Source of the DNA: Deltaproteobacteria bacterium
GTDB taxonomy: Bacteria; Myxococcota_A; Polyangia; Haliangiales; JADYYK01
Length of the DNA: 64,000 nt
Assembly: GCA_020853705.1 (NCBI GenBank)
Contig: JADYYK010000014.1
Span: 77,751-141,750 of the forward strand
Direction: 5' to 3'
The notes beneath the pieces are model-generated. The model saw only the letters and a list, made by a program, of their open reading frames with translations, was not told the origin of the DNA and made no database searches. The position numbers and the translations under genes are program-made. Within the stretch, counting starts at the first letter, position 1; each line of letters opens with the position of its first letter. This document shows, one piece after another, positions 1-64,000 of the stretch.

Positions 1-950
1 GGCGCGCGTGGCGCTTCGGCGGCCAGCAGGACCTCGGCGCTGGCCAGCACCGACGAGGACAGCCCGTGGAGGTCGTAGCCACCCTCCAGCACCAGCACGA
101 CACGATCGCCGCAGACCTCGGCGGCCAGCCCGCGCAGAGCCGCCGTCAGCTTGCGATAACCCTCGGTGGTGACCCGCATGCCGCCCAGGGGATCCTGGCC
201 GTGCGCATCATAACCGGCTGAAATCAAGATGAGATCCGGCTTGAACGCGCGCAGGGCCGGGACCACCACCTGGGTGAAGGCGGCGACATACTCGAGGTCG
301 CCAGAGCGCGCCGGCAGCGGCAGGTTCAGGGTCGCGCCGCGCCCTGCCCCGCGCCCGATCTCGTGCGCCGCGCCGGTGCCGGGGTAGAACGGCCACTGGT
401 GGATCGACACATAGAGGACGTCGGGATCGGTCTCGAAGATGTGCTGGGTGCCGTTGCCGTGGTGCACGTCCCAGTCGACGATGGCGACCCGCGCCGCACC
501 GGCCGCGCGGGCCGCGGCGGCCGCGACCGCCACGGTGTTGATGAGACAGAAGCCCATGGCGTAGCCAGCCTCGGCGTGGTGGCCGGGCGGACGCACCAGC
601 ACCAGGCTGCGCGGCGACTGGCCTGACAGCGCCTGCAGCGCGGCCTCGGCGGCGGCGCCAGCGGCCTTGCGCGCGGCGTCGAAGCTCTCGGGTGAGAAGA
701 AGGTGTCGGCGTCGAGATAGCCGCGCCGCCCTGGCAGATCGCGGGCCAGCTCGCCCAGGTAGGCCGCGCTGTGCACCCGGGTGATCTCCTCGTCGGTCGC
801 CGGACGCACCGCCGTGCGCGTGGTGCGCGCCGGGATGCCGGCGGCGTCGAGGGCCTCGCGCACCGCGGCCAGCCGCTCGGGGCGCTCGGGGTGCTCGGCG
901 GGGGCCTGGTGCTGCAGGAAGACCTCGTCGACGAAGAGGCCGACGCTCAT
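1..950 (-). CDS. Histone deacetylase-family (HDAC/AcuC-type) deacetylase; C-terminus cut by window edge
   Basis: Minus-strand frame from ATG 948-950 (ATGA overlap with the upstream stop) reads MSVGLFVDEVFLQH. Contains HDAC motifs VRPPGHHAEAG, IVDWDVHHGNGTQH and LEGGYD. The ORF runs off the window start, so it is absent from the ORF track. Confidence 0.88.
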   Translation of the reverse strand, partial: MSVGLFVDEVFLQHQAPAEHPERPERLAAVREALDAAGIPARTTRTAVRPATDEEITRVHSAAYLGELARDLPGRRGYLDADTFFSPESFDAARKAAGAAAEAALQALSGQSPRSLVLVRPPGHHAEAGYAMGFCLINTVAVAAAAARAAGAARVAIVDWDVHHGNGTQHIFETDPDVLYVSIHQWPFYPGTGAAHEIGRGAGRGATLNLPLPARSGDLEYVAAFTQVVVPALRAFKPDLILISAGYDAHGQDPLGGMRVTTEGYRKLTAALRGLAAEVCGDRVVLVLEGGYDLHGLSSSVLASAEVLLAAEAPRA

Positions 951-2392
951 CTGACGTAGATCGGGCTGGCGTAGATCCAGGGCACCTCGCGCAGGTACTT
1001 GCTGGGATCCTTGCCCAGCCAGGGCGCGAGGTGCGTCGGCGTCATCAGGACCTCGGCGCGGTAGGCGCCCGTCGTGGTGACCGGGAAGGCGATCGCCCCC
1101 GGGCTGCGCGCGACCTCGACCCAGCCGCCAGCGGTGGCGCGCAGAAGGCGCATCGTCCGTGTCGGCTGCGCCGCGGCCTCGACGCCGAGCACGGTGGGCG
1201 GCGCGACCTCCAGCATGTCACCCACCGCGGCCTCGCCGCCCAGCTCGACGATCCCCCCGGCGGCGCGCGTGGCGTGGAAGTCGAAGCCCTGCGGCGAGCC
1301 ATAGACCTCGAAGATGACCAGGGTGCGCCCGGCGCCGATGGCCTCCTTGACCCCGGCCGGCGTGACCTCGGTGACCAGCGCGTGGGTGGTGGCCCAGCGG
1401 ATCATGCGCCGGTAGCTGTCGACGCGGTCGCCGTCGCTGAGCTTGATGGCGGCCACGTTCTCGTGCGCGTCGCAGCCCGAGACGCCGGCCAGCTCGAGGC
1501 CCTCGGCGGTCAGCGCGGCCCACTTGCCGAGGTCGTTGTCGTTGGGCGAAAACGCCGGCAAGAAGGCCAGATCGGGCGCGGCGCCGGCCTCCTGGCTGAA
1601 CTGCGCGAAGGCGCGCACCGCGCCGGCCTGATCGAGGCCCAGAAACTCGGAGCGCAGCCGGCCGTCCATCATGGCGTGCAGGCTGAAGATCTCGATCCCC
1701 GCCAGCGCGGGCGCCAGCATGCGCAGGGTCTCGAGCGAGCGCGACTCGGTGTGCGGGATGAGGACCTGGGCGCCGAGCTGCTTGTAGGCCATGGCCTGGG
1801 CCAGATCCTCGCGAGCATAGAACTGCTCGTTGGCGTCCGAGCCGGCGGCGTCGACGGCGTGCTTCTCCAGGCCGACCGGCATCAGGCGATCCTCGTGGCC
1901 GACCATCAAGAGCGGCTTGAAGCTGGTGCCCGGGCAGGCCATCTGGTTGGCCATCGGGCTGCCGTCCTTCATGAGCGCGGTGTCACCGGCGGCGGGGTCG
2001 AGCAAGAGCAGCTTGTCGAACGGGAAGTACGCGAAGCTGGTCTTGTGATCGGTCAGCATCGCGAAGTCGAGGCGGTCGTCACAGATGGCGGCGCGGAAGC
2101 GCGCCAGGCAGACCTCGTTGATGCCGGTGCCGCCGTCGGGCAGGCCGTTGCCGTCGCAGGCGTCGTGCGAGTACGGCGAGTGCAGGTGGATGACGCCGCG
2201 GGCGTGGATCAGGCCGCGCAGCGGCGGCTCGGTCGACAGCACCGGCATCACCGTGGGCCAGGGCGGACCCACGAAGGCGTCCTTGCCGCCGCCGCCATCG
2301 CCGCCGCCGCCACAGCCAGCGCCCGCCAGCCCCAGCGCCAGCGTCAGCGTCAGCACGTTGGCGAGCAGACCGCGGAGGCTACGCGCGCTCAT
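947..2392 (-). CDS. Lipoprotein, PHP/CehA-like metal-dependent phosphoesterase fold (putative)
   Basis: ORF 947-2461. ATG 2390-2392 gives a signal peptide plus lipobox (MSARSLRGLLANVLTLTLALGLAGAG/C). His/Asp metal motifs HLHSPYSHD, LTDH, GHED, PHTE and GCDAHEN are present. Confidence 0.6.
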   Translation of the reverse strand: MSARSLRGLLANVLTLTLALGLAGAGCGGGGDGGGGKDAFVGPPWPTVMPVLSTEPPLRGLIHARGVIHLHSPYSHDACDGNGLPDGGTGINEVCLARFRAAICDDRLDFAMLTDHKTSFAYFPFDKLLLLDPAAGDTALMKDGSPMANQMACPGTSFKPLLMVGHEDRLMPVGLEKHAVDAAGSDANEQFYAREDLAQAMAYKQLGAQVLIPHTESRSLETLRMLAPALAGIEIFSLHAMMDGRLRSEFLGLDQAGAVRAFAQFSQEAGAAPDLAFLPAFSPNDNDLGKWAALTAEGLELAGVSGCDAHENVAAIKLSDGDRVDSYRRMIRWATTHALVTEVTPAGVKEAIGAGRTLVIFEVYGSPQGFDFHATRAAGGIVELGGEAAVGDMLEVAPPTVLGVEAAAQPTRTMRLLRATAGGWVEVARSPGAIAFPVTTTGAYRAEVLMTPTHLAPWLGKDPSKYLREVPWIYASPIYVR

Positions 2393-3386
2393 GCTTCTGG
2401 GCGCGACCCATGAGGTCGGATACGGCCTGGCGCGCCGGGCGATCTTCATACAGCACAGCATACATGGCCTCGGTGATGGGCATCTCGACGCCCAGCTTGC
2501 GGGCCAGATCGCGCGCCGAGCGCGTGGTCTTGACGCCCTCGGCGACCTGGCCCTTCATGTCGGCCAGGATCTGGGCCAGGGTCTGGCCGCGCCCCAGGGC
2601 CAGGCCGACGCTGCGGTTGCGCGACAGGTCGCCGGTGCAGGTCAGCACCAGATCGCCCATGCCAGCCAGCCCCATGAAGGTCAGCGGCGAGGCCCCCATG
2701 CGCACGCCCAGGCGCGAGATCTCGGCCAGGCCGCGCGTGATCACGGCGGCGCGCGTGTTGTGGCCGAAGCCGAGGCCGTCGCCCATCCCGGCCGCGATGG
2801 CGATGACGTTCTTGAGCGCGCCCCCGAGCTCGACCCCGATGACGTCGGTCTCGGTGTACACGCGCAGGCGATCGGTGGCGAAGGCGGCCTGCACCGCGGT
2901 CGCCACGGCGGCGTCGCGCGCGGCGACGACCACCGCGGTGGGCAGCCCGGCGGCGACCTCCTTGGCGAAGCTGGGGCCCGAGAGGAAGGCGGTGCGCGCG
3001 GCCGGTCCCGGCGGCAGCTCGGCGGCCAGCACCTCGTCCATGGTGGCCAGCGACTCGTTCTCGATCCCCTTGGAGGCGCTGACCACGATGGTGGCCTCCC
3101 CGAAGTGCGGGCGCGCGGCGCGCAGCGTCTCGCGGGTGGCGTGCGACGGCGCCACCGTCAGCACCAGCGGGCGCCCGGCGATGGCGTCGCCGAGGTCGTG
3201 GGTCACGCGCAGGTTGTCGGGCAGGCGCGCGCCGGGCAGATAGCGCGCGTTCTCGCGGCTGTCCTGCATCGCCCGGGCGGCGGCCTCGCCGCGCGTCCAC
3301 ATGGTGACGGTGTGGCCCTTGTCGGCCAGCAGCTTGGCCAGCGCCGTCCCGAACGATCCAGCTCCCAGGACCCCGATGTTCTCCAA
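2379..3386 (-). CDS. gpsA: NAD(P)H-dependent glycerol-3-phosphate dehydrogenase
   Basis: 335 aa. TTG start 3384-3386 is preceded by GAGGGA. Shows the Rossmann motif GVLGAGSFGTALA plus LKNVIAIAAGM and GDLVLTCTGDLSRNRSVG. Confidence 0.95.
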   Translation of the reverse strand: MENIGVLGAGSFGTALAKLLADKGHTVTMWTRGEAAARAMQDSRENARYLPGARLPDNLRVTHDLGDAIAGRPLVLTVAPSHATRETLRAARPHFGEATIVVSASKGIENESLATMDEVLAAELPPGPAARTAFLSGPSFAKEVAAGLPTAVVVAARDAAVATAVQAAFATDRLRVYTETDVIGVELGGALKNVIAIAAGMGDGLGFGHNTRAAVITRGLAEISRLGVRMGASPLTFMGLAGMGDLVLTCTGDLSRNRSVGLALGRGQTLAQILADMKGQVAEGVKTTRSARDLARKLGVEMPITEAMYAVLYEDRPARQAVSDLMGRAQKHERA

Positions 3387-3393
3387 TGTTCCC

Positions 3394-3864
<471 letters not shown>

Positions 3865-3866
3865 AG

Positions 3867-4937
3867 CTATCCGGCCAGCACCACGGCGTTGCGACCGCCC
3901 GACTTGGCGCGGTACAGCGAGGCGTCCGCCGTCCTGACCAGCGCCTCGGCGTCGGCCGCGTCATCAGGCAGCGCCGCGACGCCGATTGACACCGTGACCC
4001 GGCCGCCCGGCTGGGTGTCACGGTGCAGGAACGGGAACTGTTCGATGCGCTGGCGCAGCTTCTCGGCCACCTGCGCGGCCACCAGCTTGGGGGTGTCGAC
4101 CAGCACCACGGCGAACTCTTCGCCGCCGTAGCGAGCCACCAGATCGTTGGCGCGCCGCCCCTCGCTGAGCAGGCGCGCGACCCCGCGCAGCACCTCGTCA
4201 CCCGCGGGGTGACCGTGGCGGTCGTTGTACTTCTTGAAGTGATCGACGTCGATCATGAACAGCGCCAGCGGCAGCCCGCTGCGCGCCGAGCGCTCGGCCT
4301 CGAGTGACAGCCGCTCGTGGAAGTGGCGGTGGTTGTAGAGGCCGGTCAGGCCATCGGTCACCGCCAGCTGGGCCAGCCGGGTGTTGGCCTCGGCCAGCTC
4401 GCGGGTGCGCTCGACGACCTTGGACTCCAGCGACTGGTTGAGCGCGCCGAGCTCCTGGTTCTTGCTCTTCAGGTCCTCGACCAGCTGCCCGTTCTCCATC
4501 GACAGCTTGTACTGCTTGAGCAACCCCTCGACGGCCAGCCGCAGATCGGGCTCGTCCCACGGCTTGGGGATGTAGTGGTTGAGCGCGGCACGGTTGATGG
4601 CGCTGACCACGGCGTCGAGGCCGGCCTGGCCGGTGAGCAGGATCTTGGTGGTCTGCGGCGAACGCCGATTGACCTCCTCGAGGAACTCGACGCCCTTCAT
4701 GCCGGGCATGATCTGGTCGGCGATGACCACGGCCAGATCCTCACCCTCACGCTGGAGCTCGTCCATCAGCTCCAGGGCGTCGTGCGCGCTCTGCGCGACC
4801 TCGATGTAGGACTCCCGTCCAAAGCGGGCCGACAGCTGCTGGCGCAAGGCCGAAAGGATGCCCTCCTCGTCATCGACACAGAGGATGTGCGGCTTCCAGT
4901 CGGGGCGGGTGACGTCACTCATCGCTTGCGGGCTCAC
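3867..4937 (-). CDS. Response regulator receiver + GGDEF diguanylate cyclase
   Basis: 356 aa. REC motifs ILCVDDEEG, VVIADQIMPGM and YIPKPW. Coiled-coil linker. GGDEF domain with an intact active site and I-site (RAND-LVARY-GGEEF). GTG start 4935-4937 overlaps the kinase stop (GTGA); an alternative ATG lies at 4920-4922. Confidence 0.93.
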   Translation of the reverse strand: MSPQAMSDVTRPDWKPHILCVDDEEGILSALRQQLSARFGRESYIEVAQSAHDALELMDELQREGEDLAVVIADQIMPGMKGVEFLEEVNRRSPQTTKILLTGQAGLDAVVSAINRAALNHYIPKPWDEPDLRLAVEGLLKQYKLSMENGQLVEDLKSKNQELGALNQSLESKVVERTRELAEANTRLAQLAVTDGLTGLYNHRHFHERLSLEAERSARSGLPLALFMIDVDHFKKYNDRHGHPAGDEVLRGVARLLSEGRRANDLVARYGGEEFAVVLVDTPKLVAAQVAEKLRQRIEQFPFLHRDTQPGGRVTVSIGVAALPDDAADAEALVRTADASLYRAKSGGRNAVVLAG

Positions 4938-7900
4938 GGCCGCGTACCTTTGATACTGCCTGGGGACTCAGGGGCTGCCTTGGGTGGGACGAACTTGGGG
5001 AACACGCCGGACTGCCGGCTGCTGCGACGCTCGGGCGGACCGTCCACCGGCAGCCGCACCGTGAAGCAGGTGCGACCTGGTACCGAATCGACCTCGATGC
5101 GTCCGCCATGCTTGTCCACGATCTTCTTGACGATACCGAGACCGAGCCCGGTGCCTTCGCCCTTGGGCTTGGTGGTGAAGAAGGGCTCGAAGATCCGCGG
5201 CAACACCGCTTCAGGGATGCCAGGTCCGTTGTCGATGATGTGCACCGCCACCTCGTTCAAGGCACCCTGGCCCTGACCGTCACCAACCCCTTGGGGGCCC
5301 ACCGTCTCGATCACGATCTCTCCCCGTCCTGCGAGGGCTTGCACTGCGTTATGGATGAGGTTGGTCCAGACCTGGTTGAGCTCATCGACATAGACCGGGA
5401 TCGCGGGCAGCTGCGAGAAGTTCCGTTTGACGACAATACCATACTTCAGCTCGTGATGCAGGATGACGAGGGTGTTTTCGATGCCGTCCCGGATGTCCAC
5501 CACCTCGATCTTGGCCTGATCGAGGTGCGTGTACGACTTCAGCGCACCCACGATCCTCGAGATCGACTTGATCGCGGTCCCGACCGAGGCAGCGTTCCGC
5601 ATCAGGTAGACATACTCCTCGAGGTAACCGACGAACGGCAGCAGGCCGAATTCGCGGAAGACCAGCAGCGGCTCCAGCAGCTCGGGGGCGCCGATCTCGG
5701 CCAGGGTGCGCGCCACCGCGGTGGCCTCCTGCGGCTGGATGCCGGCGGTCTGGGCCTGGGCGGTCAGCTCCCTGGTGATGCGGCGCACCTCGGTCGGGGT
5801 CGCCATCTTGCGCTGGGCGTCCACCATGCCGGGCACATAGCTGGCCAGCAGGCCGAAGAAGCGGCCGCGCAGCTCGGGCGGCACCGGCCGCTCGCCGATC
5901 TCGCGGGCGCGCTCGAGCAGGCGCGACACGTTGTGCGTCATGGTATCGGCGGCGCCGCGGATGGCGGCGCTGGGTGAGTTGATCTCGTGCGCCACGCCGG
6001 CCACCAGGGTGCCCAGACCCGCCATGCGCTCGGACAGCACCAGCTGTGACTGCGCCTCCTTGAGCTGCTCGAGGGCGCGCCCGAGCTCCTCGTTGGTGCG
6101 CGTCAGCTCGTGGGTGCGCTGCTTGACCTTCTCCTCCAGCTCACCCGAGAACGCGGTGACCTCCTCGTAAAGGCGCGCGTTCTCGATGGCCGCGGCGGCC
6201 TGGGTCGCGAAGGTCGACACCAGGCCCTCGTCGTCCTGCGACAGCGCCGGGGCGCCGGCGCTGCGCGCCACCACCAGCACGCCGAGCACGCGCTGCTTGA
6301 GCAAGAGCGGGATGGCCAGCGCCGAGCCGCCCAGGCTGGCCGCGCGGGCGGCGCCGCCGTGCAGCGGATCGGCGGCCAGGTCGACGATGCGCAGCGTCTT
6401 TCGTGAGGCTGCCGCCGAGAGGGCTGCGCTCTCCAGGCCGCGCGCGCGCACCGAGGCGCCGCCGGTGTCGGGCCCACGCGGGTGGCTGCGCGCCACCGCG
6501 GCGCGCACGGTGAGGCGGTCGGGTTCGCCGGGCGACACCGCAGCCATGCTGCCCGACAGGGTGCCCATCTTGACCCCGGGCAGCGAGCTGGCGGCGTCGA
6601 CCTTGCGCGTGGCGGTGCTGGGCTGCTCGGCCAGCCAGATGGCGCACAGCTCGCCGTCGCTGATCAGGCGCACGCCGGTCACGATCTTGTAGAGCACGTC
6701 GTCCAGGCCCAGGGTCGAGGACACCGCGCGACCGACCTCGTGCAGCGTCTCCAGCTCGCGCACACGCGCGGCCAGGCGCTGCTGGTTCTCCTTCAGGGAG
6801 GTCGTCATCTGCGAGAAGGCGCGCGCCAGGTCGCCGATCTCGTCGCCCTCGTCGACCCTCAGACGGTAGTCCAGGTCGCCTCGGGCGACGGCCACGGCGC
6901 CCTCGTGCAGGCGCGCGATGGGCCGCGTCAGGCGCCGCGACAGCAGGCCCGCGAGGGCGAGCGCGAACACGAAGGCGCCCGCCGCGCCCAGCACCAGCGA
7001 GCGCGCCGCCGCCGACTTGGCGCGCACCAGGGCGCCGCGCCCGACCGCGACGCCGATCATGCCGACCCGACGCTCCTTGAGGTCCTTGAGCGGGGCGTAG
7101 CCGACGGTGTACTCGAGGTCGCCGATCTCCTCCTTGGCGATGCGCACGCCGCCCGAGATGACGTCGCGCACGGTCTGCCTGGGAGGCGTGATGCCGGCCA
7201 GGCGCACGCCGTCGCGGGCCAGGAACGACGACGCCGCGGCGCGCGCCTCGGGGGCCCGGCCGGCGCTGGTCGGGATGGCGTGGATGAGGACGTCGAGGCC
7301 GAGGGCGCCCTTGATGCCGTCGGCGAAGTCGCCGTCGAGCGGCACCGTGAAGACCACGGTGCCGCGCAGCGCGAAGGTGTCGTCGATGACCGGGGCCGAG
7401 GCGCGGATGATGAGGCGGGTCTCGCGCTCGGGCACCGGGGCCTCACCCTGGCCGGAGCCGCCGGGGGGCACGGCGCCGCGCGGCACGACCATGCGCTCGG
7501 CGACCTCCAGGGTGACGCGCTGCTCGAAGTTGCGCGCGGTGGCGATGGGGCCGTCGGTGGTGCTGGCGGGCGGCGTCTCGAAGCCGGCGAAGCGGGCGTG
7601 GTCGCGCCCGATCTCGACCCGCGCCAGCAGGGTGCCGTCGGCGTCGGTGACCTCGACCAGGCCCGACGGCAGGCTGGGCTCCTCGCGGACCAGGATCTCG
7701 CGCACCAGCGCCGGATCGCGCGCCCCGGCGGCGCGCCCGAGGTCGCCCGAGCGCCCCAGCCGCACAGCGTGGCCGCCGATGGTCTGGACCTGGCGCAGCA
7801 CCAGGTTGACCGCGACCGACAGCGAGCGCGCGGTCTGCTCGCGCAGGCCCTCCTCCAGGCCCCGGAGCACCAGGCGCACCGCCACCGTCGCCGCCAGCAC

Positions 7901-7969
7901 GACCGGCAGCAGCGCCGCCAGCGACAGCGAGATGGCCAGCTTGTGCCGGAGCTTGAGCCACCTCAGCAT
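4934..7969 (-). CDS. Sensor histidine kinase (periplasmic domain-HAMP-GAF-HisKA-HATPase)
   Basis: 1011 aa. Two TM segments flank a roughly 300-aa extracytoplasmic region. HAMP region (RPIARLHEGAVAVARGDLDYRL...EIGDLARAFSQM). GAF-like region with an insertion. H-box AGVAHEINSPSAAI. ATP-binding motifs NLIHNAVQA, DNGPGIP and GTGLGLGIVKKIV. Confidence 0.93.
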   Translation of the reverse strand: MLRWLKLRHKLAISLSLAALLPVVLAATVAVRLVLRGLEEGLREQTARSLSVAVNLVLRQVQTIGGHAVRLGRSGDLGRAAGARDPALVREILVREEPSLPSGLVEVTDADGTLLARVEIGRDHARFAGFETPPASTTDGPIATARNFEQRVTLEVAERMVVPRGAVPPGGSGQGEAPVPERETRLIIRASAPVIDDTFALRGTVVFTVPLDGDFADGIKGALGLDVLIHAIPTSAGRAPEARAAASSFLARDGVRLAGITPPRQTVRDVISGGVRIAKEEIGDLEYTVGYAPLKDLKERRVGMIGVAVGRGALVRAKSAAARSLVLGAAGAFVFALALAGLLSRRLTRPIARLHEGAVAVARGDLDYRLRVDEGDEIGDLARAFSQMTTSLKENQQRLAARVRELETLHEVGRAVSSTLGLDDVLYKIVTGVRLISDGELCAIWLAEQPSTATRKVDAASSLPGVKMGTLSGSMAAVSPGEPDRLTVRAAVARSHPRGPDTGGASVRARGLESAALSAAASRKTLRIVDLAADPLHGGAARAASLGGSALAIPLLLKQRVLGVLVVARSAGAPALSQDDEGLVSTFATQAAAAIENARLYEEVTAFSGELEEKVKQRTHELTRTNEELGRALEQLKEAQSQLVLSERMAGLGTLVAGVAHEINSPSAAIRGAADTMTHNVSRLLERAREIGERPVPPELRGRFFGLLASYVPGMVDAQRKMATPTEVRRITRELTAQAQTAGIQPQEATAVARTLAEIGAPELLEPLLVFREFGLLPFVGYLEEYVYLMRNAASVGTAIKSISRIVGALKSYTHLDQAKIEVVDIRDGIENTLVILHHELKYGIVVKRNFSQLPAIPVYVDELNQVWTNLIHNAVQALAGRGEIVIETVGPQGVGDGQGQGALNEVAVHIIDNGPGIPEAVLPRIFEPFFTTKPKGEGTGLGLGIVKKIVDKHGGRIEVDSVPGRTCFTVRLPVDGPPERRSSRQSGVFPKFVPPKAAPESPGSIKGTRP

Positions 7970-7988
7970 GCCAGGGCGCCGGCTCCCG

Positions 7989-9572
7989 TCATCGGTTCAG
8001 CCACACGTCGCGGTAGTACACGATGGTCGACGGGTGCAGCTTGACGCCCTCGACGTCGTTGCGCGTTGCGATGGCGACCTCGCTGTGCGCCAGCGGGACC
8101 CAGGGCGCCTCGCGGGCGACGATCTCCTGCGCCAGACGGTAGTAGCCGGCGCGCTCCTCGAGCACGTTGGTGGTCTGGGCCCAGGTCAGCAGGCCATCGA
8201 GGCCAGGGTTCTGCAGGAAGGCCACGTTGCGCGCCGAGCCCGGTACCGCGTTGGCCGACGACAAGAGCACGTACATGAAGTTGTCGGGATCGCCGTTGTC
8301 ACCCGACCAGCCCAGCAGACACAGATCGTGCTCGCCGTTCTGGGTCGCGCGCAGGTGCTCTTCCATGTTGTTCTCGACGATGTCGAGCTGCACGCCGATC
8401 TCGGCCAGCTGGCGCCGGATCACGCGCGCGACCTGGGTCGGGTTGGGCAGGTACGGCCGCGGCGTGTTCATCACGTACAGGCGGAAGTGCTTGCTGAAGT
8501 CGAAGTTGACCGACTTCAGCTCGGCCGACGCCCGCGCCGGGTCGTAGGGGTAGTCCTCCACGGCGCCCCGGTCACCCAGCATGCCGGGCGGCAGCGGGCC
8601 GTAGGCGATGCGCCCGTTACCCTGGTAGTTGAGGCGCACGATGGGGTTCTTGTGGATGGCGCGGTTGACGGCGCGCCGCACGACGACGTCGTCGAACGGC
8701 GGGTGCTGCGTGTTCATGGCCAGGTAGGCCACGTTGTTGCCCGGGATGTGCAGCAGGCGCAGGTCAGGGTGCAGCGAGACGAACTGCAGCTCCTCGGGCA
8801 GGATGTTGTAGGCCACGTCGAGGGCGCCCGACTCCAGCGCCTTGAGGCGCTGGCGCGGATCGGGCAGCACGCGGAAGACCAGCCGCTTGAGCAGCGGTGC
8901 GCCGCCCCAGTAGCCGTCGTTCCGCTCCAGCACCACGCGGTCCCCCGGGAGCCAGGTCACGAAGCGGAACGGGCCGGTGCCCACCGGGGCGCGCTCGAAG
9001 CCGGCCAGCCCGAGGCGCTTCATCGCCGACGGCGACACGATGGAGGCCGGGAACATGGCCAGGTTGGCCAGGAACGGCGCGTAGCCCTTCTCGATGTCGA
9101 GGCGGACGGTCAGGCGATCGAGCTTCTCGATGCGCAGGATGTTGGCGTAAGTCGAGTGCCAGTACGAGTAGTCGGGCGAGAAGTACGGGTGATCCTCGCG
9201 CATCTGGCGCTCGAACGAGAACACCACGGCGTCGGCGTCGAGCGCGGTGCCGTCATGGAAGCGGACGCCGTCGCGCAGGTGGAAGGTCCACTGCCGGCCC
9301 GAGTCGGCGACCTCCCAGTGGGTGGCCAGATCGGGCTCGATCTCGTTGGAGTCGCGCTTGAAGCGCACCAGGTGCTCGAAGATCTGCTCGGTGACCTCGA
9401 TCGACTCGTTGTCGGAGCGCCGCGCCGGGTCGAGGCCGATGACGTCGGCCGGGCGCCCCACCAGCAAGGTCTGGGCGTCACCCGCCGAGCGCACCGACGA
9501 GCGCCCCCCCGAGCCCTCGACCCAGTCGCAGCCATGCGTGCTGGCGAGCACCACCAGTGACGCCAGGGCCAT
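7989..9572 (-). CDS. Family-5 (peptide/nickel, DppA/OppA-type) solute-binding protein; no cognate permease or ATPase genes nearby
   Basis: ORF 7989-9695. The internal ATG 9570-9572 gives a signal-like N-terminus MALASLVVLASTHGC. SBP_bac_5-type sequence GLDPARRSDNESIEVTEQIFEHLVRF...DLATHWEVADSGRQWTFHLRDGVRFHDG. Lies 19 nt upstream of the kinase gene. Confidence 0.85.
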   Translation of the reverse strand: MALASLVVLASTHGCDWVEGSGGRSSVRSAGDAQTLLVGRPADVIGLDPARRSDNESIEVTEQIFEHLVRFKRDSNEIEPDLATHWEVADSGRQWTFHLRDGVRFHDGTALDADAVVFSFERQMREDHPYFSPDYSYWHSTYANILRIEKLDRLTVRLDIEKGYAPFLANLAMFPASIVSPSAMKRLGLAGFERAPVGTGPFRFVTWLPGDRVVLERNDGYWGGAPLLKRLVFRVLPDPRQRLKALESGALDVAYNILPEELQFVSLHPDLRLLHIPGNNVAYLAMNTQHPPFDDVVVRRAVNRAIHKNPIVRLNYQGNGRIAYGPLPPGMLGDRGAVEDYPYDPARASAELKSVNFDFSKHFRLYVMNTPRPYLPNPTQVARVIRRQLAEIGVQLDIVENNMEEHLRATQNGEHDLCLLGWSGDNGDPDNFMYVLLSSANAVPGSARNVAFLQNPGLDGLLTWAQTTNVLEERAGYYRLAQEIVAREAPWVPLAHSEVAIATRNDVEGVKLHPSTIVYYRDVWLNR

Positions 9573-9764
9573 GTGCAGGGTTCGCACGCGCAGAATCTTA
9601 GCATCAATGCGAACTCCCAGGACCTCCCGCCACCGCCAGGCTGGCGGAAGGCGCCAGAGAACGCGCACGGCTTGCGCGCGCGCCGTGGCGGACACGCATC
9701 TGCTGCGCAGGCCTGGCCACCAGGCGCCCGTCCCGTGGGCCCTGCCCTTGCATTGACCTGGGCC

Positions 9765-10238
9765 ATGCTGCTGTCATCGCCGGCCATCCAGCCCAGCGGT
9801 CCCATCCCCGCCCGCTACACCAGCGAGGGCGCCAACCTGTCGCCGCCGCTGGCCTGGAGCGACGTGCCGGAGGGCACCCGCAGCCTGGCGCTGGTGATCG
9901 ACGATCCCGACGCGCCCGATCCCCGCGCGCCCCGGCGCACCTGGGTGCACTGGGTGCTCTACAACCTGCCGCCCGACGTCGGCGCGCTGCCGGAGGCGGC
10001 GGCCTCGGTCGGCCTGCCCGCGGGCGCCCGCGAGGGGCTGAACGACTGGGAGTCCATCGGCTATGGCGGGCCCGCGCCGCCGATCGGGCGACACCGCTAC
10101 TTCCACAAGCTGTATGCGCTCGACATCGAGCTGCCCCGCGGTGGCGTGCTCGACAAGGCCGAGGTCGAGCGCGCCATGGCCGGCCACATCCTGGCCCAGG
10201 CCGAGCTGGTCGGGACCTACCAGAAGGGGGGCAAGTGA
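9765..10238 (+). CDS. YbhB/YbcL-family PEBP (Raf-kinase-inhibitor-like) protein
   Basis: ATG 9765 within ORF 9573-10238. Motifs LSPPLAWSDVP, LVIDDPDAP, WVHWVLYNLP and GYGGPAPPIGRHRYFHKLYALD. No signal peptide. Confidence 0.88.
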   Translation: MLLSSPAIQPSGPIPARYTSEGANLSPPLAWSDVPEGTRSLALVIDDPDAPDPRAPRRTWVHWVLYNLPPDVGALPEAAASVGLPAGAREGLNDWESIGYGGPAPPIGRHRYFHKLYALDIELPRGGVLDKAEVERAMAGHILAQAELVGTYQKGGK

Positions 10239-10639
10239 CGCTGCATCCCGCCAGGACGCTGGCCGAGGAGATCGCGCGCGCCATCGGCGCCCACGGCCAG
10301 TGGAAGGCGCGCCTGCGCGCCGCCATTGCCTCGGGCGAGCTCGACGTCCCGGTGGCCAGCATCCAGGTCGACGACCAGTGTGCGTTCGGCAGATGGCTGC
10401 ACGGCAACAGCCTGGCCGACAGCGAGCGCGACCACGACCATCACGAGATCGTGGCCCGACTGCACGCCGACTTTCACCAGATCGCGGCCCGCGTCGCCGA
10501 GCTTGCGCTGGCCGGCAACAAGGTCGAGGCCCAGCAGCTGATGGACCTCGACGGCGAGTTCACCCACGCCTCGGCCAAGCTGACCCTGGCCATGATGACC
10601 TGGAAGCACGCCCTGGCGGGCGAGCTGGTCGAGGGCTGA
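10235..10639 (+). CDS. Stand-alone CZB (chemoreceptor zinc-binding) domain protein
   Basis: 134 aa. GTG start overlaps the PEBP stop (GTGA). CZB signature AHGQWKARL ... DDQCAFGRWLHG ... LHADFHQ (His/Cys zinc ligands; Cys codon at 10379-10381). Confidence 0.8.
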   Translation: MTLHPARTLAEEIARAIGAHGQWKARLRAAIASGELDVPVASIQVDDQCAFGRWLHGNSLADSERDHDHHEIVARLHADFHQIAARVAELALAGNKVEAQQLMDLDGEFTHASAKLTLAMMTWKHALAGELVEG

Positions 10640-10679
10640 CCGTCACGCCAGGGCGCGCGGCGGGCGCGGCGCCCTGCCC

Positions 10680-11255
10680 TCAGCGCGCGGCCAGGGCGGC
10701 CGCGAGCAGGCGCTGGCCGGTGGCGACATCGGGCACCGGGACGCCGCACCGCACCGAGGCCTGGGTGGCGGGCAGCGCGACACAGTAGACCGTGCGCGCC
10801 GGGCGCAGATCGGGCGTCAAGGTCGCGATCCAGACGCTGCCATCCTGAGGGCCGGGGTACCGGCGCACGCCCTCGAGCTCGCGGCAGCCGACCCCCAGCT
10901 GGCACGACAGCGAGGCGCGCTCGAGCCCCGGCGGGCCGGCGGCGACGGTGAAGACGAGGTGCTCATGACCGACGCCGGAGCAGTCCGGGGTCCCGCTGGC
11001 CAGGGTGATGACGGCGTGCAAGTCCCCGGCGGCCAGGCAGCGCGCCAGCGCGGGGTCGACCGCCGGCGCGCCAGCGTCGACCGCCGCCACCGCGGGCTCG
11101 GGCGGGAGCGCGGGGCCAACGTCGGCGACCGGGCTCGGGCGCGTGCTGGCCAACGGCGCGTGCGCCGGCGCGCGGCGGCCGCCGCACCCGGCCGCCAGCA
11201 GCAGCCCCGCCAGCAGCCGCGCCAGCCAGCAGCCACGCCTCGACGAGGACGCCAT
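10680..11255 (-). CDS. Cys-rich lipoprotein, unknown function
   Basis: 191 aa. Lipobox LLLAAG/C. Seven further Cys residues. Starts 2 nt after the upstream gene's stop (11258). Confidence 0.65.
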   Translation of the reverse strand: MASSSRRGCWLARLLAGLLLAAGCGGRRAPAHAPLASTRPSPVADVGPALPPEPAVAAVDAGAPAVDPALARCLAAGDLHAVITLASGTPDCSGVGHEHLVFTVAAGPPGLERASLSCQLGVGCRELEGVRRYPGPQDGSVWIATLTPDLRPARTVYCVALPATQASVRCGVPVPDVATGQRLLAAALAAR

Positions 11256-11257
11256 GG

Positions 11258-14200
11258 CTACTTGCGACCCAGGGCGACCTCGCGCGCCTGCGCGGCGTCG
11301 ACGCCACGCACGAAGCGCGAGAAGGCCTCGTACTCGGTGCGCGGCACCCGGCGCAGCGGCATGCGCAGGCTCTGCGTCACCGTGAAGCTGCCGGCGCCGT
11401 CGGCCTTGACCGCCTGGGTGAACTTGCCGTAGGGGCCGTCGAGGCTGAGGGCGTCGGGGGCGCCGACCATGGCAACGCCCGGGGGCAGCGTGATCTTGGC
11501 GCTGACCTCCTCCAGCGGCAGATCATCGATGATGAGGTCGCGGGTGCGGCTGCCGACGCCGAGGTAGGCCTTGCCGAGGTCGGCGCCGTACAGCGCCAGC
11601 GAGAAGGCGATCCCGCCGCTGCGGCCAGGGCGCAGCAGCGAGGGCGCGTGGAAGCTGTAGCGCAGCACCAGCGCCGCGTTCACGTCCTTGCGGCCCTCGA
11701 TCTTCAGGGCGGTCAGCTCGGCGCCCGGGAAGTGGTAGCCCAGCACGCGCTGCTCGAACTGGCGCTCGACCTGATCGGGCGGGATCTGATCGAGGCCCTC
11801 GCGCCACTCCAGCGCGGGCACCCCGCGCAGGGTCTCGACCGCCTTGACCTCGGGCATGCCGCCGGCGCCGAAGCCGACCTCCAGCGTGATCGACCGGCGA
11901 TCATCGGTGTGCTCGCCGGCCGGGAGCTGCCCCCACAGCTGGGCCTGCGCGGTCGCCGCGGTGGAGGGGCTCGGCCCCGGCGCCACCAGCTTGAGCGCGG
12001 ACGCGCCGCGCAGCGCGGGCGGGATGAAGCCGAACGGGGCGCGCTTGTAGCGCAGCTCGGTGAAGACCGGGCCACCGGGCAGGTCGACGCGCAGGATGGC
12101 CTCGCTGGCCTCGTCGACCTCGGGCAGCCGGGGCGGCTCGTCGCCGGCCTGGCGCGGGCGGGCCAGCCAGATCTGGCTGCTGATGCCCTCGGCCGCCAGC
12201 AGCGCCGACAGCAGCACCACGCGGCTGCCGGCGCGCTCGGCCAGCACCTCGGCGGGCTCCATGCCCAGGCCCCCGCCGCCCTCGACGTTGCCGACCACCC
12301 AGTCGTACAGGGCGACCGCGCGCTCGCGCGGGGTCAGGGTGTGGCCGAGCTGCTTGCGCCGCGCCGCCACGATCTGGGCCGCGCGCTCGCGCACGCTGTG
12401 GTCGGCGCGCGCCGCGGCCCAGGCCTGCTGGCGCAGCATGCGGCGCCAGGCCTCCCAGGTGATGCGCGCATACGGCCGCGTCGACGCGATGACCTCGACG
12501 TTGGGCACCGAGGCCGGCTCCGACACCAGCTGCTTGCGCTGCACGTCGGCGAACATGACGTGGGTCTCGCCGTTCTCGCTGCGGGTGACCGGGCGCGGCG
12601 CGTCACCGCGCACGTCGTACAGCACCGCCAGCCCCTGTGGCGTGACGATGTCCATCTCGGTGCGATCGAGCGGCGCGTCGAAGGTGCCGAAGTAGAAGCG
12701 ATCACCGACGAAGCCGCCGCCGAAGGCGCCCAGCGGGGCGTCGGCCTCGATCCACTCGTACTCGACATAGTCGCCGATCTGCAGATCGGGCGCGCTGACG
12801 GCGTCCTTGTTGGCGATGTCCTCGGGCTCGCGAGTCGAGTAGTCGGGCTTGATGGTGCGCAGCTTGATGACGCGCGCTCCCGACGGGATGCGCACCTCGC
12901 CCCACTGATCGAGCCCCTCCTTGGCCAGCACCTGGATCACGTTGTGGGTCAGGGTCAGGCGCGCCCCGGTGGGGAAGATCTTGACCACGGTGCGATCGAG
13001 CAGGACGACGGCGGGGCCGCCATAGCTGCGCCCGCTGGCGAGGTAGCTCTTGATGACCTCGACGCCGTCGATGCGGTAGGCGTCCATCGGGCCGCCCTCG
13101 CCGAGGACCTCGCGCGCCGACCACAGCGCGGCGGCCTCGGGGGCCTGGGCCAGGCCGGCGTCGATGGCGGCCAGCGCCTGCTTGCGCTGCCCGGCGGCCA
13201 GCAGGGCGTCGACCCAGCTCAGGCGGCGGCTGACGTCGGTGGGGCGGCGCGCCACCGCGGCGCCGAGGTCACGCGCGGCGCCGGCGGCGTCGCCCTCGAC
13301 CAGGGACAGCTCGGCGCGCTCGACCGCGAGGGCGTCCTCGCTGAGGCCGGCGAGCGCCAGCCGCCCGAGCTCCCTGCGCGCGCCCGGGAAGTCGGCGCGC
13401 TTGCGCAGGACCGAGAGCAGGATGGCATCATAGGGGTCACAGCGCGTGACCGCCTCGGCGTGGGAAAGCTGCGCGGCGGCGTCGCGGTGCGCACCGGCCA
13501 GCGCGCTGAGCGCCTTCTCGACCGGGCAGCCGCCCGGGAAGACCCGCGCCGCCTCCAGCACCGCGGCGTCGGCCTCGCGCTGGAAGCCGCGCTCACGCAG
13601 GGCGCGAGCGTGCTCGAGGTGCAACGAGGCGGCGTCGGGCGCCAGCACCAGGGCGCGCTCCAGGCGGGCCAGCGCCTGGCGCGGGTTCTCGTCCTCGAGA
13701 TCCATCTGTGCCAGCGCCAGCAGGCCGCGGGCGCTGCCCGGCGAGGCCGCGACCAGGCGCGTGAAGTGCTCGCGTGCGCTGTCGCGGGCGGTGGTCCAGC
13801 CCACCACGCCAGCGCGCTCCAGCGCCAGCTGCGCGGCCAGGAAGCGCGCCGCCGCGAACGGCGTGCGCCCGAGCTGGTCACCCAGGCGCGCCACCGCGGG
13901 GCCGTCGTGATCACCGGCGCGGATCTCGGCGTGCACCGCCAGCAGCGCGGCCAGCGGGGCCAGCCGCGGTCCCGGGAAGCGCGCCGCCAGGGCGTCGAGC
14001 TCGGCCGGGCTGGCGCCCAGGGCCCTGGCGGCCCCGGCGCTGGCCTCGCGCGCGGGCGCCTGCTCGCCCGCACGCACCGTCAGCCCGGCCGGCGCGTGGC
14101 CGGTGGCCGGATCGAGGACGCCGATGCGGAAGGTCGACATCGAGCCGCGCGTCGCGGTGCGCAGGCGCAGCACGGTGGCGCCGGTCAAGGCGATGGGGAT

Positions 14201-15091
14201 GACCACGCGGCGCGGCAGGAAGCGCTCGCGCGACAGGTGGCGGTAGATCTCCTTGCCGCCGAGGTCGACGATGAAGGGCGCACGATCGACATCGTCGATC
14301 ATCAGAAGCATGGCGCCCTGACCCGTCAGCGTCGCGCTGGCGTGCAGCACGCCGGGCTCGCCGCTGGCGGGCGAGAGCCCCAGGCCACACAGCGTGGCCG
14401 TGATGTCGCGGGAGCCGGTCCTGGACTGCGCGGCCAGGGCCAGAGGAAGGTCCGCGCCCTCGTCGAGATCCAGCAGCGGCAGCGTCCCGAACGGCCCGCG
14501 CAGCTCCAGCGCGCGCACACAGCCACGCGCCTGCGACGTCGCCACCGCGCGCGCGAGGTCACCGGTGGCCTTCTCGAGGTCGACCGCGACGCCGGCCAGA
14601 TCCCAGGCCAGCTCGGGGGGCAGCGGCTGCGCCAGCAGCGCGCGCACCCGCGGCAGCAGCCCGGCGTCACCGGGCGCCTCGGCCAGGAGCTGCCCCAGCT
14701 CGGTCGCGGCCACACCCGCCAGCGCGGCGGCCACGGCGTCCGTGCGCGACAGCTCGAGCACACGCAGGAAGCGCTCGCGCGCGGGCGCGACGCGCAGCGC
14801 ATCCTGATCGGCCAGCGCGGCCCCGAACAGCGCCAGCGCGTCGTCCGGCCGCGCCTTCAGCGCCCGCGCGAAGGCCACCTCGGCCGCGGCCCGGTCGCCG
14901 CTCCACATCAGCTCCAGGAGCCCCAGCTCGGTGTCCCCCGCCGGCCCCTTCCTGACCAGCGCCGCGCGTTCCTGCGCGACATCGATGCTGGCCAGCGCCT
15001 CGGGCTGCACCAGCGTCCGCTTGCCCGCCCCACTCGCCGTCCCACACCCCGCCAGCACCACCACCAGCAGCAGCGCCAGCCCCCGTCCCAT
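11258..15091 (-). CDS. Giant TPR / transglutaminase-like-fold lipoprotein, Cys-less paralogue (predicted pseudoenzyme)
   Basis: ORF 11258-15241. ATG 15089-15091 is preceded by GAGGGGA and gives MGRGLALLLVVVLAG/C. The N-terminal third is Ala/Leu-rich and TPR-like. The remainder appears colinear with the upstream paralogue by eye, judged from the core-segment comparison. The core-equivalent segment ERAGSRVVLLSALLAAEG (about 12182-12240) lacks the catalytic Cys and His. Confidence 0.7.
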   Translation of the reverse strand: MGRGLALLLVVVLAGCGTASGAGKRTLVQPEALASIDVAQERAALVRKGPAGDTELGLLELMWSGDRAAAEVAFARALKARPDDALALFGAALADQDALRVAPARERFLRVLELSRTDAVAAALAGVAATELGQLLAEAPGDAGLLPRVRALLAQPLPPELAWDLAGVAVDLEKATGDLARAVATSQARGCVRALELRGPFGTLPLLDLDEGADLPLALAAQSRTGSRDITATLCGLGLSPASGEPGVLHASATLTGQGAMLLMIDDVDRAPFIVDLGGKEIYRHLSRERFLPRRVVIPIALTGATVLRLRTATRGSMSTFRIGVLDPATGHAPAGLTVRAGEQAPAREASAGAARALGASPAELDALAARFPGPRLAPLAALLAVHAEIRAGDHDGPAVARLGDQLGRTPFAAARFLAAQLALERAGVVGWTTARDSAREHFTRLVAASPGSARGLLALAQMDLEDENPRQALARLERALVLAPDAASLHLEHARALRERGFQREADAAVLEAARVFPGGCPVEKALSALAGAHRDAAAQLSHAEAVTRCDPYDAILLSVLRKRADFPGARRELGRLALAGLSEDALAVERAELSLVEGDAAGAARDLGAAVARRPTDVSRRLSWVDALLAAGQRKQALAAIDAGLAQAPEAAALWSAREVLGEGGPMDAYRIDGVEVIKSYLASGRSYGGPAVVLLDRTVVKIFPTGARLTLTHNVIQVLAKEGLDQWGEVRIPSGARVIKLRTIKPDYSTREPEDIANKDAVSAPDLQIGDYVEYEWIEADAPLGAFGGGFVGDRFYFGTFDAPLDRTEMDIVTPQGLAVLYDVRGDAPRPVTRSENGETHVMFADVQRKQLVSEPASVPNVEVIASTRPYARITWEAWRRMLRQQAWAAARADHSVRERAAQIVAARRKQLGHTLTPRERAVALYDWVVGNVEGGGGLGMEPAEVLAERAGSRVVLLSALLAAEGISSQIWLARPRQAGDEPPRLPEVDEASEAILRVDLPGGPVFTELRYKRAPFGFIPPALRGASALKLVAPGPSPSTAATAQAQLWGQLPAGEHTDDRRSITLEVGFGAGGMPEVKAVETLRGVPALEWREGLDQIPPDQVERQFEQRVLGYHFPGAELTALKIEGRKDVNAALVLRYSFHAPSLLRPGRSGGIAFSLALYGADLGKAYLGVGSRTRDLIIDDLPLEEVSAKITLPPGVAMVGAPDALSLDGPYGKFTQAVKADGAGSFTVTQSLRMPLRRVPRTEYEAFSRFVRGVDAAQAREVALGRK

Positions 15092-15123
15092 TCCCCTCTT
15101 CTCCGTCTCCGCCATTGCCATCG

Positions 15124-15151
15124 CCTGTTGCCTGTCGCCTGTCACCTGTCG
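15124..15151. repeat. Tandem heptamer array (CCTGTYR)x4 in an intercistronic spacer
   Basis: cctgttg cctgtcg cctgtca cctgtcg read directly, in the 92-nt gap between the two giant paralogues. A 7-nt period is incompatible with coding. Confidence 0.9.
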
Positions 15152-15183
15152 CCGGTTTCCCTTCCCGATCCCCACCCGGCCGC

Positions 15184-18100
15184 TCACTGCGCCACCACCA
15201 CGATGCGCTGGTTCAACGCCGCATCCACGCTCAGCAGCCACTTCCTGAACTCCGGGTAGTCCTTCTTCGCGATCCTCTCCTTCACGATCGACAGCGTGTA
15301 GCTGACCACCACCTTGCCGGGCTGATCACCCACCACGCGCAGCGTGAAGAAGCCGAAATCGCTGTTGAGCTTGCTCTCCTTGGGCAGCGCACCCGCGCGC
15401 GTGCCCAGCGGCAGCCGGAACGTCAGCTCCTCCTCCTGCTCCCAGGGGAAGTCGAGCACCAGGTCATACTTGCGCGACGACAGCCGGGCGTAGCCGCGCG
15501 CGAACTCGCTCTCGCGCGCGCTGGCCAGCGCCGTCCACGCCGCGCCGTCGCGGGTCAGCATGGTCGGCACCACCACCTTGGCGGTGGCGCGGATCGGCTG
15601 CTCCAGATCCTCCAGCGTGGGCAGCAGGGCCGACTCGGCGCGGCTGCCCGGGTGCCAGGCGTTCCAGACCTGCTCGTAGCGCTCGCGGCGCTCGTCCTTG
15701 CTCTGGTAGTAGCTGCGCCAGGTCGCGGCCTGCTGCCCGGTGACCTCGACACTCTCGGCGACCTCGGCGCCGCCCGCGCCGTCACCCTCGACCGCCAGCG
15801 TGATGTCCAGCTTGCGCGCGGTGCGGTTCTTGTTTGCGCCATACACCGGCGTCTTGGTCAGGCGCGCGCCGCCCTTCTGATCGACCACCAGCACGGTGGC
15901 GCCCTGATCCTGCGCCGGCAGCTCGTAGGAGCCCGAGAACTCCGCGGTGCCGTCGAGGTAGAGGTCGAACTTGGGCACATACGCGATGGCGTGGTCGAAC
16001 ACCGCCAGGCTGGCCGGCTCGATGGCGATGTCGCCGTTGCGCCGCGTGCGCACGATGACCAGGTGGGCCTCGATCCCGACCTCGCCCAGCAGCGCCACGA
16101 TCAGCGACGCCTTGTCCTTGCAGTCGCCGAACTTGCGCTGGAACACCTGGGTGACCCGGTACGGCTTCCAGCCGTGGATGCCGAACTCCAGCGCGATGTA
16201 GCGGGTCGACTTCACCGCCAGCGAGTGGATCGCCTTCATCTTGGCCAGATCGTCGCCGGCCGGGATGCCGGCCACCGCGGCGCGCGCGGCCGCGCGCAGG
16301 GCGTCGTCGGTGGTCAGCTGATCCTTGACCAGGCCCCACCACCAGCGCCCGACGTCCTCCCAGCTCTTGTAGGTCGACACGTGCAGGTAGGGCGTGATCT
16401 CGGTCGCCCCGGGCGCCGCCGGCTCGTCGAGCAGGCGCGCGGTGTCGAAGGCGCGGAAGCGGTAGATCCGCTGCTCGCCCTGGACGTCCACGGTGGCCTG
16501 GAGGCCGGGCAGCCTGGGCTGGTTGAAGTAGAAGCTCCGATCGCGCGGCGTCACCAGCACGATGTCGGTCTCGGCGCGGCGCATGCGCTCGGCCAGGTAG
16601 GTGACGTCGCCGAAGTAGTCGTTGAACAGGTTGCGGCGCCCGACATCGGACACCACGTACTCCAGCTCGATGACGTCGCCGACCTGCAGCGAGCTCCACT
16701 CGAACGCCACCGCGCGATAGTCGTAGTACATGTTGTACCAGGGCTCGCTGATGGTGCGCTCGCCGCGCCCCGAGGCCTCGACGATGGCGCCCGTCGGCTT
16801 GTGCACGCGCGCCGCCAGCACGTCGACGCTCTGGGTGTCGGGCGTGAACGAGATCGACTGCTCCATCAGGGCGTCGCGCCCGGTGTCGTCGAGCACCTTG
16901 ATCAGGCGCTGGTGATAGACCTCCGACAGCCCGTTCTCGTGCACCCGCGTGACCTGGGCGTCGAGCAGCACCACGCCGGGCTCGCCGGCCGGGGCCAGCT
17001 TGGAGTGCTTCTTGATGATGGCCGCGGGGTCGCGCCCGTACAGCTTCTCGAGCCCCTTGTCCTGGGTCGGATCGACCAGCGCCAGGTACTGGCGCAGCGG
17101 CGGGTTCTGCGGCCGAAGCTCCAGCGCGCGCACCAGGCGCGCGATCCCGGCCGCGCGGTCGCCCTTCTGGATCAGCAGGCGTCCGGCGCGCTCGTGCAGG
17201 CCGGCGTCCTCGGGCAGCGTCTGCTGGGTGGCGTCGACCGCCGCCACGGCGTCGCCCAGCTTGCCGGCGTCCTCCAGCGCGGAGGCCTTGGCCAGCGTCA
17301 GCGCGCTCGAGCCCGGGCGCAGCGCCAGCGCGCGATCCAGCCAGGCCACGCCCTCGGCGACCTCGCCCCGCTCGAAGGCCAGCTCGGAGGCCTGGGCGTA
17401 CAGGTTGACCTCGTCGGCGTGGGTCGGCAGCAGCGCCTCCAGCGCGGTGCGCGCGCGCGCGGGCCGACCGAGGTCGCGCGCCAGCTCCAGCACCAGCCGG
17501 GTCGGCTCGCTGCGCCCCGCCGGCGCGCTCAGCGCCTCCAGCGCCTCGGCCTGCGCCAGCGCGAAGGCGGTCAGGCCGTGCGCCGCCACGGCACGGATCA
17601 GCGCCATGCGCGCCCCCAGCACGCTGCCGGCGTCGGCCCCGGCGCCGCCCGCACGCCCCGCACGTTCAATGGCGGCGCGCCAGGCGTCCTCGGCCAGGCG
17701 GTCGCGCCCGGCGGCCTGGTAGGCGTGGCCGAGCGCGATCTCGGCGCGCACCCAGGTGGCGTCATCCTTGGCCGCGGCGGCGTCATCGGCCGCGTGCTGC
17801 AGCTCGCCGCGACGCTGGTTGGCGTCCTCGATGACCCCGGCCAGCGCGATGCGATAGCCAGCGCGCACCGGATGCGCAGGATCGGGAGGCACCGCCAGCT
17901 GCACCGCCTGGGTCAGCGCGGCCCGCGCGGTCTCCGCGGTGCGATCATCCGGCGCCACCTCGGACAGGTACTCGCCGAGGTCGGCCCACAGCGCCGCCTG
18001 CTTGGCCCCGGCGCCGCGGGTGCGCGCGCGCAGAAGCTCGCCCAGCTCGCGCAGCTTGCCCGCGAGCGGCTTGCCCGGCGCCTGCGCGCGCTCCAGCCCG

Positions 18101-19116
18101 ACCACCGCGCCGAGCTCGCTGGCCGGCCGCGCCCCCGCCGGCAGATCATCGATCTGCGTCACGCCGCCCCAGGCCTGCTCCAGCACCAGCGGCGCGCCCT
18201 CGGGCGTGGTCAGCCGCAGCCGGAACAGCCAGGCGTCCTCCAGCGCCGAGGCCTTGACCAGGATCGAGTTCCAGCCCTTGTCGAGCCGGGCCAGGCCAGC
18301 GTCCTGATCGAACCCCAGCGGCCGGTACACGTCGCGCGACAGCACCAGCGCGCGGTTGACCCACACCTTCAGCGCGCCCGCCGACCCGGTGCGCACCGCG
18401 ATGGTGCGCGCCTTGTCCGACTTCACATAGGCGCGGGCGTAGCCGACCACGTTCTCGTCGGGGCGCAAGGTGGCGTCGAACGACACCAGGCCGTCGATCA
18501 CGGGCAGGCCATAGCGCCGCCACGCGACCATGCGCTCCTTGCCGCGCTGCTCGCCCTGGCTCTCGTCGCCGACGCGGGTCTCCGGCGGGTACGGCGTGTC
18601 ATGGCCGCCGCGGCCCTCGTTGTCGAAGGGGCCGATGATCGACCACTCGGTGACCAGGCCGAGCGCCTTCTGCAGCGCCGCGCCGCGGGCCCGATCGCCC
18701 AGCCGCTCGGCGGCCCGCATCAGCAGGAAGCTCGCGTGCGCCGCCACCAGGGCGTCCTTGTCGCGCGCGCCCGCTTCCAGCAGCGCCACCACGCGCGCCG
18801 GCGCGACCTCGTCCCACAGGTCCAGCGCACCCAGGATCGCGGTCACCGCCTCGGGCTTGCCGGCGCGCGCGCGCAGCGCGGCCTGGCGCGGGGTCACCGC
18901 GTCGACCGCCGCCGCCGCTGGCCCAGGTGTGGCTACCCGGGCTGGCGCCCTCGCCGGTGCCGGCGCGGGCGCCGGAGCTGCGGCCGCTGGTGCGGCGCTG
19001 GCCGCGCGCTGCCCGTACGTCAGGCCCAGCAGCAGCGCGATCCCCGCGCCCCCCACCACCACACGGAACCACTTCGCTGTCGCCATCGGCCTGGGCCTCT
19101 GCATGTGCGGGTTCAT
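15184..19116 (-). CDS. Giant TPR / transglutaminase-like lipoprotein or secreted protein with intact Cys-His-Asp-type core
   Basis: ORF 15184-19194. Candidate starts are ATG 19116, 19104 and 19086, followed by the signal peptide MATAKWFRVVVGGAGIALLLGL. Core FGDCKDKASLIVALLGEVGIEAHLV (Cys codon 16120-16122) with downstream FDHAIAYV and YLDGT. TPR-like repeats lie in the N-terminal third. Confidence 0.75.
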   Translation of the reverse strand: MNPHMQRPRPMATAKWFRVVVGGAGIALLLGLTYGQRAASAAPAAAAPAPAPAPARAPARVATPGPAAAAVDAVTPRQAALRARAGKPEAVTAILGALDLWDEVAPARVVALLEAGARDKDALVAAHASFLLMRAAERLGDRARGAALQKALGLVTEWSIIGPFDNEGRGGHDTPYPPETRVGDESQGEQRGKERMVAWRRYGLPVIDGLVSFDATLRPDENVVGYARAYVKSDKARTIAVRTGSAGALKVWVNRALVLSRDVYRPLGFDQDAGLARLDKGWNSILVKASALEDAWLFRLRLTTPEGAPLVLEQAWGGVTQIDDLPAGARPASELGAVVGLERAQAPGKPLAGKLRELGELLRARTRGAGAKQAALWADLGEYLSEVAPDDRTAETARAALTQAVQLAVPPDPAHPVRAGYRIALAGVIEDANQRRGELQHAADDAAAAKDDATWVRAEIALGHAYQAAGRDRLAEDAWRAAIERAGRAGGAGADAGSVLGARMALIRAVAAHGLTAFALAQAEALEALSAPAGRSEPTRLVLELARDLGRPARARTALEALLPTHADEVNLYAQASELAFERGEVAEGVAWLDRALALRPGSSALTLAKASALEDAGKLGDAVAAVDATQQTLPEDAGLHERAGRLLIQKGDRAAGIARLVRALELRPQNPPLRQYLALVDPTQDKGLEKLYGRDPAAIIKKHSKLAPAGEPGVVLLDAQVTRVHENGLSEVYHQRLIKVLDDTGRDALMEQSISFTPDTQSVDVLAARVHKPTGAIVEASGRGERTISEPWYNMYYDYRAVAFEWSSLQVGDVIELEYVVSDVGRRNLFNDYFGDVTYLAERMRRAETDIVLVTPRDRSFYFNQPRLPGLQATVDVQGEQRIYRFRAFDTARLLDEPAAPGATEITPYLHVSTYKSWEDVGRWWWGLVKDQLTTDDALRAAARAAVAGIPAGDDLAKMKAIHSLAVKSTRYIALEFGIHGWKPYRVTQVFQRKFGDCKDKASLIVALLGEVGIEAHLVIVRTRRNGDIAIEPASLAVFDHAIAYVPKFDLYLDGTAEFSGSYELPAQDQGATVLVVDQKGGARLTKTPVYGANKNRTARKLDITLAVEGDGAGGAEVAESVEVTGQQAATWRSYYQSKDERRERYEQVWNAWHPGSRAESALLPTLEDLEQPIRATAKVVVPTMLTRDGAAWTALASARESEFARGYARLSSRKYDLVLDFPWEQEEELTFRLPLGTRAGALPKESKLNSDFGFFTLRVVGDQPGKVVVSYTLSIVKERIAKKDYPEFRKWLLSVDAALNQRIVVVAQ

Positions 19117-19155
19117 CGTAGCCTTTCTCTTCGCGCCGCGCTGCCGGCTTCCCGT

Positions 19156-19185
19156 TTGACACGTTGGCGAAACGTCCCGTAAGGT
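19156..19185 (+). promoter_or_regulatory. Candidate sigma70-type promoter for the tatT-TRAP operon
   Basis: Perfect TTGACA (19156-19161), an 18-nt spacer, then TAAGGT (19180-19185), 45 nt upstream of ATG 19231 in a divergent intergenic region. Pattern match only. Confidence 0.3.
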
Positions 19186-19230
19186 CTTGCGCAAGGCATG
19201 CCGTCAGCCCTCGCCTCGGAGCCGTCACCC

Positions 19231-20157
19231 ATGGGGATTCGCCACGTCAGGAACTGCTGTCTCGTGCTGGCGGCCGTCGCCGCCGCTACCGCCGCCGGTT
19301 GCAAGGGGTTCAACGAGAACATCGCGATCCCCACCACCGCCGGCATCCTCGAGGGCTCCATCGCCCTCAACCAGGAGGCCGACCTCGATCTGATCCGGGC
19401 GGCCGCGCCGGCCTCGCTGAAGACGGTCGAGTCGTTCCTGATGGCGCGGCCCGATCAGCCCATCCTGCTGCGTCTGGTCGCGCAGGGCTACTGTGAGTAC
19501 GGCCAGGGCTTCCTGGAGGATGACCTCGAACAGGCCAATGATCGAGGCGACGAGGTCGCGGCCAAGAACCTGACCCGCCGCGCCACCAACGCCTACATCC
19601 GCTGCATGAACTACGGCATGCGCATGATCGGTGAGAAGAAGTGGCGCAAGGCCGTGGCCGGCGATCTGGCCGGCTTCGAGAAGGCCCTCAAGTCGACTGG
19701 CAGGGGCGACGTGCCCGGCCTCTTCTTCATGGGCCTCGGCCTGGCCTCGGCCATCAACATCAACCGCGACAACTACGAGCTGCTGACGCACCTGCCCAAG
19801 GTCGAGAGGGTGATGCTGCGCATCGTCAAGCTCAACGAGAAGTTCTTCAACGGTGGCGCGCACCTGGTGCTGGGCTCGCTGTACTCGTCGCAGGGCGCCG
19901 CGGTGGGCGGCAAGCCCGAGGAGGGCCTGAAGCACCTCCAGGCTGCCATCGCCATCGCGAAGGGCCGATTCCTGCTGCATAAAGTGATCTTGGCCCGCGT
20001 CTACGCCGTCACCAAGGGTGACCAGGCACTGTTCGAGAAGACCATCAAGGAGGTCCTACGCGCCAGGCCCGACATCTGGCCTGAGTACAGGCTCGCCAAC
20101 GAGATCGCGAAGCACAAGGCGCGGCGCTACTGGAAGACGCGGAAGGACCTGTTCTAA
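19231..20157 (+). CDS. tatT: TRAP-transporter-associated TPR lipoprotein, TatT family
   Basis: ATG 19231 gives MGIRHVRNCCLVLAAVAAATAAG/C. TatT-family C-terminal sequence FFNGGAHLVLGSLYSSQGAAVGGKPEEGLKHLQAAIAI...LLHKVILARVYAV...EYRLANEIAKHKARRYW. Sits directly upstream of dctPQM. Confidence 0.82.
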   Translation: MGIRHVRNCCLVLAAVAAATAAGCKGFNENIAIPTTAGILEGSIALNQEADLDLIRAAAPASLKTVESFLMARPDQPILLRLVAQGYCEYGQGFLEDDLEQANDRGDEVAAKNLTRRATNAYIRCMNYGMRMIGEKKWRKAVAGDLAGFEKALKSTGRGDVPGLFFMGLGLASAININRDNYELLTHLPKVERVMLRIVKLNEKFFNGGAHLVLGSLYSSQGAAVGGKPEEGLKHLQAAIAIAKGRFLLHKVILARVYAVTKGDQALFEKTIKEVLRARPDIWPEYRLANEIAKHKARRYWKTRKDLF

Positions 20158-20210
20158 CCCTGCCAGTGAACGAGGCCCGGCCTCGGTCAGCCCCGGTAAA
20201 GGAGACTTCG

Positions 20211-21236
20211 ATGCGCGTTTCGAGTTCGCTTCGTGTTGGTGTGGTGGCGGCGTCGCTCGGCCTGCTGGCGAGCGCGGCCTCGGCCGAGGATGTGACCATC
20301 AAGTTCGCGACCCTGGCGCCCGACGGCTCGTCATGGATGAAGCTGCTCAAGGGCGCGGCCAAGGATCTGGCGCTCAAGACGGCCGAGGTCACCAGTGGCA
20401 AGATGACCGTCAAGATCAAGTACTTCACCGGCGGCTCGGCCGGTGACGAGAAGGACGCCATCCGCAAGATCCGCGGCGGCCAGCTCGACGGCGCCGCGGT
20501 CACCGCGGTCGGCCTGGGCATGATCCAGCCCGAGGTGCGGGTGCAGGAGCTGCCCGGCGTGCTGACCGCCGGCAACAACAAGCAGCTCGACTGTGTGCGC
20601 AACAAGCTGGCGCCCGACTTCGAGAAGAAGTTCTACGAGAAGGGCTACGTCCTGCTGGGCTGGGGCGACGTCGGCCCGGTGCACATCTTCACCAACGTCG
20701 AGTTCAAGAGCCTGGCCGACCTCAAGAAGGGGAAGTTCTGGGCCTGGACCGACGACGACATCATCCGTGAGTTCATCAAGAAGATGAAGTTGAACGGCGA
20801 GCCGCTGGGCGTCCCCGGCGTGCTGCCCGCGCTGCAGACCGGCAAGATCGACTCGATCTACGCCTCGCCGCTCGCGACCGTGGCGCTGCAGTGGTACACC
20901 AAGGTCAAGTACATGTCGAAGGCGCCCATCGGCGTCGCCATCGGCGCCATGATCATCCGCAAGGAGTCCTTCGAGAAGCTGCCCCCGGAGGTCCAGACCG
21001 TGATGCGCGACAACGCCAAGGCCGTCGCGGTCAAGCTCAAGGACACCGTGCGCAAGGACAACGACAAGGCCATCAAGGCCATGGTCAAGGGCGGCATCAA
21101 GATGATCGACATCCCCGCCGACATCACCGCCGCCATCAAGACCGCGGGCGACGAGGTCTCCGGCGCGCTGGTGCCCAAGCTGTTCTCGAAGGAGCTGCTC
21201 GACAAGGTCAAGGCGACCGCCGCCGGCTGCAAGTAG
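20211..21236 (+). CDS. dctP: TRAP transporter substrate-binding protein (DctP family)
   Basis: AAAGGAG lies 7 nt before ATG 20211. Signal peptide MRVSSSLRVGVVAASLGLLASAASA/ED. DctP-like sequence IKFATLAPDGSSWMK... Confidence 0.85.
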   Translation: MRVSSSLRVGVVAASLGLLASAASAEDVTIKFATLAPDGSSWMKLLKGAAKDLALKTAEVTSGKMTVKIKYFTGGSAGDEKDAIRKIRGGQLDGAAVTAVGLGMIQPEVRVQELPGVLTAGNNKQLDCVRNKLAPDFEKKFYEKGYVLLGWGDVGPVHIFTNVEFKSLADLKKGKFWAWTDDDIIREFIKKMKLNGEPLGVPGVLPALQTGKIDSIYASPLATVALQWYTKVKYMSKAPIGVAIGAMIIRKESFEKLPPEVQTVMRDNAKAVAVKLKDTVRKDNDKAIKAMVKGGIKMIDIPADITAAIKTAGDEVSGALVPKLFSKELLDKVKATAAGCK

Positions 21237-21303
21237 CGCTTCAAGCTCACCACACCACGGCCACGGCCCCGCCCGGGGCCAGAGGGGCGAAGGGCAAGAC
21301 GCG

Positions 21304-21975
21304 ATGGCCACAACCGACTCGAAGTCGGCAGCACAGTCGTCCCCCCAGCAAAAGCCCGGCCCCATCGAGCCACTCGAGCGCGTCGACAAGCTGATCGGCC
21401 AGGGCGAAGGCGTGGTCCTGGTCAGCGCGCTGGCCTTCCTCGTCGTGCTGGGCTTTTACCGCAGCCTGTTCGAGTCGACCAAGAAGTGGTTCGGCCACCC
21501 GGTCCTGATGGAGCCGCCGGAGTGGACCACACCCACCATCCTGCTGCTGGTCTTCATGGTCGGCATGCTCGGCCTGGCGCTGGCGGCACAGGCCGACAAG
21601 CTCATCAACATCGACCTGTTCTCGCGCGTGCTCGGCGCCCGGGCCAAGCTGGTCATCCGCATCATCGGCAACAGCTTCGGCTGCATCATCAGCTACTTCT
21701 TCATCCGCACTGCCCTGCACCTGCGCAGCGTCCTCGACGACACCTCGACCGCGCGCAAGCTGCTCTCGGACAAGACCACGCAGCTGGTCATCCCGCTGAC
21801 CGTCGGCCTCGTCATCCTGCACCTGGTGGTCAAGATCGTGATCGACGTGGTCTGGCTGGCCAGCGGCAAGACCCCGCCCGAGAGCGCCCCCGGGGGCGCC
21901 CACGGCGGCGCCGCCAAGCCCGAAGCGCCCGCGGCTGACGCCGCCGCCGACGACAAGGGCGGAGGTGCGGCATGA
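21304..21975 (+). CDS. dctQ: TRAP transporter small permease (DctQ-like)
   Basis: 223 aa with four hydrophobic helices. ATGA overlap with dctM. Positioned between dctP and dctM. A weak GC hairpin (21265-21280) precedes it. Confidence 0.75.
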   Translation: MATTDSKSAAQSSPQQKPGPIEPLERVDKLIGQGEGVVLVSALAFLVVLGFYRSLFESTKKWFGHPVLMEPPEWTTPTILLLVFMVGMLGLALAAQADKLINIDLFSRVLGARAKLVIRIIGNSFGCIISYFFIRTALHLRSVLDDTSTARKLLSDKTTQLVIPLTVGLVILHLVVKIVIDVVWLASGKTPPESAPGGAHGGAAKPEAPAADAAADDKGGGAA

Positions 21976-23906
21976 ACACAGCCCTCATCCTCGTCATGAT
22001 CGCGCTGGCGCTGTTCGGCGCCCCGCTGTTCGCGGTCATGCTCGGCTTCGCGATGCTGGGGGCCTCCACCGTGGGGTCGTTCCTGAACCCGGTCGGCTCG
22101 CCCATCACGCACATGTTCTATGGCGCCATGGTCAAGATCTGGACCCTGGCCTCGGCGGAGGAGTCGATCACGCTGTCGACCATCCCGCTGTTCACGGTGG
22201 CCGGCTATGTCATGGCCGAGGCCAAGACCGCCAACCGACTGGTGCGCGTGGCCGAGGGCTTCTTCGGCTGGGTGCCGGGCGGTCTGGCCATCGTCGCGGT
22301 CATCGCCTGCGCCTTCTTCACCACCTTCACCGGCGCCTCGGGCGTCACCATCGTGGCCATCGGCGGCCTCATCTTCCCGTCGCTCATCAAGGGCAAGTAC
22401 CCGGAGCGCTTCTCGCTCGGCCTGATGACCGGGTCGGGGTCGATCGGCCTCCTGTTCCCGCCCAGCCTGCCGCTGATCGTCTACGGCATGGTCTACGGCA
22501 TGACCGCGGGCCAGCTGGCGCGCGACGAGTCGGGCGGCGGCGCCGCGCTGCCGAACTTCGACATCGGCCGCTTCCTGGTCGCCGGGATCCTGCCCGGCAT
22601 CGTGCTGGTCGCCATCGTCGGCCTGTACGCCAGCTTCATCGGCGTCAAGCACAAGGTCCCGCGCACGGCCTTCAAGGGCAAGGACGCCCTGAAGGCGCTG
22701 TGGGAGGCCAAGTGGGAGCTGCCCATCCCGTTCTTCCTCATCTACGTGGTCGCCACCATGACCATGCAGATCCCCGACGCTGCCGCCTTCACCGTGGTCT
22801 ACGTCATCATCGTCGAGTGTCTGGTCTACCGCGATGTGCCGCTGCGCAAGCTGTTCCCGGTGGCGCGCGAGGCGCTGACCCTGGTCGGCGCCATCTTCGG
22901 CATCATCGTGGCGTCGACGGCGCTGACCGACTACTTCGTGTTCGCCGAGATCCCGCAGAAGCTGAACGCCCTGCTGGCGGCCAACGTGAGCTCACGCTGG
23001 ACCTTCCTGCTGGCCTTGAACGGCCTCCTGCTCATCGTCGGCAGCCTGATGGACATCTTCTCGGCCATCCTGGTGGTGGTGCCGCTGATGGTGCTGCCGG
23101 CGGCGCACTACGGCATCGACCCCTACCACCTCGGCGTCATCTTCCTGCTCAACCTGGAGATCGGCTACCTGACGCCGCCGGTCGGCCTCAACCTGTTCAT
23201 CACCGCCTTCCGCTTCAACCGGCCGGTGCTCGACGTCTACAAGGCCGCGGTGCCGTTCATCGTGCTGATGATCGCGGCCCTGATGATCGTGACCTATGTC
23301 CCGGCGCTGACCATGTACAGCCTCAAGCTGGGGCCCAAGGCGCGGCCCTCGATCAGCAACGTCGACTCGACGCCGGTGCAGGGTGCCGATGGCGACGGCG
23401 GCGTACCCAAGGGCTGGGACAGCCAGGGCGCCCCGACCGAGATGGGCGTCTGCGCCGCCTCGCCGGTGCTGGCCGACGATCGGCTGACCTGCGAGAACAC
23501 GGTCAAGGATCGCGCGAAGTGCACCGCGATGGCCGACGCCGAGGAGCAGAAGGACTGCCTCACCGACCTGGCCAAGGAGTTCGGCAGCGACACCGACTTC
23601 CGCTACTACCCGTTCCCGGGCAACAAGGGCGGCTGCGCGGCGATGGAGGGCCAGGCCCGCCTCGACTGCGAGAACTATGTCGACGAGGCCGACAAGTGCA
23701 ACGCCATCGCCGACCCCGACGACAAGGCGACCTGCCTGGAGGCTCCGCAGAAGGAGTACCTGGAGAGCCTCGGGCTCGCCGAGGCCGCCGAGGACGATGG
23801 CAGCGGCAGCCCCGACGGGAGCGACGAGACCGGTGACGAGACCGGTGGCGCTGACAGCGCCGACGGCGGCACCAGCGCCGCGGCCGCCGCCGATGGCGGT
23901 CCTTGA
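21972..23906 (+). CDS. dctM: TRAP transporter large permease (DctM) with a roughly 200-aa Cys-rich/acidic C-terminal extension
   Basis: 644 aa. DctM core runs to about residue 440 (LFTVAGYVMAE..., FTGASGVTIVAIGGLIFP, GSIGLLFPPSLPLIVYG). A non-membrane tail follows, with two 4-Cys modules and an acidic Gly/Asp/Ser end. Confidence 0.88.
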   Translation: MNTALILVMIALALFGAPLFAVMLGFAMLGASTVGSFLNPVGSPITHMFYGAMVKIWTLASAEESITLSTIPLFTVAGYVMAEAKTANRLVRVAEGFFGWVPGGLAIVAVIACAFFTTFTGASGVTIVAIGGLIFPSLIKGKYPERFSLGLMTGSGSIGLLFPPSLPLIVYGMVYGMTAGQLARDESGGGAALPNFDIGRFLVAGILPGIVLVAIVGLYASFIGVKHKVPRTAFKGKDALKALWEAKWELPIPFFLIYVVATMTMQIPDAAAFTVVYVIIVECLVYRDVPLRKLFPVAREALTLVGAIFGIIVASTALTDYFVFAEIPQKLNALLAANVSSRWTFLLALNGLLLIVGSLMDIFSAILVVVPLMVLPAAHYGIDPYHLGVIFLLNLEIGYLTPPVGLNLFITAFRFNRPVLDVYKAAVPFIVLMIAALMIVTYVPALTMYSLKLGPKARPSISNVDSTPVQGADGDGGVPKGWDSQGAPTEMGVCAASPVLADDRLTCENTVKDRAKCTAMADAEEQKDCLTDLAKEFGSDTDFRYYPFPGNKGGCAAMEGQARLDCENYVDEADKCNAIADPDDKATCLEAPQKEYLESLGLAEAAEDDGSGSPDGSDETGDETGGADSADGGTSAAAAADGGP

Positions 23907-23988
23907 CCGCTCGCTGAGCCCGCAGCGCCGCGCCCTGTCCCGGTTTTTGCCCTGAATCCTGCCGCGTTTCGGGCATACTCGCCCGGCC

Positions 23989-24924
23989 TTGCTGGTCCCC
24001 ATCCTCAAGACGCTGCGCCCGCACCAGTGGGTCAAGAACCTGTTCGTGGCCCTGCCCTTGGTGTTCGCCAAGCGCCTCCTGGACCAGTCGTCGGCGCTGC
24101 GCGCGGCGGCGGCGGTCGGGCTGTTCTGTGCGCTGTCGGGCGCGGTGTACCTGCTCAACGACGTCGCCGACATCGAGAAGGACCGCGCCCACGCCAAGAA
24201 GAAGCACCGCCCCATCGCCTCGGGGCGGCTGCCGGTCGGGGTCGCGCTGGCGCTCGCGGGCACGCTGGCGCTGGGCGCGCTGGTGGGGGCCTCTGCGCTG
24301 GACTGGCGCTTCGCGGCGGTGGCCGGCGGCTATGTCGCCAACAACCTCTTGTACTCGTTCTGGCTCAAGCACGTGGCCTTCGTCGACGTGCTGTCGATCG
24401 CGACCGGCTTCTTCCTGCGTGTGCTGGGCGGCGCCTTCGCCATCGACGTGCCGTCGTCAGGGTGGCTCCTGGCGGTGACCTCGCTGATGGCGGCCTTCCT
24501 GGCCTTCGGCAAGCGCACCCACGAGCTGGCTGCCGCCGCGCGCGAGGTCCTGGCCAGCCCGGCCTACAGCGGCCCGGAGGCGGTGACGACCAACTCGCAG
24601 ATCGGCAAGACCCGGCGTGTACTGGAGAAGTACAAGCTCGAGCAGCTGCGCCTGGTGGTCTACGTCTTCGGCGCGCTGACCTCGGCGGCCTACGTGGCGT
24701 ACACCCTGTCGGGCCACACCCAGCGCTTCTTCCACACCCGCTGGATGTGGCTGTCGGCGCCGTTCTGTCTGGTCGGCATCGGCCGCTTCGTCTGGCTGGT
24801 CAGCCACGCCGCGCACGCCGACAGCCCGACCGACGCCATGCTGCGCGACCCGCCCTTCGTCATCAACCTGGTGCTGTGGGCGGCCTGCATCACCGCGCTG
24901 ATCTACCAGGGCATGCTGGGCTAG
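23989..24924 (+). CDS. UbiA-family prenyltransferase, decaprenyl-phosphate phosphoribosyltransferase-like
   Basis: 311 aa with a TTG start. N-terminus LKTLRPHQWVKNLFV. Asp-rich motif YLLNDVADIEKDRAHAKKKHRPIASG. Multiple TM helices. Confidence 0.8.
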   Translation: MLVPILKTLRPHQWVKNLFVALPLVFAKRLLDQSSALRAAAAVGLFCALSGAVYLLNDVADIEKDRAHAKKKHRPIASGRLPVGVALALAGTLALGALVGASALDWRFAAVAGGYVANNLLYSFWLKHVAFVDVLSIATGFFLRVLGGAFAIDVPSSGWLLAVTSLMAAFLAFGKRTHELAAAAREVLASPAYSGPEAVTTNSQIGKTRRVLEKYKLEQLRLVVYVFGALTSAAYVAYTLSGHTQRFFHTRWMWLSAPFCLVGIGRFVWLVSHAAHADSPTDAMLRDPPFVINLVLWAACITALIYQGMLG

Positions 24925-24935
24925 TGCCGGGCGTC

Positions 24936-24966
24936 AGAAATTCCGCCGTGAAAGGGCGGGACTTCT
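24936..24966 (+). terminator. Imperfect hairpin 12 nt after the UbiA stop (possible terminator or attenuator)
   Basis: AGAAATTCCGCC-gtgaaag-GGCGGGACTTCT: 12-bp arms with one mismatch and one G-U pair, followed by a moderately T-rich tract (ccggttccggttctt). No clear U-run. Confidence 0.3.
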
Positions 24967-25029
24967 GGCAGCGGCACTATCCGGTTCCGGTTCTTGGGCC
25001 CGAAATCACACGCGTGATACGCTGCCGGC

Positions 25030-28000
25030 GTGCGCCCGAATAGCGGCCTGGCGGGCCAGCGCGTCCTGGTCATCGACTCCGACCTCGCGCACGCGACGAC
25101 CACGGTGGAGATCCTGCGCGGCCACGGCGCCAACGCCGACTGGGTCGCCGATGTGACCGCCGGGCTGCGCGCGCTGGCCTCGCGCGAGCCGGCGGTGCTG
25201 CTGCTGGCGCTGGCGCTGGCCAGCCCCGCCGTCCCGGGGGCGCCGCCGCAGGGTGACGGCGGGCTGTGGCTGCTGCGCCGCCTGCGTGACGACTACATGG
25301 GGCGGCGACCGCACGTCATCGTGACCGAGCGCGCCGACCGCGTCGATGCCCGGCTGGCTGACTTCGGGGTCGACGCCGTGATGCTCAAGCCGGCCAGCGC
25401 CGAGACCCTGCTGGCCGCGGTGCTGCGCGCGGTCGATCCCGAGGACGCCACCCACGGCCAGGGCTGGTACCGCGAGCTCATCAAGGCCTCGGTGCTCGAG
25501 GGCGACACCCAGTTCGCGCTGACCAGCCTGGCCAAGCGGCTACAGCTGGCGGCGCGCGTGCACGACTGCATCATCACGGCCACCGTCAGCGAGCGCGACT
25601 ATGCCGCCAGCGCGGGCGGCACCGCGCACGAGGAGTTCGACTCGCCGGTGTGGGAGAGCGCCCGGGTCTCGCTCGACGCCGCCGCCACCGTGCTGGCGCA
25701 GGACCCGACCACCACCAGCTCGCTGGCGGTGGCCATCGAGCAGCCCGGCGGCACCCGCCTCGGGGTCATGGTGCTGCACGACGACCGGGCGCGGACCTGG
25801 GCGCCCGACGTGCGCGAGTCCCTGGTGGCGCTGGGGCAGCGGGTCTACTCGGAGCTGGCCTGGCGCTCGGTGCAGGAGCGCATCACCGCGGACAACGCCC
25901 GCCTGTACGAGATCTCGATGCTGGATCCGATGCTGCCCGGGGTGTGGACGCGGGCGGCGCTGGATCAGGCGCTGGCGGCCGAGGTGGCGGCGCGGCAGCG
26001 CAGCGGCGACCCGGTCACGGTGGCCATCCTCGACCTGCGCCGCCTGCGCGCCATCAACGATCGCCACGGCCACGCCGCCGGTGACGCCGCCATGAAGCAC
26101 GTCGCGCACCTGGTGCGGCAGCAGCTGCGCCCGCACGATCTGCTGGCGCGCTACTCGGGCGACGCGCTGGCGGTGGTGCTGGTGCGCGCCGCGCTGACCG
26201 ACGCCCGCCGCGTGGTCGAGCGCCTGCGCGAGGCGGTGGCGCAGACCCCGCTGGAGTGGGAGGGCCGCGGCCTCGGCCTCGAGATCGTCGGCGGCCTGGC
26301 CTGCTCGCTGAGCGACGATGACACCGCCGAGGTCACGCTGGCGCGCGCCTCGCTGGCGGCCAAGGCGGCCAAGCGCAAGAGCGACGGCGTCGTGGTCGCC
26401 GACGCCCAGCTCAGCGAGCTCGACGCGCCCGACACCCAGCGCGGGCTCGAGGCCGGCGCCATCCTGGGCGGCATGTACAAGATCATCCACGAGATCGATC
26501 GCGGCGCCATGGGCGTGGTCTACCGCGCCGAGGACATGGGCCTCGGGCGCGCGGTGGCGCTCAAGACCTTGCGCCCCGACCTGGCGCGCGATCTCAGCTT
26601 CGTGGCGCGCTTCCGCGGCGAGGCCACCACGCTGGCCGCGCTGCGCCACGAGAACCTGGTCCAGGTGCACTCGTTCGGCAGCGACGGCGACGACGTCTAC
26701 TTCGTGATGGAGCTGGTCGAGGGCGAACCGCTGGAGGAGCGGCTGGCGCGCGCCGAGCAGGACGGGCCGGCCATCCCGCTGCCCGAGGCGGTGGTCGTGC
26801 TGGAGCAGATCGCGGGCGCGCTCGACACCATGCACCACGCCGGCATCCTGCACCGCGACGTCAAGCCGGCCAACATCGTGCTCGATCGCGCCAAGAACCG
26901 CGCCGTCCTGGTCGACGTCGGGATCGCCAAGCGGCGCGGCGGCCCCACCGACGCCGCGGGCACGCCGGGCTTCATCGCGCCCGAGAGCTTCCAGGGCGGC
27001 GCCGAGGGGCCTACCGCCGATGTCTATGGCCTGGCCGCCACCGCGTACATGGTGCTGGCCATGGTGCCGCCCTTCGGCGACGGCGACATCACCCAGATCC
27101 TGCGCCGTCAGGAGGCCAAGGCCTCGCTGCCGCCGTCGGCGCACCGTCCCGGGCTGCCGCATGCGGTCGACAAGGTGCTCTTGCAGTCGCTGGATCCCGA
27201 CGCCAGCAAGCGCCACCCCTCGGCGGGCGCGCTGGTGACGGCGCTGGCCGAGGCGCTGCTCGGCGCGGCCCCCGACGTGCAGCGCGGCGACGACTTCCAG
27301 CCGCGGCGCAGGCCGGTGGCGGGCGCCGCGCCCGAGACCACGCAGCTGCGCGGCGCCGCCGCGGTCACCCGCGCGCAGAGCCCCGAGGGGGTGGCCGCGG
27401 TGGAGGCGCTGGGCCCCCCCGCGGTGCCCGGGCCGGCGCTCGATGGTCACGGCGCCGGGCGCGCCAGCGGCAGCGCCAGCAACGCCGACGCCGACGCCGG
27501 GCCGCTGACCGCGGTCAAGGAGCAGGAGGTCCACAAGGGTCGCCCGGTCGAGCCGCGCGCGGTGATCGCTCCGCCGGCGCTGGATCGGCCGGACTTCTCG
27601 GCCGACAGCGGCGTCGTCAACCTGGCCCTGCGGGATCCCCACGCCACCGATCCCAGCCGACCGGCCGCGCGGGCCGGCCGCATGCCCGAGCCGACGCCAT
27701 ATCCCGAGCGCGGCGCGCGCCTGCCCGAGCCGACCCCGTATCCCGAGCGCGGCGCGCGCCTGCCCGAGCCGACGCCGCAGCCCTTCCTGGGCGCGCCGAC
27801 CTCGTCGGGCTCGTCGGGCTCGTTCCCCGGCCTGGGCGCGCCGCAAGCCACCCTGCCCCCGTCCAACCAGGCCATGCGCGCGGCGCTGCGCCAGACCCCG
27901 GGCCGGCCCAGCCGCCGGGTGTCGACGCTGCCGCCGGGCATGGGCCTGGAGGCGCCGGCGCAGACGCGCGGCGTGCTGTTCCGCGCCGCGCCGGGGCTGC

Positions 28001-28512
28001 TGGGCGCGCGCCGGGGCGCCGCCTGGCTGCGCGAGCTGTCGCGCCAGAGCACCTCGCTGGCCGAGGTGCTGCAGCCGCAGGGCTCGCTGCTGGCGTGGTA
28101 CCCGACCGACCTCTACCTGCTCATGCTGCACTCGGTGCCGGCCGACTCGCGCGAGCCGCGGGCCTTCGCGCGCGAGCTGGGGCGCTCCGCGGCGGCGTCG
28201 ACCTTCGCGCGCTTCCTCGGCGCCGATCCCAACAAGCTCAACGCCCAGACCCTGCTCGACATGATCGGGGTGCTCTGGCACCGCTACCACACCTGGGGTC
28301 GGCTGGAGGTCGCGGCGCGGGCGCCCGGGATGGCCCGCCTGCACCTCGGCGAGGGGCTGCGCGACCCGCTGCTGACCGCGTCGGTGGCCGGGATCCTGGA
28401 GAAGGTGGCCGGCCTGTCCGGGCTGCACGGCGCGGCGCTGGAGGTCGCGGCCGACGACGCCGAGGGCGCCACCGAGTCCCAGTTCGTGCTGCGCTGGCGC
28501 GAACCCGGGTAA
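25030..28512 (+). CDS. Multidomain signalling protein: pseudo-receiver - GAF-like - degenerate GGDEF (I-site retained) - Ser/Thr protein kinase - Pro-rich repeat - C-terminal domain of unknown function
   Basis: 1160 aa with a GTG start. Receiver-like VLVIDSD...MLKPAS, but Ala at the phospho-acceptor position (AVLLLALALASP). GGDEF fold with RPHD-LLARY-SGDAL. Kinase motifs RGAMGVVYRA, VALK, HRDVKPANIV, DVG and GTPGFIAPE. Repeat PEPTPYPERGARL x2.5. Confidence 0.88.
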   Translation: MRPNSGLAGQRVLVIDSDLAHATTTVEILRGHGANADWVADVTAGLRALASREPAVLLLALALASPAVPGAPPQGDGGLWLLRRLRDDYMGRRPHVIVTERADRVDARLADFGVDAVMLKPASAETLLAAVLRAVDPEDATHGQGWYRELIKASVLEGDTQFALTSLAKRLQLAARVHDCIITATVSERDYAASAGGTAHEEFDSPVWESARVSLDAAATVLAQDPTTTSSLAVAIEQPGGTRLGVMVLHDDRARTWAPDVRESLVALGQRVYSELAWRSVQERITADNARLYEISMLDPMLPGVWTRAALDQALAAEVAARQRSGDPVTVAILDLRRLRAINDRHGHAAGDAAMKHVAHLVRQQLRPHDLLARYSGDALAVVLVRAALTDARRVVERLREAVAQTPLEWEGRGLGLEIVGGLACSLSDDDTAEVTLARASLAAKAAKRKSDGVVVADAQLSELDAPDTQRGLEAGAILGGMYKIIHEIDRGAMGVVYRAEDMGLGRAVALKTLRPDLARDLSFVARFRGEATTLAALRHENLVQVHSFGSDGDDVYFVMELVEGEPLEERLARAEQDGPAIPLPEAVVVLEQIAGALDTMHHAGILHRDVKPANIVLDRAKNRAVLVDVGIAKRRGGPTDAAGTPGFIAPESFQGGAEGPTADVYGLAATAYMVLAMVPPFGDGDITQILRRQEAKASLPPSAHRPGLPHAVDKVLLQSLDPDASKRHPSAGALVTALAEALLGAAPDVQRGDDFQPRRRPVAGAAPETTQLRGAAAVTRAQSPEGVAAVEALGPPAVPGPALDGHGAGRASGSASNADADAGPLTAVKEQEVHKGRPVEPRAVIAPPALDRPDFSADSGVVNLALRDPHATDPSRPAARAGRMPEPTPYPERGARLPEPTPYPERGARLPEPTPQPFLGAPTSSGSSGSFPGLGAPQATLPPSNQAMRAALRQTPGRPSRRVSTLPPGMGLEAPAQTRGVLFRAAPGLLGARRGAAWLRELSRQSTSLAEVLQPQGSLLAWYPTDLYLLMLHSVPADSREPRAFARELGRSAAASTFARFLGADPNKLNAQTLLDMIGVLWHRYHTWGRLEVAARAPGMARLHLGEGLRDPLLTASVAGILEKVAGLSGLHGAALEVAADDAEGATESQFVLRWREPG
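27685..27783 (+). repeat. 39-bp in-frame tandem repeat, 2.5 copies
   Basis: cccgagccgacgccatatcccgagcgcggcgcgcgcctg (27685-27723), a near-identical copy (27724-27762), and a partial third copy (27763-27783). Confidence 0.95.
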
Positions 28513-28529
28513 CACGGTACATAACCCGC

Positions 28530-29618
28530 GTGTCCGACCGCGGGATCGAGCAGCGCAAGGCCGATCACCTGGCCCTGGTGGCCGACGGCGACGTCGCGTT
28601 CAGGCGCTCGTCGCTGCTGAGCTGCGTCGAGCTCATGCACGACGCGCTGCCCGAGCTCGACACCCGCGAGGTCGATCTGACCACCGAGCTGGCCGGCAAG
28701 CGCCTGCGCGCGCCGCTGGTCATCGCGGGCATGACCGGCGGCACCGACGAGGCCGCGCGCCTCAACAAAGATCTGGCGCTGGTGGCGCAGAACGCCGGGG
28801 TGGCCTTCGGCCTCGGCTCGCAGCGCGCCATGCTGGTGCGGCCGGAGACGGCGTGGACCTTCGAGGTGCGCGACGTGGCGCCCGACGTGGTGCTGCTGGC
28901 CAACCTCGGCGTGGTGCAGGCCGGCCAGCTGGCGGTGGCCGAGGTGCGCAAGCTGTGCGCGCGCGTCGGCGCCGACGCCCTGTGTGTGCACCTGAACCCG
29001 GGCATGGAGCTGGTGCAACCGGGCGGGGATCGCGACTTCCGCGGCGCGCTGGGCACGCTGGCGCGCCTGCGCGACGGCCTCGAGCTGCCCATCATCGTCA
29101 AGGAGACCGGCTGCGGGCTGTCGCCCGAGGTGGCGCTGCGGCTGCGCAAGCTGGGCATCACCACGGTCGATGTCGGCGGCGCCGGCGGGACCTCGTGGGT
29201 CGGGGTCGAGACCCGGCGCGCCGAGGGGGCGCAGCGGGGCATCGGTGAGGCGCTGTGGGACTGGGGCGTGCCGACCGCGGTCAGCGTGGTCGGCTGTGCG
29301 CGCGCGGGCCTCGAGACCATCGCCACCGGCGGGCTGCGCGACGGGCTGGACGTGGCGCGCGCGCTGGCGCTGGGGGCGCGCGCGGCCGGGCTGGCGGCGC
29401 CGCTCTTGAAGGCGCACCGTGACGGTGGCGCGCCGGCGGCCGAGGCGCTGCTGGGCACGCTGATCGAGACCGTGCGCTCGGTGCTGGTGCTGACCGGGTG
29501 TCGGCGGCCGGAGGAGCTGACGCGCAGGCCGCGCGTGATCCTGCCCCCGCTGCGCGACTGGCTGGAGCAGCTGGGGCTCGGGGGATCGGGCGGGAAGCTC
29601 GTGCCGGACGGGCCGTGA
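28530..29618 (+). CDS. fni: Type 2 isopentenyl-diphosphate delta-isomerase
   Basis: GTG 28530 within ORF 28095-29618, 17 nt after the kinase stop. Motifs VSDRGIEQRKADHL, IAGMTGGT, VKETGCG and VDVGGAGGTSW. Confidence 0.92.
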   Translation: MSDRGIEQRKADHLALVADGDVAFRRSSLLSCVELMHDALPELDTREVDLTTELAGKRLRAPLVIAGMTGGTDEAARLNKDLALVAQNAGVAFGLGSQRAMLVRPETAWTFEVRDVAPDVVLLANLGVVQAGQLAVAEVRKLCARVGADALCVHLNPGMELVQPGGDRDFRGALGTLARLRDGLELPIIVKETGCGLSPEVALRLRKLGITTVDVGGAGGTSWVGVETRRAEGAQRGIGEALWDWGVPTAVSVVGCARAGLETIATGGLRDGLDVARALALGARAAGLAAPLLKAHRDGGAPAAEALLGTLIETVRSVLVLTGCRRPEELTRRPRVILPPLRDWLEQLGLGGSGGKLVPDGP

Positions 29619-29655
29619 TGCGGTGCCGACCGGACCGCGCCAGGGAGCGGCGCTG

Positions 29656-30591
29656 ATGCCTCGCCACGTCCCACGCGGCGTCTGCAAGGCGATCCTGACC
29701 GGCGAGCACGCGGTGGTGTATGGCCACGAGGCGCTGGCGACCGCGCTGCCGCTGGGCTTCGCGGCCACGCTGGATCATCCGCCCCAGGGGCCCCTGCTGG
29801 CGGTCGAGGTCGCGGCCACCAGCGCCGAGGCGGTGCCGTTCCGCGGCGCGCTCGGGGATGGCTCGATGCTGGGCCAGGCCATCGAGAAGATCGCGGCGGC
29901 GCTGGGCGTCTCGCGCCAGCGGCCGCTGCTGGTGCGGGTGGTGGGCGATGTGCCGCTGGGGCGCGGCCTGGGGTCGTCGGCGGCGCTGGCCGCGGTGATC
30001 GCGGACGCCCTGGCGGTCGCGCACGGCCTCGAGCTGCCGGTGGACGAGCTGGCGCGCGCGGCCCGGGCGGGCGACGAGGTGTTCCACGGGCGCGCCTCGG
30101 GGATCGACGCCGAGGCGGCGGTGCGCCGCGAGCTGGGGCTGTTCTCGCGCACGGCGGGCTGGCGGCGGGTCGAGGCGGCGCCGCTGCACCTGCTGGTGGT
30201 CGACAGTGGTGAGCCGCGCAGCACCGCCGACGTGGTGGCGCGCGTGGGCGCGCGGCGCGCGGCCGACGAGCTCGGGGTGGCGCGGCTGATGGCGGCGATG
30301 GGGGCGCTGGCGCAGCCGGCGGCGACGGCCGCCCGCACGGGCGACCTGGCCGCGCTGGGGCGGGTGTTCGATGACAACCACCGCCTGCTGCAGGAGCTCG
30401 GAGTGTCGACGCCGGGGCTCGACGCCGCGGTGGTGGCGGCGCGTGAGGCCGGCGCGCTGGGCGCCAAGCTGACTGGCGCCGGTGGTGGTGGCGTGGCCAT
30501 CGCGCTGATGGCGGATCGTGCCGCGCTGACGCGGGCGCACGCCGCGGTGGTCGCGGGCGGACGCAAGGGCTGGGCGCTGACATGTCCGTGA
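29656..30591 (+). CDS. mvk: Mevalonate kinase
   Basis: ATG 29656 (GGGAG upstream; GTG 29623 is also possible). GHMP motifs KAILTGEHAVVYG, GRGLGSSAALAAVIADAL and KLTGAGGGG. Confidence 0.9.
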   Translation: MPRHVPRGVCKAILTGEHAVVYGHEALATALPLGFAATLDHPPQGPLLAVEVAATSAEAVPFRGALGDGSMLGQAIEKIAAALGVSRQRPLLVRVVGDVPLGRGLGSSAALAAVIADALAVAHGLELPVDELARAARAGDEVFHGRASGIDAEAAVRRELGLFSRTAGWRRVEAAPLHLLVVDSGEPRSTADVVARVGARRAADELGVARLMAAMGALAQPAATAARTGDLAALGRVFDDNHRLLQELGVSTPGLDAAVVAAREAGALGAKLTGAGGGGVAIALMADRAALTRAHAAVVAGGRKGWALTCP

Positions 30592-31574
30592 CCGCAGGTG
30601 GCAAGGCGACCGCGCGCGCGCACGCCAACATCGCGCTGGTCAAGTACTGGGGCAAGCGTGCGGGGGCGGGCAACGTGCCGGCGGCGCCCAGCCTGTCGAT
30701 GACGCTGGACGCCCTGGTGACCGAGACCACGGTGGAGCTGGGGGACGGCGCGACCGACGAGGTCGAGCTGGATGGGGTCGCGGCGGGGCCGGACGCGGTG
30801 ACCCGCGTGGGGCGTGTGCTGGGCGAGCTCCGCGCGCGCGCCGGGAGCACGAGCACGAGGATGGCGTGCGTGAAGTCGCGCAACTTCTTCCCGACGGCGT
30901 CGGGGCTGGCGTCGTCAGCGTCAGCGTATGCGGCGCTGGTGACGGCGGCAGCGGCGGCGTATGGCGTCGAGCTGTCGCCGGAGGACGCCTCGCGGCTGGC
31001 GCGCAAGGGCAGCGCCTCGGCGGCGCGGTCGATCCATGGCGGCTGGGTCCTCCTGCCCGGCGGTGACGAGGCCGGGCCGGACCCCGCGGCCGAGCCGCTG
31101 GCGCCGCCCGACGCCCTCGACGTCGCCATGGTCGTGGCCATCACCGATCCCGGCCCCAAGAAGGTGTCGTCGCGCGACGGCATGACGTTGACCGCGGAGA
31201 CCTCGCCGTACTACCAGCCCTGGCTGGCCACCGCGCGCGCCGACGCCGCCGCCGCCCGCGCCGCCCTGGCCGCGCGCGAGCTGCCCCGCCTCGGCGAGCT
31301 CATGGAGCAGAGCTGCCTGGCCATGCACGCCTCGGCGCTGGCGGCGCGCCCGGGGGTGATCTACCTGCGCGGGGTCACCCTCGACGGCTTCCTGCTGGTG
31401 CGCGAGCTGCGCCGCGGCGGCCGGTCGTGCTGGTTCACCGCCGACGCCGGCCCGCACGTGAAGGCGCTGTGCGCGCGCGCCGACGCCGCACAGGTCGCCG
31501 CCGCCCTGGGCGCGCTGCCCGGGGTCACCCGCACCCTGGTCTCGGCGCCCGGGGGCAAGGCCCACCTTGTCTGA
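30582..31574 (+). CDS. mvaD: Diphosphomevalonate decarboxylase
   Basis: 330 aa. Motifs NIALVKYWGKR and ASGLASSASAYAALV. Overlaps the mvk end by 10 nt. Confidence 0.92.
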   Translation: MSVTAGGKATARAHANIALVKYWGKRAGAGNVPAAPSLSMTLDALVTETTVELGDGATDEVELDGVAAGPDAVTRVGRVLGELRARAGSTSTRMACVKSRNFFPTASGLASSASAYAALVTAAAAAYGVELSPEDASRLARKGSASAARSIHGGWVLLPGGDEAGPDPAAEPLAPPDALDVAMVVAITDPGPKKVSSRDGMTLTAETSPYYQPWLATARADAAAARAALAARELPRLGELMEQSCLAMHASALAARPGVIYLRGVTLDGFLLVRELRRGGRSCWFTADAGPHVKALCARADAAQVAAALGALPGVTRTLVSAPGGKAHLV

Positions 31575-32553
31575 AGCGCGTGTCGGCACCCGCGCGGTGG
31601 CGCCTGGCAAGGCCTTCGTGTGCGGTGAATATGCCGTGCTCGAGGGCGGCATGGCGGTGGTCGCCGCCGTCGACCGGCTGGCCGTTGCCGAGATCCGGAG
31701 CGCTGCCGACGCGCCGCCGGCGACCGACTTCGTGGCCGCCGCGCTGGCCGAGATGAAGACGCGCTTCGGGCTGACGGTGCCGGGCATCGCCATCGACACC
31801 AGCGCGTTCAGCCATCGAGAGAACCGCAAGCTCGGCCTGGGTTCGTCGGCCGCCACCGTGGCGGCCACCGTGTGCGCGGTCTGGCTGGCCCATGAGCGCC
31901 CCCTGGCGCGCGCGCGCATGACCCTGCACGACGCCGCGCTGGCAGCCCACGCCAGGGCCCAGGAGGCCCGCGGCGCGGCCGGCTCGGGGGCCGACGTCTC
32001 GGCCTCGATCATGGGTGGTCTCACGGGGTTCCAGCGCACGGCCAGCATCACCCGCGCGGTCCACCTGGACCATGGTCCGCTGTCGGGCGGCCCGGGCAGC
32101 GCGACCCTGTGTTTCGTCGACACGGGGAATCCAGCCGATACCGCGGGAATGCTGGCAAACCTGGGCTCGTTGCGCGACAGGGCCCGAACGCGGTATGACT
32201 CCACCTTCGAAGCTCTCAGACAGGGCGCCCGACGCTTCCTGAGCGCCCTCGAGGCAGCACAGATTCACGAAATGATCCAGGAATACGATAGCTACGGTGC
32301 GGCGCTCGAAGCGCTGGGGGTGCTCGCGGGGAGCCCCATCGTGACCCCTGCCCACGCCGCCGTGCGCACCCTGGCGCGCGCGCTGGGTGGCGCCGCCAAG
32401 CCGTCGGGCGCTGGCGGGGGCGATCTCGCCGCCGTGCTGCTGCCCCCTGGGATCGCCCCCGAGGCGCTCGACCCTGGCCTCGCCGCCGCCGGCCTCGCGC
32501 GGGTGCCGCTGGCGCTGCGCCACGCCGGCGCGGGGCTGGAGCAGGCGCGATGA
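31567..32553 (+). CDS. Phosphomevalonate kinase (GHMP type)
   Basis: 328 aa with a TTG start. Motifs PGKAFVCGEYAVLEG, KLGLGSSAATVAATV and KPSGAGGGD. Overlaps the mvd end by 8 nt. Confidence 0.85.
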   Translation: MSEARVGTRAVAPGKAFVCGEYAVLEGGMAVVAAVDRLAVAEIRSAADAPPATDFVAAALAEMKTRFGLTVPGIAIDTSAFSHRENRKLGLGSSAATVAATVCAVWLAHERPLARARMTLHDAALAAHARAQEARGAAGSGADVSASIMGGLTGFQRTASITRAVHLDHGPLSGGPGSATLCFVDTGNPADTAGMLANLGSLRDRARTRYDSTFEALRQGARRFLSALEAAQIHEMIQEYDSYGAALEALGVLAGSPIVTPAHAAVRTLARALGGAAKPSGAGGGDLAAVLLPPGIAPEALDPGLAAAGLARVPLALRHAGAGLEQAR

Positions 32554-33881
32554 GCCAGGGCGGCGGCAAGCTCCCGGGGCGCTCGTCACGCATGTCCGGC
32601 TTCTACCGGCTGCCGCTGGCCGAGCGTCGCGCCCAGCTCAGCGCCGCCATGGGCGCGCCGGGCAGCGACCTCGGCTGCCTCGACGACGGCGGGCTCGACC
32701 TCGACGCCGCCAACGATCTCATCGAGAACGTCATCGGCACCTACTCGCTGCCGCTCGGCCTCGGCCTCAACTTCGTGGTCAACGGCCGCGACTACCTGGT
32801 CCCGATGTGCGTCGAGGAGCCCTCGGTGGTGGCCGCCGCCTCCAACGCCGCGCGCATGGTGCGCAGCGGCGGCGGCTTCAAGGCCGACGCCGATCCGCCC
32901 ATCATGATCGCGCAGGTCGAGCTGCGCGACGTGCCCGACCTCGGCCGCGCCGAGGCCGCCATCGCCGCCGCCACCCCGCGCCTGCTCGCCGAGGCCGACC
33001 TGGTCATCGGCAAGCTGGTCGAGCGCGGCGGCGGCGCGCGCGCCATCGTGCCGCGCCGCCTGGGCCCGCACGAGCTGTGCATCCACCTCGAGATCGACTG
33101 CCGCGACGCCATGGGCGCCAACCTGGTCAACGGCGTCGCCGAGGCGCTGGCGCCGCGCCTGGGCGAGCTGTCGCAGGGCCGCGTCGGGCTGCGCATCCTG
33201 TCCAACCTGGCCGATCGCCGCCGCGTGCGCGTGCGCTGTCGGGTGCCCGCCGCCGAGCTGGCCGCCGGCGGCCTGCCCGGCCCCGAGGTGGTGGCCGCCA
33301 TCGCCGCGGCGTCGCGCTTCGCCGAGCTCGACCCCTACCGCGCCGCGACCCACAACAAGGGCATCATGAACGGTGTCGACGCCGTGGCCCTGGCCATCGG
33401 CAACGACTGGCGGGGCATCGAGGCCGGCGCCCACGCCTACGCCGCGCTGAGCGGACGCTACCGTCCCCTGGCGACCTGGAGCGCGGCCTCCGGCGGCGCG
33501 GCCCTGGAGGGCCAGCTGGAGATGCCGATGGCGGTCGGCACCGTGGGCGGGGCGCTGCGGGTGCACCGCGGCGCGCGCCTGAGCCTGGCCATCCTGGCCG
33601 CCGACAGCGCGCAGGAGGTCGCCGGCGTCATCGGCGCGGTCGGCCTGGCGTCCAACCTGGCCGCGCTGCGTGCGCTGGCCACCGAGGGCATCCAGCGCGG
33701 CCACATGGAGCTGCACGCGCGCTCGGTGGCGCGCGGGGTCGGCGCCGAGGGCGACCTGGTGGCCCGCGTGGCCGCCGAGCTGGCCCACGCTGGCGACTTC
33801 AAACCCGAACGTGCCCAGGCCATCCTCGATCGCCTGCGCATGCTGAACTCGACGGTCTCGAACCCGGAGGTCCTGAAGTGA
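32550..33881 (+). CDS. mvaA: Class II hydroxymethylglutaryl-CoA reductase
   Basis: 443 aa. Motifs ENVIGTYSLPLGLGLNFVVNGRDYLVPMCVEEPSVVAAAS, DAMGANLVN, AVGTVGG and GIQRGHMELHAR. ATGA overlap with pmk. Confidence 0.94.
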   Translation: MSQGGGKLPGRSSRMSGFYRLPLAERRAQLSAAMGAPGSDLGCLDDGGLDLDAANDLIENVIGTYSLPLGLGLNFVVNGRDYLVPMCVEEPSVVAAASNAARMVRSGGGFKADADPPIMIAQVELRDVPDLGRAEAAIAAATPRLLAEADLVIGKLVERGGGARAIVPRRLGPHELCIHLEIDCRDAMGANLVNGVAEALAPRLGELSQGRVGLRILSNLADRRRVRVRCRVPAAELAAGGLPGPEVVAAIAAASRFAELDPYRAATHNKGIMNGVDAVALAIGNDWRGIEAGAHAYAALSGRYRPLATWSAASGGAALEGQLEMPMAVGTVGGALRVHRGARLSLAILAADSAQEVAGVIGAVGLASNLAALRALATEGIQRGHMELHARSVARGVGAEGDLVARVAAELAHAGDFKPERAQAILDRLRMLNSTVSNPEVLK

Positions 33882-34885
33882 GCATCCCCGCCCCTGCCCC
33901 GGTGTCGCCGCTGCCGCACGACACCACTGCGCCGCCGCCCAGCGCGGCCACCGTCGAGCAGGCCTACGCGGTGTGCGCCCAGATCGCCGGGCGCCATGGC
34001 GAGAACTTCCCGGTCGCCTCGCTGCTGACGCCGCCGCGGCTGCGCCGGCACGTGCAGGCCATCTATGCCTTCGCGCGCACCGCCGACGACTTCGCCGACG
34101 AGCCCGCCTTCGAGGGCCGCCGCGGCCAGCTGCTCGACGCCTACGACGACGAGCTCGAGCGCGCCTTCCGCGGCGAGGCCAGCCAGCCCATCTTCATCGC
34201 GCTGGCCGACACCGCCGAGCGCTTCGAGCTGCCCATCGCGCCGTTCCAGGACCTCCTGTCGGCCTTCCGCGCCGATCTGACCCGGCGCCGCTACGCCACC
34301 TTCGCCGAGCTGCGCGGCCTGCTCACCCTGGTGGCCGAGCCGATCGGGCGCCTGCTGCTCAACCTGTTCGGGTATCGCTCGCCGGCGCTGCTGCGCTATG
34401 GCGACGACCTCTCGGCCGGGCTGGCGCTGGCCAACTTCTGGCAGGACGTCGGCAAGGATCTGGCGCGCGACCGGATCTACCTGCCCAGCGAGGATCTGCG
34501 CCATTTCGGCGTCACCGAGGACGACCTGCGCGATCGCCTGGCGGGCCGCCCGCCGCGCACCGGCAGCGCCAAGGACATGACCCAGCGCATCCGCGACCTG
34601 ATGCGCTTCGAGGTCTCGCGGGCGCGCGCCATCCTCGATCGCGGCCGGCCCCTGATCGAGGCGGTGGGCCCCGACGTCGGGGTCGAGATCGCCGCCTTCT
34701 GGCTGGGCGGCCAGCGCATCCTCGACAAGATCGAGGCTGGCCGCCACGACGTGCTGACGCGCCGTCCGCGCACCAATGGCTTCGACCTGCTGGCGGTCGG
34801 CGCCGGGGCGCTGTGGTGGCGGGCGCGCGCGCGCCTGGCCGGGCGCGGCGCGGCGCGGCCGTCGTTCGAGCGGAGCGGCGGATAG
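33878..34885 (+). CDS. hpnC: Squalene/phytoene synthase family, HpnC-like (hydroxysqualene synthase)
   Basis: GTG 33878 overlaps the hmgR stop (GTGA). Motifs GENFPVAS, YAFARTADDFADE and ANFWQDVGKDLARDRIYLPSEDL. Confidence 0.78.
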   Translation: MSIPAPAPVSPLPHDTTAPPPSAATVEQAYAVCAQIAGRHGENFPVASLLTPPRLRRHVQAIYAFARTADDFADEPAFEGRRGQLLDAYDDELERAFRGEASQPIFIALADTAERFELPIAPFQDLLSAFRADLTRRRYATFAELRGLLTLVAEPIGRLLLNLFGYRSPALLRYGDDLSAGLALANFWQDVGKDLARDRIYLPSEDLRHFGVTEDDLRDRLAGRPPRTGSAKDMTQRIRDLMRFEVSRARAILDRGRPLIEAVGPDVGVEIAAFWLGGQRILDKIEAGRHDVLTRRPRTNGFDLLAVGAGALWWRARARLAGRGAARPSFERSGG

Positions 34886-34887
34886 CG

Positions 34888-35892
34888 ATGCCGGGCGGGC
34901 AGTCAGGCCTGGGAACCCTGGGTGGTCACGAGCTGGGCTTCTGGCACAAGCTGCGCCTGCGCAGCCGGTCCAACCTGTACTTCGCGCTGGCCTTCCTGCC
35001 CCGCCACCAGCGCGAGGCCTTCCGCGACGTGTACCGCTTCCTGCGCTCGGCCGACGACGTGGTCGACGAGGCCGGCGCCGCCGAGCGCCCGGCCGCGGCG
35101 CGCGCGCTGGCGTCGTTCTCCGACGAGCTGTCGCGGATCTATGCCGGCGGTGCCGCCAGCGTGGCGGCCGCGGTGCCCGAGGCCGCCCGCCTCAGCGCGG
35201 TGATCCGTCGCTTCGGCCTGCCGCGGCGCCACTTCGACGCCATCCTGGCCGGGATCGCGCGCGACCTCGACGACCGCGCCACCCCGCACGCCGACTGGGC
35301 CGCGCTGGCGGCCTACTGCGAGGCCATCGGCTCGTCGCTCGGCCACCTCAGCCTGGCGCTGTTCACCGACGGCGATCCCGCGGTGCTGGCCGACCCCGCG
35401 GCCGCGACCTACGCCCACGATCTCGGGCTGGCGCTGCAGCTGGCCAACATCCTGCGCGACGTCGGCGAGGACGCCGCGCGCGGGCGGATCTACCTGCCGG
35501 TGGAGGACCTCGTGCGCTTCGAGGTCGACCCCGCCAGCCTGCTCGCGCGCCGCATGACGCCGGCCTTCGCGCGCCTGGCCGCGCACGAGCACGGCCGCAT
35601 CCGGGAGCTCATCGCCAGTGCGCGCGCCGCGCTGGCGACCCGCCCGGCCCTGCGCCGCCGCCTGGTGGTGGCCGAGATCTGGGCCGACGTCTACCTGGCC
35701 CAGCTCGACGCCCTGGCCGCACGCGGCTGGGACGTGTTCGCGCCCGGGCCCACGCTGCGCAAGCGGCGCAAGCTGGCGCTGGCGGTCAGCCGCTGGGTGC
35801 GCACCCGGCTCGGCTTCGGGCTGGGGCCGGCCGACGGCCCGGGCCAGGCCAGCGCTGGCGCGGCGCCCCCCATCGCTTCCCATCGCGCCTGA
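34888..35892 (+). CDS. hpnD: Squalene/phytoene synthase family, HpnD-like (presqualene diphosphate synthase)
   Basis: ATG 34888, 2 nt after the hpnC stop. Motifs SNLYFALAFLPRHQREAFRDVYRFLRSADDVVDE and ANILRDVGEDAARGRIYLPVEDL. Confidence 0.78.
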   Translation: MPGGQSGLGTLGGHELGFWHKLRLRSRSNLYFALAFLPRHQREAFRDVYRFLRSADDVVDEAGAAERPAAARALASFSDELSRIYAGGAASVAAAVPEAARLSAVIRRFGLPRRHFDAILAGIARDLDDRATPHADWAALAAYCEAIGSSLGHLSLALFTDGDPAVLADPAAATYAHDLGLALQLANILRDVGEDAARGRIYLPVEDLVRFEVDPASLLARRMTPAFARLAAHEHGRIRELIASARAALATRPALRRRLVVAEIWADVYLAQLDALAARGWDVFAPGPTLRKRRKLALAVSRWVRTRLGFGLGPADGPGQASAGAAPPIASHRA

Positions 35893-35913
35893 AACCGTCT
35901 ATTCTCCGGCGCC

Positions 35914-36174
35914 GTGTCGACCTCATCCGACAAGCTCCAGGCCCTGTTCACCACCATGGCCCGCGCGATGTTCCTGAACCGGCTGCACCTCCTCCGGCTC
36001 ACGGAGGTGGTCCGCCACGGCATCCGCCCCAACGACGAGGGCGTCCTGCTCCTGCCCGACAAGCTCGACAAGGAGATGAAGGACCAGGCCTGGGAGTTCG
36101 TCATGGCCATGGTGCCCGAGGAGTATCACCTCGCCATCGTGCGCAACCGTGCGCAGTGGATGGACGTCCAGTAG
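35914..36174 (+). CDS. Small (86 aa) hypothetical protein closing the isoprenoid operon
   Basis: GTG 35914 (ATG 35956 is also possible), 21 nt after hpnD. The composition is balanced (K/E/M/F/N-containing), unlike the Arg/Ala/Gly/Pro-rich GC-artefact ORFs. Followed by a hairpin. Confidence 0.55.
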   Translation: MSTSSDKLQALFTTMARAMFLNRLHLLRLTEVVRHGIRPNDEGVLLLPDKLDKEMKDQAWEFVMAMVPEEYHLAIVRNRAQWMDVQ

Positions 36175-36187
36175 AGCTCCCGTGACG

Positions 36188-36212
36188 CCGGGCGCTGGAC
36201 CGAGCGCCCCGG
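36188..36212. terminator. GC-rich hairpin between convergent genes (bidirectional terminator candidate)
   Basis: ccGGGCGCT-ggaccg-AGCGCCCcgg: a 7-bp perfect stem extended by 2 bp across a 1-nt bulge. Lies between the stop at 36174 (+) and the stop at 36220 (-). Confidence 0.45.
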
Positions 36213-36219
36213 CCCCGGT

Positions 36220-37533
36220 CTACTTGCGCTTGCGCAGCGCCTCCAGCCGCGCCGCCTCGGCGCTGCCCTCGCGTGGCTGGTAGTAGCGAGCCTGATCGAG
36301 CGCCTCGGGCAGGTAGTCGGCCACCACGTAGGCGCCCTCGAAGTCGTGCGGGTACTTGTAGTTGCGCCCGTGGCCCAGCGACTCGGCCAGGGCGGTCGGC
36401 GCGTTGCGCAGGTCTTTCGGCACCGGCAGCGGGCCGCGCGCCAGCACGTCCTTGCGCGCGGCGGCGTAGGTCGTCAGCGCGGTGTTCGACTTGGGCGCCA
36501 GCGCGAGGTGCAGCGCGGCCTGGGTCATCGGCAGCACCCCCTCGGGCAGGCCGATGAACTTGACCGCGTCGAGCGCGGCGGTGGCCACCAGCAGCGCCTG
36601 CGGATCGGCCAGCCCGATGTCCTCGGCGGCGAAGATGACCATGCGCCGCACGATGAACAGCGGATCTTCGCCGGCCTCCAGCATGCGCACCATCCAGTAC
36701 ACCGCGGCGTCGGGATCGCTGCCGCGCATCGACTTGATGAAGGCCGACACCACGGCGTAGTGCTCGTCGCCGGCCTTGTCATAGCGCAGGGTGCGCTTCT
36801 GCAGCGCCTGCTCCAGCACGGTGACGTCGACCCGCTTGCCGGCGCCGGCCAGCTGCGCCGCCAGCTCCAGCGTGGTCAGCGCGCGGCGGGCGTCGCCGTC
36901 GGCCTCGGCGACCAGGCGCTCGCGCGCGCCCGGCTCCAGCGTCAGCTCCAGGGCGCCGAGGCCGCGCTCGCGATCGGCCAGCGCGCGCCCGACCAGGGCG
37001 TCGAGCGCGGCGTCGTCGAGCGGCTCCAGCGGCACCACCTTGAGGCGCGACAGCAGCGCGGCGTTGATCTCGAACGACGGGTTCTCGGTGGTGGCCCCGA
37101 TCAAGGTCAGCGTGCCGGCCTCGACGGCGGGCAGCAGGGCGTCCTGCTGCGCCTTGGACCAGCGGTGGATCTCGTCGACGAACAGCAGGGTGCGCTTGCC
37201 GTACATGTCGCGGCGCTGCTCGGCCTCGGCGATGACCTCGCGCAGCTCCTTGACGCCGCCCGAGACCGCCGACACCGTCGCGAAGTGCGCCCCGGTCGTC
37301 TCGGCCATCACCCGCGCCAGCGTGGTCTTGCCGGTGCCCGGCGGGCCCCACAGCACCAGCGACGGCACCTGATCGCGTGCGATGGCCGCCGACAAGAGCT
37401 TGCCCTCGCCGAGCAGGTGGGCCTGCCCCACCACCTCGGCCAGGCTGCGCGGTCGCATGCGCTCGGCCAGGGGCTGCCCGGCGCCGCGCTTCTGGGCCTG
37501 GTGGCGGAAGAGGTCCATCGCGACCCGATCCAT
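36220..37533 (-). CDS. rarA: Replication-associated recombination protein A (AAA+ ATPase)
   Basis: 437 aa. Walker A GPPGTGKTT, Walker B LLFVDEIHR, GATTENPSFE, and the MgsA C-terminal region. Confidence 0.94.
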   Translation of the reverse strand: MDRVAMDLFRHQAQKRGAGQPLAERMRPRSLAEVVGQAHLLGEGKLLSAAIARDQVPSLVLWGPPGTGKTTLARVMAETTGAHFATVSAVSGGVKELREVIAEAEQRRDMYGKRTLLFVDEIHRWSKAQQDALLPAVEAGTLTLIGATTENPSFEINAALLSRLKVVPLEPLDDAALDALVGRALADRERGLGALELTLEPGARERLVAEADGDARRALTTLELAAQLAGAGKRVDVTVLEQALQKRTLRYDKAGDEHYAVVSAFIKSMRGSDPDAAVYWMVRMLEAGEDPLFIVRRMVIFAAEDIGLADPQALLVATAALDAVKFIGLPEGVLPMTQAALHLALAPKSNTALTTYAAARKDVLARGPLPVPKDLRNAPTALAESLGHGRNYKYPHDFEGAYVVADYLPEALDQARYYQPREGSAEAARLEALRKRK

Positions 37534-37590
37534 GCCATAGCGCGCGCCGGCCCGCAGCCAAAAGCGCCCGTGCTAACGTATCAACCGTCG

Positions 37591-38118
37591 ATGTCCGCCC
37601 CGCGCCGCGTCACCCTGTCCGCCCTCGCCGTGCTGGCCCCGCTGCTGCTGCTGGGCAGCGCTGGCTGCCCGACCGGCCCCAGCGGCCCCGACCAGGAGGA
37701 CTGCACCGACGACATGCCGGGCCGCGGCGGCATCACCACGCTGGAGCTGGGCGCGCCCGGCGACGGCGCCTTCACCCCGCTGACCGAGGGCCAGCTCCTG
37801 GCCACCCAGCGCGGCGGCCAGGGCTTCCAGATGATCGTCGTGCGCCTGCGCGCCACCGGCGACGTCGGCGCCTGCCTGACCACGCGCATCAAGGTCCGCC
37901 GCGACGGCGAGACCGAGACCCAGGCCGACAGCCAGAGCGCGGTCAAGACCCACGCCCGCCCCGACGGCAGCCACGACACCGCCGACATCTTCGTCATCAT
38001 GGGCTTCGGTGACATCGGCGGCAACGCCATCACCATCGAGGCCAGCGCCGGCGGCGCCAGCGCGACCCGCCGCGTGTTCGCCGACCGCGTCGAGCCAGAC
38101 GCCGGCCTGCCCGACTGA
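37591..38118 (+). CDS. Lipoprotein, unknown function
   Basis: ATG 37591 within ORF 36346-38118. Signal peptide MSAPRRVTLSALAVLAPLLLLGSAG/C. Confidence 0.65.
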   Translation: MSAPRRVTLSALAVLAPLLLLGSAGCPTGPSGPDQEDCTDDMPGRGGITTLELGAPGDGAFTPLTEGQLLATQRGGQGFQMIVVRLRATGDVGACLTTRIKVRRDGETETQADSQSAVKTHARPDGSHDTADIFVIMGFGDIGGNAITIEASAGGASATRRVFADRVEPDAGLPD

Positions 38119-38130
38119 GGTCCCCAGCCG

Positions 38131-39783
38131 CTACTTCGACTTGAACGCCCGTGCAAGCCCGGCATAGCGCGCGTTCGGGTACACCTCGTAGTCCTGTACG
38201 CGGACGCGCCTGACCAGGATGTTGTCCTCGTGCCACAGCGGCACGATGGGCAGGTCGTCGGCCATCAGGCGCTGCACGCCCTGGTAGATCGCGATGCGGG
38301 CGTCGCGGCCGATGGTGCGCCGGCCCAGCTCGGTGAGGCGATCCATCTCGGGGTTGCGGTAGCGCACCCGGTTGGTCAGGTCCTTGCGCTCCTTGGTGGG
38401 CACGCGCGACGAGTGGTAGTAGGCGTAGGCCATGTCGGGCTCGACGATCTCGCCGCTCTGGTAGGTGAAGAGCTGGAAGTTGCCGGCCTTGAGATCGCTG
38501 AGGAAGGTCTGGCCCTCCAGCGCGCGCAGATCGATGGCGATCCCGACCTCGCCCAGCTGGTAGGCCAGCGCGCGGGCGATGGTCAGGCGAAAGCGGTTGT
38601 TCGAGGTCTTGTAGACCAGCGTGAAGCGCGGCGCCGGGCCCGGCGGATCGGGGTAGCCGGCGGCGTCGAGCAGCGCCCGCGCGCGCGCCGGATCGTGCGG
38701 GTACCGGGTCACCGCGCCGTCGTAGGCCCAGTGCCCGGGCGCCATCAGGCCGCTGGCCAGCAGCGCCTTGCCCTTGAACTTGCTGCGGATGATGGCCTCG
38801 CGATCGAGCGCCAGCGCGATGGCCTGGCGGACCTCACGGTGCGCGAGGATCGGATCGTCATGGTTGAAGCCGAGGTAGGTCAGCAGCGCCGACGGCGCGG
38901 TGGTGACCTCCAGTTCGGGCCGGCTGCCCACGGCGGCGATCAGCGGCGGCGGCAGGCCGCCCTGCATCAGGTCGGCCGAGCCGCCCACCAGCGCCAGCAG
39001 GCGCGAGTTGTCGTCGCGGATGGTCCGCACCACCACGCGGTCGATGCGCGAGGCGCCCAGCACATAGTGCGGGTTGCGCTCCAGGGTCACCGCCTGGCCG
39101 TCGGGGTCCAGGGCGCCGAGGCGGAACGGTCCGGCGCCGAAGTAGCCCTCCAGCGGCAGCTCCAGGCCCCAGCGCGCCAGCGACGCCGCCGGCACGATAC
39201 CCATGTCGAGATCGGTCACGAAGGTGGCCAGCGGCTCCTTGAGGTGGAAGCGCAGCGCCAGGCCGGCCGGGTGCGGGAGCAGGCGCAGCCCGGCGATGCG
39301 CTGCTGGAAGGCGCGCTGCGTGGTCGACTGACCGTCGGCCGCCATCAGGGCATGGAAGGTCTGGTAGACGTCGAGCGCGGTCACCGCGGTGCCGTCGGCG
39401 AAGCGTGCGTCAGGCCGCACCACGACGTCCCAGGTGGTCGGATCCACGGGGGTGACGCTGGCGGCCAGGTCGAGCTTGGGCTCCATCGAGGCCTGGTCCT
39501 CGCTGACCAGGGCGGCGAAGATCAGGCGCGACAGCTTGATGTCGAGCGAGACCCCGGTGTAGCGCGGGTCCAGCGAGTGCGGCAGCTGCGATGGGTTCGA
39601 GTCGACCAGCAGCACCAGCTCGTTCGGCCTGGTGCCGCGCTTGCCGCAGCCGGCCAGCGCCAGCCCGGCGGCCAGCGCGAGCAGCGCCACCCACGCGCGC
39701 CCGCGGCCGCGAATGCGCGCGCCTCTGGCGACGTTATTTGTCGGTGCGGCGAGCGCTCTGTTACGGTCGAGTGGTGAGGACAT
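38131..39783 (-). CDS. Family-5 solute-binding lipoprotein (peptide/nickel type), orphan
   Basis: ATG 39781-39783 within ORF 38131-39900. N-terminus ...RGRAWVALLALAAGLALAG/C. SBP_bac_5-like body. No ABC permease or ATPase genes adjacent. Confidence 0.82.
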   Translation of the reverse strand: MSSPLDRNRALAAPTNNVARGARIRGRGRAWVALLALAAGLALAGCGKRGTRPNELVLLVDSNPSQLPHSLDPRYTGVSLDIKLSRLIFAALVSEDQASMEPKLDLAASVTPVDPTTWDVVVRPDARFADGTAVTALDVYQTFHALMAADGQSTTQRAFQQRIAGLRLLPHPAGLALRFHLKEPLATFVTDLDMGIVPAASLARWGLELPLEGYFGAGPFRLGALDPDGQAVTLERNPHYVLGASRIDRVVVRTIRDDNSRLLALVGGSADLMQGGLPPPLIAAVGSRPELEVTTAPSALLTYLGFNHDDPILAHREVRQAIALALDREAIIRSKFKGKALLASGLMAPGHWAYDGAVTRYPHDPARARALLDAAGYPDPPGPAPRFTLVYKTSNNRFRLTIARALAYQLGEVGIAIDLRALEGQTFLSDLKAGNFQLFTYQSGEIVEPDMAYAYYHSSRVPTKERKDLTNRVRYRNPEMDRLTELGRRTIGRDARIAIYQGVQRLMADDLPIVPLWHEDNILVRRVRVQDYEVYPNARYAGLARAFKSK

Positions 39784-41408
39784 CGAGGCTGGCGTGCGTC
39801 CCGGTGGTGCTGTCCGCGGCCCTGTGGCCGGTGCTCTCCCACGCCGCGCCCCCGGCCCCGGTGCCGCCTGCGCCTTCACCGTCTGCATCAGCGCCGCCAC
39901 CCGGAGAAGATACGGCCGACGGCGACGACGACGCCACTTCTTCCCCCGGCGCGCCGACCAAGCTCGGGCCGGTGCCCAGCGGCAAGGGCACTGACGCCCG
40001 CGCTCGCGAGGCCTGGCTGAGCGCGCGCCTGACCGAGATCCTGGCCCCGACGCCGGCCCTCGCCGGGGCCAGCATCGGGGTCTCGGTGCTCGACACCGCG
40101 ACCGGCCGGGTGCTGTTCGGCAGCAAGGACAAGCAGCCGCTCAACGCGGCGTCCAACGTCAAGCTGGTCACCACCGCGGCCGCGCTGGCGCTGCTGGGAC
40201 CCGACTTTCGCTATCGCACCGGGGTCTATGCCGCGCCGCTGACGCGCCTCGGCGACACCATCGAGGGTGATCTGACCATCCGCGGCGTCGGCGATCCGTC
40301 GCTGGGCACCGCCGAGCTGGCCGCGCTGGCGGCCGATCTGGCCGGCCTGGGCATCAAGAAGTTCACCGGCGGCCTGGTCCTCGACGACAGCTACTTCGAC
40401 GCCGTGCGCACGCCGCCCGCCTTCGAGCAGAAGAACGAGGACGCCTACTACCGCGCCCCCGCTGGCGCGCTGTCGCTCAACTTCAACGCGGTCGCCATCG
40501 TGGTCACCCCGGGCAGCCTGGACGGCGCCCCGGCGCGCGTGGCGGTGGACCCGCCGTCGGCCTACTTCGAGGTCAAGCCCTCGGTGACCACGACGGCGAC
40601 CGGGCGCTCCAGCCTGCGCATCACCCTGAAGACCAGGCCGGGCAAGCAGCCGGTGCTGCAGGTCATCGTCAGCGGCGCCATGCGCCTGAGTGACGAGCAG
40701 GTCGTGATCAGGAAGCGCATCGATCACCCCGACATCTACCTGGCCCAGACCTTCATCAGCGAGCTCGGGCGCCGCGGCATCACCCTGGGCAAGAAGCCGC
40801 CGCGCCATGGCGTGCTCGACCCCAAGGCGCGCGCGCTGGCGGCGACCTACTCGGCGCCGCTGGCGCTGCTGGTGCGCGACGTCAACAAGCACTCCAACAA
40901 CTTCATGGCCGAACAGCTGGTCAAGACCATCGGCGCCGAGGCCACCGGGCTGCCCGGGTCGTGGGAGTCGGGCATCCAGGCCATCAAGCAATACTTGAAG
41001 GATCTGGGCATCCCCGACGGCTATGTGCTGACCAACGGCTCTGGCCTGTATGACTCGAATCGCCTGACCGCTGACATGCTGACAAGGCTTTTGCGGGCAG
41101 TTCATCGCGATTTTCGCTTCTCCGCGGACTACCTGGCGTCGCTGCCCATCGCCGGGATCGACGGCACCCTGAGCCGCCGCCTGGAGGGCACCGGCGCCGA
41201 GCGCCACCTGCGCGCCAAGACCGGCACCCTGGCCGGGGTCACCGCGCTGTCGGGCTATGTCGGGGCCACCGGCCGCCCCGCCCTGGCCTTCGCCATCCTG
41301 GCCAACGGCTTCGCCCAGAAGAGCGCGTCACGCGCCGCGGTGCGCGCGGTGCAGGACCAGATCGCCACCGCGCTGGTCGACTACCTCGAGGCCACCCCCG
41401 AGAGGTGA
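39771..41408 (+). CDS. dacB: D-alanyl-D-alanine carboxypeptidase/endopeptidase (PBP4, S13 family)
   Basis: GTG 39771 or 39774. Signal peptide [25 protein letters not shown]. Motifs SxxK ([10 protein letters not shown]), SxN ([10 protein letters not shown]) and KTG (KTGTLAGV). Confidence 0.9.
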
Positions 41409-42202
41409 TCGCGCAGGCGCCGCAGCGCCAGCTCGGTCTTGGCGTCGTCGAGCTCGCCGCGGGTGCACGCCGCGATGGCGTCGTCCAGGCCCCACCAGCG
41501 CGAGCGCGCGCCGTCCTCCATCGGCGAGCCGTCACCCTGGATGTGGGCCACCCGCGCCGCCGGGTCGACCTCGACCGCGGCCAGGAAGCAACGCTCCGAC
41601 ATCGCCCCCGGCGACAGCAGCACGCCGCCGCCCAGCAGGACCACCGCCTCGGGCGCGACCACATAGCCGGCCTCCTCCTCGACCTCGGCCGCGGCGCGCC
41701 GGCGCAGCCCGGCCTCGCCGCGATCGGCGACCTCGACGATGCCCGCCACCACCTCGGCCACGAACAGCCGGCGCGCCGGATCGGGCACCACCAGCTGCTC
41801 GGGCGCGCGCCCGAAGAAGATGGTCGGCCGCATGCCCTGGCGCACCAGCACCTGCACGCCGCCGAGGCCGCCGCCCCCGCCTTCGTCGTCCGCGCCGCCG
41901 CCGCCCCCAGCGCCCTCGGCGACAGCGCCCCCGCCACCAGTCCCGCGCGCCCAGATGGCCACCGCCACCGCGTCCAGCCCCTTGGGGCGCTCGACGAAGT
42001 CGTTCAAGATCTCCGCCGAGCGCGTGCCGTCCCCGCGCACCACGCGCAGGCGCATCCGGCGCAGCCCCAGGAAGCCGCCCTCACGCCCGACCAGCCGGCT
42101 GTCCACCACCTCCAGCCCGACCACCTCGACCCCGTCGTCGCCCACGAACGGCTCCGGTGCATCGACCACGGTGCCTGCGGGCAGATCGCTCAGCGTGCTC
42201 AT
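41381..42202 (-). CDS. Nudix-fold (ADP-ribose pyrophosphatase-like) protein with an atypical Nudix box
   Basis: ATG 42200-42202 within ORF 41381-43108. Box-like [19 protein letters not shown], which lacks the canonical RE. NudF-like [17 protein letters not shown] Gly-rich insertion [26 protein letters not shown] is present. Confidence 0.6.
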
Positions 42203-42262
42203 GCCCCTGCTTAGCACACGCCTGGCCGTGCCAATTGTCCGCCCCTCTGCGATAACTCCCTC

Positions 42263-43267
42263 ATGACCCTGCTGGTCGTGCTGGTGCTCGCGCTCGCCGA
42301 TGGCGGCGTGGCCGTGCGCGACCCCGCCGCCGATGCCCTCAGCGCCGGCAAGCGCTTCTACGCGCTGGGCGAGCTCGCCGAGGCCCGCGCCGCCATCGAC
42401 GACGCCATCGCCATCCGCCCCGACCTGGCCGAGGCCCACCTGTACCGCGCCCTGGTCCTGGCCCACGACGGGGGCCTGGGCGCCGCCGCCGCCTCGTTCC
42501 AGGCCGCCCTCGCGCTCGACCCCGCCTCGCTGGCCGCGCACCGCCACTACGCCGAGGCGCTGCTCGACGCCGGCGCCCTGCCCGAGGCCGAGCAGCAGCT
42601 CGAGGCCGCGCTCGCCCTGCTGCCCCCCGACGTCCCCGGCGCTGGCCCCGAGGAGGCCGCCGACACCATCTGGCTGAAGGGGGAGCTCTTGCGCCGGCAG
42701 GGTCGCCCCGCCGACGCCGTGCCCTGGTTCGAGCGCCACCTCAGCCTGCGCCCCGGCGGTGACGGCCACCACGCGCTGGGCTTCATCTACCTCGACGCCG
42801 GTGACGACGCCCGCGCGCGCGCCGCCTTCAGCGCCGACCTCGAGCGCGACCCCAGCTGTGAGGAGGCGCGCCAGAACCTGGCCGCCCTGCTGCAGGACGC
42901 CGGCGACGCCCGCGGCGCCATCACCCACTACAAGCTGGCGCTGGCCGCGCACCCGGGTGACGCCCTGACCCTGCGCGGCCTGGCGCGCGCCTACGCCGAC
43001 ACCGGTGACGACGAGCTGGCGGTCGCGACCTACCGCCTGGCCCTGGAGGCCGCGCCCGGCGACCGCGAGGCCCGCGCCGGCCTGCGCGCCGCGCGCCGCC
43101 ACCAGCACCTCTGGATCGTCCTGCCCTGGGCCGCCCCGCTGGCCGCGCTGCTGCTCGTCACCGGCGCCGTGCTGGGGTACCGTGCCCTGTCCGCCCGCCG
43201 CCGGCGCCGCCGGCCCGCGCCCAGCACCAGCACCAGCACCAGTACCAGGAAAGGAGCTCCCACGTGA
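42263..43267 (+). CDS. TPR-repeat protein with a C-terminal TM anchor and Arg-rich/STSTSTST tail
   Basis: 334 aa. Repeated TPR-like units (AEAHLYRALVLAHDG, HRHYAEALLDAG, ...). TM segment LWIVLPWAAPLAALLLVTGAVLGY. Tail RRRRRRPAPSTSTSTSTRK. Confidence 0.78.
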   Translation: MTLLVVLVLALADGGVAVRDPAADALSAGKRFYALGELAEARAAIDDAIAIRPDLAEAHLYRALVLAHDGGLGAAAASFQAALALDPASLAAHRHYAEALLDAGALPEAEQQLEAALALLPPDVPGAGPEEAADTIWLKGELLRRQGRPADAVPWFERHLSLRPGGDGHHALGFIYLDAGDDARARAAFSADLERDPSCEEARQNLAALLQDAGDARGAITHYKLALAAHPGDALTLRGLARAYADTGDDELAVATYRLALEAAPGDREARAGLRAARRHQHLWIVLPWAAPLAALLLVTGAVLGYRALSARRRRRRPAPSTSTSTSTRKGAPT

Positions 43268-44307
43268 CCGCCCCCGGCAATGCCATGGTCTGGGACCGCG
43301 CCCAGCGCGGCCACTACGAGGTCTGGTACCTGACCGCCTCGCACCTCGCGAGCGGCGCCGGCTTCTGGGTCCGCCTGACCCTGGAGGCGCCCTATGAGAG
43401 CGCCGGCGAACCCTACTGTGAGGCCTGGTTCGCCTGCTTCGATCCGAACGCGTCGACCCCGGCGTGGGGCTTTCACCAGCGCTTCCCCATCGGGCTGCTC
43501 GAGGCCCAGCGCAGCCCCCACCGGGTGCGCATCGGCGACCACGCCGAGGTCACCGACAAGAGCTTCACCGCCAAGCTCTCGGCCGGCGGCCACGAGGTCA
43601 GCTGGGACCTCAGCTGGCTGCCCGCGCCCGAGGTGCACCTGCACTATCCGCCCGCGCTGTACGGGCTGAGCCGCATCGACACCAAGGTGTGCTCGCCCAA
43701 CCTGAACGTCCCGCTACGCGGCACCATCCGCGCGCGCGGCCCGGCCACCGGCGGCGCCCAGCGCGAGTGGAGCTTCGAGGGCGACCCCGCCGATCAGACC
43801 CACGTCTGGGGTCGCAAGCACGCCCACGCCTGGGTGTGGTCGCACTGCAACGCCTTCGCCGGCAACCGCAGCGCGGCGTGGGAGGGGATCTCGGCGCGCC
43901 TCAAGCGCGGCGGGCTCGTGCTGCCCACGCTGACCGTGGTCAGCCTGGATCTCGACGGCGAGAAGCACCACTTCACCGGCCTCGCCGACACCCTGCTGTC
44001 GCGCGGCCGCTGGCAGGACGGCCACTACCAGGCTCGCGCCAGCGGGCGCAGCGTCAAGCTCGAGGCCGAGTTCACCTCGCGCCCCGAGCACCTGATCGCG
44101 ACGCCCTATGTCGACCCCGACGGCGAGCCGTCGTACTGCATGAACTCGTGCATCGCCGACTGCACGGTCACGGTGTGGCGGCGCTCGCCCTTCGTGGGGC
44201 GCTGGCGCGAGGCGGCGCGGCTGACCTCGCGCGGCGGCGGCCACTGGGAGTATGGCCAGCGCGCGCCCGACCCGGCGGTCAAGGCGCGCCACGAGGCCTA
44301 TCCGTGA
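43264..44307 (+). CDS. Conserved hypothetical protein, possibly tocopherol-cyclase-like fold
   Basis: 347 aa. GTG overlaps the TPR stop (GTGA), with AAGGAG upstream. Segments HYEVWYLTA...FWVRLTLEAP and QTHVWGRKHAHAWVWSHCNAF resemble, from memory, the FEGWY and EKNWG..FP..W.W.Q.N.F regions of tocopherol cyclases. This is unverified. Confidence 0.6.
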   Translation: MTAPGNAMVWDRAQRGHYEVWYLTASHLASGAGFWVRLTLEAPYESAGEPYCEAWFACFDPNASTPAWGFHQRFPIGLLEAQRSPHRVRIGDHAEVTDKSFTAKLSAGGHEVSWDLSWLPAPEVHLHYPPALYGLSRIDTKVCSPNLNVPLRGTIRARGPATGGAQREWSFEGDPADQTHVWGRKHAHAWVWSHCNAFAGNRSAAWEGISARLKRGGLVLPTLTVVSLDLDGEKHHFTGLADTLLSRGRWQDGHYQARASGRSVKLEAEFTSRPEHLIATPYVDPDGEPSYCMNSCIADCTVTVWRRSPFVGRWREAARLTSRGGGHWEYGQRAPDPAVKARHEAYP

Positions 44308-44927
44308 CCAAGCTGGGCAGCCCGGCCGGCAAGGACAAGCTGGCCGCCGCGATCCGCGAGATCGAGGGGCTGTCCTCGGCCGAGGTCGCGGTCACCGTGC
44401 GCGCGCGCTCGGGCAGCTATCGCGACGTCGGCCTCAGCCTGGGCGTGCTGTTCGCCGCCGCCACGCTGGTCGGCTACGGGCGCTGGCCGCAGCGCATGCC
44501 GACCCAGCTCGGCAGCTGGGGGCCGCTCGGGCTGGCGCTGGCTGGCTTCGCGGTCGGCTACCTGGCCGCGCAGCTGCGCGGGCTGCACCACGCCCTGACG
44601 GCCGCGGCCCGGCGCCATCGCCAGGTGCTGACCTGTGCGCGCGCGGCCTTCGTCGAGCTGGGCGTGTCGCGCACCCTCAAGCGCACCGGGATCCTGCTCT
44701 ATGCCTCGGTGCTGGAGGGCGAGATCGCGGCGGTGGTCGACACCGGCGTGCAGCCCAAGGCGCTGGGGCCAGGCTGGAGCGCCGCCCAGCTGGAGATGAA
44801 GCTGGCGCTGCTGCGCGACGACGCCGAGGCCTTCGCCAAGGCGCTGCGCGGCCTGGGCCCGGCGCTGGCCGAGGCGCTGCCGCCTGACAGCATGGACCGC
44901 AACGAGCTCTCCGACCTGCCGTCCTGA
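44304..44927 (+). CDS. TPM-domain-like membrane protein
   Basis: GTG 44304 overlaps the upstream stop (GTGA). Segments AAAIREIEGLSSAEVAVTV and GILLYASVLEGEIAAVVDTGV are separated by two hydrophobic helices. Confidence 0.55.
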   Translation: MTKLGSPAGKDKLAAAIREIEGLSSAEVAVTVRARSGSYRDVGLSLGVLFAAATLVGYGRWPQRMPTQLGSWGPLGLALAGFAVGYLAAQLRGLHHALTAAARRHRQVLTCARAAFVELGVSRTLKRTGILLYASVLEGEIAAVVDTGVQPKALGPGWSAAQLEMKLALLRDDAEAFAKALRGLGPALAEALPPDSMDRNELSDLPS

Positions 44928-44994
44928 GGCCGCCTCGGGGTGTGTGATCGTCCTTGAAAAACGACGGGGTTTCACTAGGATCGCGCCACCTCGC

Positions 44995-46160
<1,166 letters not shown>

Positions 46161-46164
<4 letters not shown>

Positions 46165-46553
46165 GCGCCGAGTATCCCGACGACCTGCTCTACACCCGCG
46201 AGCACGAGTGGGCCCGTGTGGACGGCACCCGAGCCGTCATCGGCATCACGCGCTTCGCCGTCGAGCAGCTCGGCGACATCACGCAGGTCGACCTCCCCAA
46301 GGAGGGCGACAGCGTCAAGAAGGACGAGGTCTTCGGCACCGTGGAGTCGGTCAAGGCGGTGTCGGATCTGTTCGCGCCGCTGAGCGGCAAGGTGCTCAAG
46401 GTCAACGACCCGCTCAAGGACAGCCCCGAGTACGTCAACGACGACTGCTATGACGAGGGCTGGATGGTCGAGATCGAGCTCAGCGTCGAGAGCGAGAAGG
46501 CGGGCCTGATGTCGGCCAAGCAGTACAAGGAATTCCTCGAGGAGTCGGCCTGA
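46161..46553 (+). CDS. gcvH: Glycine cleavage system H protein
   Basis: ATGA overlap with gcvT, AAGGAG upstream. Lipoyl-lysine motif GTVESVKAVSDLFAPLSG. Confidence 0.95.
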
Positions 46554-47918
46554 TTGCGCTACATCCCGCATACCGAAGCTGACGTCGCGCGCATGCTGGG
46601 GGTGGTCGGGGTCGGGTCGGTGGAGGAGCTGTTCGCGCAGATCATCCCGGACAACGTCCGCCTGAAGGGCAAGCTCGACCTGCCCGCGGGCATGGACGAG
46701 GCCTCGCTGCTCTCGCACCTCGGCGAGCTGGGCTCGCGCAATAGGCCCGCGCGGCCCGCGGTGGCCGACGGTCCGCTGTCGTTCCTGGGCGCCGGCGTGT
46801 ACCCGCACGCCATCCCGTCGGCGGTCGACGCGCTGCTGTCGCGCTCGGAGTTTTACACCTCGTACACGCCCTACCAGCCCGAGATCTCGCAGGGCACGCT
46901 GCAGGCGGTGTTCGAGTTCCAGACCATCACCTCGGAGCTGATGGGCCTGCCAGTGGCCAACGCGTCGATGTATGACGGCTCGACCGCGTGCGCCGAGGCC
47001 ATCCTGATGGCGCGCCGGCTGACCGGGCGCCCCGGGATCCTGCTCGCCGGTGGCCTGCACCCCGAGTATGCCGAGGTCGCGCGCACGTACATGACGGCGC
47101 TCGACGTCGAGCTGGGCGAGGTCGCGCTGGGCGAAGACGGCACCCCGGACCTGGCGGCGCTGGACGCCGCGCTGTCGGAGCGCACCTCGTGCGTGGTGGT
47201 GCAGACGCCGTCCTACCTGGGCACCGTGGTCGACGTCGAGGCCATCGCGACGCGCGCGCATGCCCGCGGCGCCATGGTCGTCACCGTCACACCGGAGCCG
47301 CTGGCGCTGGGCGTCATGCGCGCGCCGGGCGCGGCCGGGGCGGACATCGCCGTCGGCGAGGGCGTCGGCCTGGCCATCCCGCCGTCGCTGGGCGCGCCCG
47401 CGGTGGGCCTGCTGGCGACGCGCACCGAGCATGTGCGCCAGATCCCGGGCCGCCTGGTCGGCGAGACCGTGGACACCGACGGCCGGCGCGGCTATGTGCT
47501 GACCCTGGCCACGCGCGAGCAGCACATCCGGCGCGAGAAGGCGACCTCCAACATCTGCACCAACCAGGGCCTCATCGCGCTGGCCTTCACGATCCATCTC
47601 TGTCTGCTCGGGCGGCGCGGCTTCGAGGAGCTGGCGCGCCTGGTCTATGCCAAGGCGCGCTATGCCAGCGAGCGGCTGGCGGCGGCCGGGCTGCCGGCGC
47701 GCTTCTCGGCGCCCAGCTTCAACGAGCTGTGTGTGCGCGTGCCGGGCGGTGACGCCGCGCGGGCCATCACGCGCGCGGCCGAGCGCGGGGTCTATGCCGG
47801 CGTGTCGGCGGGGCGCCTGGCGCCGGCGCTGGGCGACTGTCTGCTGGTGGCGGTCAACGAGATGCACGGCAAGGCCGACATCGATCGGCTGGCCGACACC
47901 CTGAAGGAGGTCGGCTGA
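46554..47918 (+). CDS. gcvPA: Glycine dehydrogenase (decarboxylating) subunit 1
   Basis: 454 aa. TTG start directly after the gcvH stop. Motifs FLGAGVYPHAIPSAV and TSYTPYQPEISQGTLQ. Confidence 0.94.
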   Translation: MRYIPHTEADVARMLGVVGVGSVEELFAQIIPDNVRLKGKLDLPAGMDEASLLSHLGELGSRNRPARPAVADGPLSFLGAGVYPHAIPSAVDALLSRSEFYTSYTPYQPEISQGTLQAVFEFQTITSELMGLPVANASMYDGSTACAEAILMARRLTGRPGILLAGGLHPEYAEVARTYMTALDVELGEVALGEDGTPDLAALDAALSERTSCVVVQTPSYLGTVVDVEAIATRAHARGAMVVTVTPEPLALGVMRAPGAAGADIAVGEGVGLAIPPSLGAPAVGLLATRTEHVRQIPGRLVGETVDTDGRRGYVLTLATREQHIRREKATSNICTNQGLIALAFTIHLCLLGRRGFEELARLVYAKARYASERLAAAGLPARFSAPSFNELCVRVPGGDAARAITRAAERGVYAGVSAGRLAPALGDCLLVAVNEMHGKADIDRLADTLKEVG

Positions 47919-49420
47919 TGCCGGGCAAGCACCCACGGGCGCTGCTGCACGAGTCGCGGCCGATCTTCGAGCAGGGCTCGCCGGGTCGGTCGGGGGCGTC
48001 GCTGCCGGCGCTGGACGTGCCGGCGCGCGATCCCGCCGTGGACGGGCCCGCGGCGCTCCGGCGTGGCGAGGCGCCGCACCTCCCGGAGGTCTCGGAGGTC
48101 GAGGTCACGCGCCACTTCACGCGCCTGTCGCGCTGGAACTACGCCATCGATCTCGGCATGTATCCGCTGGGGTCGTGCACCATGAAGTACAACCCCAAGG
48201 TCAACGAGCGCGCCGCGCGCATGCCCGGCTTCGCAGGGCTGCACCCGGCGCAGCCCGAGGACACCCTGGAGGGTGCGCTGGCCCTGATGTGGGGCCTGGA
48301 GCGGGCGCTGTGCGAGATCACCGGCTTCCAGCGCGCGACGCTGCAGCCGGCCGCGGGCGCCCACGGCGAGCTGACCGGCCTGATGATGATCCGCGCCTAC
48401 CACCAGGATCACGGCGGCAAGGCCAGGAAGAAGATCATCATCCCCGACAGCGCGCACGGCACCAACCCGGCGTCGTGCACCCTGAACGGCTTCGAGGCGC
48501 TCGGCATCAAGACCGGCGCCGGCGGGGTCATCGACGCCTCTGCGGTGCGCGCGGCGTGCGCAGCGCACCCGGGCGCCATTGCGGGCATCATGATCACCAA
48601 CCCGTCGACGCTGGGGCTGTTCGAGACCCAGATCGCCGAGATCACCGAGGTCGTGCACGCGGCGGGCGGCCTCTGCTACATGGACGGCGCCAACCTGAAC
48701 GCGCTGATGGGCAAGTTCCGCCCGGGTGACGCCGGCCTCGACGTCATGCACATCAACCTGCACAAGACCTTCACCACGCCACATGGTGGTGGCGGTCCTG
48801 GCGCCGGTCCGGTCGCGGTCGGCGCCGCGCTGGAGCCGTACCTGCCGACCCCGATGGTGGCGCGCGACGGCGAGCGCCTGCGCTGGGACTTCGCGCGGCC
48901 GCGCTCGATCGGCCGCGTGCGCGCAGGGTCCAGCAACTTCGGCATGCTGGTGCGGGCGTACGCCTACATCCGCGAGATGGGCGGCCCGGGCCTGACCCAG
49001 GCCACCGAGATGGCGGTGCTCAACGCCAACTACATCCGGAAGAAGCTCGAGGACGTCTACCCGGTGGCGTTCGATCGCCCGTGCATGCACGAGGTGGTGT
49101 TCTCCGACAAGAAGCTCAAGAAGGAGACCGGCATCACCACGCTGGATGTCGCCAAGCGCCTGATGGATCACGGCTTCCACCCGCCGACGATCTACTTCCC
49201 GCTGGTGGTCCCCGGCGCCCTGATGATCGAGCCCACCGAGACCGAGCCCCCCGAGGCGCTCGACGAGCTGTGCACCGCGCTGCGCGAGATCGCCGCCGAG
49301 GCGGTCACAGATCCCGACAAGGTCCACTCCGCGCCGCACACCACCGGCCTGCGTCGCCTCGACGAGACCCTGGCGGCGCGCCACCCACGCCTGCGCTGGA
49401 CGCCGAAGGCCGCCGAGTAG
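47918..49420 (+). CDS. gcvPB: Glycine dehydrogenase (decarboxylating) subunit 2
   Basis: 500 aa. Motif GSCTMKYNPK. PLP-lysine motif NLHKTFTTPHGGGGPG. Confidence 0.94.
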   Translation: MPGKHPRALLHESRPIFEQGSPGRSGASLPALDVPARDPAVDGPAALRRGEAPHLPEVSEVEVTRHFTRLSRWNYAIDLGMYPLGSCTMKYNPKVNERAARMPGFAGLHPAQPEDTLEGALALMWGLERALCEITGFQRATLQPAAGAHGELTGLMMIRAYHQDHGGKARKKIIIPDSAHGTNPASCTLNGFEALGIKTGAGGVIDASAVRAACAAHPGAIAGIMITNPSTLGLFETQIAEITEVVHAAGGLCYMDGANLNALMGKFRPGDAGLDVMHINLHKTFTTPHGGGGPGAGPVAVGAALEPYLPTPMVARDGERLRWDFARPRSIGRVRAGSSNFGMLVRAYAYIREMGGPGLTQATEMAVLNANYIRKKLEDVYPVAFDRPCMHEVVFSDKKLKKETGITTLDVAKRLMDHGFHPPTIYFPLVVPGALMIEPTETEPPEALDELCTALREIAAEAVTDPDKVHSAPHTTGLRRLDETLAARHPRLRWTPKAAE

Positions 49421-49423
49421 GCC

Positions 49424-50014
49424 ATGCGGAGCAGCCTGCTGATCACGGTCCTCTGGCTCGCCGGGCTGGGTGGCTGCGGGTCGTCGGCCGACGACGACGA
49501 CGATGCGGCCGACGCGGCGGTCCTCGGGATGGACGCGGCGGTAGTGGCCGCCGACGCCGCGTTGCCCGACGCCAGCCAGCCCGGCGCCGACGCCGCGCGC
49601 CCCGACGGCGCCGCGGGCGCCTGCCACGGCGAGAGCTTCGGCGCCCCCGCGGTGCCCCTGCGCATGGTGGCCACGTTGCCCGGCGCGACCGGCGGCAGCA
49701 TCCCGCCCGGGGCCTATGACGCGGTCGACGCCCAGACCACCGGGTCCACCACCGGGACCTTTCGCAGCACCTGGTTCTTCGCCGGGACCCAGCTCGACGT
49801 GTTCGAGCAGCTGACCCTGACCGGCACCCCGCCGACCCCGGTGCCGCGCAGCTTCTCGTTCAGCACCGCGACCGGCAACCGGCTGCTGCGCACCGGGATC
49901 TGCATGAGCACCAGCAGCTTCGACAACGAGTACAGCGTGCGCACGGTGGGCGTCGACACCTTCCTCGACGTCAAGCAAGCGACCATCATGTTCACGTTCA
50001 AGAAGCGCCCATAG
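49424..50014 (+). CDS. Lipoprotein, unknown function
   Basis: 196 aa. MRSSLLITVLWLAGLGG/C followed by an acidic linker (SSADDDDD). Confidence 0.65.
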   Translation: MRSSLLITVLWLAGLGGCGSSADDDDDAADAAVLGMDAAVVAADAALPDASQPGADAARPDGAAGACHGESFGAPAVPLRMVATLPGATGGSIPPGAYDAVDAQTTGSTTGTFRSTWFFAGTQLDVFEQLTLTGTPPTPVPRSFSFSTATGNRLLRTGICMSTSSFDNEYSVRTVGVDTFLDVKQATIMFTFKKRP

Positions 50015-50115
50015 CCGGAGCAACGACCGACCCACCAACGACCGACCCACTTCGTGGGTCAGTCGCGGATGACGGAGCCGGAGCAACGACGACCCACTTC
50101 GTGGGTCAGTCGTTG
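50015..50115. repeat. Duplicated hairpin element between convergent genes (terminator candidates)
   Basis: ccggagcaacgac occurs at 50015 and 50078. The 15-mer caacgaccgacccac is tandemly duplicated (50021-50050). Hairpin 1 spans 50039-50065 (cgac-c-GACCCAC ttc GTGGGTC-a-gtcg). Hairpin 2 spans 50084-50115 (CAACGACGACCCAC ttc GTGGGTC-a-GTCGTTG) and includes the stop codon at 50106-50108. Confidence 0.85.
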
Positions 50116-51248
50116 TAGCGGAAGACCCGAAACCGCGGCGCGCTGGTGATCTCGAACAGGAAGCCGAAGCGGAAGCTGATGACGCCGGTGTCGCCGTTGA
50201 CCAGCTGGGCCGGCGGGTTGGGGAACGGCTCGGCGGCGCGGAAGGCGCTCTCGGCCTCGTCGTCGAGAAAGTCCACGCCGCTCGGCTTCTCCAGGAAGAT
50301 GTCCTTGAGGCCGCCCTTGGGATCGAGCGACACGCGCAGCACGGTGAGGCGGTTCTTGGTGCCGTAGATCTTGCCGCTGGGATCGCGCAGGCGGTAGGCG
50401 ACGTCGGGGTGCCACTGCTGCGCGACCTGGTTCTTCATGCGGTTGAAGAAGGACGAGAAGCGCCAGCGCTTGCTGGTCAGCACGGTCTCGTCACCCTCCT
50501 CGACGTCCTTGAGGTAGTCGTTGACGCCGCCGCCGCCGGCGGCCTTCGACAGGGTGTCGTCGGTGGGCCTGAGATCGCCGATCTTGGGCAGTGGGCGACC
50601 GTCACCACCAGCGCCCGACGGCTCGCCGCTGGCCATCGGCCCCTTCTTGGGCAGCGTGCCGCCGGGGGTCTCGTCACCCTCGAAGCCGTCGGGGCGCATG
50701 CCGCCCTGCTCGCCACCGGGGTTCTGCGCGCGCGGGCCAGTGCCGGGCACCGGCTGCATCTCGCCACCGGCGCCGCCGCCCTTGCGCGGGGCCGCCTGCG
50801 GATCGCGCCCGTCAGCGGCGCCCGCGGGCCCGGGCGAGCCGCCGGCGCTGCGCTTCACGGTCTGCTTGGTCGCGACCGAGTCGTACTCGGACAGATAGTC
50901 GGCCTTGTCGGGGCGGACCTCGACCGCGGGGCGCGGGATGTCGACCACCTGCCCGGCCATGTCAGGGTCGTCCTCGGACTTGCGCGCCTCGTCGAGCTTC
51001 TTCTGGGTCTCCTCGTCGGCCTCGGCGGCCAGGGCGTCGGCCTCGGCGGCCGACAGCACGTTGATCGAGGTCGACCCCGCCTCGGGATCGAGCATGGCCA
51101 GCCCGCCCAGGTGGCCGGGGGTGCCCGCGAACAGACCGTCGAGCGCACCACCACCGGCGAGCAGCGCGTGGACCGCCACCGAGGCCACCCCGAAGGTGAC
51201 CATGGTCCACATCGAGCTGCTTTGCCGACGGCGAGAGCGGGCGCTCAT
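50106..51248 (-). CDS. TonB-family protein (N-terminal TM anchor, Gly/Pro/Asp-rich linker, TonB_C domain)
   Basis: 380 aa. TM segment WTMVTFGVASVAVHALLAGG. C-terminal sequence QVAQQWHPDVAY...LTVLRVSLDPKGGLKDIFLEKPSGVDFLDDEAESAFRAAEPFPNPP. Confidence 0.8.
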   Translation of the reverse strand: MSARSRRRQSSSMWTMVTFGVASVAVHALLAGGGALDGLFAGTPGHLGGLAMLDPEAGSTSINVLSAAEADALAAEADEETQKKLDEARKSEDDPDMAGQVVDIPRPAVEVRPDKADYLSEYDSVATKQTVKRSAGGSPGPAGAADGRDPQAAPRKGGGAGGEMQPVPGTGPRAQNPGGEQGGMRPDGFEGDETPGGTLPKKGPMASGEPSGAGGDGRPLPKIGDLRPTDDTLSKAAGGGGVNDYLKDVEEGDETVLTSKRWRFSSFFNRMKNQVAQQWHPDVAYRLRDPSGKIYGTKNRLTVLRVSLDPKGGLKDIFLEKPSGVDFLDDEAESAFRAAEPFPNPPAQLVNGDTGVISFRFGFLFEITSAPRFRVFRYND

Positions 51249-51407
51249 TCGAGATGCCTCACCAGCCCAGGGACTCCCTGCGCCTGGCGTGGATCATAGC
51301 AATCGCCACGAGATCCCGCCATGTGGTCAAAGACGTACACTGCGGAAACTTCGGTTCAGCCCCAGCGCGCAGCGCAAAGGCTGTTCCGGCTCCGGCTCCG
51401 GCTCCGG

Positions 51408-52751
51408 TCACCGGATCAACGGATTTTCATACTCGAACGGTGCCGCCAGCACGAACTCGCTGCCCCGGGTCAGCACCGGGGGCACCGCGCCGAACGGCGC
51501 CGCCGCCTTGACCGCGCGCTGCACCTCGGCGTCGAAGGCTGGAAAGCGCGAGCGCTTGACGAAGCGCACCCCCAGCAGCGCCCCGTCGCGCGCGCGCAGC
51601 GTGATGTGCACGATGGCCGAGCCCTGCTCGAGGGCGATGCGCAAGGCGTCAGGGTAGCGCCAGGTGCGATCGACGCGCTGGCGGAGGTTGCGCAGGTAGG
51701 TGGTCTGCGCGACCCGGCGGGCGCGCAGCGCGGGGTCCGCGCCGACCGGGACGTCGGCGCGGGTGCCGCCCTGGCCGCTGGTCTCGCGGGTGCTCTTCGC
51801 CGAGGTACCGGTGCCAACGTTGGTCCCCGCCACGCCCTTGTCGGCGTCACCGCCGGCCGACGGCGGGGTCCGCTCGATGACGCCGGGGCGCTTGTTGTCG
51901 GAGGCCTCGGCGGCCGCGAGGTCGTCGCTGGTGGCGCCCCTGCGCTCGGTCTCGGTCGCGCGGGGGCCGGGCTCCACGGGCGCCGCACCGCCGGCGGACC
52001 GGGTGCGCGCGGCGGCGACATCTGCGGGCGCCGGGCCGCCGGTGCTCGTGCTCGTGCCGCGGGCGATCATGGGATCGTCATCGCCGCCCTGCCCGCTCGC
52101 CGCGCGCGCCCGGGTCTCGGCGTCGGACCCGGTGCGGGGCAGCAGCGGACCGCGCTGTCCGCGCCCCGCGCCACGGGTGTCGGCCAGGCCGGGTTGCGGC
52201 TCCTGGCGGATGGTCTCGGGCGAGCGCCGGGTGGCGCCGGTGCGGGTGTGCTCCGCGCGCAGCACGTCGGCGCCGGTGGTGACCACCACCGACATGGCGT
52301 CGTCGCCCGGATCACTGCGCCCGGTGAAGGCGGGCCGGCCGCCCGCGTCCCCGCCGCCCGCGCCAGCGGCGCGAACGTCGGGCGCCTCGACATCGCTGCG
52401 CGGGAACGGGTGCTGCTCGTGCTCGGCGTCGCTGTCGACCGGCCCCGTGCGCAGCGGCAGGCGCGCCACTTCCGCGGGGTTCAGCGTCACCGTCCCGGGC
52501 GCCACCACGTCGACCAGCGCGATCTCGACCGGCAGCGCGGGCAGCGCGCCCGGCTGCAGCAGGTCATCATCAACCACTGCGGCCGGCGCCGGCGCCCGCC
52601 GTGCCCTGCCCTGCCCGACCGAGATCACCGCCAGCACCACGACATGCAGCGCCAGGCTCAGCAGCACGGCCCAGCCCAGCAGGCGCCAGCGTGTCCGCCC
52701 GCCTTGCTGTCCCGCCGCTGCTCTGGCCGCCATGGTCATTCCAGGACCCAC
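51408..52751 (-). CDS. TonB-family protein (TM anchor, long low-complexity linker, TonB_C domain)
   Basis: 447 aa with a GTG start (ATG alternatives at 52739 and 52733). TM segment LLGWAVLLSLALHVVVLAVI. C-terminal sequence YLRNLRQRVDRTWRYPDAL...GSAIVHITLRARDGALLGVRFVKRSRFPAFDAEVQRAVKAAAPFGAVP. Confidence 0.78.
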   Translation of the reverse strand: MGPGMTMAARAAAGQQGGRTRWRLLGWAVLLSLALHVVVLAVISVGQGRARRAPAPAAVVDDDLLQPGALPALPVEIALVDVVAPGTVTLNPAEVARLPLRTGPVDSDAEHEQHPFPRSDVEAPDVRAAGAGGGDAGGRPAFTGRSDPGDDAMSVVVTTGADVLRAEHTRTGATRRSPETIRQEPQPGLADTRGAGRGQRGPLLPRTGSDAETRARAASGQGGDDDPMIARGTSTSTGGPAPADVAAARTRSAGGAAPVEPGPRATETERRGATSDDLAAAEASDNKRPGVIERTPPSAGGDADKGVAGTNVGTGTSAKSTRETSGQGGTRADVPVGADPALRARRVAQTTYLRNLRQRVDRTWRYPDALRIALEQGSAIVHITLRARDGALLGVRFVKRSRFPAFDAEVQRAVKAAAPFGAVPPVLTRGSEFVLAAPFEYENPLIR

Positions 52752-52787
52752 TCAGTATGAGCCTTCCGGCGCCGCCAGGCCACCTGC

Positions 52788-52822
52788 CAGGACTCCTCGA
52801 GGCGCAGCTTCGAGGAGTCCTG
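52788..52822. promoter_or_regulatory. Perfect 13-bp inverted repeat (operator or 5'-UTR hairpin candidate)
   Basis: CAGGACTCCTCGA-ggcgcagct-TCGAGGAGTCCTG, read directly. Located in the 98-nt divergent intergenic region, 37 nt from GTG 52751 (-) and 28 nt from ATG 52850 (+). Confidence 0.6.
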
Positions 52823-52849
52823 CTCCGCCCTCTGGGGTAAGCTCCGAGC

Positions 52850-53083
52850 ATGTTGCCGACCAGGCGCCAGAAACGCTGGGCCGGGCGCCTGCGCACCGCG
52901 GGCGCCTTGCTGGCGTTGCTCGGCGGCGTGGCCACCGCCGACCACGTGGTCGGCCTGGCGCGCGCGGGCAGCGACGATCTGGCCGCCACCCACGCCATCC
53001 CGGCTCCCCTGCCGGTCGGCCTCGGCGCGCTGGCGCTGGGCGGCCTGCTCTACCTGCTCGGTCGCCGCTGGAGCGCCCACTGA
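52850..53083 (+). CDS. Small membrane protein (2 predicted TM), hypothetical
   Basis: 77 aa. Basic N-terminus (RRQKRWAGRLR), then ALLALLGGVA and LGALALGGLLYLLG. Coding status is uncertain. Confidence 0.45.
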   Translation: MLPTRRQKRWAGRLRTAGALLALLGGVATADHVVGLARAGSDDLAATHAIPAPLPVGLGALALGGLLYLLGRRWSAH

Positions 53084-53090
53084 GGCACCC

Positions 53091-53501
53091 ATGAGCCGTC
53101 GCACAACCCCCGCCCCTGCCACCGCCAAGGAGGCCGTGCTGCGCCTGGGCCAGGCCTTCGACGACGCCGATCCCGCGCTGGCCGCGGGCGCCGTCCTGTT
53201 CCCCTATCAGCACGCGGTCGACTTCCGCGGCAAGACCTCGGTGCACGTCTACGATCAGAGCCGCTTCGCCGAGGAGGTCGGCGAGCGCCCCGGTGGCAAG
53301 CGCGCCCGGCGCGCGCGCACCGATCTGACCGTCGAGGTGCTGTCCCCGACCGCCGCGCTGGTGCGTGAGGACATCGAGTTCACCTCACCGGACGGCGACA
53401 CCGGGGGGCAGCGCGCCCTGCACACCGTGGTGCGCGCGGGCACCGGCTGGGCGGTGGCGGCGAGCTGGTACTCGGAAGCGCCCGAGTGGCTGGTGAGCTG
53501 A
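53091..53501 (+). CDS. Hypothetical protein (possibly NTF2/SnoaL-like fold)
   Basis: 136-aa ORF with balanced composition, 7 nt after the preceding stop. The fold assignment is a guess from length and pattern. Confidence 0.5.
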   Translation: MSRRTTPAPATAKEAVLRLGQAFDDADPALAAGAVLFPYQHAVDFRGKTSVHVYDQSRFAEEVGERPGGKRARRARTDLTVEVLSPTAALVREDIEFTSPDGDTGGQRALHTVVRAGTGWAVAASWYSEAPEWLVS

Positions 53502-53504
53502 CGC

Positions 53505-54632
53505 CTACGGGATCCCGATGGGCGTCGGCACCGGGGGCCGCGCCAGCGCCATCTCGACGATCCGCCCCAGGGTCTCCGCGAAGCTCATCCCCGCCGCCTG
53601 CGACGACTCCATGAAGGCGACGCCCTGGGTCAGATCGGGGTTGGGGTTGACCTCGAGCACGAAGGGCCGACCCTCGGCGTCCAGGCGCATGTCGACGCGG
53701 GCATAGTCGCGGCAGCCCAGCAGCTGGAAGGCGGCCACCGCGATCTCCTTCACCTTGGCCTCGATCTCCGGCTCCAGCTTGGCGGGGCACACCGACTTGG
53801 TGGTGTGGAAGGCCTGGTGATAGGGATCCCACTTGGCCTGGTACGAGATGATCTTGTGCAGGTGGTCGGGCATGCCCGAGAAGTCCATCTCGGAGATGGG
53901 CAGCGCGATGGGCGGCGAGTTGCCCAGCACGGCGACGCCGAGCTCGCGCCCCTCGATGAACTCCTCGACCAGCGCGGGCTGCTTGAAGCGCTCGTGGATC
54001 AGCTTGACGCGGGCGTCGAGGGCGTCCTTGTCGGACACCACCGACTCGTTCTCGACGCCGAGGCTGGCGTCCTCGCGCACCGGCTTGACGATCAGCGGGT
54101 AGCGCAGGTTGTGGCGCAGGGTGTCGGGCTCGGCGTCACCGACCGGCGGGTCGATGATCTTGTAGCGCGGGGTCGGGATGTTGTCGCGCGCCAGGATGGC
54201 CTTGGTGAGGCCCTTGCGCTGACACAGCGCCAGCGTCAGCGGCGGCGACCCGGTGTACGGGATCTTGAGCAGCTCGTAGAGGCCGGCGACGAACGACTCC
54301 TGGTCGGTGCGGTCGTTGAAGAACTCGACCAGGTTGAAGACGATGTCGGGCTTCTCGCTGCGCAGACACCACAGCAGGCGGCCGAACTTGTCCTCGACGT
54401 TGAGCGCCGAGACCTGGTAGCCCGCCTCGGTCAGGGCATCGACCAGGGCCTGGATCTCCTCGCGCAGCGTCGCGACGTTGAGGTTGTAGTTGAGCTCGAA
54501 GTCGACCTCCTTCGCGCCCTCCTTGCGCATGCGCTCGTACTGGTCCTCACCAACGAAGTTGAACAGGACCAGGACCCGCTTACCTTTGCCCGCGCCCTTT
54601 ACTGGCTTGGACTGCTCGTCGCCGTTCGCCAT
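53505..54632 (-). CDS. ATP-grasp enzyme, D-alanine--D-alanine ligase family
   Basis: ATG 54630-54632 within ORF 53505-55331. Motifs PLIVKPVREDASLGV, LVEEFIEGRELGVAVLG and ARVDMRLDAEGRPFVLEVNPNPDL. Confidence 0.82.
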   Translation of the reverse strand: MANGDEQSKPVKGAGKGKRVLVLFNFVGEDQYERMRKEGAKEVDFELNYNLNVATLREEIQALVDALTEAGYQVSALNVEDKFGRLLWCLRSEKPDIVFNLVEFFNDRTDQESFVAGLYELLKIPYTGSPPLTLALCQRKGLTKAILARDNIPTPRYKIIDPPVGDAEPDTLRHNLRYPLIVKPVREDASLGVENESVVSDKDALDARVKLIHERFKQPALVEEFIEGRELGVAVLGNSPPIALPISEMDFSGMPDHLHKIISYQAKWDPYHQAFHTTKSVCPAKLEPEIEAKVKEIAVAAFQLLGCRDYARVDMRLDAEGRPFVLEVNPNPDLTQGVAFMESSQAAGMSFAETLGRIVEMALARPPVPTPIGIP

Positions 54633-54773
54633 CGCGAGGCATCGTAGGTCAAAGCCGCCGCGACATCTCGACTTTTTTCTGAGCCCACGAGGCCATGCTG
54701 GCGCGGCCCGGCTGTGGTATCGTTGCGGGGTGAGCGGTTGGTCCAGAGGTCGGGGACGGGCGAGGGGGGCGCG

Positions 54774-55436
54774 ATGAAGAACGTGCAAGTGACGTTCGCG
54801 TCGGGCAAGCAGATCCTGGATGCCTACTGGGGCTTCCTGGCGAATGGCGGCCTGGTGCTGCCGAGCTCGCCCGAGCTGGAGGTGGGTGACGCCGTCGAGC
54901 TGCAGGTGGTGCTGGAGTCGCAGCGCCGCGAGTGGCGCTTCCGCGGGGTCGTGGTCAAGCGACCGCCGTCGCACGACTGGGTCGACGTCGCGTACATCTC
55001 GTTCGATCCGGGGCAGCCGCACGACCTGCTGCTGTCGGCCGCGTGGGCCGAGGCCGAGCACACCGCGGCGCGCCGCAGCGTGCGCCACCCCTGTGATCTG
55101 GCGGTGCGCTACGCGCCGACCGAGATCGTCAGCGGCGTGGGCGCCGAAGGCTCGGCGACGTTGCTGGGACGGCTGATGAACGTCAGCGAGAGCGGCGCGC
55201 TGCTGCGGGCCGGGATCTTGTTCCCGGTCGGCACCGAGCTGGCGGTCGAGATCGAGGGGCTCCAGGTGCGTGCGCAGGTGGCGTGGCGCCTGGATCCGCC
55301 CGGCATGCTGATGGGCCTGGTGTTCGGGCAAGAGGGCATCCAGACCGCGATGGACGACGGCGCGCGCAAGCGCCTGGCGCAGCTGCTCGACAAGCTGTCG
55401 GAGCCGTCCAGCGTGCGCGTCGCCCTGCTGTCGTAG
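54774..55436 (+). CDS. Two-domain PilZ protein (PilZ-like N-terminal domain + canonical c-di-GMP-binding PilZ domain)
   Basis: ATG 54774 (G-rich SD-like tract upstream). N-terminal domain ILDAYWGFLANGGLVLP...VGDAVELQVVL. C-terminal domain has RxxxR (RRSVR, 55071-55085) and N-x-S-x-x-G (NVSESG, 55179-55196). Confidence 0.82.
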   Translation: MKNVQVTFASGKQILDAYWGFLANGGLVLPSSPELEVGDAVELQVVLESQRREWRFRGVVVKRPPSHDWVDVAYISFDPGQPHDLLLSAAWAEAEHTAARRSVRHPCDLAVRYAPTEIVSGVGAEGSATLLGRLMNVSESGALLRAGILFPVGTELAVEIEGLQVRAQVAWRLDPPGMLMGLVFGQEGIQTAMDDGARKRLAQLLDKLSEPSSVRVALLS

Positions 55437-56063
55437 CTATTTCGGCAGCGCGGTGACCACGGCCAGGACCTCGACGTCGTGGCCGCGCGGGTCGACCTGG
55501 GGGAAGGTCCGCGCGATCCGCCCCTCGCGATCGATCACGAAGGTGACGCGGCTGGTGTGGCCGTTCTTGAGCGGCACGCCGTAGGCCTTGGCCAGTGTGG
55601 CCTCGGGATCGACCAGCAGCTTGAACGGCAGGTTGTACTTGGCCACGAAGGCCTGGTGCGACGCCGCGTCGTCGAGCGACACGCCCAGGATGGCGGCGCC
55701 CGACGCCACATAGGCGGGCAGCTGATCGCGGAAGGCCTGGGCCTCGATGGTGCAGCCGGGGGTGTCGTCCTTGGGATAGAAGTACAGCACCACCGGGCCG
55801 CCACGCAGGCCCGACAGCGAGACCTTGGTGCCGTCGTGCGCGGGCAGCAGGAAGTCGGGCGCCATGGTGCCCTCGGCCAGCGGCGTCGGCTGCGGCTCGT
55901 CGGGCACGGGCACGGCGGCAGCGCCGGTGCCTGGTGCGGCGGCGCCGGGCGCGGCCGGGGCGGCACCCACCGGTGGGGCCGGCGCCGGCTTCTTGTCCTT
56001 GCAGGCGGCGGTCAGCGCGAGGGGCAGCAGCACGAGAGCAAGTGGTGAGGTGCGCACGCGCAA
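55437..56063 (-). CDS. bcp: Peroxiredoxin (Bcp/AhpC-TSA family), lipoprotein form
   Basis: 208 aa. Lipobox LALTAA/C. Peroxidatic-Cys motif VVLYFYPKDDTPGCTIEA. Confidence 0.9.
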   Translation of the reverse strand: MRVRTSPLALVLLPLALTAACKDKKPAPAPPVGAAPAAPGAAAPGTGAAAVPVPDEPQPTPLAEGTMAPDFLLPAHDGTKVSLSGLRGGPVVLYFYPKDDTPGCTIEAQAFRDQLPAYVASGAAILGVSLDDAASHQAFVAKYNLPFKLLVDPEATLAKAYGVPLKNGHTSRVTFVIDREGRIARTFPQVDPRGHDVEVLAVVTALPK

Positions 56064-56082
56064 AAGGTAGCCGAAACACAGG

Positions 56083-56110
56083 CGCCGCGCGAGCCCAGCC
56101 CCGCGCGGCG
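56083..56110 (-). terminator. GC hairpin downstream of the 56151 gene
   Basis: cGCCGCGCG-(10 nt)-CGCGCGGCg: a 9-bp stem. On the minus strand it is followed by a weak tgtgttt tract. Confidence 0.4.
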
Positions 56111-56150
56111 TCTGCGAACATCAATGGGTGGTACGGCTGGTGACGCTGGC

Positions 56151-56690
56151 CTACTCGCTGAACGCCAGCGGGTAGCGCACCTCGGTCTCGCCATCGGCGG
56201 ACGGGAAGCTCCAGGTGCGCGCCGCGCGCGCCATGCAGGTGCCCAGCTTGGCGGGGCCCTCGAGGCCGTCGATGCTGGCGGCGGAGACCGCGCCGCTGGG
56301 CTCGACGGTCAGGGCGATGGTCACGCTGCCGACGCTGATCGAGTGGCCGGCGTAGCGCTCGTGGCAGGACGCCAGATCCGACAGGTGGGCGCGGATGGTG
56401 TCCTCGATCTGCGTCTGTGACAGGCGCTCGACGGTGAAGACCTCGTACTCGACGTAGTCGGGCTTGCGCGCCGACTTCTTGCGCAGCTCGAGGCCGGCGC
56501 TGGCGCGCGCGCGCTCGCCCAGGCGGGCCAGGGCGTCGGGCGCGGCGGGCGCGGGGTCACGGGCGGGGATGGTGGCCAGGGCGGCGCTGCCGCGCTTGCC
56601 GCGGCGGGCCCGGGTCGGTTCGGCGCTGACGCTGGTCACCAGGCCGAGCAGCGCACCCGCGGTCACCAGCAGCTTCATCGTCTTCATCAT
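56151..56690 (-). CDS. Secreted protein with an AgmX/PglI-type (TonB_C-like) C-terminal domain
   Basis: AGGAGG precedes ATG 56688-56690. Signal peptide MMKTMKLLVTAGALLGLVTSVSA/E. C-terminal pattern IRAHLSDLASCHERY...VTIALTVEPSGAVSAASIDGL...LGTCMARAARTWSFP...EVRYPLAF. Confidence 0.7.
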   Translation of the reverse strand: MMKTMKLLVTAGALLGLVTSVSAEPTRARRGKRGSAALATIPARDPAPAAPDALARLGERARASAGLELRKKSARKPDYVEYEVFTVERLSQTQIEDTIRAHLSDLASCHERYAGHSISVGSVTIALTVEPSGAVSAASIDGLEGPAKLGTCMARAARTWSFPSADGETEVRYPLAFSE

Positions 56691-56774
56691 CGTCGTCCCC
56701 TCCTGGGCGAGGGTGATTGCAGCGGCGATGCCAGCGCTGGTGACGGCGCGCGACGCACAGTTGCAGGCCACCGC

Positions 56775-56836
56775 GGGGTCGAAAGTACCCAGAAGCCGGC
56801 TACGCCGACATGGGGTCGAATGTCCCCCGGGGTCGG
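56775..56836. promoter_or_regulatory. Three direct GGGGTCG motifs upstream of the 56151-56690 gene
   Basis: GGGGTCGAAAGTACCC (56775), GGGGTCGAATGTCCCCC (56812) and GGGGTCGG (56829), lying 85-145 nt upstream of the start codon on the opposite strand. Confidence 0.35.
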
Positions 56837-56870
56837 CCGCCAGCGTGCCAGTGCCGCTGCCAGGGCGGCA

Positions 56871-58445
56871 CTAGCTCGGCTCGCGCAGCCACTCCAGCTG
56901 GCGCAGCAGCACGTCGAGGCGGTGCTGGTCGTCACCCGGGAAGAAGCCCGGGAAGAACAGCCGCGCGCCGCTCGGCCCCATGACGCGATCGCCGCCCACG
57001 CTGACGCTTGGTCCGACCAGCTGCCGCCCGGGCAGCCAGGTCGGCAGGTCGACGCCAGCGAACATCCACTCCTCGGCGGGCAGCTGCACGGGGCTTCCGC
57101 CAGGGCCTTGGTCGGCCAGGGCGCGACAGTGGATCCACGACCAGCGCTGACCACCGGGCAGCGTGACGTCACGGCGGCGCACCACCTCGAAGCGCAGCCA
57201 GCCCACCGTGCTCAGCGCCGCCAGCGGGAGCCTGGGCTCGAAGCCGGGCAGCGCAGCGGGCGCGCTGGCCGGTGGCGGCGTGGCGGGGTCGAACACCGCG
57301 GCGTCGACCGGCTGCGCGGCGAAGCGCGGCGTCGGCGCGGCCATCCAGCTCAGCACCCGGGCCTCCTCGGTGGCCGACCAGGGCAGCTCGACCTCGATGC
57401 CCAGGCCCGACACCGCGACCAGCTTGCGACCGCCCTGGGTGTCCATGTTGCTGACCGCGAGCCGGACGTCGCCCACCGGCTGCCGCAGCCAGCGCTTCAC
57501 CTCGACGCGGTAACCGTCGAGGCTGTTCATGAAGCGCGGTGGGTTCGGGATGGCCTCGCCATCACCGACGCCGAGCGCGGCGTGGAAGCGCCACATCAGG
57601 TGGGCCTGGGCCAGCGCCGTGGCGGCGGCGCCCAGGCGCGCGTCATAGGCGGCGCGCGGCCGGGCCGCCAGCGCCTGCTCGATGCTGGCCAGCTGCGCGG
57701 CGTCGACCGGGGTCAGCGCGATGGCGTTCACGCGCGGCAGCGGATCGCCGGTGTTCGTGATGATGCCCCAGGCCGACAGCAGGTACCGCTGCGGCCCTGG
57801 CGTCAGCGGGCGCAGCAGGTCGGTCTTCCACTCGTGATCGAGCCAGCGCGGGCCGTGGGCATCGCCGGCCAGCACGCGCTCGACCTCGTAGTGGACGTAG
57901 AAGCCCTTGGCGTCAGGCGCGCCGACGTGCACCAGCGCGACGATGGGAGACACCAGCCAGGGCGCGGTCAGCCAGCCCTCCACGCGCCTCCGGTTGGCGG
58001 CGCTGTCGGGCAGCGCGGCCAGCACCAGCCCCTGCGGCGTCCAGCCCTCGCTGGTCTCGGCGGCGATCAGCCAGCGCGTGTGCGGCGCCGTGGCCGAGCG
58101 CTGCTGCAGCCCATCGAGGTGCAGCCGGCGCGGGATGCGGTAGCCGCGCAGCTGTTCCAGCACCGTGGCCTGGCTCAGGCCGTCGGGGCGCTCCTCGGGG
58201 AGCTCGACCACGAGGACCGACGCCGCGGTGGCGAACGCGGCCTCCAGCCAGCGCTGCTCGGGGTCCTCCGACGGCGCGGGCGGCGTCGCCAGCCGTGTCG
58301 CCGGAGCGCGCTGCGGGTCGGGCTTGCCCGGGCCGGCACCGCGGCGCCCCGCCGGCTCACGATGACAGCCCGCGAACGCGAGCGCGATCGAGAGCACGGA
58401 CAGGAGCACGACGGAGCCCTCACGGCGACGAGTTGGCATGCCCAC
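56871..58445 (-). CDS. Lipoprotein, unknown function
   Basis: 524 aa. MGMPTRRREGSVVLLSVLSIALAFAG/C. No recognised motif. Confidence 0.65.
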   Translation of the reverse strand: MGMPTRRREGSVVLLSVLSIALAFAGCHREPAGRRGAGPGKPDPQRAPATRLATPPAPSEDPEQRWLEAAFATAASVLVVELPEERPDGLSQATVLEQLRGYRIPRRLHLDGLQQRSATAPHTRWLIAAETSEGWTPQGLVLAALPDSAANRRRVEGWLTAPWLVSPIVALVHVGAPDAKGFYVHYEVERVLAGDAHGPRWLDHEWKTDLLRPLTPGPQRYLLSAWGIITNTGDPLPRVNAIALTPVDAAQLASIEQALAARPRAAYDARLGAAATALAQAHLMWRFHAALGVGDGEAIPNPPRFMNSLDGYRVEVKRWLRQPVGDVRLAVSNMDTQGGRKLVAVSGLGIEVELPWSATEEARVLSWMAAPTPRFAAQPVDAAVFDPATPPPASAPAALPGFEPRLPLAALSTVGWLRFEVVRRRDVTLPGGQRWSWIHCRALADQGPGGSPVQLPAEEWMFAGVDLPTWLPGRQLVGPSVSVGGDRVMGPSGARLFFPGFFPGDDQHRLDVLLRQLEWLREPS

Positions 58446-58580
58446 ATTACCGGCCGGGGGGCCGAGATCGTCCCGCGACCTTGGGGTCTTTACCCCCGAT
58501 TTACCCGGCTGCGTCGAGGGGACGACGAGACATGGTCAGACCAGGTCCGCGGCAGGCCGACGCATCCGCCCGTCGCTTCG

Positions 58581-59918
58581 CTACGGCCTGATGAAGAACG
58601 GCGACACCCAGGCGTCGTCGGTGTTGCTGCCCAGCTGGGTCACGTGCACCAGCACATAGCCGCCCGCGGGGGGCGTCGCGACCTGGAACTGGTAGGTCCC
58701 CGCGGCGACTGGGCTGGCGAACGCCGGCACCGTGACCGCGGCGGCCTGGGCGCCGCCGACGGCGTCGTCGCGCAGCACCTCGATGCGATAGGTCGCGCCC
58801 GGCTCGCCGGCGTCCTCGAGGCCGATCTCCAGCGGCAGCATCGCGCCGGCCTCGGCCACCGTGACGTCGCTGCCCATGTAGCGGTCGCCCCCGGCCAGCT
58901 TGGCGACCACGTGCAGGCCCAGCGTCTTGTCCTCGCTGGCGAACGTCCGGCGCTCGTACAGCGCCTCGGCGATGGCGCTGATGCTCTGCCCGGTGGCCAG
59001 CACGCCGACGCGGCTGTCGGTCCGGGTGCCGTACTGCTGATCGTGGTTGTCCTCGCCGACCGACATGCCGACGCGGGCGCCGTTGTTCAGGAGCTCCAGC
59101 ACGCGGGGACGGTTCTGGGTGTCGCCGCCGCTGCCCGACAGGACCTCGACCAGGCGCACATACTTGTTGCTGGCGTCGGCCCACGCGCCCAGGGTCGGGA
59201 AGTCGTCGATGCCATACTCGAGGCGCGCCTTGTCGGCCAGGGTGTACTCGGAGGCGGTGAAGGAGGGGTGCGCGAAGGCCGCGAACGGCCTGAGGCCCGC
59301 GTTGCCCGCCACCTCGGGGTGCGCCGACTCGTAGCTGGGCAGCCAGTTGGCGTACAGCAGATCGAAGCGCCCGCCGTCGAGGCCGATGCGGATGTCGGTC
59401 TGGAACACCGTCATGTGGTTGCCGGTGGCCACGGTGGAGTACTCCTGGCCCATCAGCACCACGAAGCTGCCGCAGCGTGACTCGGTGACCGCGGCGGTGA
59501 TGTCGGCGAACTCCTCGCCGTCGACCAGGTGGTTGTGCGGCGTCAGCGCGAAGAAGTCGAGCCCGGCCGCCTTGGCCTTCTGGATCACCGCGCGCGGATC
59601 GCCGCCGGCATAGCGCGCCGGGTTCTGCTGCCTGAAGGCCAGCCACTCGGCGCTGCCGGTGACGCCGGGCTCGTTGCCCGCGATGATGCCGCCGTCGTCG
59701 CCGCCGCGCAGCGCATAGACGTGATCGTGCAGAGTGCCGAGGTAGGTCGCGTAGGGCCCCACGCGGTGGCGCGGCGTGCTGTCGACCCCGGCGTCGACGC
59801 ACAGCGGCGGCTGCGCGCCGTCGCTGACGCCGCTGTCGACCGGCGGGCCGCCGCCGTCGTGGGTGCACGACAGGAGCGGCAGCAGGCCTGACGCCAGCGC
59901 GAGCCAGCCCCGCCTCAA
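58581..59918 (-). CDS. Lipoprotein, PHP/CehA-like metallo-hydrolase fold plus C-terminal beta-sandwich (putative)
   Basis: TTG 59916-59918 overlaps the upstream stop (TTGA) and gives (M)RRGWLALASGLLPLLS/C. Motifs LHDHVY, FFALTPHNH, FAHPSF and VGEDNHD. ORF 58581-60746 is an out-of-frame upstream extension. Confidence 0.6.
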   Translation of the reverse strand: MRRGWLALASGLLPLLSCTHDGGGPPVDSGVSDGAQPPLCVDAGVDSTPRHRVGPYATYLGTLHDHVYALRGGDDGGIIAGNEPGVTGSAEWLAFRQQNPARYAGGDPRAVIQKAKAAGLDFFALTPHNHLVDGEEFADITAAVTESRCGSFVVLMGQEYSTVATGNHMTVFQTDIRIGLDGGRFDLLYANWLPSYESAHPEVAGNAGLRPFAAFAHPSFTASEYTLADKARLEYGIDDFPTLGAWADASNKYVRLVEVLSGSGGDTQNRPRVLELLNNGARVGMSVGEDNHDQQYGTRTDSRVGVLATGQSISAIAEALYERRTFASEDKTLGLHVVAKLAGGDRYMGSDVTVAEAGAMLPLEIGLEDAGEPGATYRIEVLRDDAVGGAQAAAVTVPAFASPVAAGTYQFQVATPPAGGYVLVHVTQLGSNTDDAWVSPFFIRP

Positions 59919-62488
59919 GGCGTCAGATCTCCGGCCGTACGCAGCATCAGGTTCGGCCGCATCGCATAGCCGTCGATGAGACCCAAGATCTGGCTGAAGG
60001 TCTGGCCCACGGTCGAGGCCGGGGCGCCGTTGGTGGCGTTGTCGATCAGGAAGTCGCTGACCCGGGCGCACGGCGGCGCGGTGCCGCTGCAGTTCTGGGT
60101 CGTCGGGGTGTCGGTGACATAGAAGTCGTCGTCGCCGGCCACCTTGGCCTGCACCGTCACGTTGCGCACGCGCACCAGCAACGACTCCAGCTTCTCGCCG
60201 CTGGCCGCGCTGCCCAGCTCCAGCGTGGTGGCGTCGACCGGGGTCACGTTGCCGCCGGTGGCCGCCACCAGGGTGACGTCGGCCACCGCGGTCTGATCGA
60301 TCTGATCGATGTTGCTGAACTCGGTGAAGCGGCCGGTCACCGACAGGATCATGCCGGGCACCACGGTCATGCCGCCGACCTGGCGCACCGGGTTCATGAA
60401 CAGGAAGATCCCCGCGTAGTCGCGTCCGCCGGCGTCGCGGATGTAAAAGCCGTTCGACTTGACCGCGGTGACGTGCGCCACCGAGATGGTGACGCGCTGG
60501 CCCAGCGAGCGCCGCCCCAGCGCGGGGTCGCGCAGCTGCGCGATGGTGGTGCCGCAGGCCGCGCCGTTCAGGTTGGAGAAGTCGGGGCAGGCGTCGCAGG
60601 CGTCGCCGATGTTGTCGGTGTCGCGATCGGCCTGGGTCGGGTTGGCCACGGTGGGGCAGTTGTCGGTCGCCATCGGCACCCCGTCGCGGTCGACGTCGTT
60701 GGGGTCGGGGCGCGTGCAGCTGGTGGTGTTGGCGTCGAGCGGGCACGGATCGCAGACGTCGCCGACGCCGTCCATGTCGGCGTCGGGCTGCATGCCGGCG
60801 TCCATCGGGCGCACCGGGTTGAACACCCGCGGGCAGTTGTCGCCCGCCAGGACGCCGTCACCGTCGGGATCGTCGGCGGTGATGTCGCCGCTGTACTCGC
60901 CCGGGCGTGACGGCTTGCAGCTGGGCTCGTTGGCCGGGGTGCCGCAGTAGAACAGGGGCTCGATGGCCAGGGTGCCCGGCGCCGCGGCCGCCATGGTGGT
61001 CAGGTCGGCCAGCGAGATCCCTGCCTCGCGCATCACGCACACGCGCTTCTGCGCGCCGCACACGTCGAGCATGTCGCAGGTCGCGCCGGCGGGATCCAGC
61101 GCCGCCACCAGGGCGGCGTCGCCGTTCATCACGGTGCCGCCGCGCAGCACCAGCACGACGTCCTCGGCCCCGGCGTCGAGCACCGCGCGGTGGTGCTTGC
61201 GGGTGCCCTGGGTGCGGAAGATCGACACGTCGGCGACCAGGCCGGCGCGCAGCGAGCCGATGGCGTCGTCCATCTTGGCAGCGCGCGCGGCGTTGACGGT
61301 GGCCATCTGCCACAGCTGCTCGTCGCTGAAGTAGCCGCCGTAGTAGCTCTTGTTGAGCGAGTCGGCGCAGTGCAGCTCGCGCAGGATGTTGAGCGAGCCC
61401 GAGGCCACCCAGTCGGTGCCCAGCGCGATGACCGCACCCATGCGGTCCATCATGGTGACCTGCGCGGTGTTGCCATAGAGGTCGATGTTGGAGCGCGGCG
61501 ACCACACCACGATGGTGCCGTCGTTGCGCAGCTGATCGACGTCGGTCGCGGTCAGGCCGATGGAGTGGATGAAGGCGCTCTTGCCGTTGACGTGGTCATG
61601 GCCGCCGCCCGACTCGGACGACAGACAGGTGAACTCGTTGCGCGCCTCGACGGTGATGCCCTCGGACACGTGGGGCACGTAAGCGTCGGCGGTCACGCTG
61701 GCGGTGGTCGGCACCTTGGGGTAGCCGCAGCCCGAGGCCAGGCGGGTGCACGAGCTGCCGTCGCCCAGCGGGAAGGTCTCGAAGGTCGCCGGCGGCTGCG
61801 ACAGCCCCTCCTGGCGATCGGTGGCGCGGTCGAGGTTGCGCAGGAAGTTGTCGGCGTCGCCGGAGCCGATCAGCGAGGTGGTGCCGGCCAGCATCTGGCG
61901 CAGCTCGCCCCAGGCCACCTGGCGCGCCTTGGCGGTGCCCAGCGTCTTGAGCTCCTGGGAGGCGTCGTTGGGGCAGGCGCCGCGCCACTCGTGGCGGTGC
62001 GCGTAGCGGCGGGTCTGCGGCGGGTGCGGCGGCGTGTTGGTGAAGGTGATGTGATCGTGCGCGTTGATGAGGCCGGGGGAGATCACGGTCTCGGCGCAGT
62101 CGAGCACGGTGGCGGTGGAGGCGCCCGCGGTGGCGCCGCAGTCGCACGCGGCGCACTTGATGAGGCCGTCGCCGCCGATCAGCAGCTGACCGTTCTCGAA
62201 CACCTGACCCGGCGCCAGCACGGTGCCCTGGAACATCAGGCCCGAGGTGCCGGGGGTCTTGACCACGCAGGTGCCGGCGGCCGACGAGATGGTGCGCGGA
62301 CAGACCACGACCTGCGACATGTTCTGGCCACCGTCGATGTCGGGGCCGCCATCGACCACCGGGCCGCCGTCGCGCGGGCCGGCGTCGACGTCGTCGTCAC
62401 CGGAGGTCGAGCTACAGCCAGTCAGGGCAGCGGTGAAGCTGATCGCGAGCGGAAACAGCAGAGCACAGCGGGTGAAACGCGAGAGCAT
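59915..62488 (-). CDS. Amidohydrolase-family lipoprotein fused to thrombospondin type-3 (Ca-binding) repeats and a C-terminal OB-like beta-barrel
   Basis: 857 aa. GAGGAC precedes ATG 62486-62488. Lipobox FTAALTG/C. Motif ISPGLINAHDHITF. TSP3 repeats DPDGDGVLAGDNCP, DADMDGVGDVCDPCP, DVDRDGVPMATDNCP and DRDTDNIGDACDACP (about 60585-60880). C-terminal sequence VTAVKSNGFYIRD...GIFLF. Confidence 0.8.
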   Translation of the reverse strand: MLSRFTRCALLFPLAISFTAALTGCSSTSGDDDVDAGPRDGGPVVDGGPDIDGGQNMSQVVVCPRTISSAAGTCVVKTPGTSGLMFQGTVLAPGQVFENGQLLIGGDGLIKCAACDCGATAGASTATVLDCAETVISPGLINAHDHITFTNTPPHPPQTRRYAHRHEWRGACPNDASQELKTLGTAKARQVAWGELRQMLAGTTSLIGSGDADNFLRNLDRATDRQEGLSQPPATFETFPLGDGSSCTRLASGCGYPKVPTTASVTADAYVPHVSEGITVEARNEFTCLSSESGGGHDHVNGKSAFIHSIGLTATDVDQLRNDGTIVVWSPRSNIDLYGNTAQVTMMDRMGAVIALGTDWVASGSLNILRELHCADSLNKSYYGGYFSDEQLWQMATVNAARAAKMDDAIGSLRAGLVADVSIFRTQGTRKHHRAVLDAGAEDVVLVLRGGTVMNGDAALVAALDPAGATCDMLDVCGAQKRVCVMREAGISLADLTTMAAAAPGTLAIEPLFYCGTPANEPSCKPSRPGEYSGDITADDPDGDGVLAGDNCPRVFNPVRPMDAGMQPDADMDGVGDVCDPCPLDANTTSCTRPDPNDVDRDGVPMATDNCPTVANPTQADRDTDNIGDACDACPDFSNLNGAACGTTIAQLRDPALGRRSLGQRVTISVAHVTAVKSNGFYIRDAGGRDYAGIFLFMNPVRQVGGMTVVPGMILSVTGRFTEFSNIDQIDQTAVADVTLVAATGGNVTPVDATTLELGSAASGEKLESLLVRVRNVTVQAKVAGDDDFYVTDTPTTQNCSGTAPPCARVSDFLIDNATNGAPASTVGQTFSQILGLIDGYAMRPNLMLRTAGDLTP

Positions 62489-62624
62489 TGAAGGGTCCTC
62501 GACAAGCCAATTTCACGGAGACTACCCGGCCTTTGCTGATCACGCTACCGCACAGATCACGACCGGCCAGTTACCTTGGTGGTTTGGCTTACCTCGCAGA
62601 AACGCGCAATCTGTGCGCGCCGCG

Positions 62625-64000
<1,376 letters not shown>

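Follow-up and report, generated by a model that had tools for sequence, protein, structure and literature searches.

Adjacent genes for two giant exported proteins, one with the residues of a transglutaminase-like enzyme and the other without them, raise the question of whether such a pair forms a functional unit, which genes belong to it, and what it might do. The preliminary description of this locus proposed a three-gene lipoprotein operon with a dedicated function at the envelope or cell surface. In the 64,000 nucleotides of DNA analyzed here (the window), ORF calling and translation place three genes, named A, B and C, head to tail on the minus strand:

15184..19116, minus strand: gene A, 1310 aa, exported transglutaminase-like (TGc) protein with a complete Cys-His-Asp triad (ORF and translation, Pfam, orthologue conservation)
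11258..15121, minus strand: gene B, 1287 aa, lipoprotein, paralogous to A along its full length, catalytic Cys and His lost (ORF, Pfam, BLASTP, hhalign)
10680..11255, minus strand: gene C, 191 aa, lipoprotein (ORF and translation)

The start of B is ambiguous. Candidates are GTG 15187, which overlaps the stop of A as GTGA, ATG 15121, and ATG 15091, before which stands GGAGAAGAGG. Within the window the A/B gap measures about 60-92 nt and the B/C gap 2 nt, with the junction between the B stop and the C start reading TAG CC ATG. No terminator-like site was found on the coding strand of the window, although scans for promoters and terminators tell little in DNA of 72% G+C. Neither the gaps nor the coding strand speak against the co-transcription that an operon implies. 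Lipobox and signal peptide calls are pattern readings of the sequence (lipobox pattern [LVI][ASTVI][GAS]C).

Domain anatomy and catalytic residues of A and B

Gene A shows a new anatomy, in which a signal peptide, a helical region, a PA14-like beta-sandwich and a TPR superhelix precede a DUF3857-transglutaminase core-DUF3858 module:

18994..19116, minus strand: signal peptide, residues 1-41, ...GLTYGQRAASA/AP cleavage, without lipobox Cys (sequence reading; orthologues likewise AxA-type)
18157..18657, minus strand: PA14-like/galactose-binding-like beta-sandwich, about residues 154-320, conserved GPFDNEG motif (AlphaFold2, Foldseek)
17038..18123, minus strand: TPR superhelix, about residues 332-693 (AlphaFold2, Foldseek, weak Pfam TPR)
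16441..16935, minus strand: DUF3857, residues 728-892 (Pfam PF12969; aligns to PDB 3KD4)
15937..16263, minus strand: transglutaminase-like catalytic core, residues 952-1060 (Pfam PF01841; Cys, His and Asp invariant in orthologues)
15202..15480, minus strand: DUF3858-like C-terminal domain, residues 1213-1305 (Pfam PF12970 just below cutoff; alignment to the 3KD4 C-terminal domain)

Pfam recognizes DUF3857 (PF12969; 89.6 bits, E 3e-25, cutoff 24.6) and Transglut_core (PF01841; 31.4 bits, E 2.4e-7, cutoff 23) in A. DUF3858 (PF12970) reaches 24.7 bits (E 2.7e-5) against a cutoff of 27, and the family profile aligns this region to the C-terminal domain of 3KD4 (E 2.6e-6). The TPR superhelix was modelled by AlphaFold2 as about 20 paired helices with a pLDDT mostly >90; Foldseek related it to the TPR domain of OGT and to CTPR superhelices (E ~1e-9), and the individual Pfam TPR matches all lie below their cutoffs. 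Since a multi-domain N-terminal model returned TPR-only fold matches, the beta-sandwich was modelled on its own (pLDDT 85). It contains many residues that are invariant among orthologues, and Foldseek ranks PA14 lectin domains first among its PDB matches (E 1e-5 to 1e-4, TM 0.42-0.47). The best fold match of residues 150-335 as a group is to PA14/galactose-binding-like domains (Cea1A, MpIBP PA14, Flo/Epa adhesins, the GH2 N-terminal domain), at moderate scores throughout (E 1e-5 to 1e-3, TM 0.42-0.47, 13-15% identity). No Pfam PA14 (PF07691) match was found in A, and the putative lectin-like assignment rests on these moderate fold scores.

The catalytic residues of A lie in FGDCKDKAS (residues 996-1004; Cys999, codon 16120-16122), FDHAIAYV (His1042, codon 15991-15993) and YLDGT (Asp1055, codon 15952-15954), that is, in the canonical Cys-His-Asp order. 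All three are invariant in 45/45 A orthologues, a set in which 179 positions are conserved at a level of at least 90%. Cys999 is the sole Cys of A, and orthologues typically carry an odd number of Cys (median 3). The intact papain-like core that had been read in the upstream copy thus holds, with its Cys codon at exactly 16120-16122.

Two features distinguish the sequence of B:

15044..15055, minus strand: lipobox L-A-G-C (Cys26), VLAGC in context (sequence reading)
12002..12301, minus strand: degenerate TGc core, about residues 941-1040 (alignment with A and B-type proteins)

BLASTP aligns A and B with 24% identity over 776 aa (E 2e-21), setting FGDCKDKAS against AG---SRVV and FDHAIAYV against DEASEAIL, and hhalign of the two family profiles gives a probability of 100% (E 4.7e-83) over 1064 columns, spanning the N-terminal beta-sandwich through the C terminus. 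These alignments show A and B to be paralogous along almost the entire length, the core included, and the adjacent pair of about 1300 aa each is homologous as first described. In B, AGSRVVLLS (12206-12232) takes the place of FGDCKDKAS and DEASEAILRV (12086-12115) that of FDHAIAYV. Both segments had been placed at about 12182-12240, a range that includes the former and misses the latter. The loss of Cys and His itself is confirmed, and it extends to all B-type proteins, which share a G-[SND]-R signature. The Cys is deleted or replaced, the His has become E, Y, D, M or R, the Asp is variable, and the segment LEFGIHG together with three residues at the Cys site is deleted throughout.

Pfam finds no Transglut_core match in B at E up to 1. 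DUF3857 is weak (18.2 bits, cutoff 24.6, E 2.7e-3), with several B orthologues passing the cutoff; DUF3858 scores 14.2 bits in B (E 0.05, cutoff 27) and 31.6 bits in the orphan B-like protein of locus L064. Among 49 B orthologues 74 positions are conserved at a level of at least 90%, and those in the core region are W941, V942, G965, R967, R988, R1026 and R1038 only, with no candidate nucleophile. At the same threshold, residues 940-1060 contain no conserved Cys, Ser or His, which speaks against a shifted catalytic triad in the Cys-less copy. The commonest Cys count in mature B orthologues is four, two conserved pairs included, and most B orthologues carry the lipobox Cys.

The export signals fit the envelope or surface location that had been suggested, and all three proteins have one. 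Gene A lacks a lipobox and has an ordinary signal peptide (...QRAASA/AP), so it is not a lipoprotein; its orthologues have cleavable signal peptides too. The designation as a lipoprotein operon is therefore correct for B (LAGC) and C only. Of the layout ascribed to both large proteins, a signal peptide or lipobox followed by a TPR-like N-terminal third, the export signals stand, and the TPR region has to be moved to the middle third (about residues 332-693), behind the helical region and the beta-sandwich.

Conservation of the pair and the position of C

A total of 68 B-type loci was recovered, nearly all from records labelled myxobacterial; 9 loci without upstream sequence do not count among the 58 informative ones. 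In 56/58 an A-type gene lies directly upstream of B on the same strand, and 2 are without A. Between the A stop and the lipobox Cys of B lies a median of 51 nt, and 4-nt A/B overlaps are annotated (L003, L006, L078; divergent pairs L079, L080, L081). Three far more divergent pairs keep the A-B arrangement, and in every pair examined the catalytic residues are kept in A and missing in B. An A-type protein also occurs in Anaeromyxobacter paludicola, and fragments come from Labilithrix and Sandaracinus MAGs. Identity to the A of the window, taken over the C-terminal 620 residues, is 39-51% for A-type and only 18-22% for B-type proteins. Judged from these sequences, A-type and B-type proteins are two ancient lineages and the module is not a decaying duplicate.

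The arrangement has exceptions. In L062, L064 and L066 a B-like protein has no A next to it, so that B-type proteins may function alone, and an A-type protein lacks a partner at least in L082. In two of the divergent pairs (L079 and L080) B has no lipobox, hence membrane tethering by B is not universal. In the assembly of a close relative A and B are found on separate contigs (L002/L007), the cause being a break in the assembly or a genuine separation. Its A seemingly without B (L002) was set aside as counter-evidence to the pair, since the B of the same assembly sits on another contig, L007, of 4.9 kb.

All-against-all clustering and a Pfam census of the nearest 140 flanking ORFs revealed no third conserved partner of A-B. 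These ORFs span 121 Pfam families, the commonest being the UbiA-type prenyltransferases (7/140 nearest neighbors), which recur in 17 loci. As the flanking genes are not conserved, the adjacency of A and B is not mere residual synteny.

As first described, C is a Cys-rich lipoprotein of 191 aa that begins 2 nt behind the pair; its lipobox is LAAGC (AAGC at 11184-11195), it has 8 Cys, and a PDCSGVGH motif lies at 10965-10988. The C family is small (about 25 representative clusters). A C-family HMM places C beside A-B only in the closest relatives (~93% nt identity), where it lies 1.5 kb downstream of B, past an opposite-strand ORF of 463-491 aa (three assemblies), and differs in its N-terminal 66 residues. 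At other A-B loci the HMM finds no C-family member save a marginal one (L018, E 0.008), and C-family genes also exist without A-B nearby (L076, L077). The proposed three-gene unit, for which a co-occurrence survey had been suggested, does not survive this comparison. The position of C directly behind B in the window is attributed to a recent rearrangement, and C is a lineage-specific small lipoprotein that is probably outside the A-B mechanism. A three-component system with C as a functional partner of A-B could draw on the same-strand start 2 nt past the B stop without a coding-strand terminator-like site, on the lipoprotein export of C, and on the homologue no more than 1.5 kb from B in the closest relatives. 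The near-absence of the family from other A-B loci, the intervening opposite-strand ORF with the divergent N-terminus of C, and the C-family genes away from A-B nevertheless make such a partnership very improbable and largely refute it as a conserved system.

By gene order and sequence, the conserved unit is the A-B pair and not a three-gene operon. What does remain of the original proposal is its center: the active/inactive paralogue pair is real, and it is an ancient conserved two-gene module.

Relation to characterized proteins

The only solved relative by sequence is PDB 3KD4, reached with a profile of the C-terminal module (E 3e-22) that covers the DUF3857/core and the C-terminal domain. 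PDB sequence searches with A alone returned TPR proteins only, and TPR matches likewise swamped a profile built from the entire A family. 3KD4 (BDI_1141 from Parabacteroides distasonis, deposited as a ‘putative protease’) has the three-domain order that A and B show in their C-terminal 620 residues. It is 506 aa long, whereas A and B have about 690 extra N-terminal residues (helical region, PA14-like sandwich, TPR superhelix). The G-T-P of 3KD4 aligns to the G-D-C of A, and the solved member therefore itself appears to be Cys-less. Further candidates showed TPR-only resemblance: PrsT (TIGR02917; 34.6 and 32.3 bits, cutoff 312), GltE (NF033758; 12.6 bits, cutoff 225), and the NCBIfam models for LapB, PilW and C39 peptidase (all far below their cutoffs). 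The literature searched contained no functional study of DUF3857, DUF3858, 3KD4 or myxobacterial transglutaminase-like lipoproteins, with DUF3857 named only in passing, and no mention of a conserved enzyme/pseudoenzyme gene pair of this type; the statement that this architecture has no characterized function agrees with these searches.

A precedent comes from the bacterial transglutaminase-like cysteine proteinases (BTLCP, Peptidase_C93), which are periplasmic enzymes. The target of LapG is the adhesin LapA, which it cleaves (PMC3032545), whereas HvyA restricts the capsule, for which its Cys, His and Asp are needed (PMC4241560). These proteins resemble A in being Sec-exported, in belonging to one fold superfamily and in having a Cys-His-Asp triad, and the targets of LapG and HvyA belong to the envelope or surface. 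Unlike A, they are small and single-domain (HvyA 272 aa), without DUF3857/DUF3858, TPR or lectin-like modules, and have no pseudoenzyme paralogue as a partner. No Peptidase_C93 (PF06035) match was found in A or B at E up to 1, which leaves the kinship at the superfamily level.

The transglutaminase fold has repeatedly yielded catalytically dead paralogues with a role in binding or as scaffolds, as in the eukaryotic cases of PNGase versus Rad4/XPC and transglutaminases versus EPB42 (PMC10318531). In contrast to A and B, these proteins are not co-encoded or co-translated and have unrelated architectures, and the parallel is one of analogy only. In NlpI-Prc and BepA a TPR module, in some cases carried by a lipoprotein adaptor, delivers a periplasmic protease to envelope substrates. 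These systems differ from A-B in that they involve serine and metallo-proteases, show no sequence kinship, and use an adaptor that is not a paralogue of the enzyme.

Possible function of the A-B module

As far as sequence can tell, A is most likely a secreted cysteine hydrolase/transamidase that works with its pseudoenzyme paralogue B, by which it would be tethered or regulated. We lean modestly towards a conserved two-gene envelope module in which A and B form a heteromeric complex and A acts on an amide bond at the envelope or surface. Here A would be the Sec-exported, soluble catalytic module with the complete triad, and B, which has the domain order of A, is usually translationally coupled to it and is a lipoprotein in most lineages, would join it in a heteromeric complex at the membrane, probably the outer membrane. 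B may tether A, regulate it, or both, or it may present the substrate to A. A would then hydrolyze or transamidate a peptide or isopeptide (amide) bond of an envelope or surface substrate, which could be recognized via the TPR groove and the lectin-like domain.

The direction of the chemistry is a matter of its own. A might be a true cross-linking transglutaminase for matrix, spore-coat or surface proteins instead of a hydrolase, which we regard as somewhat unlikely. The Pfam family is Transglut_core, and a Cys-His-Asp triad fits both reaction directions (cf. the BTLCP domain, PMC4241560); against this, the characterized periplasmic relative LapG is a protease (PMC3032545), and sequence features do not separate hydrolases from transglutaminases. 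A different objection concerns the complex itself. A may work alone, with B an independent non-catalytic binder (a receptor, adhesin or scaffold) that uses its sandwich and TPR. The B-like proteins without an adjacent A and the A-type singleton mentioned above would fit this, as would the conserved residues that are B's own and no simple copy of those of A (H726, K758, D760, E765, GDYVExE 783-789, two Cys pairs). However, adjacency in 56/58 loci, frequent 4-nt overlaps and the lack of any other conserved neighbor are the usual signature of stoichiometric partners, and we consider an independent B unlikely.

That B is still catalytic through a relocated or alternative nucleophile, such as Ser965 of G-S-R, is scarcely credible. 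Active-site migration is known in papain-like and transglutaminase-like families (PMC10318531) and the B of the window has a Ser beside the conserved Gly, but this position is S, N or D across B orthologues, the core has no conserved Cys, Ser or His, and LEFGIHG as well as three residues at the Cys site are missing from all B-type proteins. At the opposite extreme stands a more elaborate version of the two-gene complex, which we hold to be decidedly doubtful. A-B would here be an obligate Myxococcota-wide heterocomplex for an envelope reaction not yet described, acting on a glycosylated or glycan-linked substrate. The lectin-like and TPR modules of both subunits would clamp this substrate while A, through its one free Cys, breaks or makes the amide bond. 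The complex would be tied to a polyprenyl-phosphate-pentose (UbiA/HAD) glycan pathway and would exert a PNGase-/HvyA-like control over surface polymers.

For experimental work on the two-gene envelope module, the single Cys of A and the clean two-gene unit offer a handle, and the unit to be studied shrinks from three genes to two. That catalytic paralogues are tethered or activated by pseudoenzyme partners is a recurrent pattern in cell-envelope biology, to which A-B would add a case with the transglutaminase fold. If the link to UbiA/HAD and polyprenyl-phosphate sugars were true, it would reveal a new step in the way surface glycans or glycoproteins are handled. The phylum across which the pair is conserved is noted for its complex surfaces, its motility and its development, and DUF3857/DUF3858, the domain family from which the pair comes, has a solved structure.

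Gene layout and the two large paralogues

The minus strand of the window encodes A, B and C in that order and in head-to-tail arrangement, matching the three-gene operon that the preliminary description placed at 10680-19116. The window has a G+C content of ~72%, and third-codon-position G+C is 0.94-0.95 in all three genes alike.

Gene A: 15184-19116, minus strand, transglutaminase-like protein, 1310 aa
Gene B: 11258-15121, minus strand, paralogue of A without the catalytic residues, 1287 aa
Gene C: 10680-11255, minus strand, small third gene, 191 aa
TRAP transporter operon (TAtT, DctP, DctQ, DctM): 19198-23906, upstream of A and divergent
UbiA-family prenyltransferase gene: 23956-24924, plus strand, after the TRAP operon
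GGDEF/Ser-Thr-kinase gene: 25018-28512, plus strand, also after the TRAP operon
PEBP gene: downstream of A-B-C, convergent
SBP_bac_5/sensor kinase/response-regulator-GGDEF operon: 3867-9695, minus strand, beyond the PEBP gene

The stop codon of A is separated by 60-92 nt from the likely starts of B (ATG 15121 or ATG 15091, the latter preceded by GGAGAAGAGG); an alternative start, GTG 15187, overlaps the A stop as GTGA. Only 2 nt lie between the B stop and the C start, and a terminator scan found no terminator-like site on the coding strand.

By sequence, A has the DUF3857/Transglut_core/DUF3858 architecture. In Pfam, DUF3857 (E 3e-25) and Transglut_core (31.4 bits against a cutoff of 23) were matched, which bears out the transglutaminase-like core first noticed by eye, and DUF3858 fell slightly under its cutoff (24.7 bits). 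The cysteine codon at 16120-16122, singled out at that stage, encodes Cys999, the sole cysteine among the 1310 residues of A. C999, H1042 and D1055 are kept in 45/45 A orthologues; A belongs to the transglutaminase-like Cys-His-Asp superfamily and retains the triad, which is intact and invariant.

In an AlphaFold2 model covering residues 70-700 of A (pLDDT 85, pTM 0.83), a short helical region leads into a beta-sandwich (~154-320), which is followed by an extended helical solenoid (~332-693). In fold comparisons of the model the solenoid resembles TPR superhelices, e.g. the TPR domain of O-GlcNAc transferase. The TPR-like part, first described as the N-terminal third, is this solenoid in the middle third of A; the helical region and the sandwich make up the N-terminal third. 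Modelled separately (pLDDT 85), the sandwich best matches PA14-type sugar-binding domains at a moderate level (E 1e-5 to 1e-3, TM 0.42-0.47); the named matches are Cea1A, the PA14 domain of the Marinomonas ice-binding adhesin, Flo/Epa adhesins and a GH2 N-terminal domain. Pfam PA14 gave no match in A. The sandwich is among the most conserved parts of the protein (GPFDNxGxxG, E179, W199-R200, R218-P219, Y264-R265, D270, N283, K288, R301). The predicted architecture of A, newly defined here, would thus combine a lectin-like sandwich, a TPR region and a catalytic module.

In B, Pfam returned weak DUF3857 and DUF3858 matches only and no Transglut_core. Homology of the two proteins, including the core, was nevertheless upheld by BLASTP (A 569-1307 against B 595-1284, 24% identity, E 2e-21) and by a profile-profile comparison of 73 A-type with 7 B-type sequences (orthologues of A and B in other genomes; probability 100%, E 4.7e-83, 1064 aligned columns). 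Since the profile alignment begins in the N-terminal sandwich (GPF motif) and, by way of the TPR region, reaches the C terminus, the two are full-length paralogues, beyond a shared core. The claimed loss of Cys and His is evident in the BLASTP alignment, where AG---SRVV and DEASEAIL of B stand opposite FGDCKDKAS and FDHAIAYV of A. A shifted nucleophile or base was not found in the B core (residues 940-1060) by conservation across 49 orthologues; only W941, V942, G965, R967, R988, R1026 and R1038 are conserved there, and the copy thus harbours no relocated triad in this region. Constraint on B remains clear elsewhere (H726, K758, D760, E765, GDYVExE 783-789). Besides its lipobox Cys, B has four cysteines, and the conserved pairs C201/C245 and C532/C561 look like disulfides. 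B is a full-length paralogue of A without the triad.

The preliminary description had allowed a signal peptide or a lipobox: a lipobox is present in B (VLAGC) and C (LAAGC), the two lipoproteins of the set, and A carries an ordinary signal peptide without one (ending ...QRAASA, followed by AP).

Conservation of the A-B pair

A locus scan with a B-type alignment as query and one genome per species yielded 68 loci (L numbers denote loci retrieved from other assemblies and metagenomes). Nearly all are labelled Myxococcales, Polyangia, Polyangiales, Sandaracinaceae, Myxococcota or 'delta proteobacterium'; the remaining labels are three Pseudomonadota, one 'uncultured bacterium' and one Chloroflexota (L053). 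In 56 loci the B-type gene is immediately preceded, on its own strand, by an A-type gene with a GDC[KD]D motif, and nine scanned loci stop short of the upstream region. Among the sources in which A-type and B-type genes adjoin are L003 (from a close relative), L005 (a Polyangia MAG), L006 (a further assembly) and L001 (a JGI metagenome); L027 and L060 are two pairs within a single MAG. A B-like gene without A was found in only two surveyed loci, L064 and L066, and L062 holds a third solitary Cys-less relative. These proteins of ~1280 aa have DUF3857, with or without DUF3858, and neither a transglutaminase core nor the Cys:

L062 (Myxococcales): 7946-11791
L064 (Myxococcaceae): 7931-11770
L066 (Myxococcaceae): 7904-11764

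From the A stop to the B lipobox Cys the median distance is 51 nt, which, for a signal peptide 15-25 residues long, usually puts the B start next to the A stop or in overlap with it; 4-nt overlaps are annotated in L003, L006 and L078. Three far more divergent A-type proteins (25-28% identity to A; L079, L080 from a Tara Oceans scaffold, and L081) each precede a Cys-less partner of 1212-1247 aa whose gene overlaps theirs by 4 nt; another distant A-type protein, in L082, is solitary. The genes A and B have remained together, often with translational coupling. No such conservation extends to the flanking genes, where the 140 nearest ORFs represent 121 Pfam families; it is hence selection acting on the pair as such that maintains the adjacency. 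On present sequence evidence, the pair is ancient.

Several loci deserve comment. In L002 (~93% DNA identity) similarity to the window ends at ~15118, roughly the B start, and cytochrome genes follow. This was rejected as an absence of B, which lies in the same assembly on a separate 4.9-kb contig starting at B (L007); either an assembly break or a rearrangement separates the two. L053 (JBHOMX010000007.1) is an A-B pair from a 322-kb contig in a MAG assigned to Candidatus Brachytrichaceae. With a locus G+C of 72.5% and an A that shares 50-54% identity with Polyangiales and Sandaracinus-type A proteins, this contig is probably myxobacterial and mis-binned. In L078 (8416-12310, 8.0-Mb contig, GCA_963853155.1) A was called as two ORFs of 534 aa and 769 aa with a 20-nt overlap, which a frameshift, genuine or a sequencing artefact, would probably explain.

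Identity to the window's A, taken over the last 620 residues, is 39-51% for A-type and 18-22% for B-type proteins, and the two lineages differ at the catalytic sites.

Table. Diagnostic differences between A-type and B-type proteins
Cys site: A-type RYVGLEFGIHGxKPYRVxQVxxRxFGDCKDKASL; B-type G-[SND]-[RP], 3-residue deletion
His site: A-type PASLAVFDHAIxYVP; B-type His replaced by E, Y, D, M or R
Asp site: A-type DLxLDGT; B-type variable
LEFGIHG segment: A-type present; B-type absent
14-residue EPWYxxYYDxRA insert in DUF3857: A-type present; B-type absent
Positions >=90% conserved: A-type 179 of 1310 (45 orthologues); B-type 74 (49 orthologues)

The cysteine number is typically odd in A orthologues (median 3) and most often four in mature B orthologues, which fits one free catalytic thiol in A. 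A orthologues have cleavable, AxA-type signal peptides and most B orthologues a lipobox, which the B partners of L079 and L080 lack.

Gene C and the wider neighbourhood

C, a lipoprotein by its lipobox, matched no Pfam or NCBIfam model. Its family (proteins P0139-P0163) comprises 25 representative clusters, whose lengths span some 105-350 aa and mostly fall at 150-215; the members are largely lipoproteins with the common motifs PDCSG[VI]GH and CVxLPA, in which D-C-S-G and C-V-x-x-P are invariant. Among all A-B loci, tblastn and a family HMM placed C only in the window's closest relatives; L018 gave a marginal match (E 0.008), and two further family members from metagenomes have no A-B within 8 kb. 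In three independent assemblies of close relatives (A and B ~93-95% identical) 1.5 kb separate B from the C homologue downstream of it, and the interval holds an opposite-strand ORF of 463-491 aa with high third-position G+C and no Pfam/NCBIfam match:

L003: 13870-15261, minus strand
L075: 5295-6767, minus strand
L078: 16182-17573, minus strand

This ORF is missing from the window and marks a ~1.7-kb indel at which the 5' end of C was also replaced: the C-terminal 129 residues align with the homologues at 70% identity, and the first 66 differ. As C is distant from B in close relatives, the 2-nt B-C junction reflects a recent rearrangement in the window's lineage. C may be co-transcribed with A-B in the window. 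The three-gene system originally proposed is not sustained; from its distribution, C is a local addition incidental to the pair and no conserved component.

A UbiA-family gene is a recurrent neighbour (17/56 A-B loci, several clades), mostly divergent upstream of A and immediately so in L035, L036, L037, L042 and L050; the NCBIfam model that it matches best is that of decaprenyl-phosphate phosphoribosyltransferase, at 210 bits and so slightly under the cutoff of 234. UbiA (7) and HAD phosphatases (5) are the commonest Pfam families among the 140 nearest ORFs. In L081 (185-3366) a 4-nt overlap joins a glycosyltransferase gene to the start of A, beside a Polysacc_synt flippase-type gene, and in L079 (956-2293, 16136-17410) UDP-glucose dehydrogenase-type and sugar nucleotidyltransferase genes flank the pair. 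Together with the lectin-like domain, these neighbours hint, as a weak lead, at a glycan-bearing substrate.

In the window's clade an SBP_bac_5/HAMP-GAF sensor kinase (/response-regulator-GGDEF) operon follows downstream of the pair at a distance of 0.2-5.8 kb (besides the window in L003, L005, L008, L011, L012, L013, L026, L052 and L055; just 192 nt past B in L008), which may be a clade-specific regulatory link or plain synteny. Ser/Thr protein kinase genes also recur beside the pair (L022 6764-8008, L025 2635-5268, L017 3393-5867); in L022 and L025 the gene for a kinase of 825-878 aa stops 4 nt short of A. A GGDEF and kinase fusion occurs near the pair in the window (25018-28512, plus strand) and in 11 loci.

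Known relatives and proposed role

The sole solved member of the DUF3857/Transglut_core/DUF3858 architecture is PDB 3KD4 (match E 3e-22), which has no assigned function. In the profile alignment its chain A (~280-300) sets SAYG-TPL-EIAQLL against RxFG-DCK-DKASLL of the A family, i.e. G-T-P for G-D-C, and this structure, deposited as a 'putative protease', may itself lack a nucleophile. Matches to PrsT, GltE and similar NCBIfam models were rejected as TPR-only and far under cutoffs. No functional study of DUF3857 or DUF3858 proteins was found in the literature searched, and the papers returned do not mention the A-B pair.

LapG is a periplasmic transglutaminase-like protease that frees the adhesin LapA (PMC3032545), and HvyA, likewise periplasmic and transglutaminase-like, needs its triad to block capsulation in Caulobacter (PMC4241560); A lies outside their family, with no Peptidase_C93 match in Pfam. 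Dead transglutaminase-fold paralogues act as binders or scaffolds, as with Rad4 beside PNGase and EPB42 beside transglutaminases (PMC10318531). By analogy, these proteins serve as precedents for the roles proposed here. Both A and B carry export signals. They would form a complex, tethered to a membrane by B in most lineages, in which B would regulate A or present substrate to it; the substrate of A, at the envelope or surface, would be bound via the TPR groove and the lectin-like sandwich and would have an amide bond cut or formed in it.

Of the preliminary interpretation, the conserved enzyme/pseudoenzyme pair stands and the third gene falls away as incidental. That interpretation is thus partly supported: A and B constitute a conserved two-gene enzyme/pseudoenzyme module, functionally uncharacterised and widespread in Myxococcota.

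Follow-up and report, generated by a model that had tools for sequence, protein, structure and literature searches.

A Ser/Thr kinase gene beside mevalonate and squalene genes in one Polyangia lineage: a probable recent insertion into a conserved isoprenoid cluster

Introduction

Eukaryotic AMPK phosphorylates class I HMG-CoA reductase, the site in the human enzyme being Ser872. Degenerate GGDEF domains serve as c-di-GMP receptors in PopA of Caulobacter and in the histidine kinase SgmT of Myxococcus xanthus, and V4R domains (PF02830) are predicted to bind small hydrophobic molecules. A myxobacterial precedent for an operon of a kinase and its substrate is pfk-pkn4 (pktD1) of M. xanthus, in which, by the account cited in PMC2887360, a Ser/Thr kinase is cotranscribed with its substrate phosphofructokinase (Nariya and Inouye 2002). 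The same source describes the pkn4 region as syntenic in seven myxobacteria and reports that about one gene in 30 of Sorangium encodes such a kinase; given this richness, the chance adjacency of a kinase gene to other genes is to be expected.

We analysed a 64,000-nt stretch of DNA, referred to as the window, for which an initial annotation had placed a Ser/Thr kinase gene at the head of a mevalonate and squalene operon and had proposed that the kinase controls the flux to isoprenoids or sterol precursors. As in pfk-pkn4, a Hanks-type kinase gene of a myxobacterium is co-directional with metabolic genes and tightly packed against them. In contrast to the synteny of pfk-pkn4, the adjacency of the kinase gene and fni is found in one species-level lineage, and the kinase gene lies upstream, has its own predicted promoter and encodes a completely different sensor architecture. 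The most probable explanation, to which we give a probability of about 60%, is that a general signalling gene was recently inserted into a conserved isoprenoid cluster, at a junction prone to rearrangement.

Results

Gene content of the locus

The nine genes from the kinase gene to a small ORF had been described as a co-directional run, and their identities and all junction spacings agree with the ORF tables, the sequence and the profile scores. The run does not start with the kinase gene at 25030 but at 19183, with genes for the TRAP-type transporter components TAtT, DctP, DctQ and DctM (19183-23906; Pfam 215, 116, 47 and 235 bits) and a UbiA-family prenyltransferase (23989-24924; Pfam UbiA 73 bits), all on the plus strand. 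The UbiA gene product appears closest to decaprenyl-phosphate phosphoribosyltransferase, with scores below the cut-offs of NF008977 (211 against 234 bits) and NF008978 (200.5 against 207 bits). The kinase gene (25030-28512, plus strand; Pkinase 125 bits, GGDEF 90 bits) encodes 1160 amino acids and is followed on the same strand by fni for a type 2 isopentenyl-diphosphate isomerase (28530-29618; TIGR02151 354 bits, cut-off 281), mvk for mevalonate kinase (29623-30591; TIGR00549 199 bits, cut-off 163) and mvd for diphosphomevalonate decarboxylase (30582-31574; TIGR01240 242 bits, cut-off 171). The start of mvk is either GTG 29623 or ATG 29656, and the gene call in the sister locus L006 uses the equivalent of the ATG. 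The next gene, pmk (31567-32553), was assigned to a GHMP-family phosphomevalonate kinase from its position, which is the same slot in syntenic loci, and from its best match, TIGR01220, at 91 bits against a cut-off of 166. It precedes hmgR for a class II HMG-CoA reductase (32550-33881; TIGR00532 349 bits), hpnC for an HpnC-type squalene synthase (33878-34885; TIGR03464 273 bits, cut-off 250) and an hpnD-like gene for presqualene diphosphate synthase (34888-35892), whose best match among the SQS_PSY models is TIGR03465 with 201 bits, below the cut-off of 279.

The genes from fni to hpnD overlap or abut, indicating tight coupling. Distances are 17 nt between the kinase gene and fni, 4 or 37 nt between fni and mvk, -10 nt for mvk/mvd, -8 nt for mvd/pmk, 2 nt between hpnC and hpnD and 21 nt between hpnD and the small ORF, while pmk/hmgR and hmgR/hpnC overlap as ATGA and GTGA, respectively. 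A single overlapping block with fni, mvk, mvd, pmk, hmgR, hpnC and an hpnD-like gene resembles bacterial mevalonate operons joined to the HpnC/HpnD(/HpnE) route. It differs from the full route in that hpnE is absent from the window and in that the ORFs called there include neither HMG-CoA synthase (mvaS) nor thiolase, the latter two as had been noted initially, and from typical operons of this kind in that pmk and the hpnD-like gene score below the equivalog cut-offs.

The small ORF (35914-36174, plus strand; 86 aa, GC3 0.95) matched no Pfam or NCBIfam family and has counterparts in L006 (99% identity) and in L018 (45%), there between hpnC and rarA; a TANNNT box of its own, TATTCT at 35900-35905, lies 8 nt 5' of its GTG. 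It converges with a rarA/mgsA gene on the minus strand (36220-37533; MgsA_C 214 bits). Folding of 36170-36225 between the two bears out the hairpin that had been reported there (-27.8 kcal/mol, z -2.8), which is likely the 3' end of the transcription unit.

Architecture of the kinase

The description of the protein as a Ser/Thr kinase holds for its Hanks domain, yet the protein is not a simple kinase but a six-module signalling protein. A pseudo-receiver (residues 12-131) is followed by a GAF-like region (~140-290), a degenerate GGDEF domain (302-450) and the Hanks-type Ser/Thr kinase domain (483-728); then come a proline-rich linker, which holds a 39-nt tandem repeat (27679-27777) whose copy number differs between strains, and a C-terminal H-NOX/V4R-like (DUF2378) domain (972-1160, nt 27943-28509). 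As no transmembrane segment was found in the 1160 residues, the protein is predicted to be cytoplasmic and soluble.

In an alignment of 43 sequences of the same architecture (A2), K512, the HRD motif at 608-610, D629 and the APE motif are all conserved, and with these motifs intact the kinase domain is predicted to be active. The acceptor position of the receiver is alanine in this alignment, which should preclude its phosphorylation. The GGDEF motif reads SGDAL and the RxxD I-site (R367-D370) is conserved, so this domain probably binds c-di-GMP instead of synthesizing it. This combination of a degenerate site (SGDAL or AGDAL in the kinase family) with an intact RxxD five residues upstream recalls PopA and SgmT; unlike in these receptors, output here is through a Ser/Thr kinase domain, and c-di-GMP binding is a prediction.

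For the C-terminal 189 residues, the AF2 model has a pLDDT of 90; its predicted fold is close to H-NOX structures (TM-scores 0.65-0.70) and, less so, to the palmitate-binding TRAPPC3/Bet3. Across the family the domain matches V4R in 11 of 16 members and DUF2378 (TIGR02265) in 9 of 16, placing it near the H-NOX/V4R/DUF2378 sensors. The domain of the window kinase itself scores under the Pfam thresholds and, unlike H-NOX, is devoid of the heme-propionate motif YxSxR on inspection of the sequence. Its ligand is probably a small molecule and likely a hydrophobic one.

Distribution of the kinase-fni adjacency

The order UbiA-kinase-fni was found only in L004, L006, L007 and L008, which share 92-99% amino acid identity with the window; between strains the kinase shows 95-96% identity, much as its neighbours do. 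The initial annotation had named an adjacency unique to one genome as evidence against its proposal, and this is essentially what the comparison gives. The block from fni to the hpnD-like gene recurs in Nannocystis, Plesiocystis, Enhygromyxa and many Polyangia MAGs. In five Myxococcota relatives (L056, L069, L075, L078 and L082) TAtT-DctP-DctM-UbiA abuts fni-mvk-mvd-(pmk)-hmgR-hpnC with no kinase gene, the UbiA-fni spacers being 16-60 nt, and the TRAP gene order 5' of UbiA and fni extends to L010 and L050. The junction itself varies: DctM adjoins fni in L043, four genes separate UbiA and fni in L010, and a single unrelated gene does so in L050, an apparent minus-strand ORF of uncertain call with no family match. 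In L060 the junction holds an inverted SBP-HK-REC-GGDEF trio, which in the window is found 15 kb away. None of the 80 Myxococcota fni loci surveyed has a Ser/Thr kinase (Pkinase) gene adjoining fni.

The eight distant homologues of the kinase (36-54% identity) have no mevalonate genes nearby. Five sit after surE-pcm(-PRTase), one lies between pgk and tpiA and two are found elsewhere; in a neighbour-joining tree the window kinase clade forms its own deep branch. Relatives thus carry either this operon with no kinase gene in it or a kinase of this family at another site, and an adjacency confined to one species-level lineage is weak evidence for kinase control of isoprenoid synthesis.

Both sides of the kinase gene

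Upstream, a hairpin and a stretch of lower GC content had been taken as the 5' boundary. The hairpin (24933-24975, -32.8 kcal/mol, z -2.8) lies in a strain-specific 69-nt insertion (24925-24993, plus strand) that is missing from the sister strains L004, L006 and L007, where 36 nt separate the UbiA stop from the kinase GTG. The insertion has a single copy in the window, is missing from all 171 loci compared and gave no Rfam match. The low-GC stretch does contain a promoter-like element: the conserved 36-nt spacer (24994-25029, plus strand) has TTGGGC at 24994-24999, 18 nt, and TACGCT at 25018-25023, 6 nt from the GTG, with a TG extension at 25015-25016. A TANNNT box 6-8 nt 5' of the kinase start is present in the window clade and in L001, L002 (as a perfect TATAAT), L003, L005 and L169, i.e. 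in 5-6 of 8 lineages. With a background of 0.55% of RTG codons, the chance of finding it in at least 5 of 8 is P ~3e-10 or lower, and 8 of the 11 TANNNT-N6-8-RTG motifs in the window open long, high-GC3 ORFs. The kinase family is therefore predicted to carry its own leaderless-type promoter, abutting the start codon.

Downstream, the 17-nt spacer (28513-28529, plus strand) is 100% identical in five sequences. Neither a terminator-like site nor significant structure was detected in it, in agreement with the lack of a hairpin stated initially, which makes read-through from the kinase gene into fni plausible; the cotranscription that had been suggested thus stands as a plausible reading. The spacer contains TACATA at 28518-28523, positions -12 to -7 of fni. 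At the same distance, TA-initial, A-rich boxes are kept regardless of the upstream gene, namely TACAAC in L056, TACAAA in L069, TAGAAA in L082, TACATA in L043 and TAAAAG in L050, suggesting that the spacer retains the ancestral upstream box of fni.

Discussion

The proposal that the kinase, cotranscribed with the pathway, has HMG-CoA reductase or another Mva/Hpn enzyme as its substrate and by phosphorylation controls isoprenoid and squalene flux in an AMPK-like manner draws on the tight, terminator-free spacer that is invariant among strains, the intact catalytic motifs, the pfk-pkn4 precedent and the homologue inside a glycolytic operon (pgk-kinase-tpiA). As in the AMPK system, kinase and reductase occur together, and Ser392 in GHMELHARS, which follows the catalytic-His motif by a few residues, might stand in for the phosphorylated serine of the eukaryotic enzyme. 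The reductase, however, belongs to class II (355 bits with the Pseudomonas mevalonii enzyme 1QAX), and the class I human enzyme 1DQ8 aligns over residues 57-113 only; the C-terminal region of the window reductase gives no sequence alignment to the class I enzyme bearing the AMPK site, and sequence comparison does not place the HARS serine at the position of that site. Of the 50 motif matches in the surveyed loci, 32 read HARS, some of them in loci without the kinase, and hence the serine does not track the kinase, which for its part is related to AMPK only through the shared Hanks fold. With the adjacency limited to one lineage, none of the eight homologues near mevalonate genes, no Ser/Thr kinase gene adjoining fni in the 80 loci surveyed and chance adjacency expected from the abundance of kinases in myxobacteria (PMC2887360), specific control of the reductase by this kinase is unsupported and we regard it as improbable. 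Less probable still, to the point of being very doubtful, is that the C-terminal domain reports the output of the pathway by binding a lipid, isoprenoid-derived or other, that the neighbouring genes produce. Its modelled resemblance to H-NOX and to TRAPPC3/Bet3, the ligands predicted for V4R domains and the place of the gene between prenyltransferase and mevalonate genes would fit, but the same domain is found in family members far from isoprenoid genes, its sequence points to no particular ligand and the heme motif is missing.

The adjacency may also reflect transcriptional rewiring only, the leaderless promoter of the insert, together with the hairpin in this strain, being the main promoter of fni-hpnD with no kinase-substrate link. 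The canonical extended -10 (TG-N-TACGCT) and TTGGGC at correct spacing before the kinase GTG, the fni box without the conserved final T and the open path after the kinase gene agree with this, and in this strain transcripts from UbiA could be kept out of the unit by the hairpin of the 69-nt insertion. The sister strains do without the hairpin, though, and the fni box is conserved even in L050, where, if the minus-strand ORF is real, it can act alone. We consider rewiring as the whole explanation unlikely.

Insertion of a general signalling gene would account for the locus as follows. In an ordinary Polyangia cluster of TRAP transporter, UbiA, fni, mvk, mvd, pmk, hmgR, hpnC, hpnD-like gene, 86-aa ORF and convergent rarA, one species-level lineage would have received a 3.5-kb gene exactly between the UbiA stop and the upstream box of fni. 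This gene, whose family usually follows housekeeping genes, surE-pcm or pgk/tpiA for example, would have brought its own short promoter, and its sensor inputs (receiver, GGDEF, H-NOX/V4R-like) would gate an intact Hanks kinase. That the kinase gene was gained here, and that the mevalonate enzymes are not its specific substrates, are both inferences. The adjacency seems to stem from a junction at which rearrangements are frequent and not from a conserved kinase-substrate relationship.

A neat and stable insertion with an identical spacer would also fit a selected functional coupling.

Transcripts from the kinase promoter probably run through the 17-nt spacer into fni-hpnD, and by this read-through the expression of the kinase and of the mevalonate genes may be linked in this lineage. 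By analogy with the member in the pgk-kinase-tpiA operon, kinases of this family could act on any pathway whose genes they come to adjoin.

Gene content of the isoprenoid cluster

The best explanation of the locus is the recent insertion of a kinase gene, carrying its own promoter, into an ordinary and conserved isoprenoid gene cluster. Pfam and NCBIfam identities bear out the nine co-directional genes at 25030-36174 described in the initial annotation, and its junction spacings were all correct when checked against the sequence and the ORF tables. The first of these genes (25030-28512, + strand) encodes a 1160-residue kinase with Pkinase and GGDEF matches of 125 and 90 bits. The scores of fni (TIGR02151, 354 bits), mvk (TIGR00549, 199 bits), mvd (TIGR01240, 242 bits) and a class II hmgR (TIGR00532, 349 bits; 355 bits to P. 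mevalonii 1QAX), all above the equivalog cut-offs, point to a lower mevalonate pathway together with its reductase. The gene in the pmk position codes for a GHMP kinase in a conserved place and scores 91 bits against TIGR01220, below the cut-off of 166. While hpnC passes the cut-off of 250 with a TIGR03464-type match of 273 bits, the hpnD-like synthase stays below its own (201 vs 279 bits). The 86-aa ORF has a coding-type composition (GC3 0.95) and no family matches.

In line with the initial annotation, the ORFs called in the window include neither mvaS nor a thiolase gene. An HpnE-type amine oxidase was found neither among these ORFs nor in L006, a near-identical sister locus, and the last step to squalene is thus encoded elsewhere or absent. 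The window therefore does not hold a full HpnC, HpnD and HpnE set; HpnE may be encoded elsewhere in the genome. The genes from fni to hpnD very likely form one transcription unit, since they overlap or lie a few nucleotides apart, the widest gap being that between fni and mvk, at most 37 nt.

The co-directional run truly starts at 19183, with genes for a TRAP transporter (TAtT, DctP, DctQ, DctM) and a UbiA-family prenyltransferase, closest to the decaprenyl-phosphate phosphoribosyltransferase family, preceding the kinase gene. The GC content is 72.6% over the whole window; a step at 25000 was considered as a sign of foreign origin and rejected, as GC3 is 0.96 on both sides and the step arises from the amino-acid composition of the membrane proteins. 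Divergent from the TRAP genes are two adjacent very large genes (11258-19203, - strand), coding for 1355 aa with TPR repeats and for 1339 aa with DUF3857, a transglutaminase core and DUF3858. About 7 kb past the cluster, an ORF at 43009-44307 (+) has a weak tocopherol-cyclase-like match (PF14249, 29 bits, cut-off 26.6).

Synteny of the fni loci

A genome scan with an fni alignment yielded 80 Myxococcota loci with fni genes 52-61% identical (loci from relatives carry L numbers), which were compared by tblastn with the proteins of the window and by a survey of neighbours. In five of them (L056, L069, L075, L078, L082) TAtT-DctP-DctM-UbiA directly abuts fni-mvk-mvd-(pmk)-hmgR-hpnC. DctM adjoins fni in L043, and the UbiA/fni junction holds one additional gene in L050 and four in L010. 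In the Nannocystales loci unrelated genes precede fni-mvk-mvd-pmk-hmgR-hpnC-hpnD, and in the Polyangiaceae loci fni is divergent from polyprenyl synthase-mvk-mvd-pmk-hmgR. Across several Polyangia MAGs (window 19183-37533; L010, L018, L056, L059, L069, L075, L078, L082) a conserved block runs from the TRAP transporter through UbiA (DPPR-synthase-like) and fni-mvk-mvd-pmk-hmgR-hpnC(-hpnD) to the 86-aa ORF and a convergent rarA.

The order UbiA-kinase-fni occurs only in a 96% identical relative and in three loci reached via a 98% identical fni; one such sister locus lies on an 8.0-Mb contig (GCA_963853155.1). On the simplest interpretation, the kinase gene entered between UbiA and fni in the lineage of the window, at a junction that often rearranges.

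Other signalling genes also border fni. The window carries a trio of SBP_bac_5, HAMP-GAF histidine kinase and REC-GGDEF genes at 3867-9773 (-), and a like trio is found directly upstream of fni in L060 (474-5976), where a 532-aa ORF is presumed to be SBP_bac_5 and the other two are HAMP-GAF histidine kinase and REC-GGDEF. Its opposite relative orientation points to local inversion, with the 5' junction of fni as a breakpoint. Histidine kinase genes divergent from and adjoining fni are present in L010 (7904-9757), L013 (6427-8343) and L059 (7900-9867), all on the - strand, and may represent a single inherited event; the L010 copy, on which the Pfam scan was run, is of the GAF-PAS type. Recurrence of signalling genes beside fni, which would favour a regulatory hotspot, was rejected as independent support, as the cases are anecdotal and the occurrence of the L060 trio in the window as well speaks for local rearrangement.

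Transcription signals around the kinase gene

Both hairpins reported in the initial annotation are real, with stabilities above those of shuffled controls. The one noted at 24936-24966 (-32.8 kcal/mol over 24933-24975) had been taken as the 5' boundary of the operon; it lies within a 69-nt insertion (24925-24993) between UbiA and the kinase promoter that is missing in three sister-strain sequences, in which 36 nt separate the UbiA stop from the kinase GTG. The insertion is possibly a small mobile or REP-like element. As a repeated element it was rejected, with a single copy in the window and none in 171 loci; no Rfam family matched within 18500-38000.

Ahead of the kinase start, the 36 conserved nucleotides read TTGGGC-N18-TACGCT-N6-GTG, and the N18 spacer ends in TGA, giving an extended -10 TG. 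A sigma-70 and terminator scan of 23500-37500 found no site; its criteria miss the TTGGGC/TACGCT pair, which was picked out by eye and then put to a statistical test. Homologues of the kinase have a TANNNT box before the start codon as well, at 6-8 nt in L001 (TAAGAT), L002 (TATAAT) and L003 (TATGCT) and at 10 nt in L005 (TAAAAT); in L169 the box (TAAGGT) was counted from an in-frame GTG further upstream, a start with which the N-terminus of the family is restored. Given that 0.55% of the RTG codons of these sequences have such a box, the probability of at least five in eight is ~3e-10. The 64-kb window contains 11 TANNNT-N6-8-RTG motifs, eight of which open long, high-GC3 ORFs (P 0.012), at 25030, 35914 and 39774 on the + strand and at 39900, 56057, 9587, 2449 and 54632 on the - strand. 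The box of the 86-aa ORF is TATTCT (35900-35905). Judged from these motifs, leaderless-type promoters abutting the start codon seem to be common in this organism, and as they fit into very short spacers, tight spacing is no proof of a single transcript.

Five sequences share an identical 17-nt spacer between the kinase gene and fni, in which an A-rich box beginning with TA has been retained (TACATA, -12 to -7). An equivalent box precedes fni in kinase-less relatives, regardless of the upstream gene; TACATA lacks the canonical final T and is at most a candidate promoter element. The spacer had been described as free of hairpins, and indeed no terminator-like site was found in it. As no terminator follows the kinase gene, read-through from its putative promoter into fni-hpnD is plausible.

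Architecture of the kinase

The protein consists of six modules, namely receiver-like, GAF-like, GGDEF and Hanks kinase domains, a Pro-rich linker and a C-terminal domain of 189 residues; no transmembrane segment was found in it. The kinase domain is of the Hanks Ser/Thr type (PF00069, 125 bits) and has the catalytic Lys, HRD, Asp and APE, with VALK (K512), HRD (608-610), DVG (D629) and GTPGFxAPE invariant or nearly so among 43 family members. The GGDEF domain (PF00990, 90 bits) does not have a diguanylate cyclase motif: its active site is degenerate, with SGDAL in the window, AGDAL in a sister strain and a family consensus of [AGS]GD[SAT]L. Five residues before this motif the RxxD I-site is intact (R367-P-H-D370, then LLARY-SGDAL), with R367 and D370 conserved to at least 90% across the family, which suggests a c-di-GMP receptor. 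The receiver-like module scores 21 bits against PF00072, below the cut-off of 30, and where a phospho-acceptor Asp is expected, at the end of beta-3, the window protein has Ala; the residue is Glu, Asp, Ala or Thr in homologues.

A 39-nt tandem repeat in the linker (27679-27777; 2.5 copies, 93% matches), encoding LPEPTPYPERGAR units, varies in copy number between strains, with the sister locus L007 having one unit fewer than the window. The AF2 model of the C-terminal domain (pLDDT 90) matches the H-NOX structures 4u99, 6bde and 3tf8 over the full length in Foldseek (TM-scores 0.65-0.70), and the domain is thus predicted to adopt an H-NOX fold. Inspection of the 189 residues found an invariant Y-H (RYHTWG) and no heme motif Y-x-S-x-R. 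Family matches for this domain are to V4R in 11 of 16 members and to DUF2378, on which almost nothing was found in the literature, in 9 of 16; the window's own domain matches neither PF02830 nor PF09536, yet is 38-46% identical to members that do. Fusions of Ser/Thr kinase and GGDEF domains have already been catalogued, in another arrangement (PMC1262709). The inserted kinase is probably a general, soluble one that responds to c-di-GMP and a ligand.

Genomic location of kinase homologues

A protein search with the kinase returned one near-identical cluster (96%) and ~43 clusters of the same architecture, 38-54% identical by BLASTP and 35-51% over the full-length alignment, all from metagenomic Polyangia or "Deltaproteobacteria". 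A profile search of metagenome contigs was discarded, its motifs (GAMGVVYR, HRDVKP) being too generic: 79 of 80 loci held unrelated kinases, and L089 was the sole family member.

Gene contexts were recovered for eight distant homologues, five at surE-pcm, one at pgk/tpiA and two elsewhere. The five (L002, L003, L005, L169 and the contig P0009) lie 3' of a shared string, (thrS-infC-rpmI-)rplT-pheS-pheT-ihf-merR-surE-pcm-(phosphoribosyltransferase), and are followed by varying genes; this is probably the usual location of the family. The L170 homologue (6707-11587; identity 42% by BLASTP, 38% over the full alignment) sits between pgk and tpiA in gap-pgk-tpiA-secG, 11 nt before tpiA, and is a second case of this family inside a core metabolic operon. 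A neighbour-joining tree sets the window clade apart on a deep branch, next to the surE-linked clade. Mevalonate genes are near none of the eight homologues and no Ser/Thr kinase adjoins fni in any of the 80 Myxococcota loci, so that the kinase-fni adjacency, whose conservation in related genomes had been put forward as a check, is confined to strains 92-99% identical.

Kinase and reductase as possible partners

By analogy with the phosphorylation of HMG-CoA reductase in eukaryotes, the initial annotation had suggested post-translational control of isoprenoid or sterol-precursor flux by the kinase, an interpretation that finds partial support. In this lineage the kinase and the mevalonate genes may plausibly be co-expressed; the comparative evidence, on the other hand, does not support a link between kinase and substrate, and a specific relationship of this kind is improbable. 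In pfk-pkn4, a known myxobacterial kinase-substrate operon, the region is notable for its synteny across seven myxobacteria (PMC2887360), whereas the kinase-fni adjacency is not conserved across related genomes in this way. About every thirtieth gene of Sorangium encodes such a kinase, which makes proximity alone weak evidence (PMC2887360).

The eukaryotic HMG-CoA reductase controlled by AMPK belongs to class I, in contrast to the class II enzyme of the window. The sequence of human class I reductase aligns with the latter only over residues 57-113, so that no serine of the window enzyme can be matched to the AMPK site by sequence. A candidate, Ser392, is located in HARS (GHMELHARS; residues 389-392, nt 33714-33725), just past the catalytic-His motif GHM. 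Of 50 motif matches in the surveyed loci, 32 read HARS, kinase-less loci included, and 10 read HARA; in the closest syntenic loci that lack the kinase the motif varies between HARA, HARG, HARL and HARS. As this serine does not track the kinase and the C-termini of the two classes are unalignable by sequence, it was rejected as an AMPK-like site. The enzyme does not fit the AMPK-controlled type, which is a reductase of class I carrying a regulatory Ser behind its catalytic His. A literature search turned up no publication on a bacterial HMG-CoA reductase under kinase control. The fuller scenario is likewise improbable: a soluble kinase sensing c-di-GMP and a small ligand, captured at the head of the operon in this one lineage, would drive it from its leaderless promoter and phosphorylate class II HmgR (e.g. 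at Ser392) or another Mva or Hpn enzyme.

Implications

If that scenario were true, bacteria would have arrived convergently at a counterpart of AMPK control, here tying sterol-precursor flux to second-messenger signalling. Should the kinase control HMG-CoA reductase, phospho-regulation of the mevalonate pathway would be seen for the first time in a bacterium, and the supply of isoprenoids and squalene would be linked to c-di-GMP signalling in a group known for making sterol-like lipids.

The more reusable results are the architecture of the kinase family, its habit of residing in housekeeping strings and the geometry of the leaderless-type promoters. As such promoters fit into spacers of 20-40 nt, tight spacing alone defines neither an operon nor a functional partnership in these high-GC genomes. 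The analysis also documents a conserved TRAP-UbiA-mevalonate-HpnCD gene block, and it defines an uncharacterised, widespread Polyangia kinase family that combines pseudo-REC, GAF, I-site GGDEF, Ser/Thr kinase and H-NOX/V4R-like domains and is repeatedly found within housekeeping gene strings.
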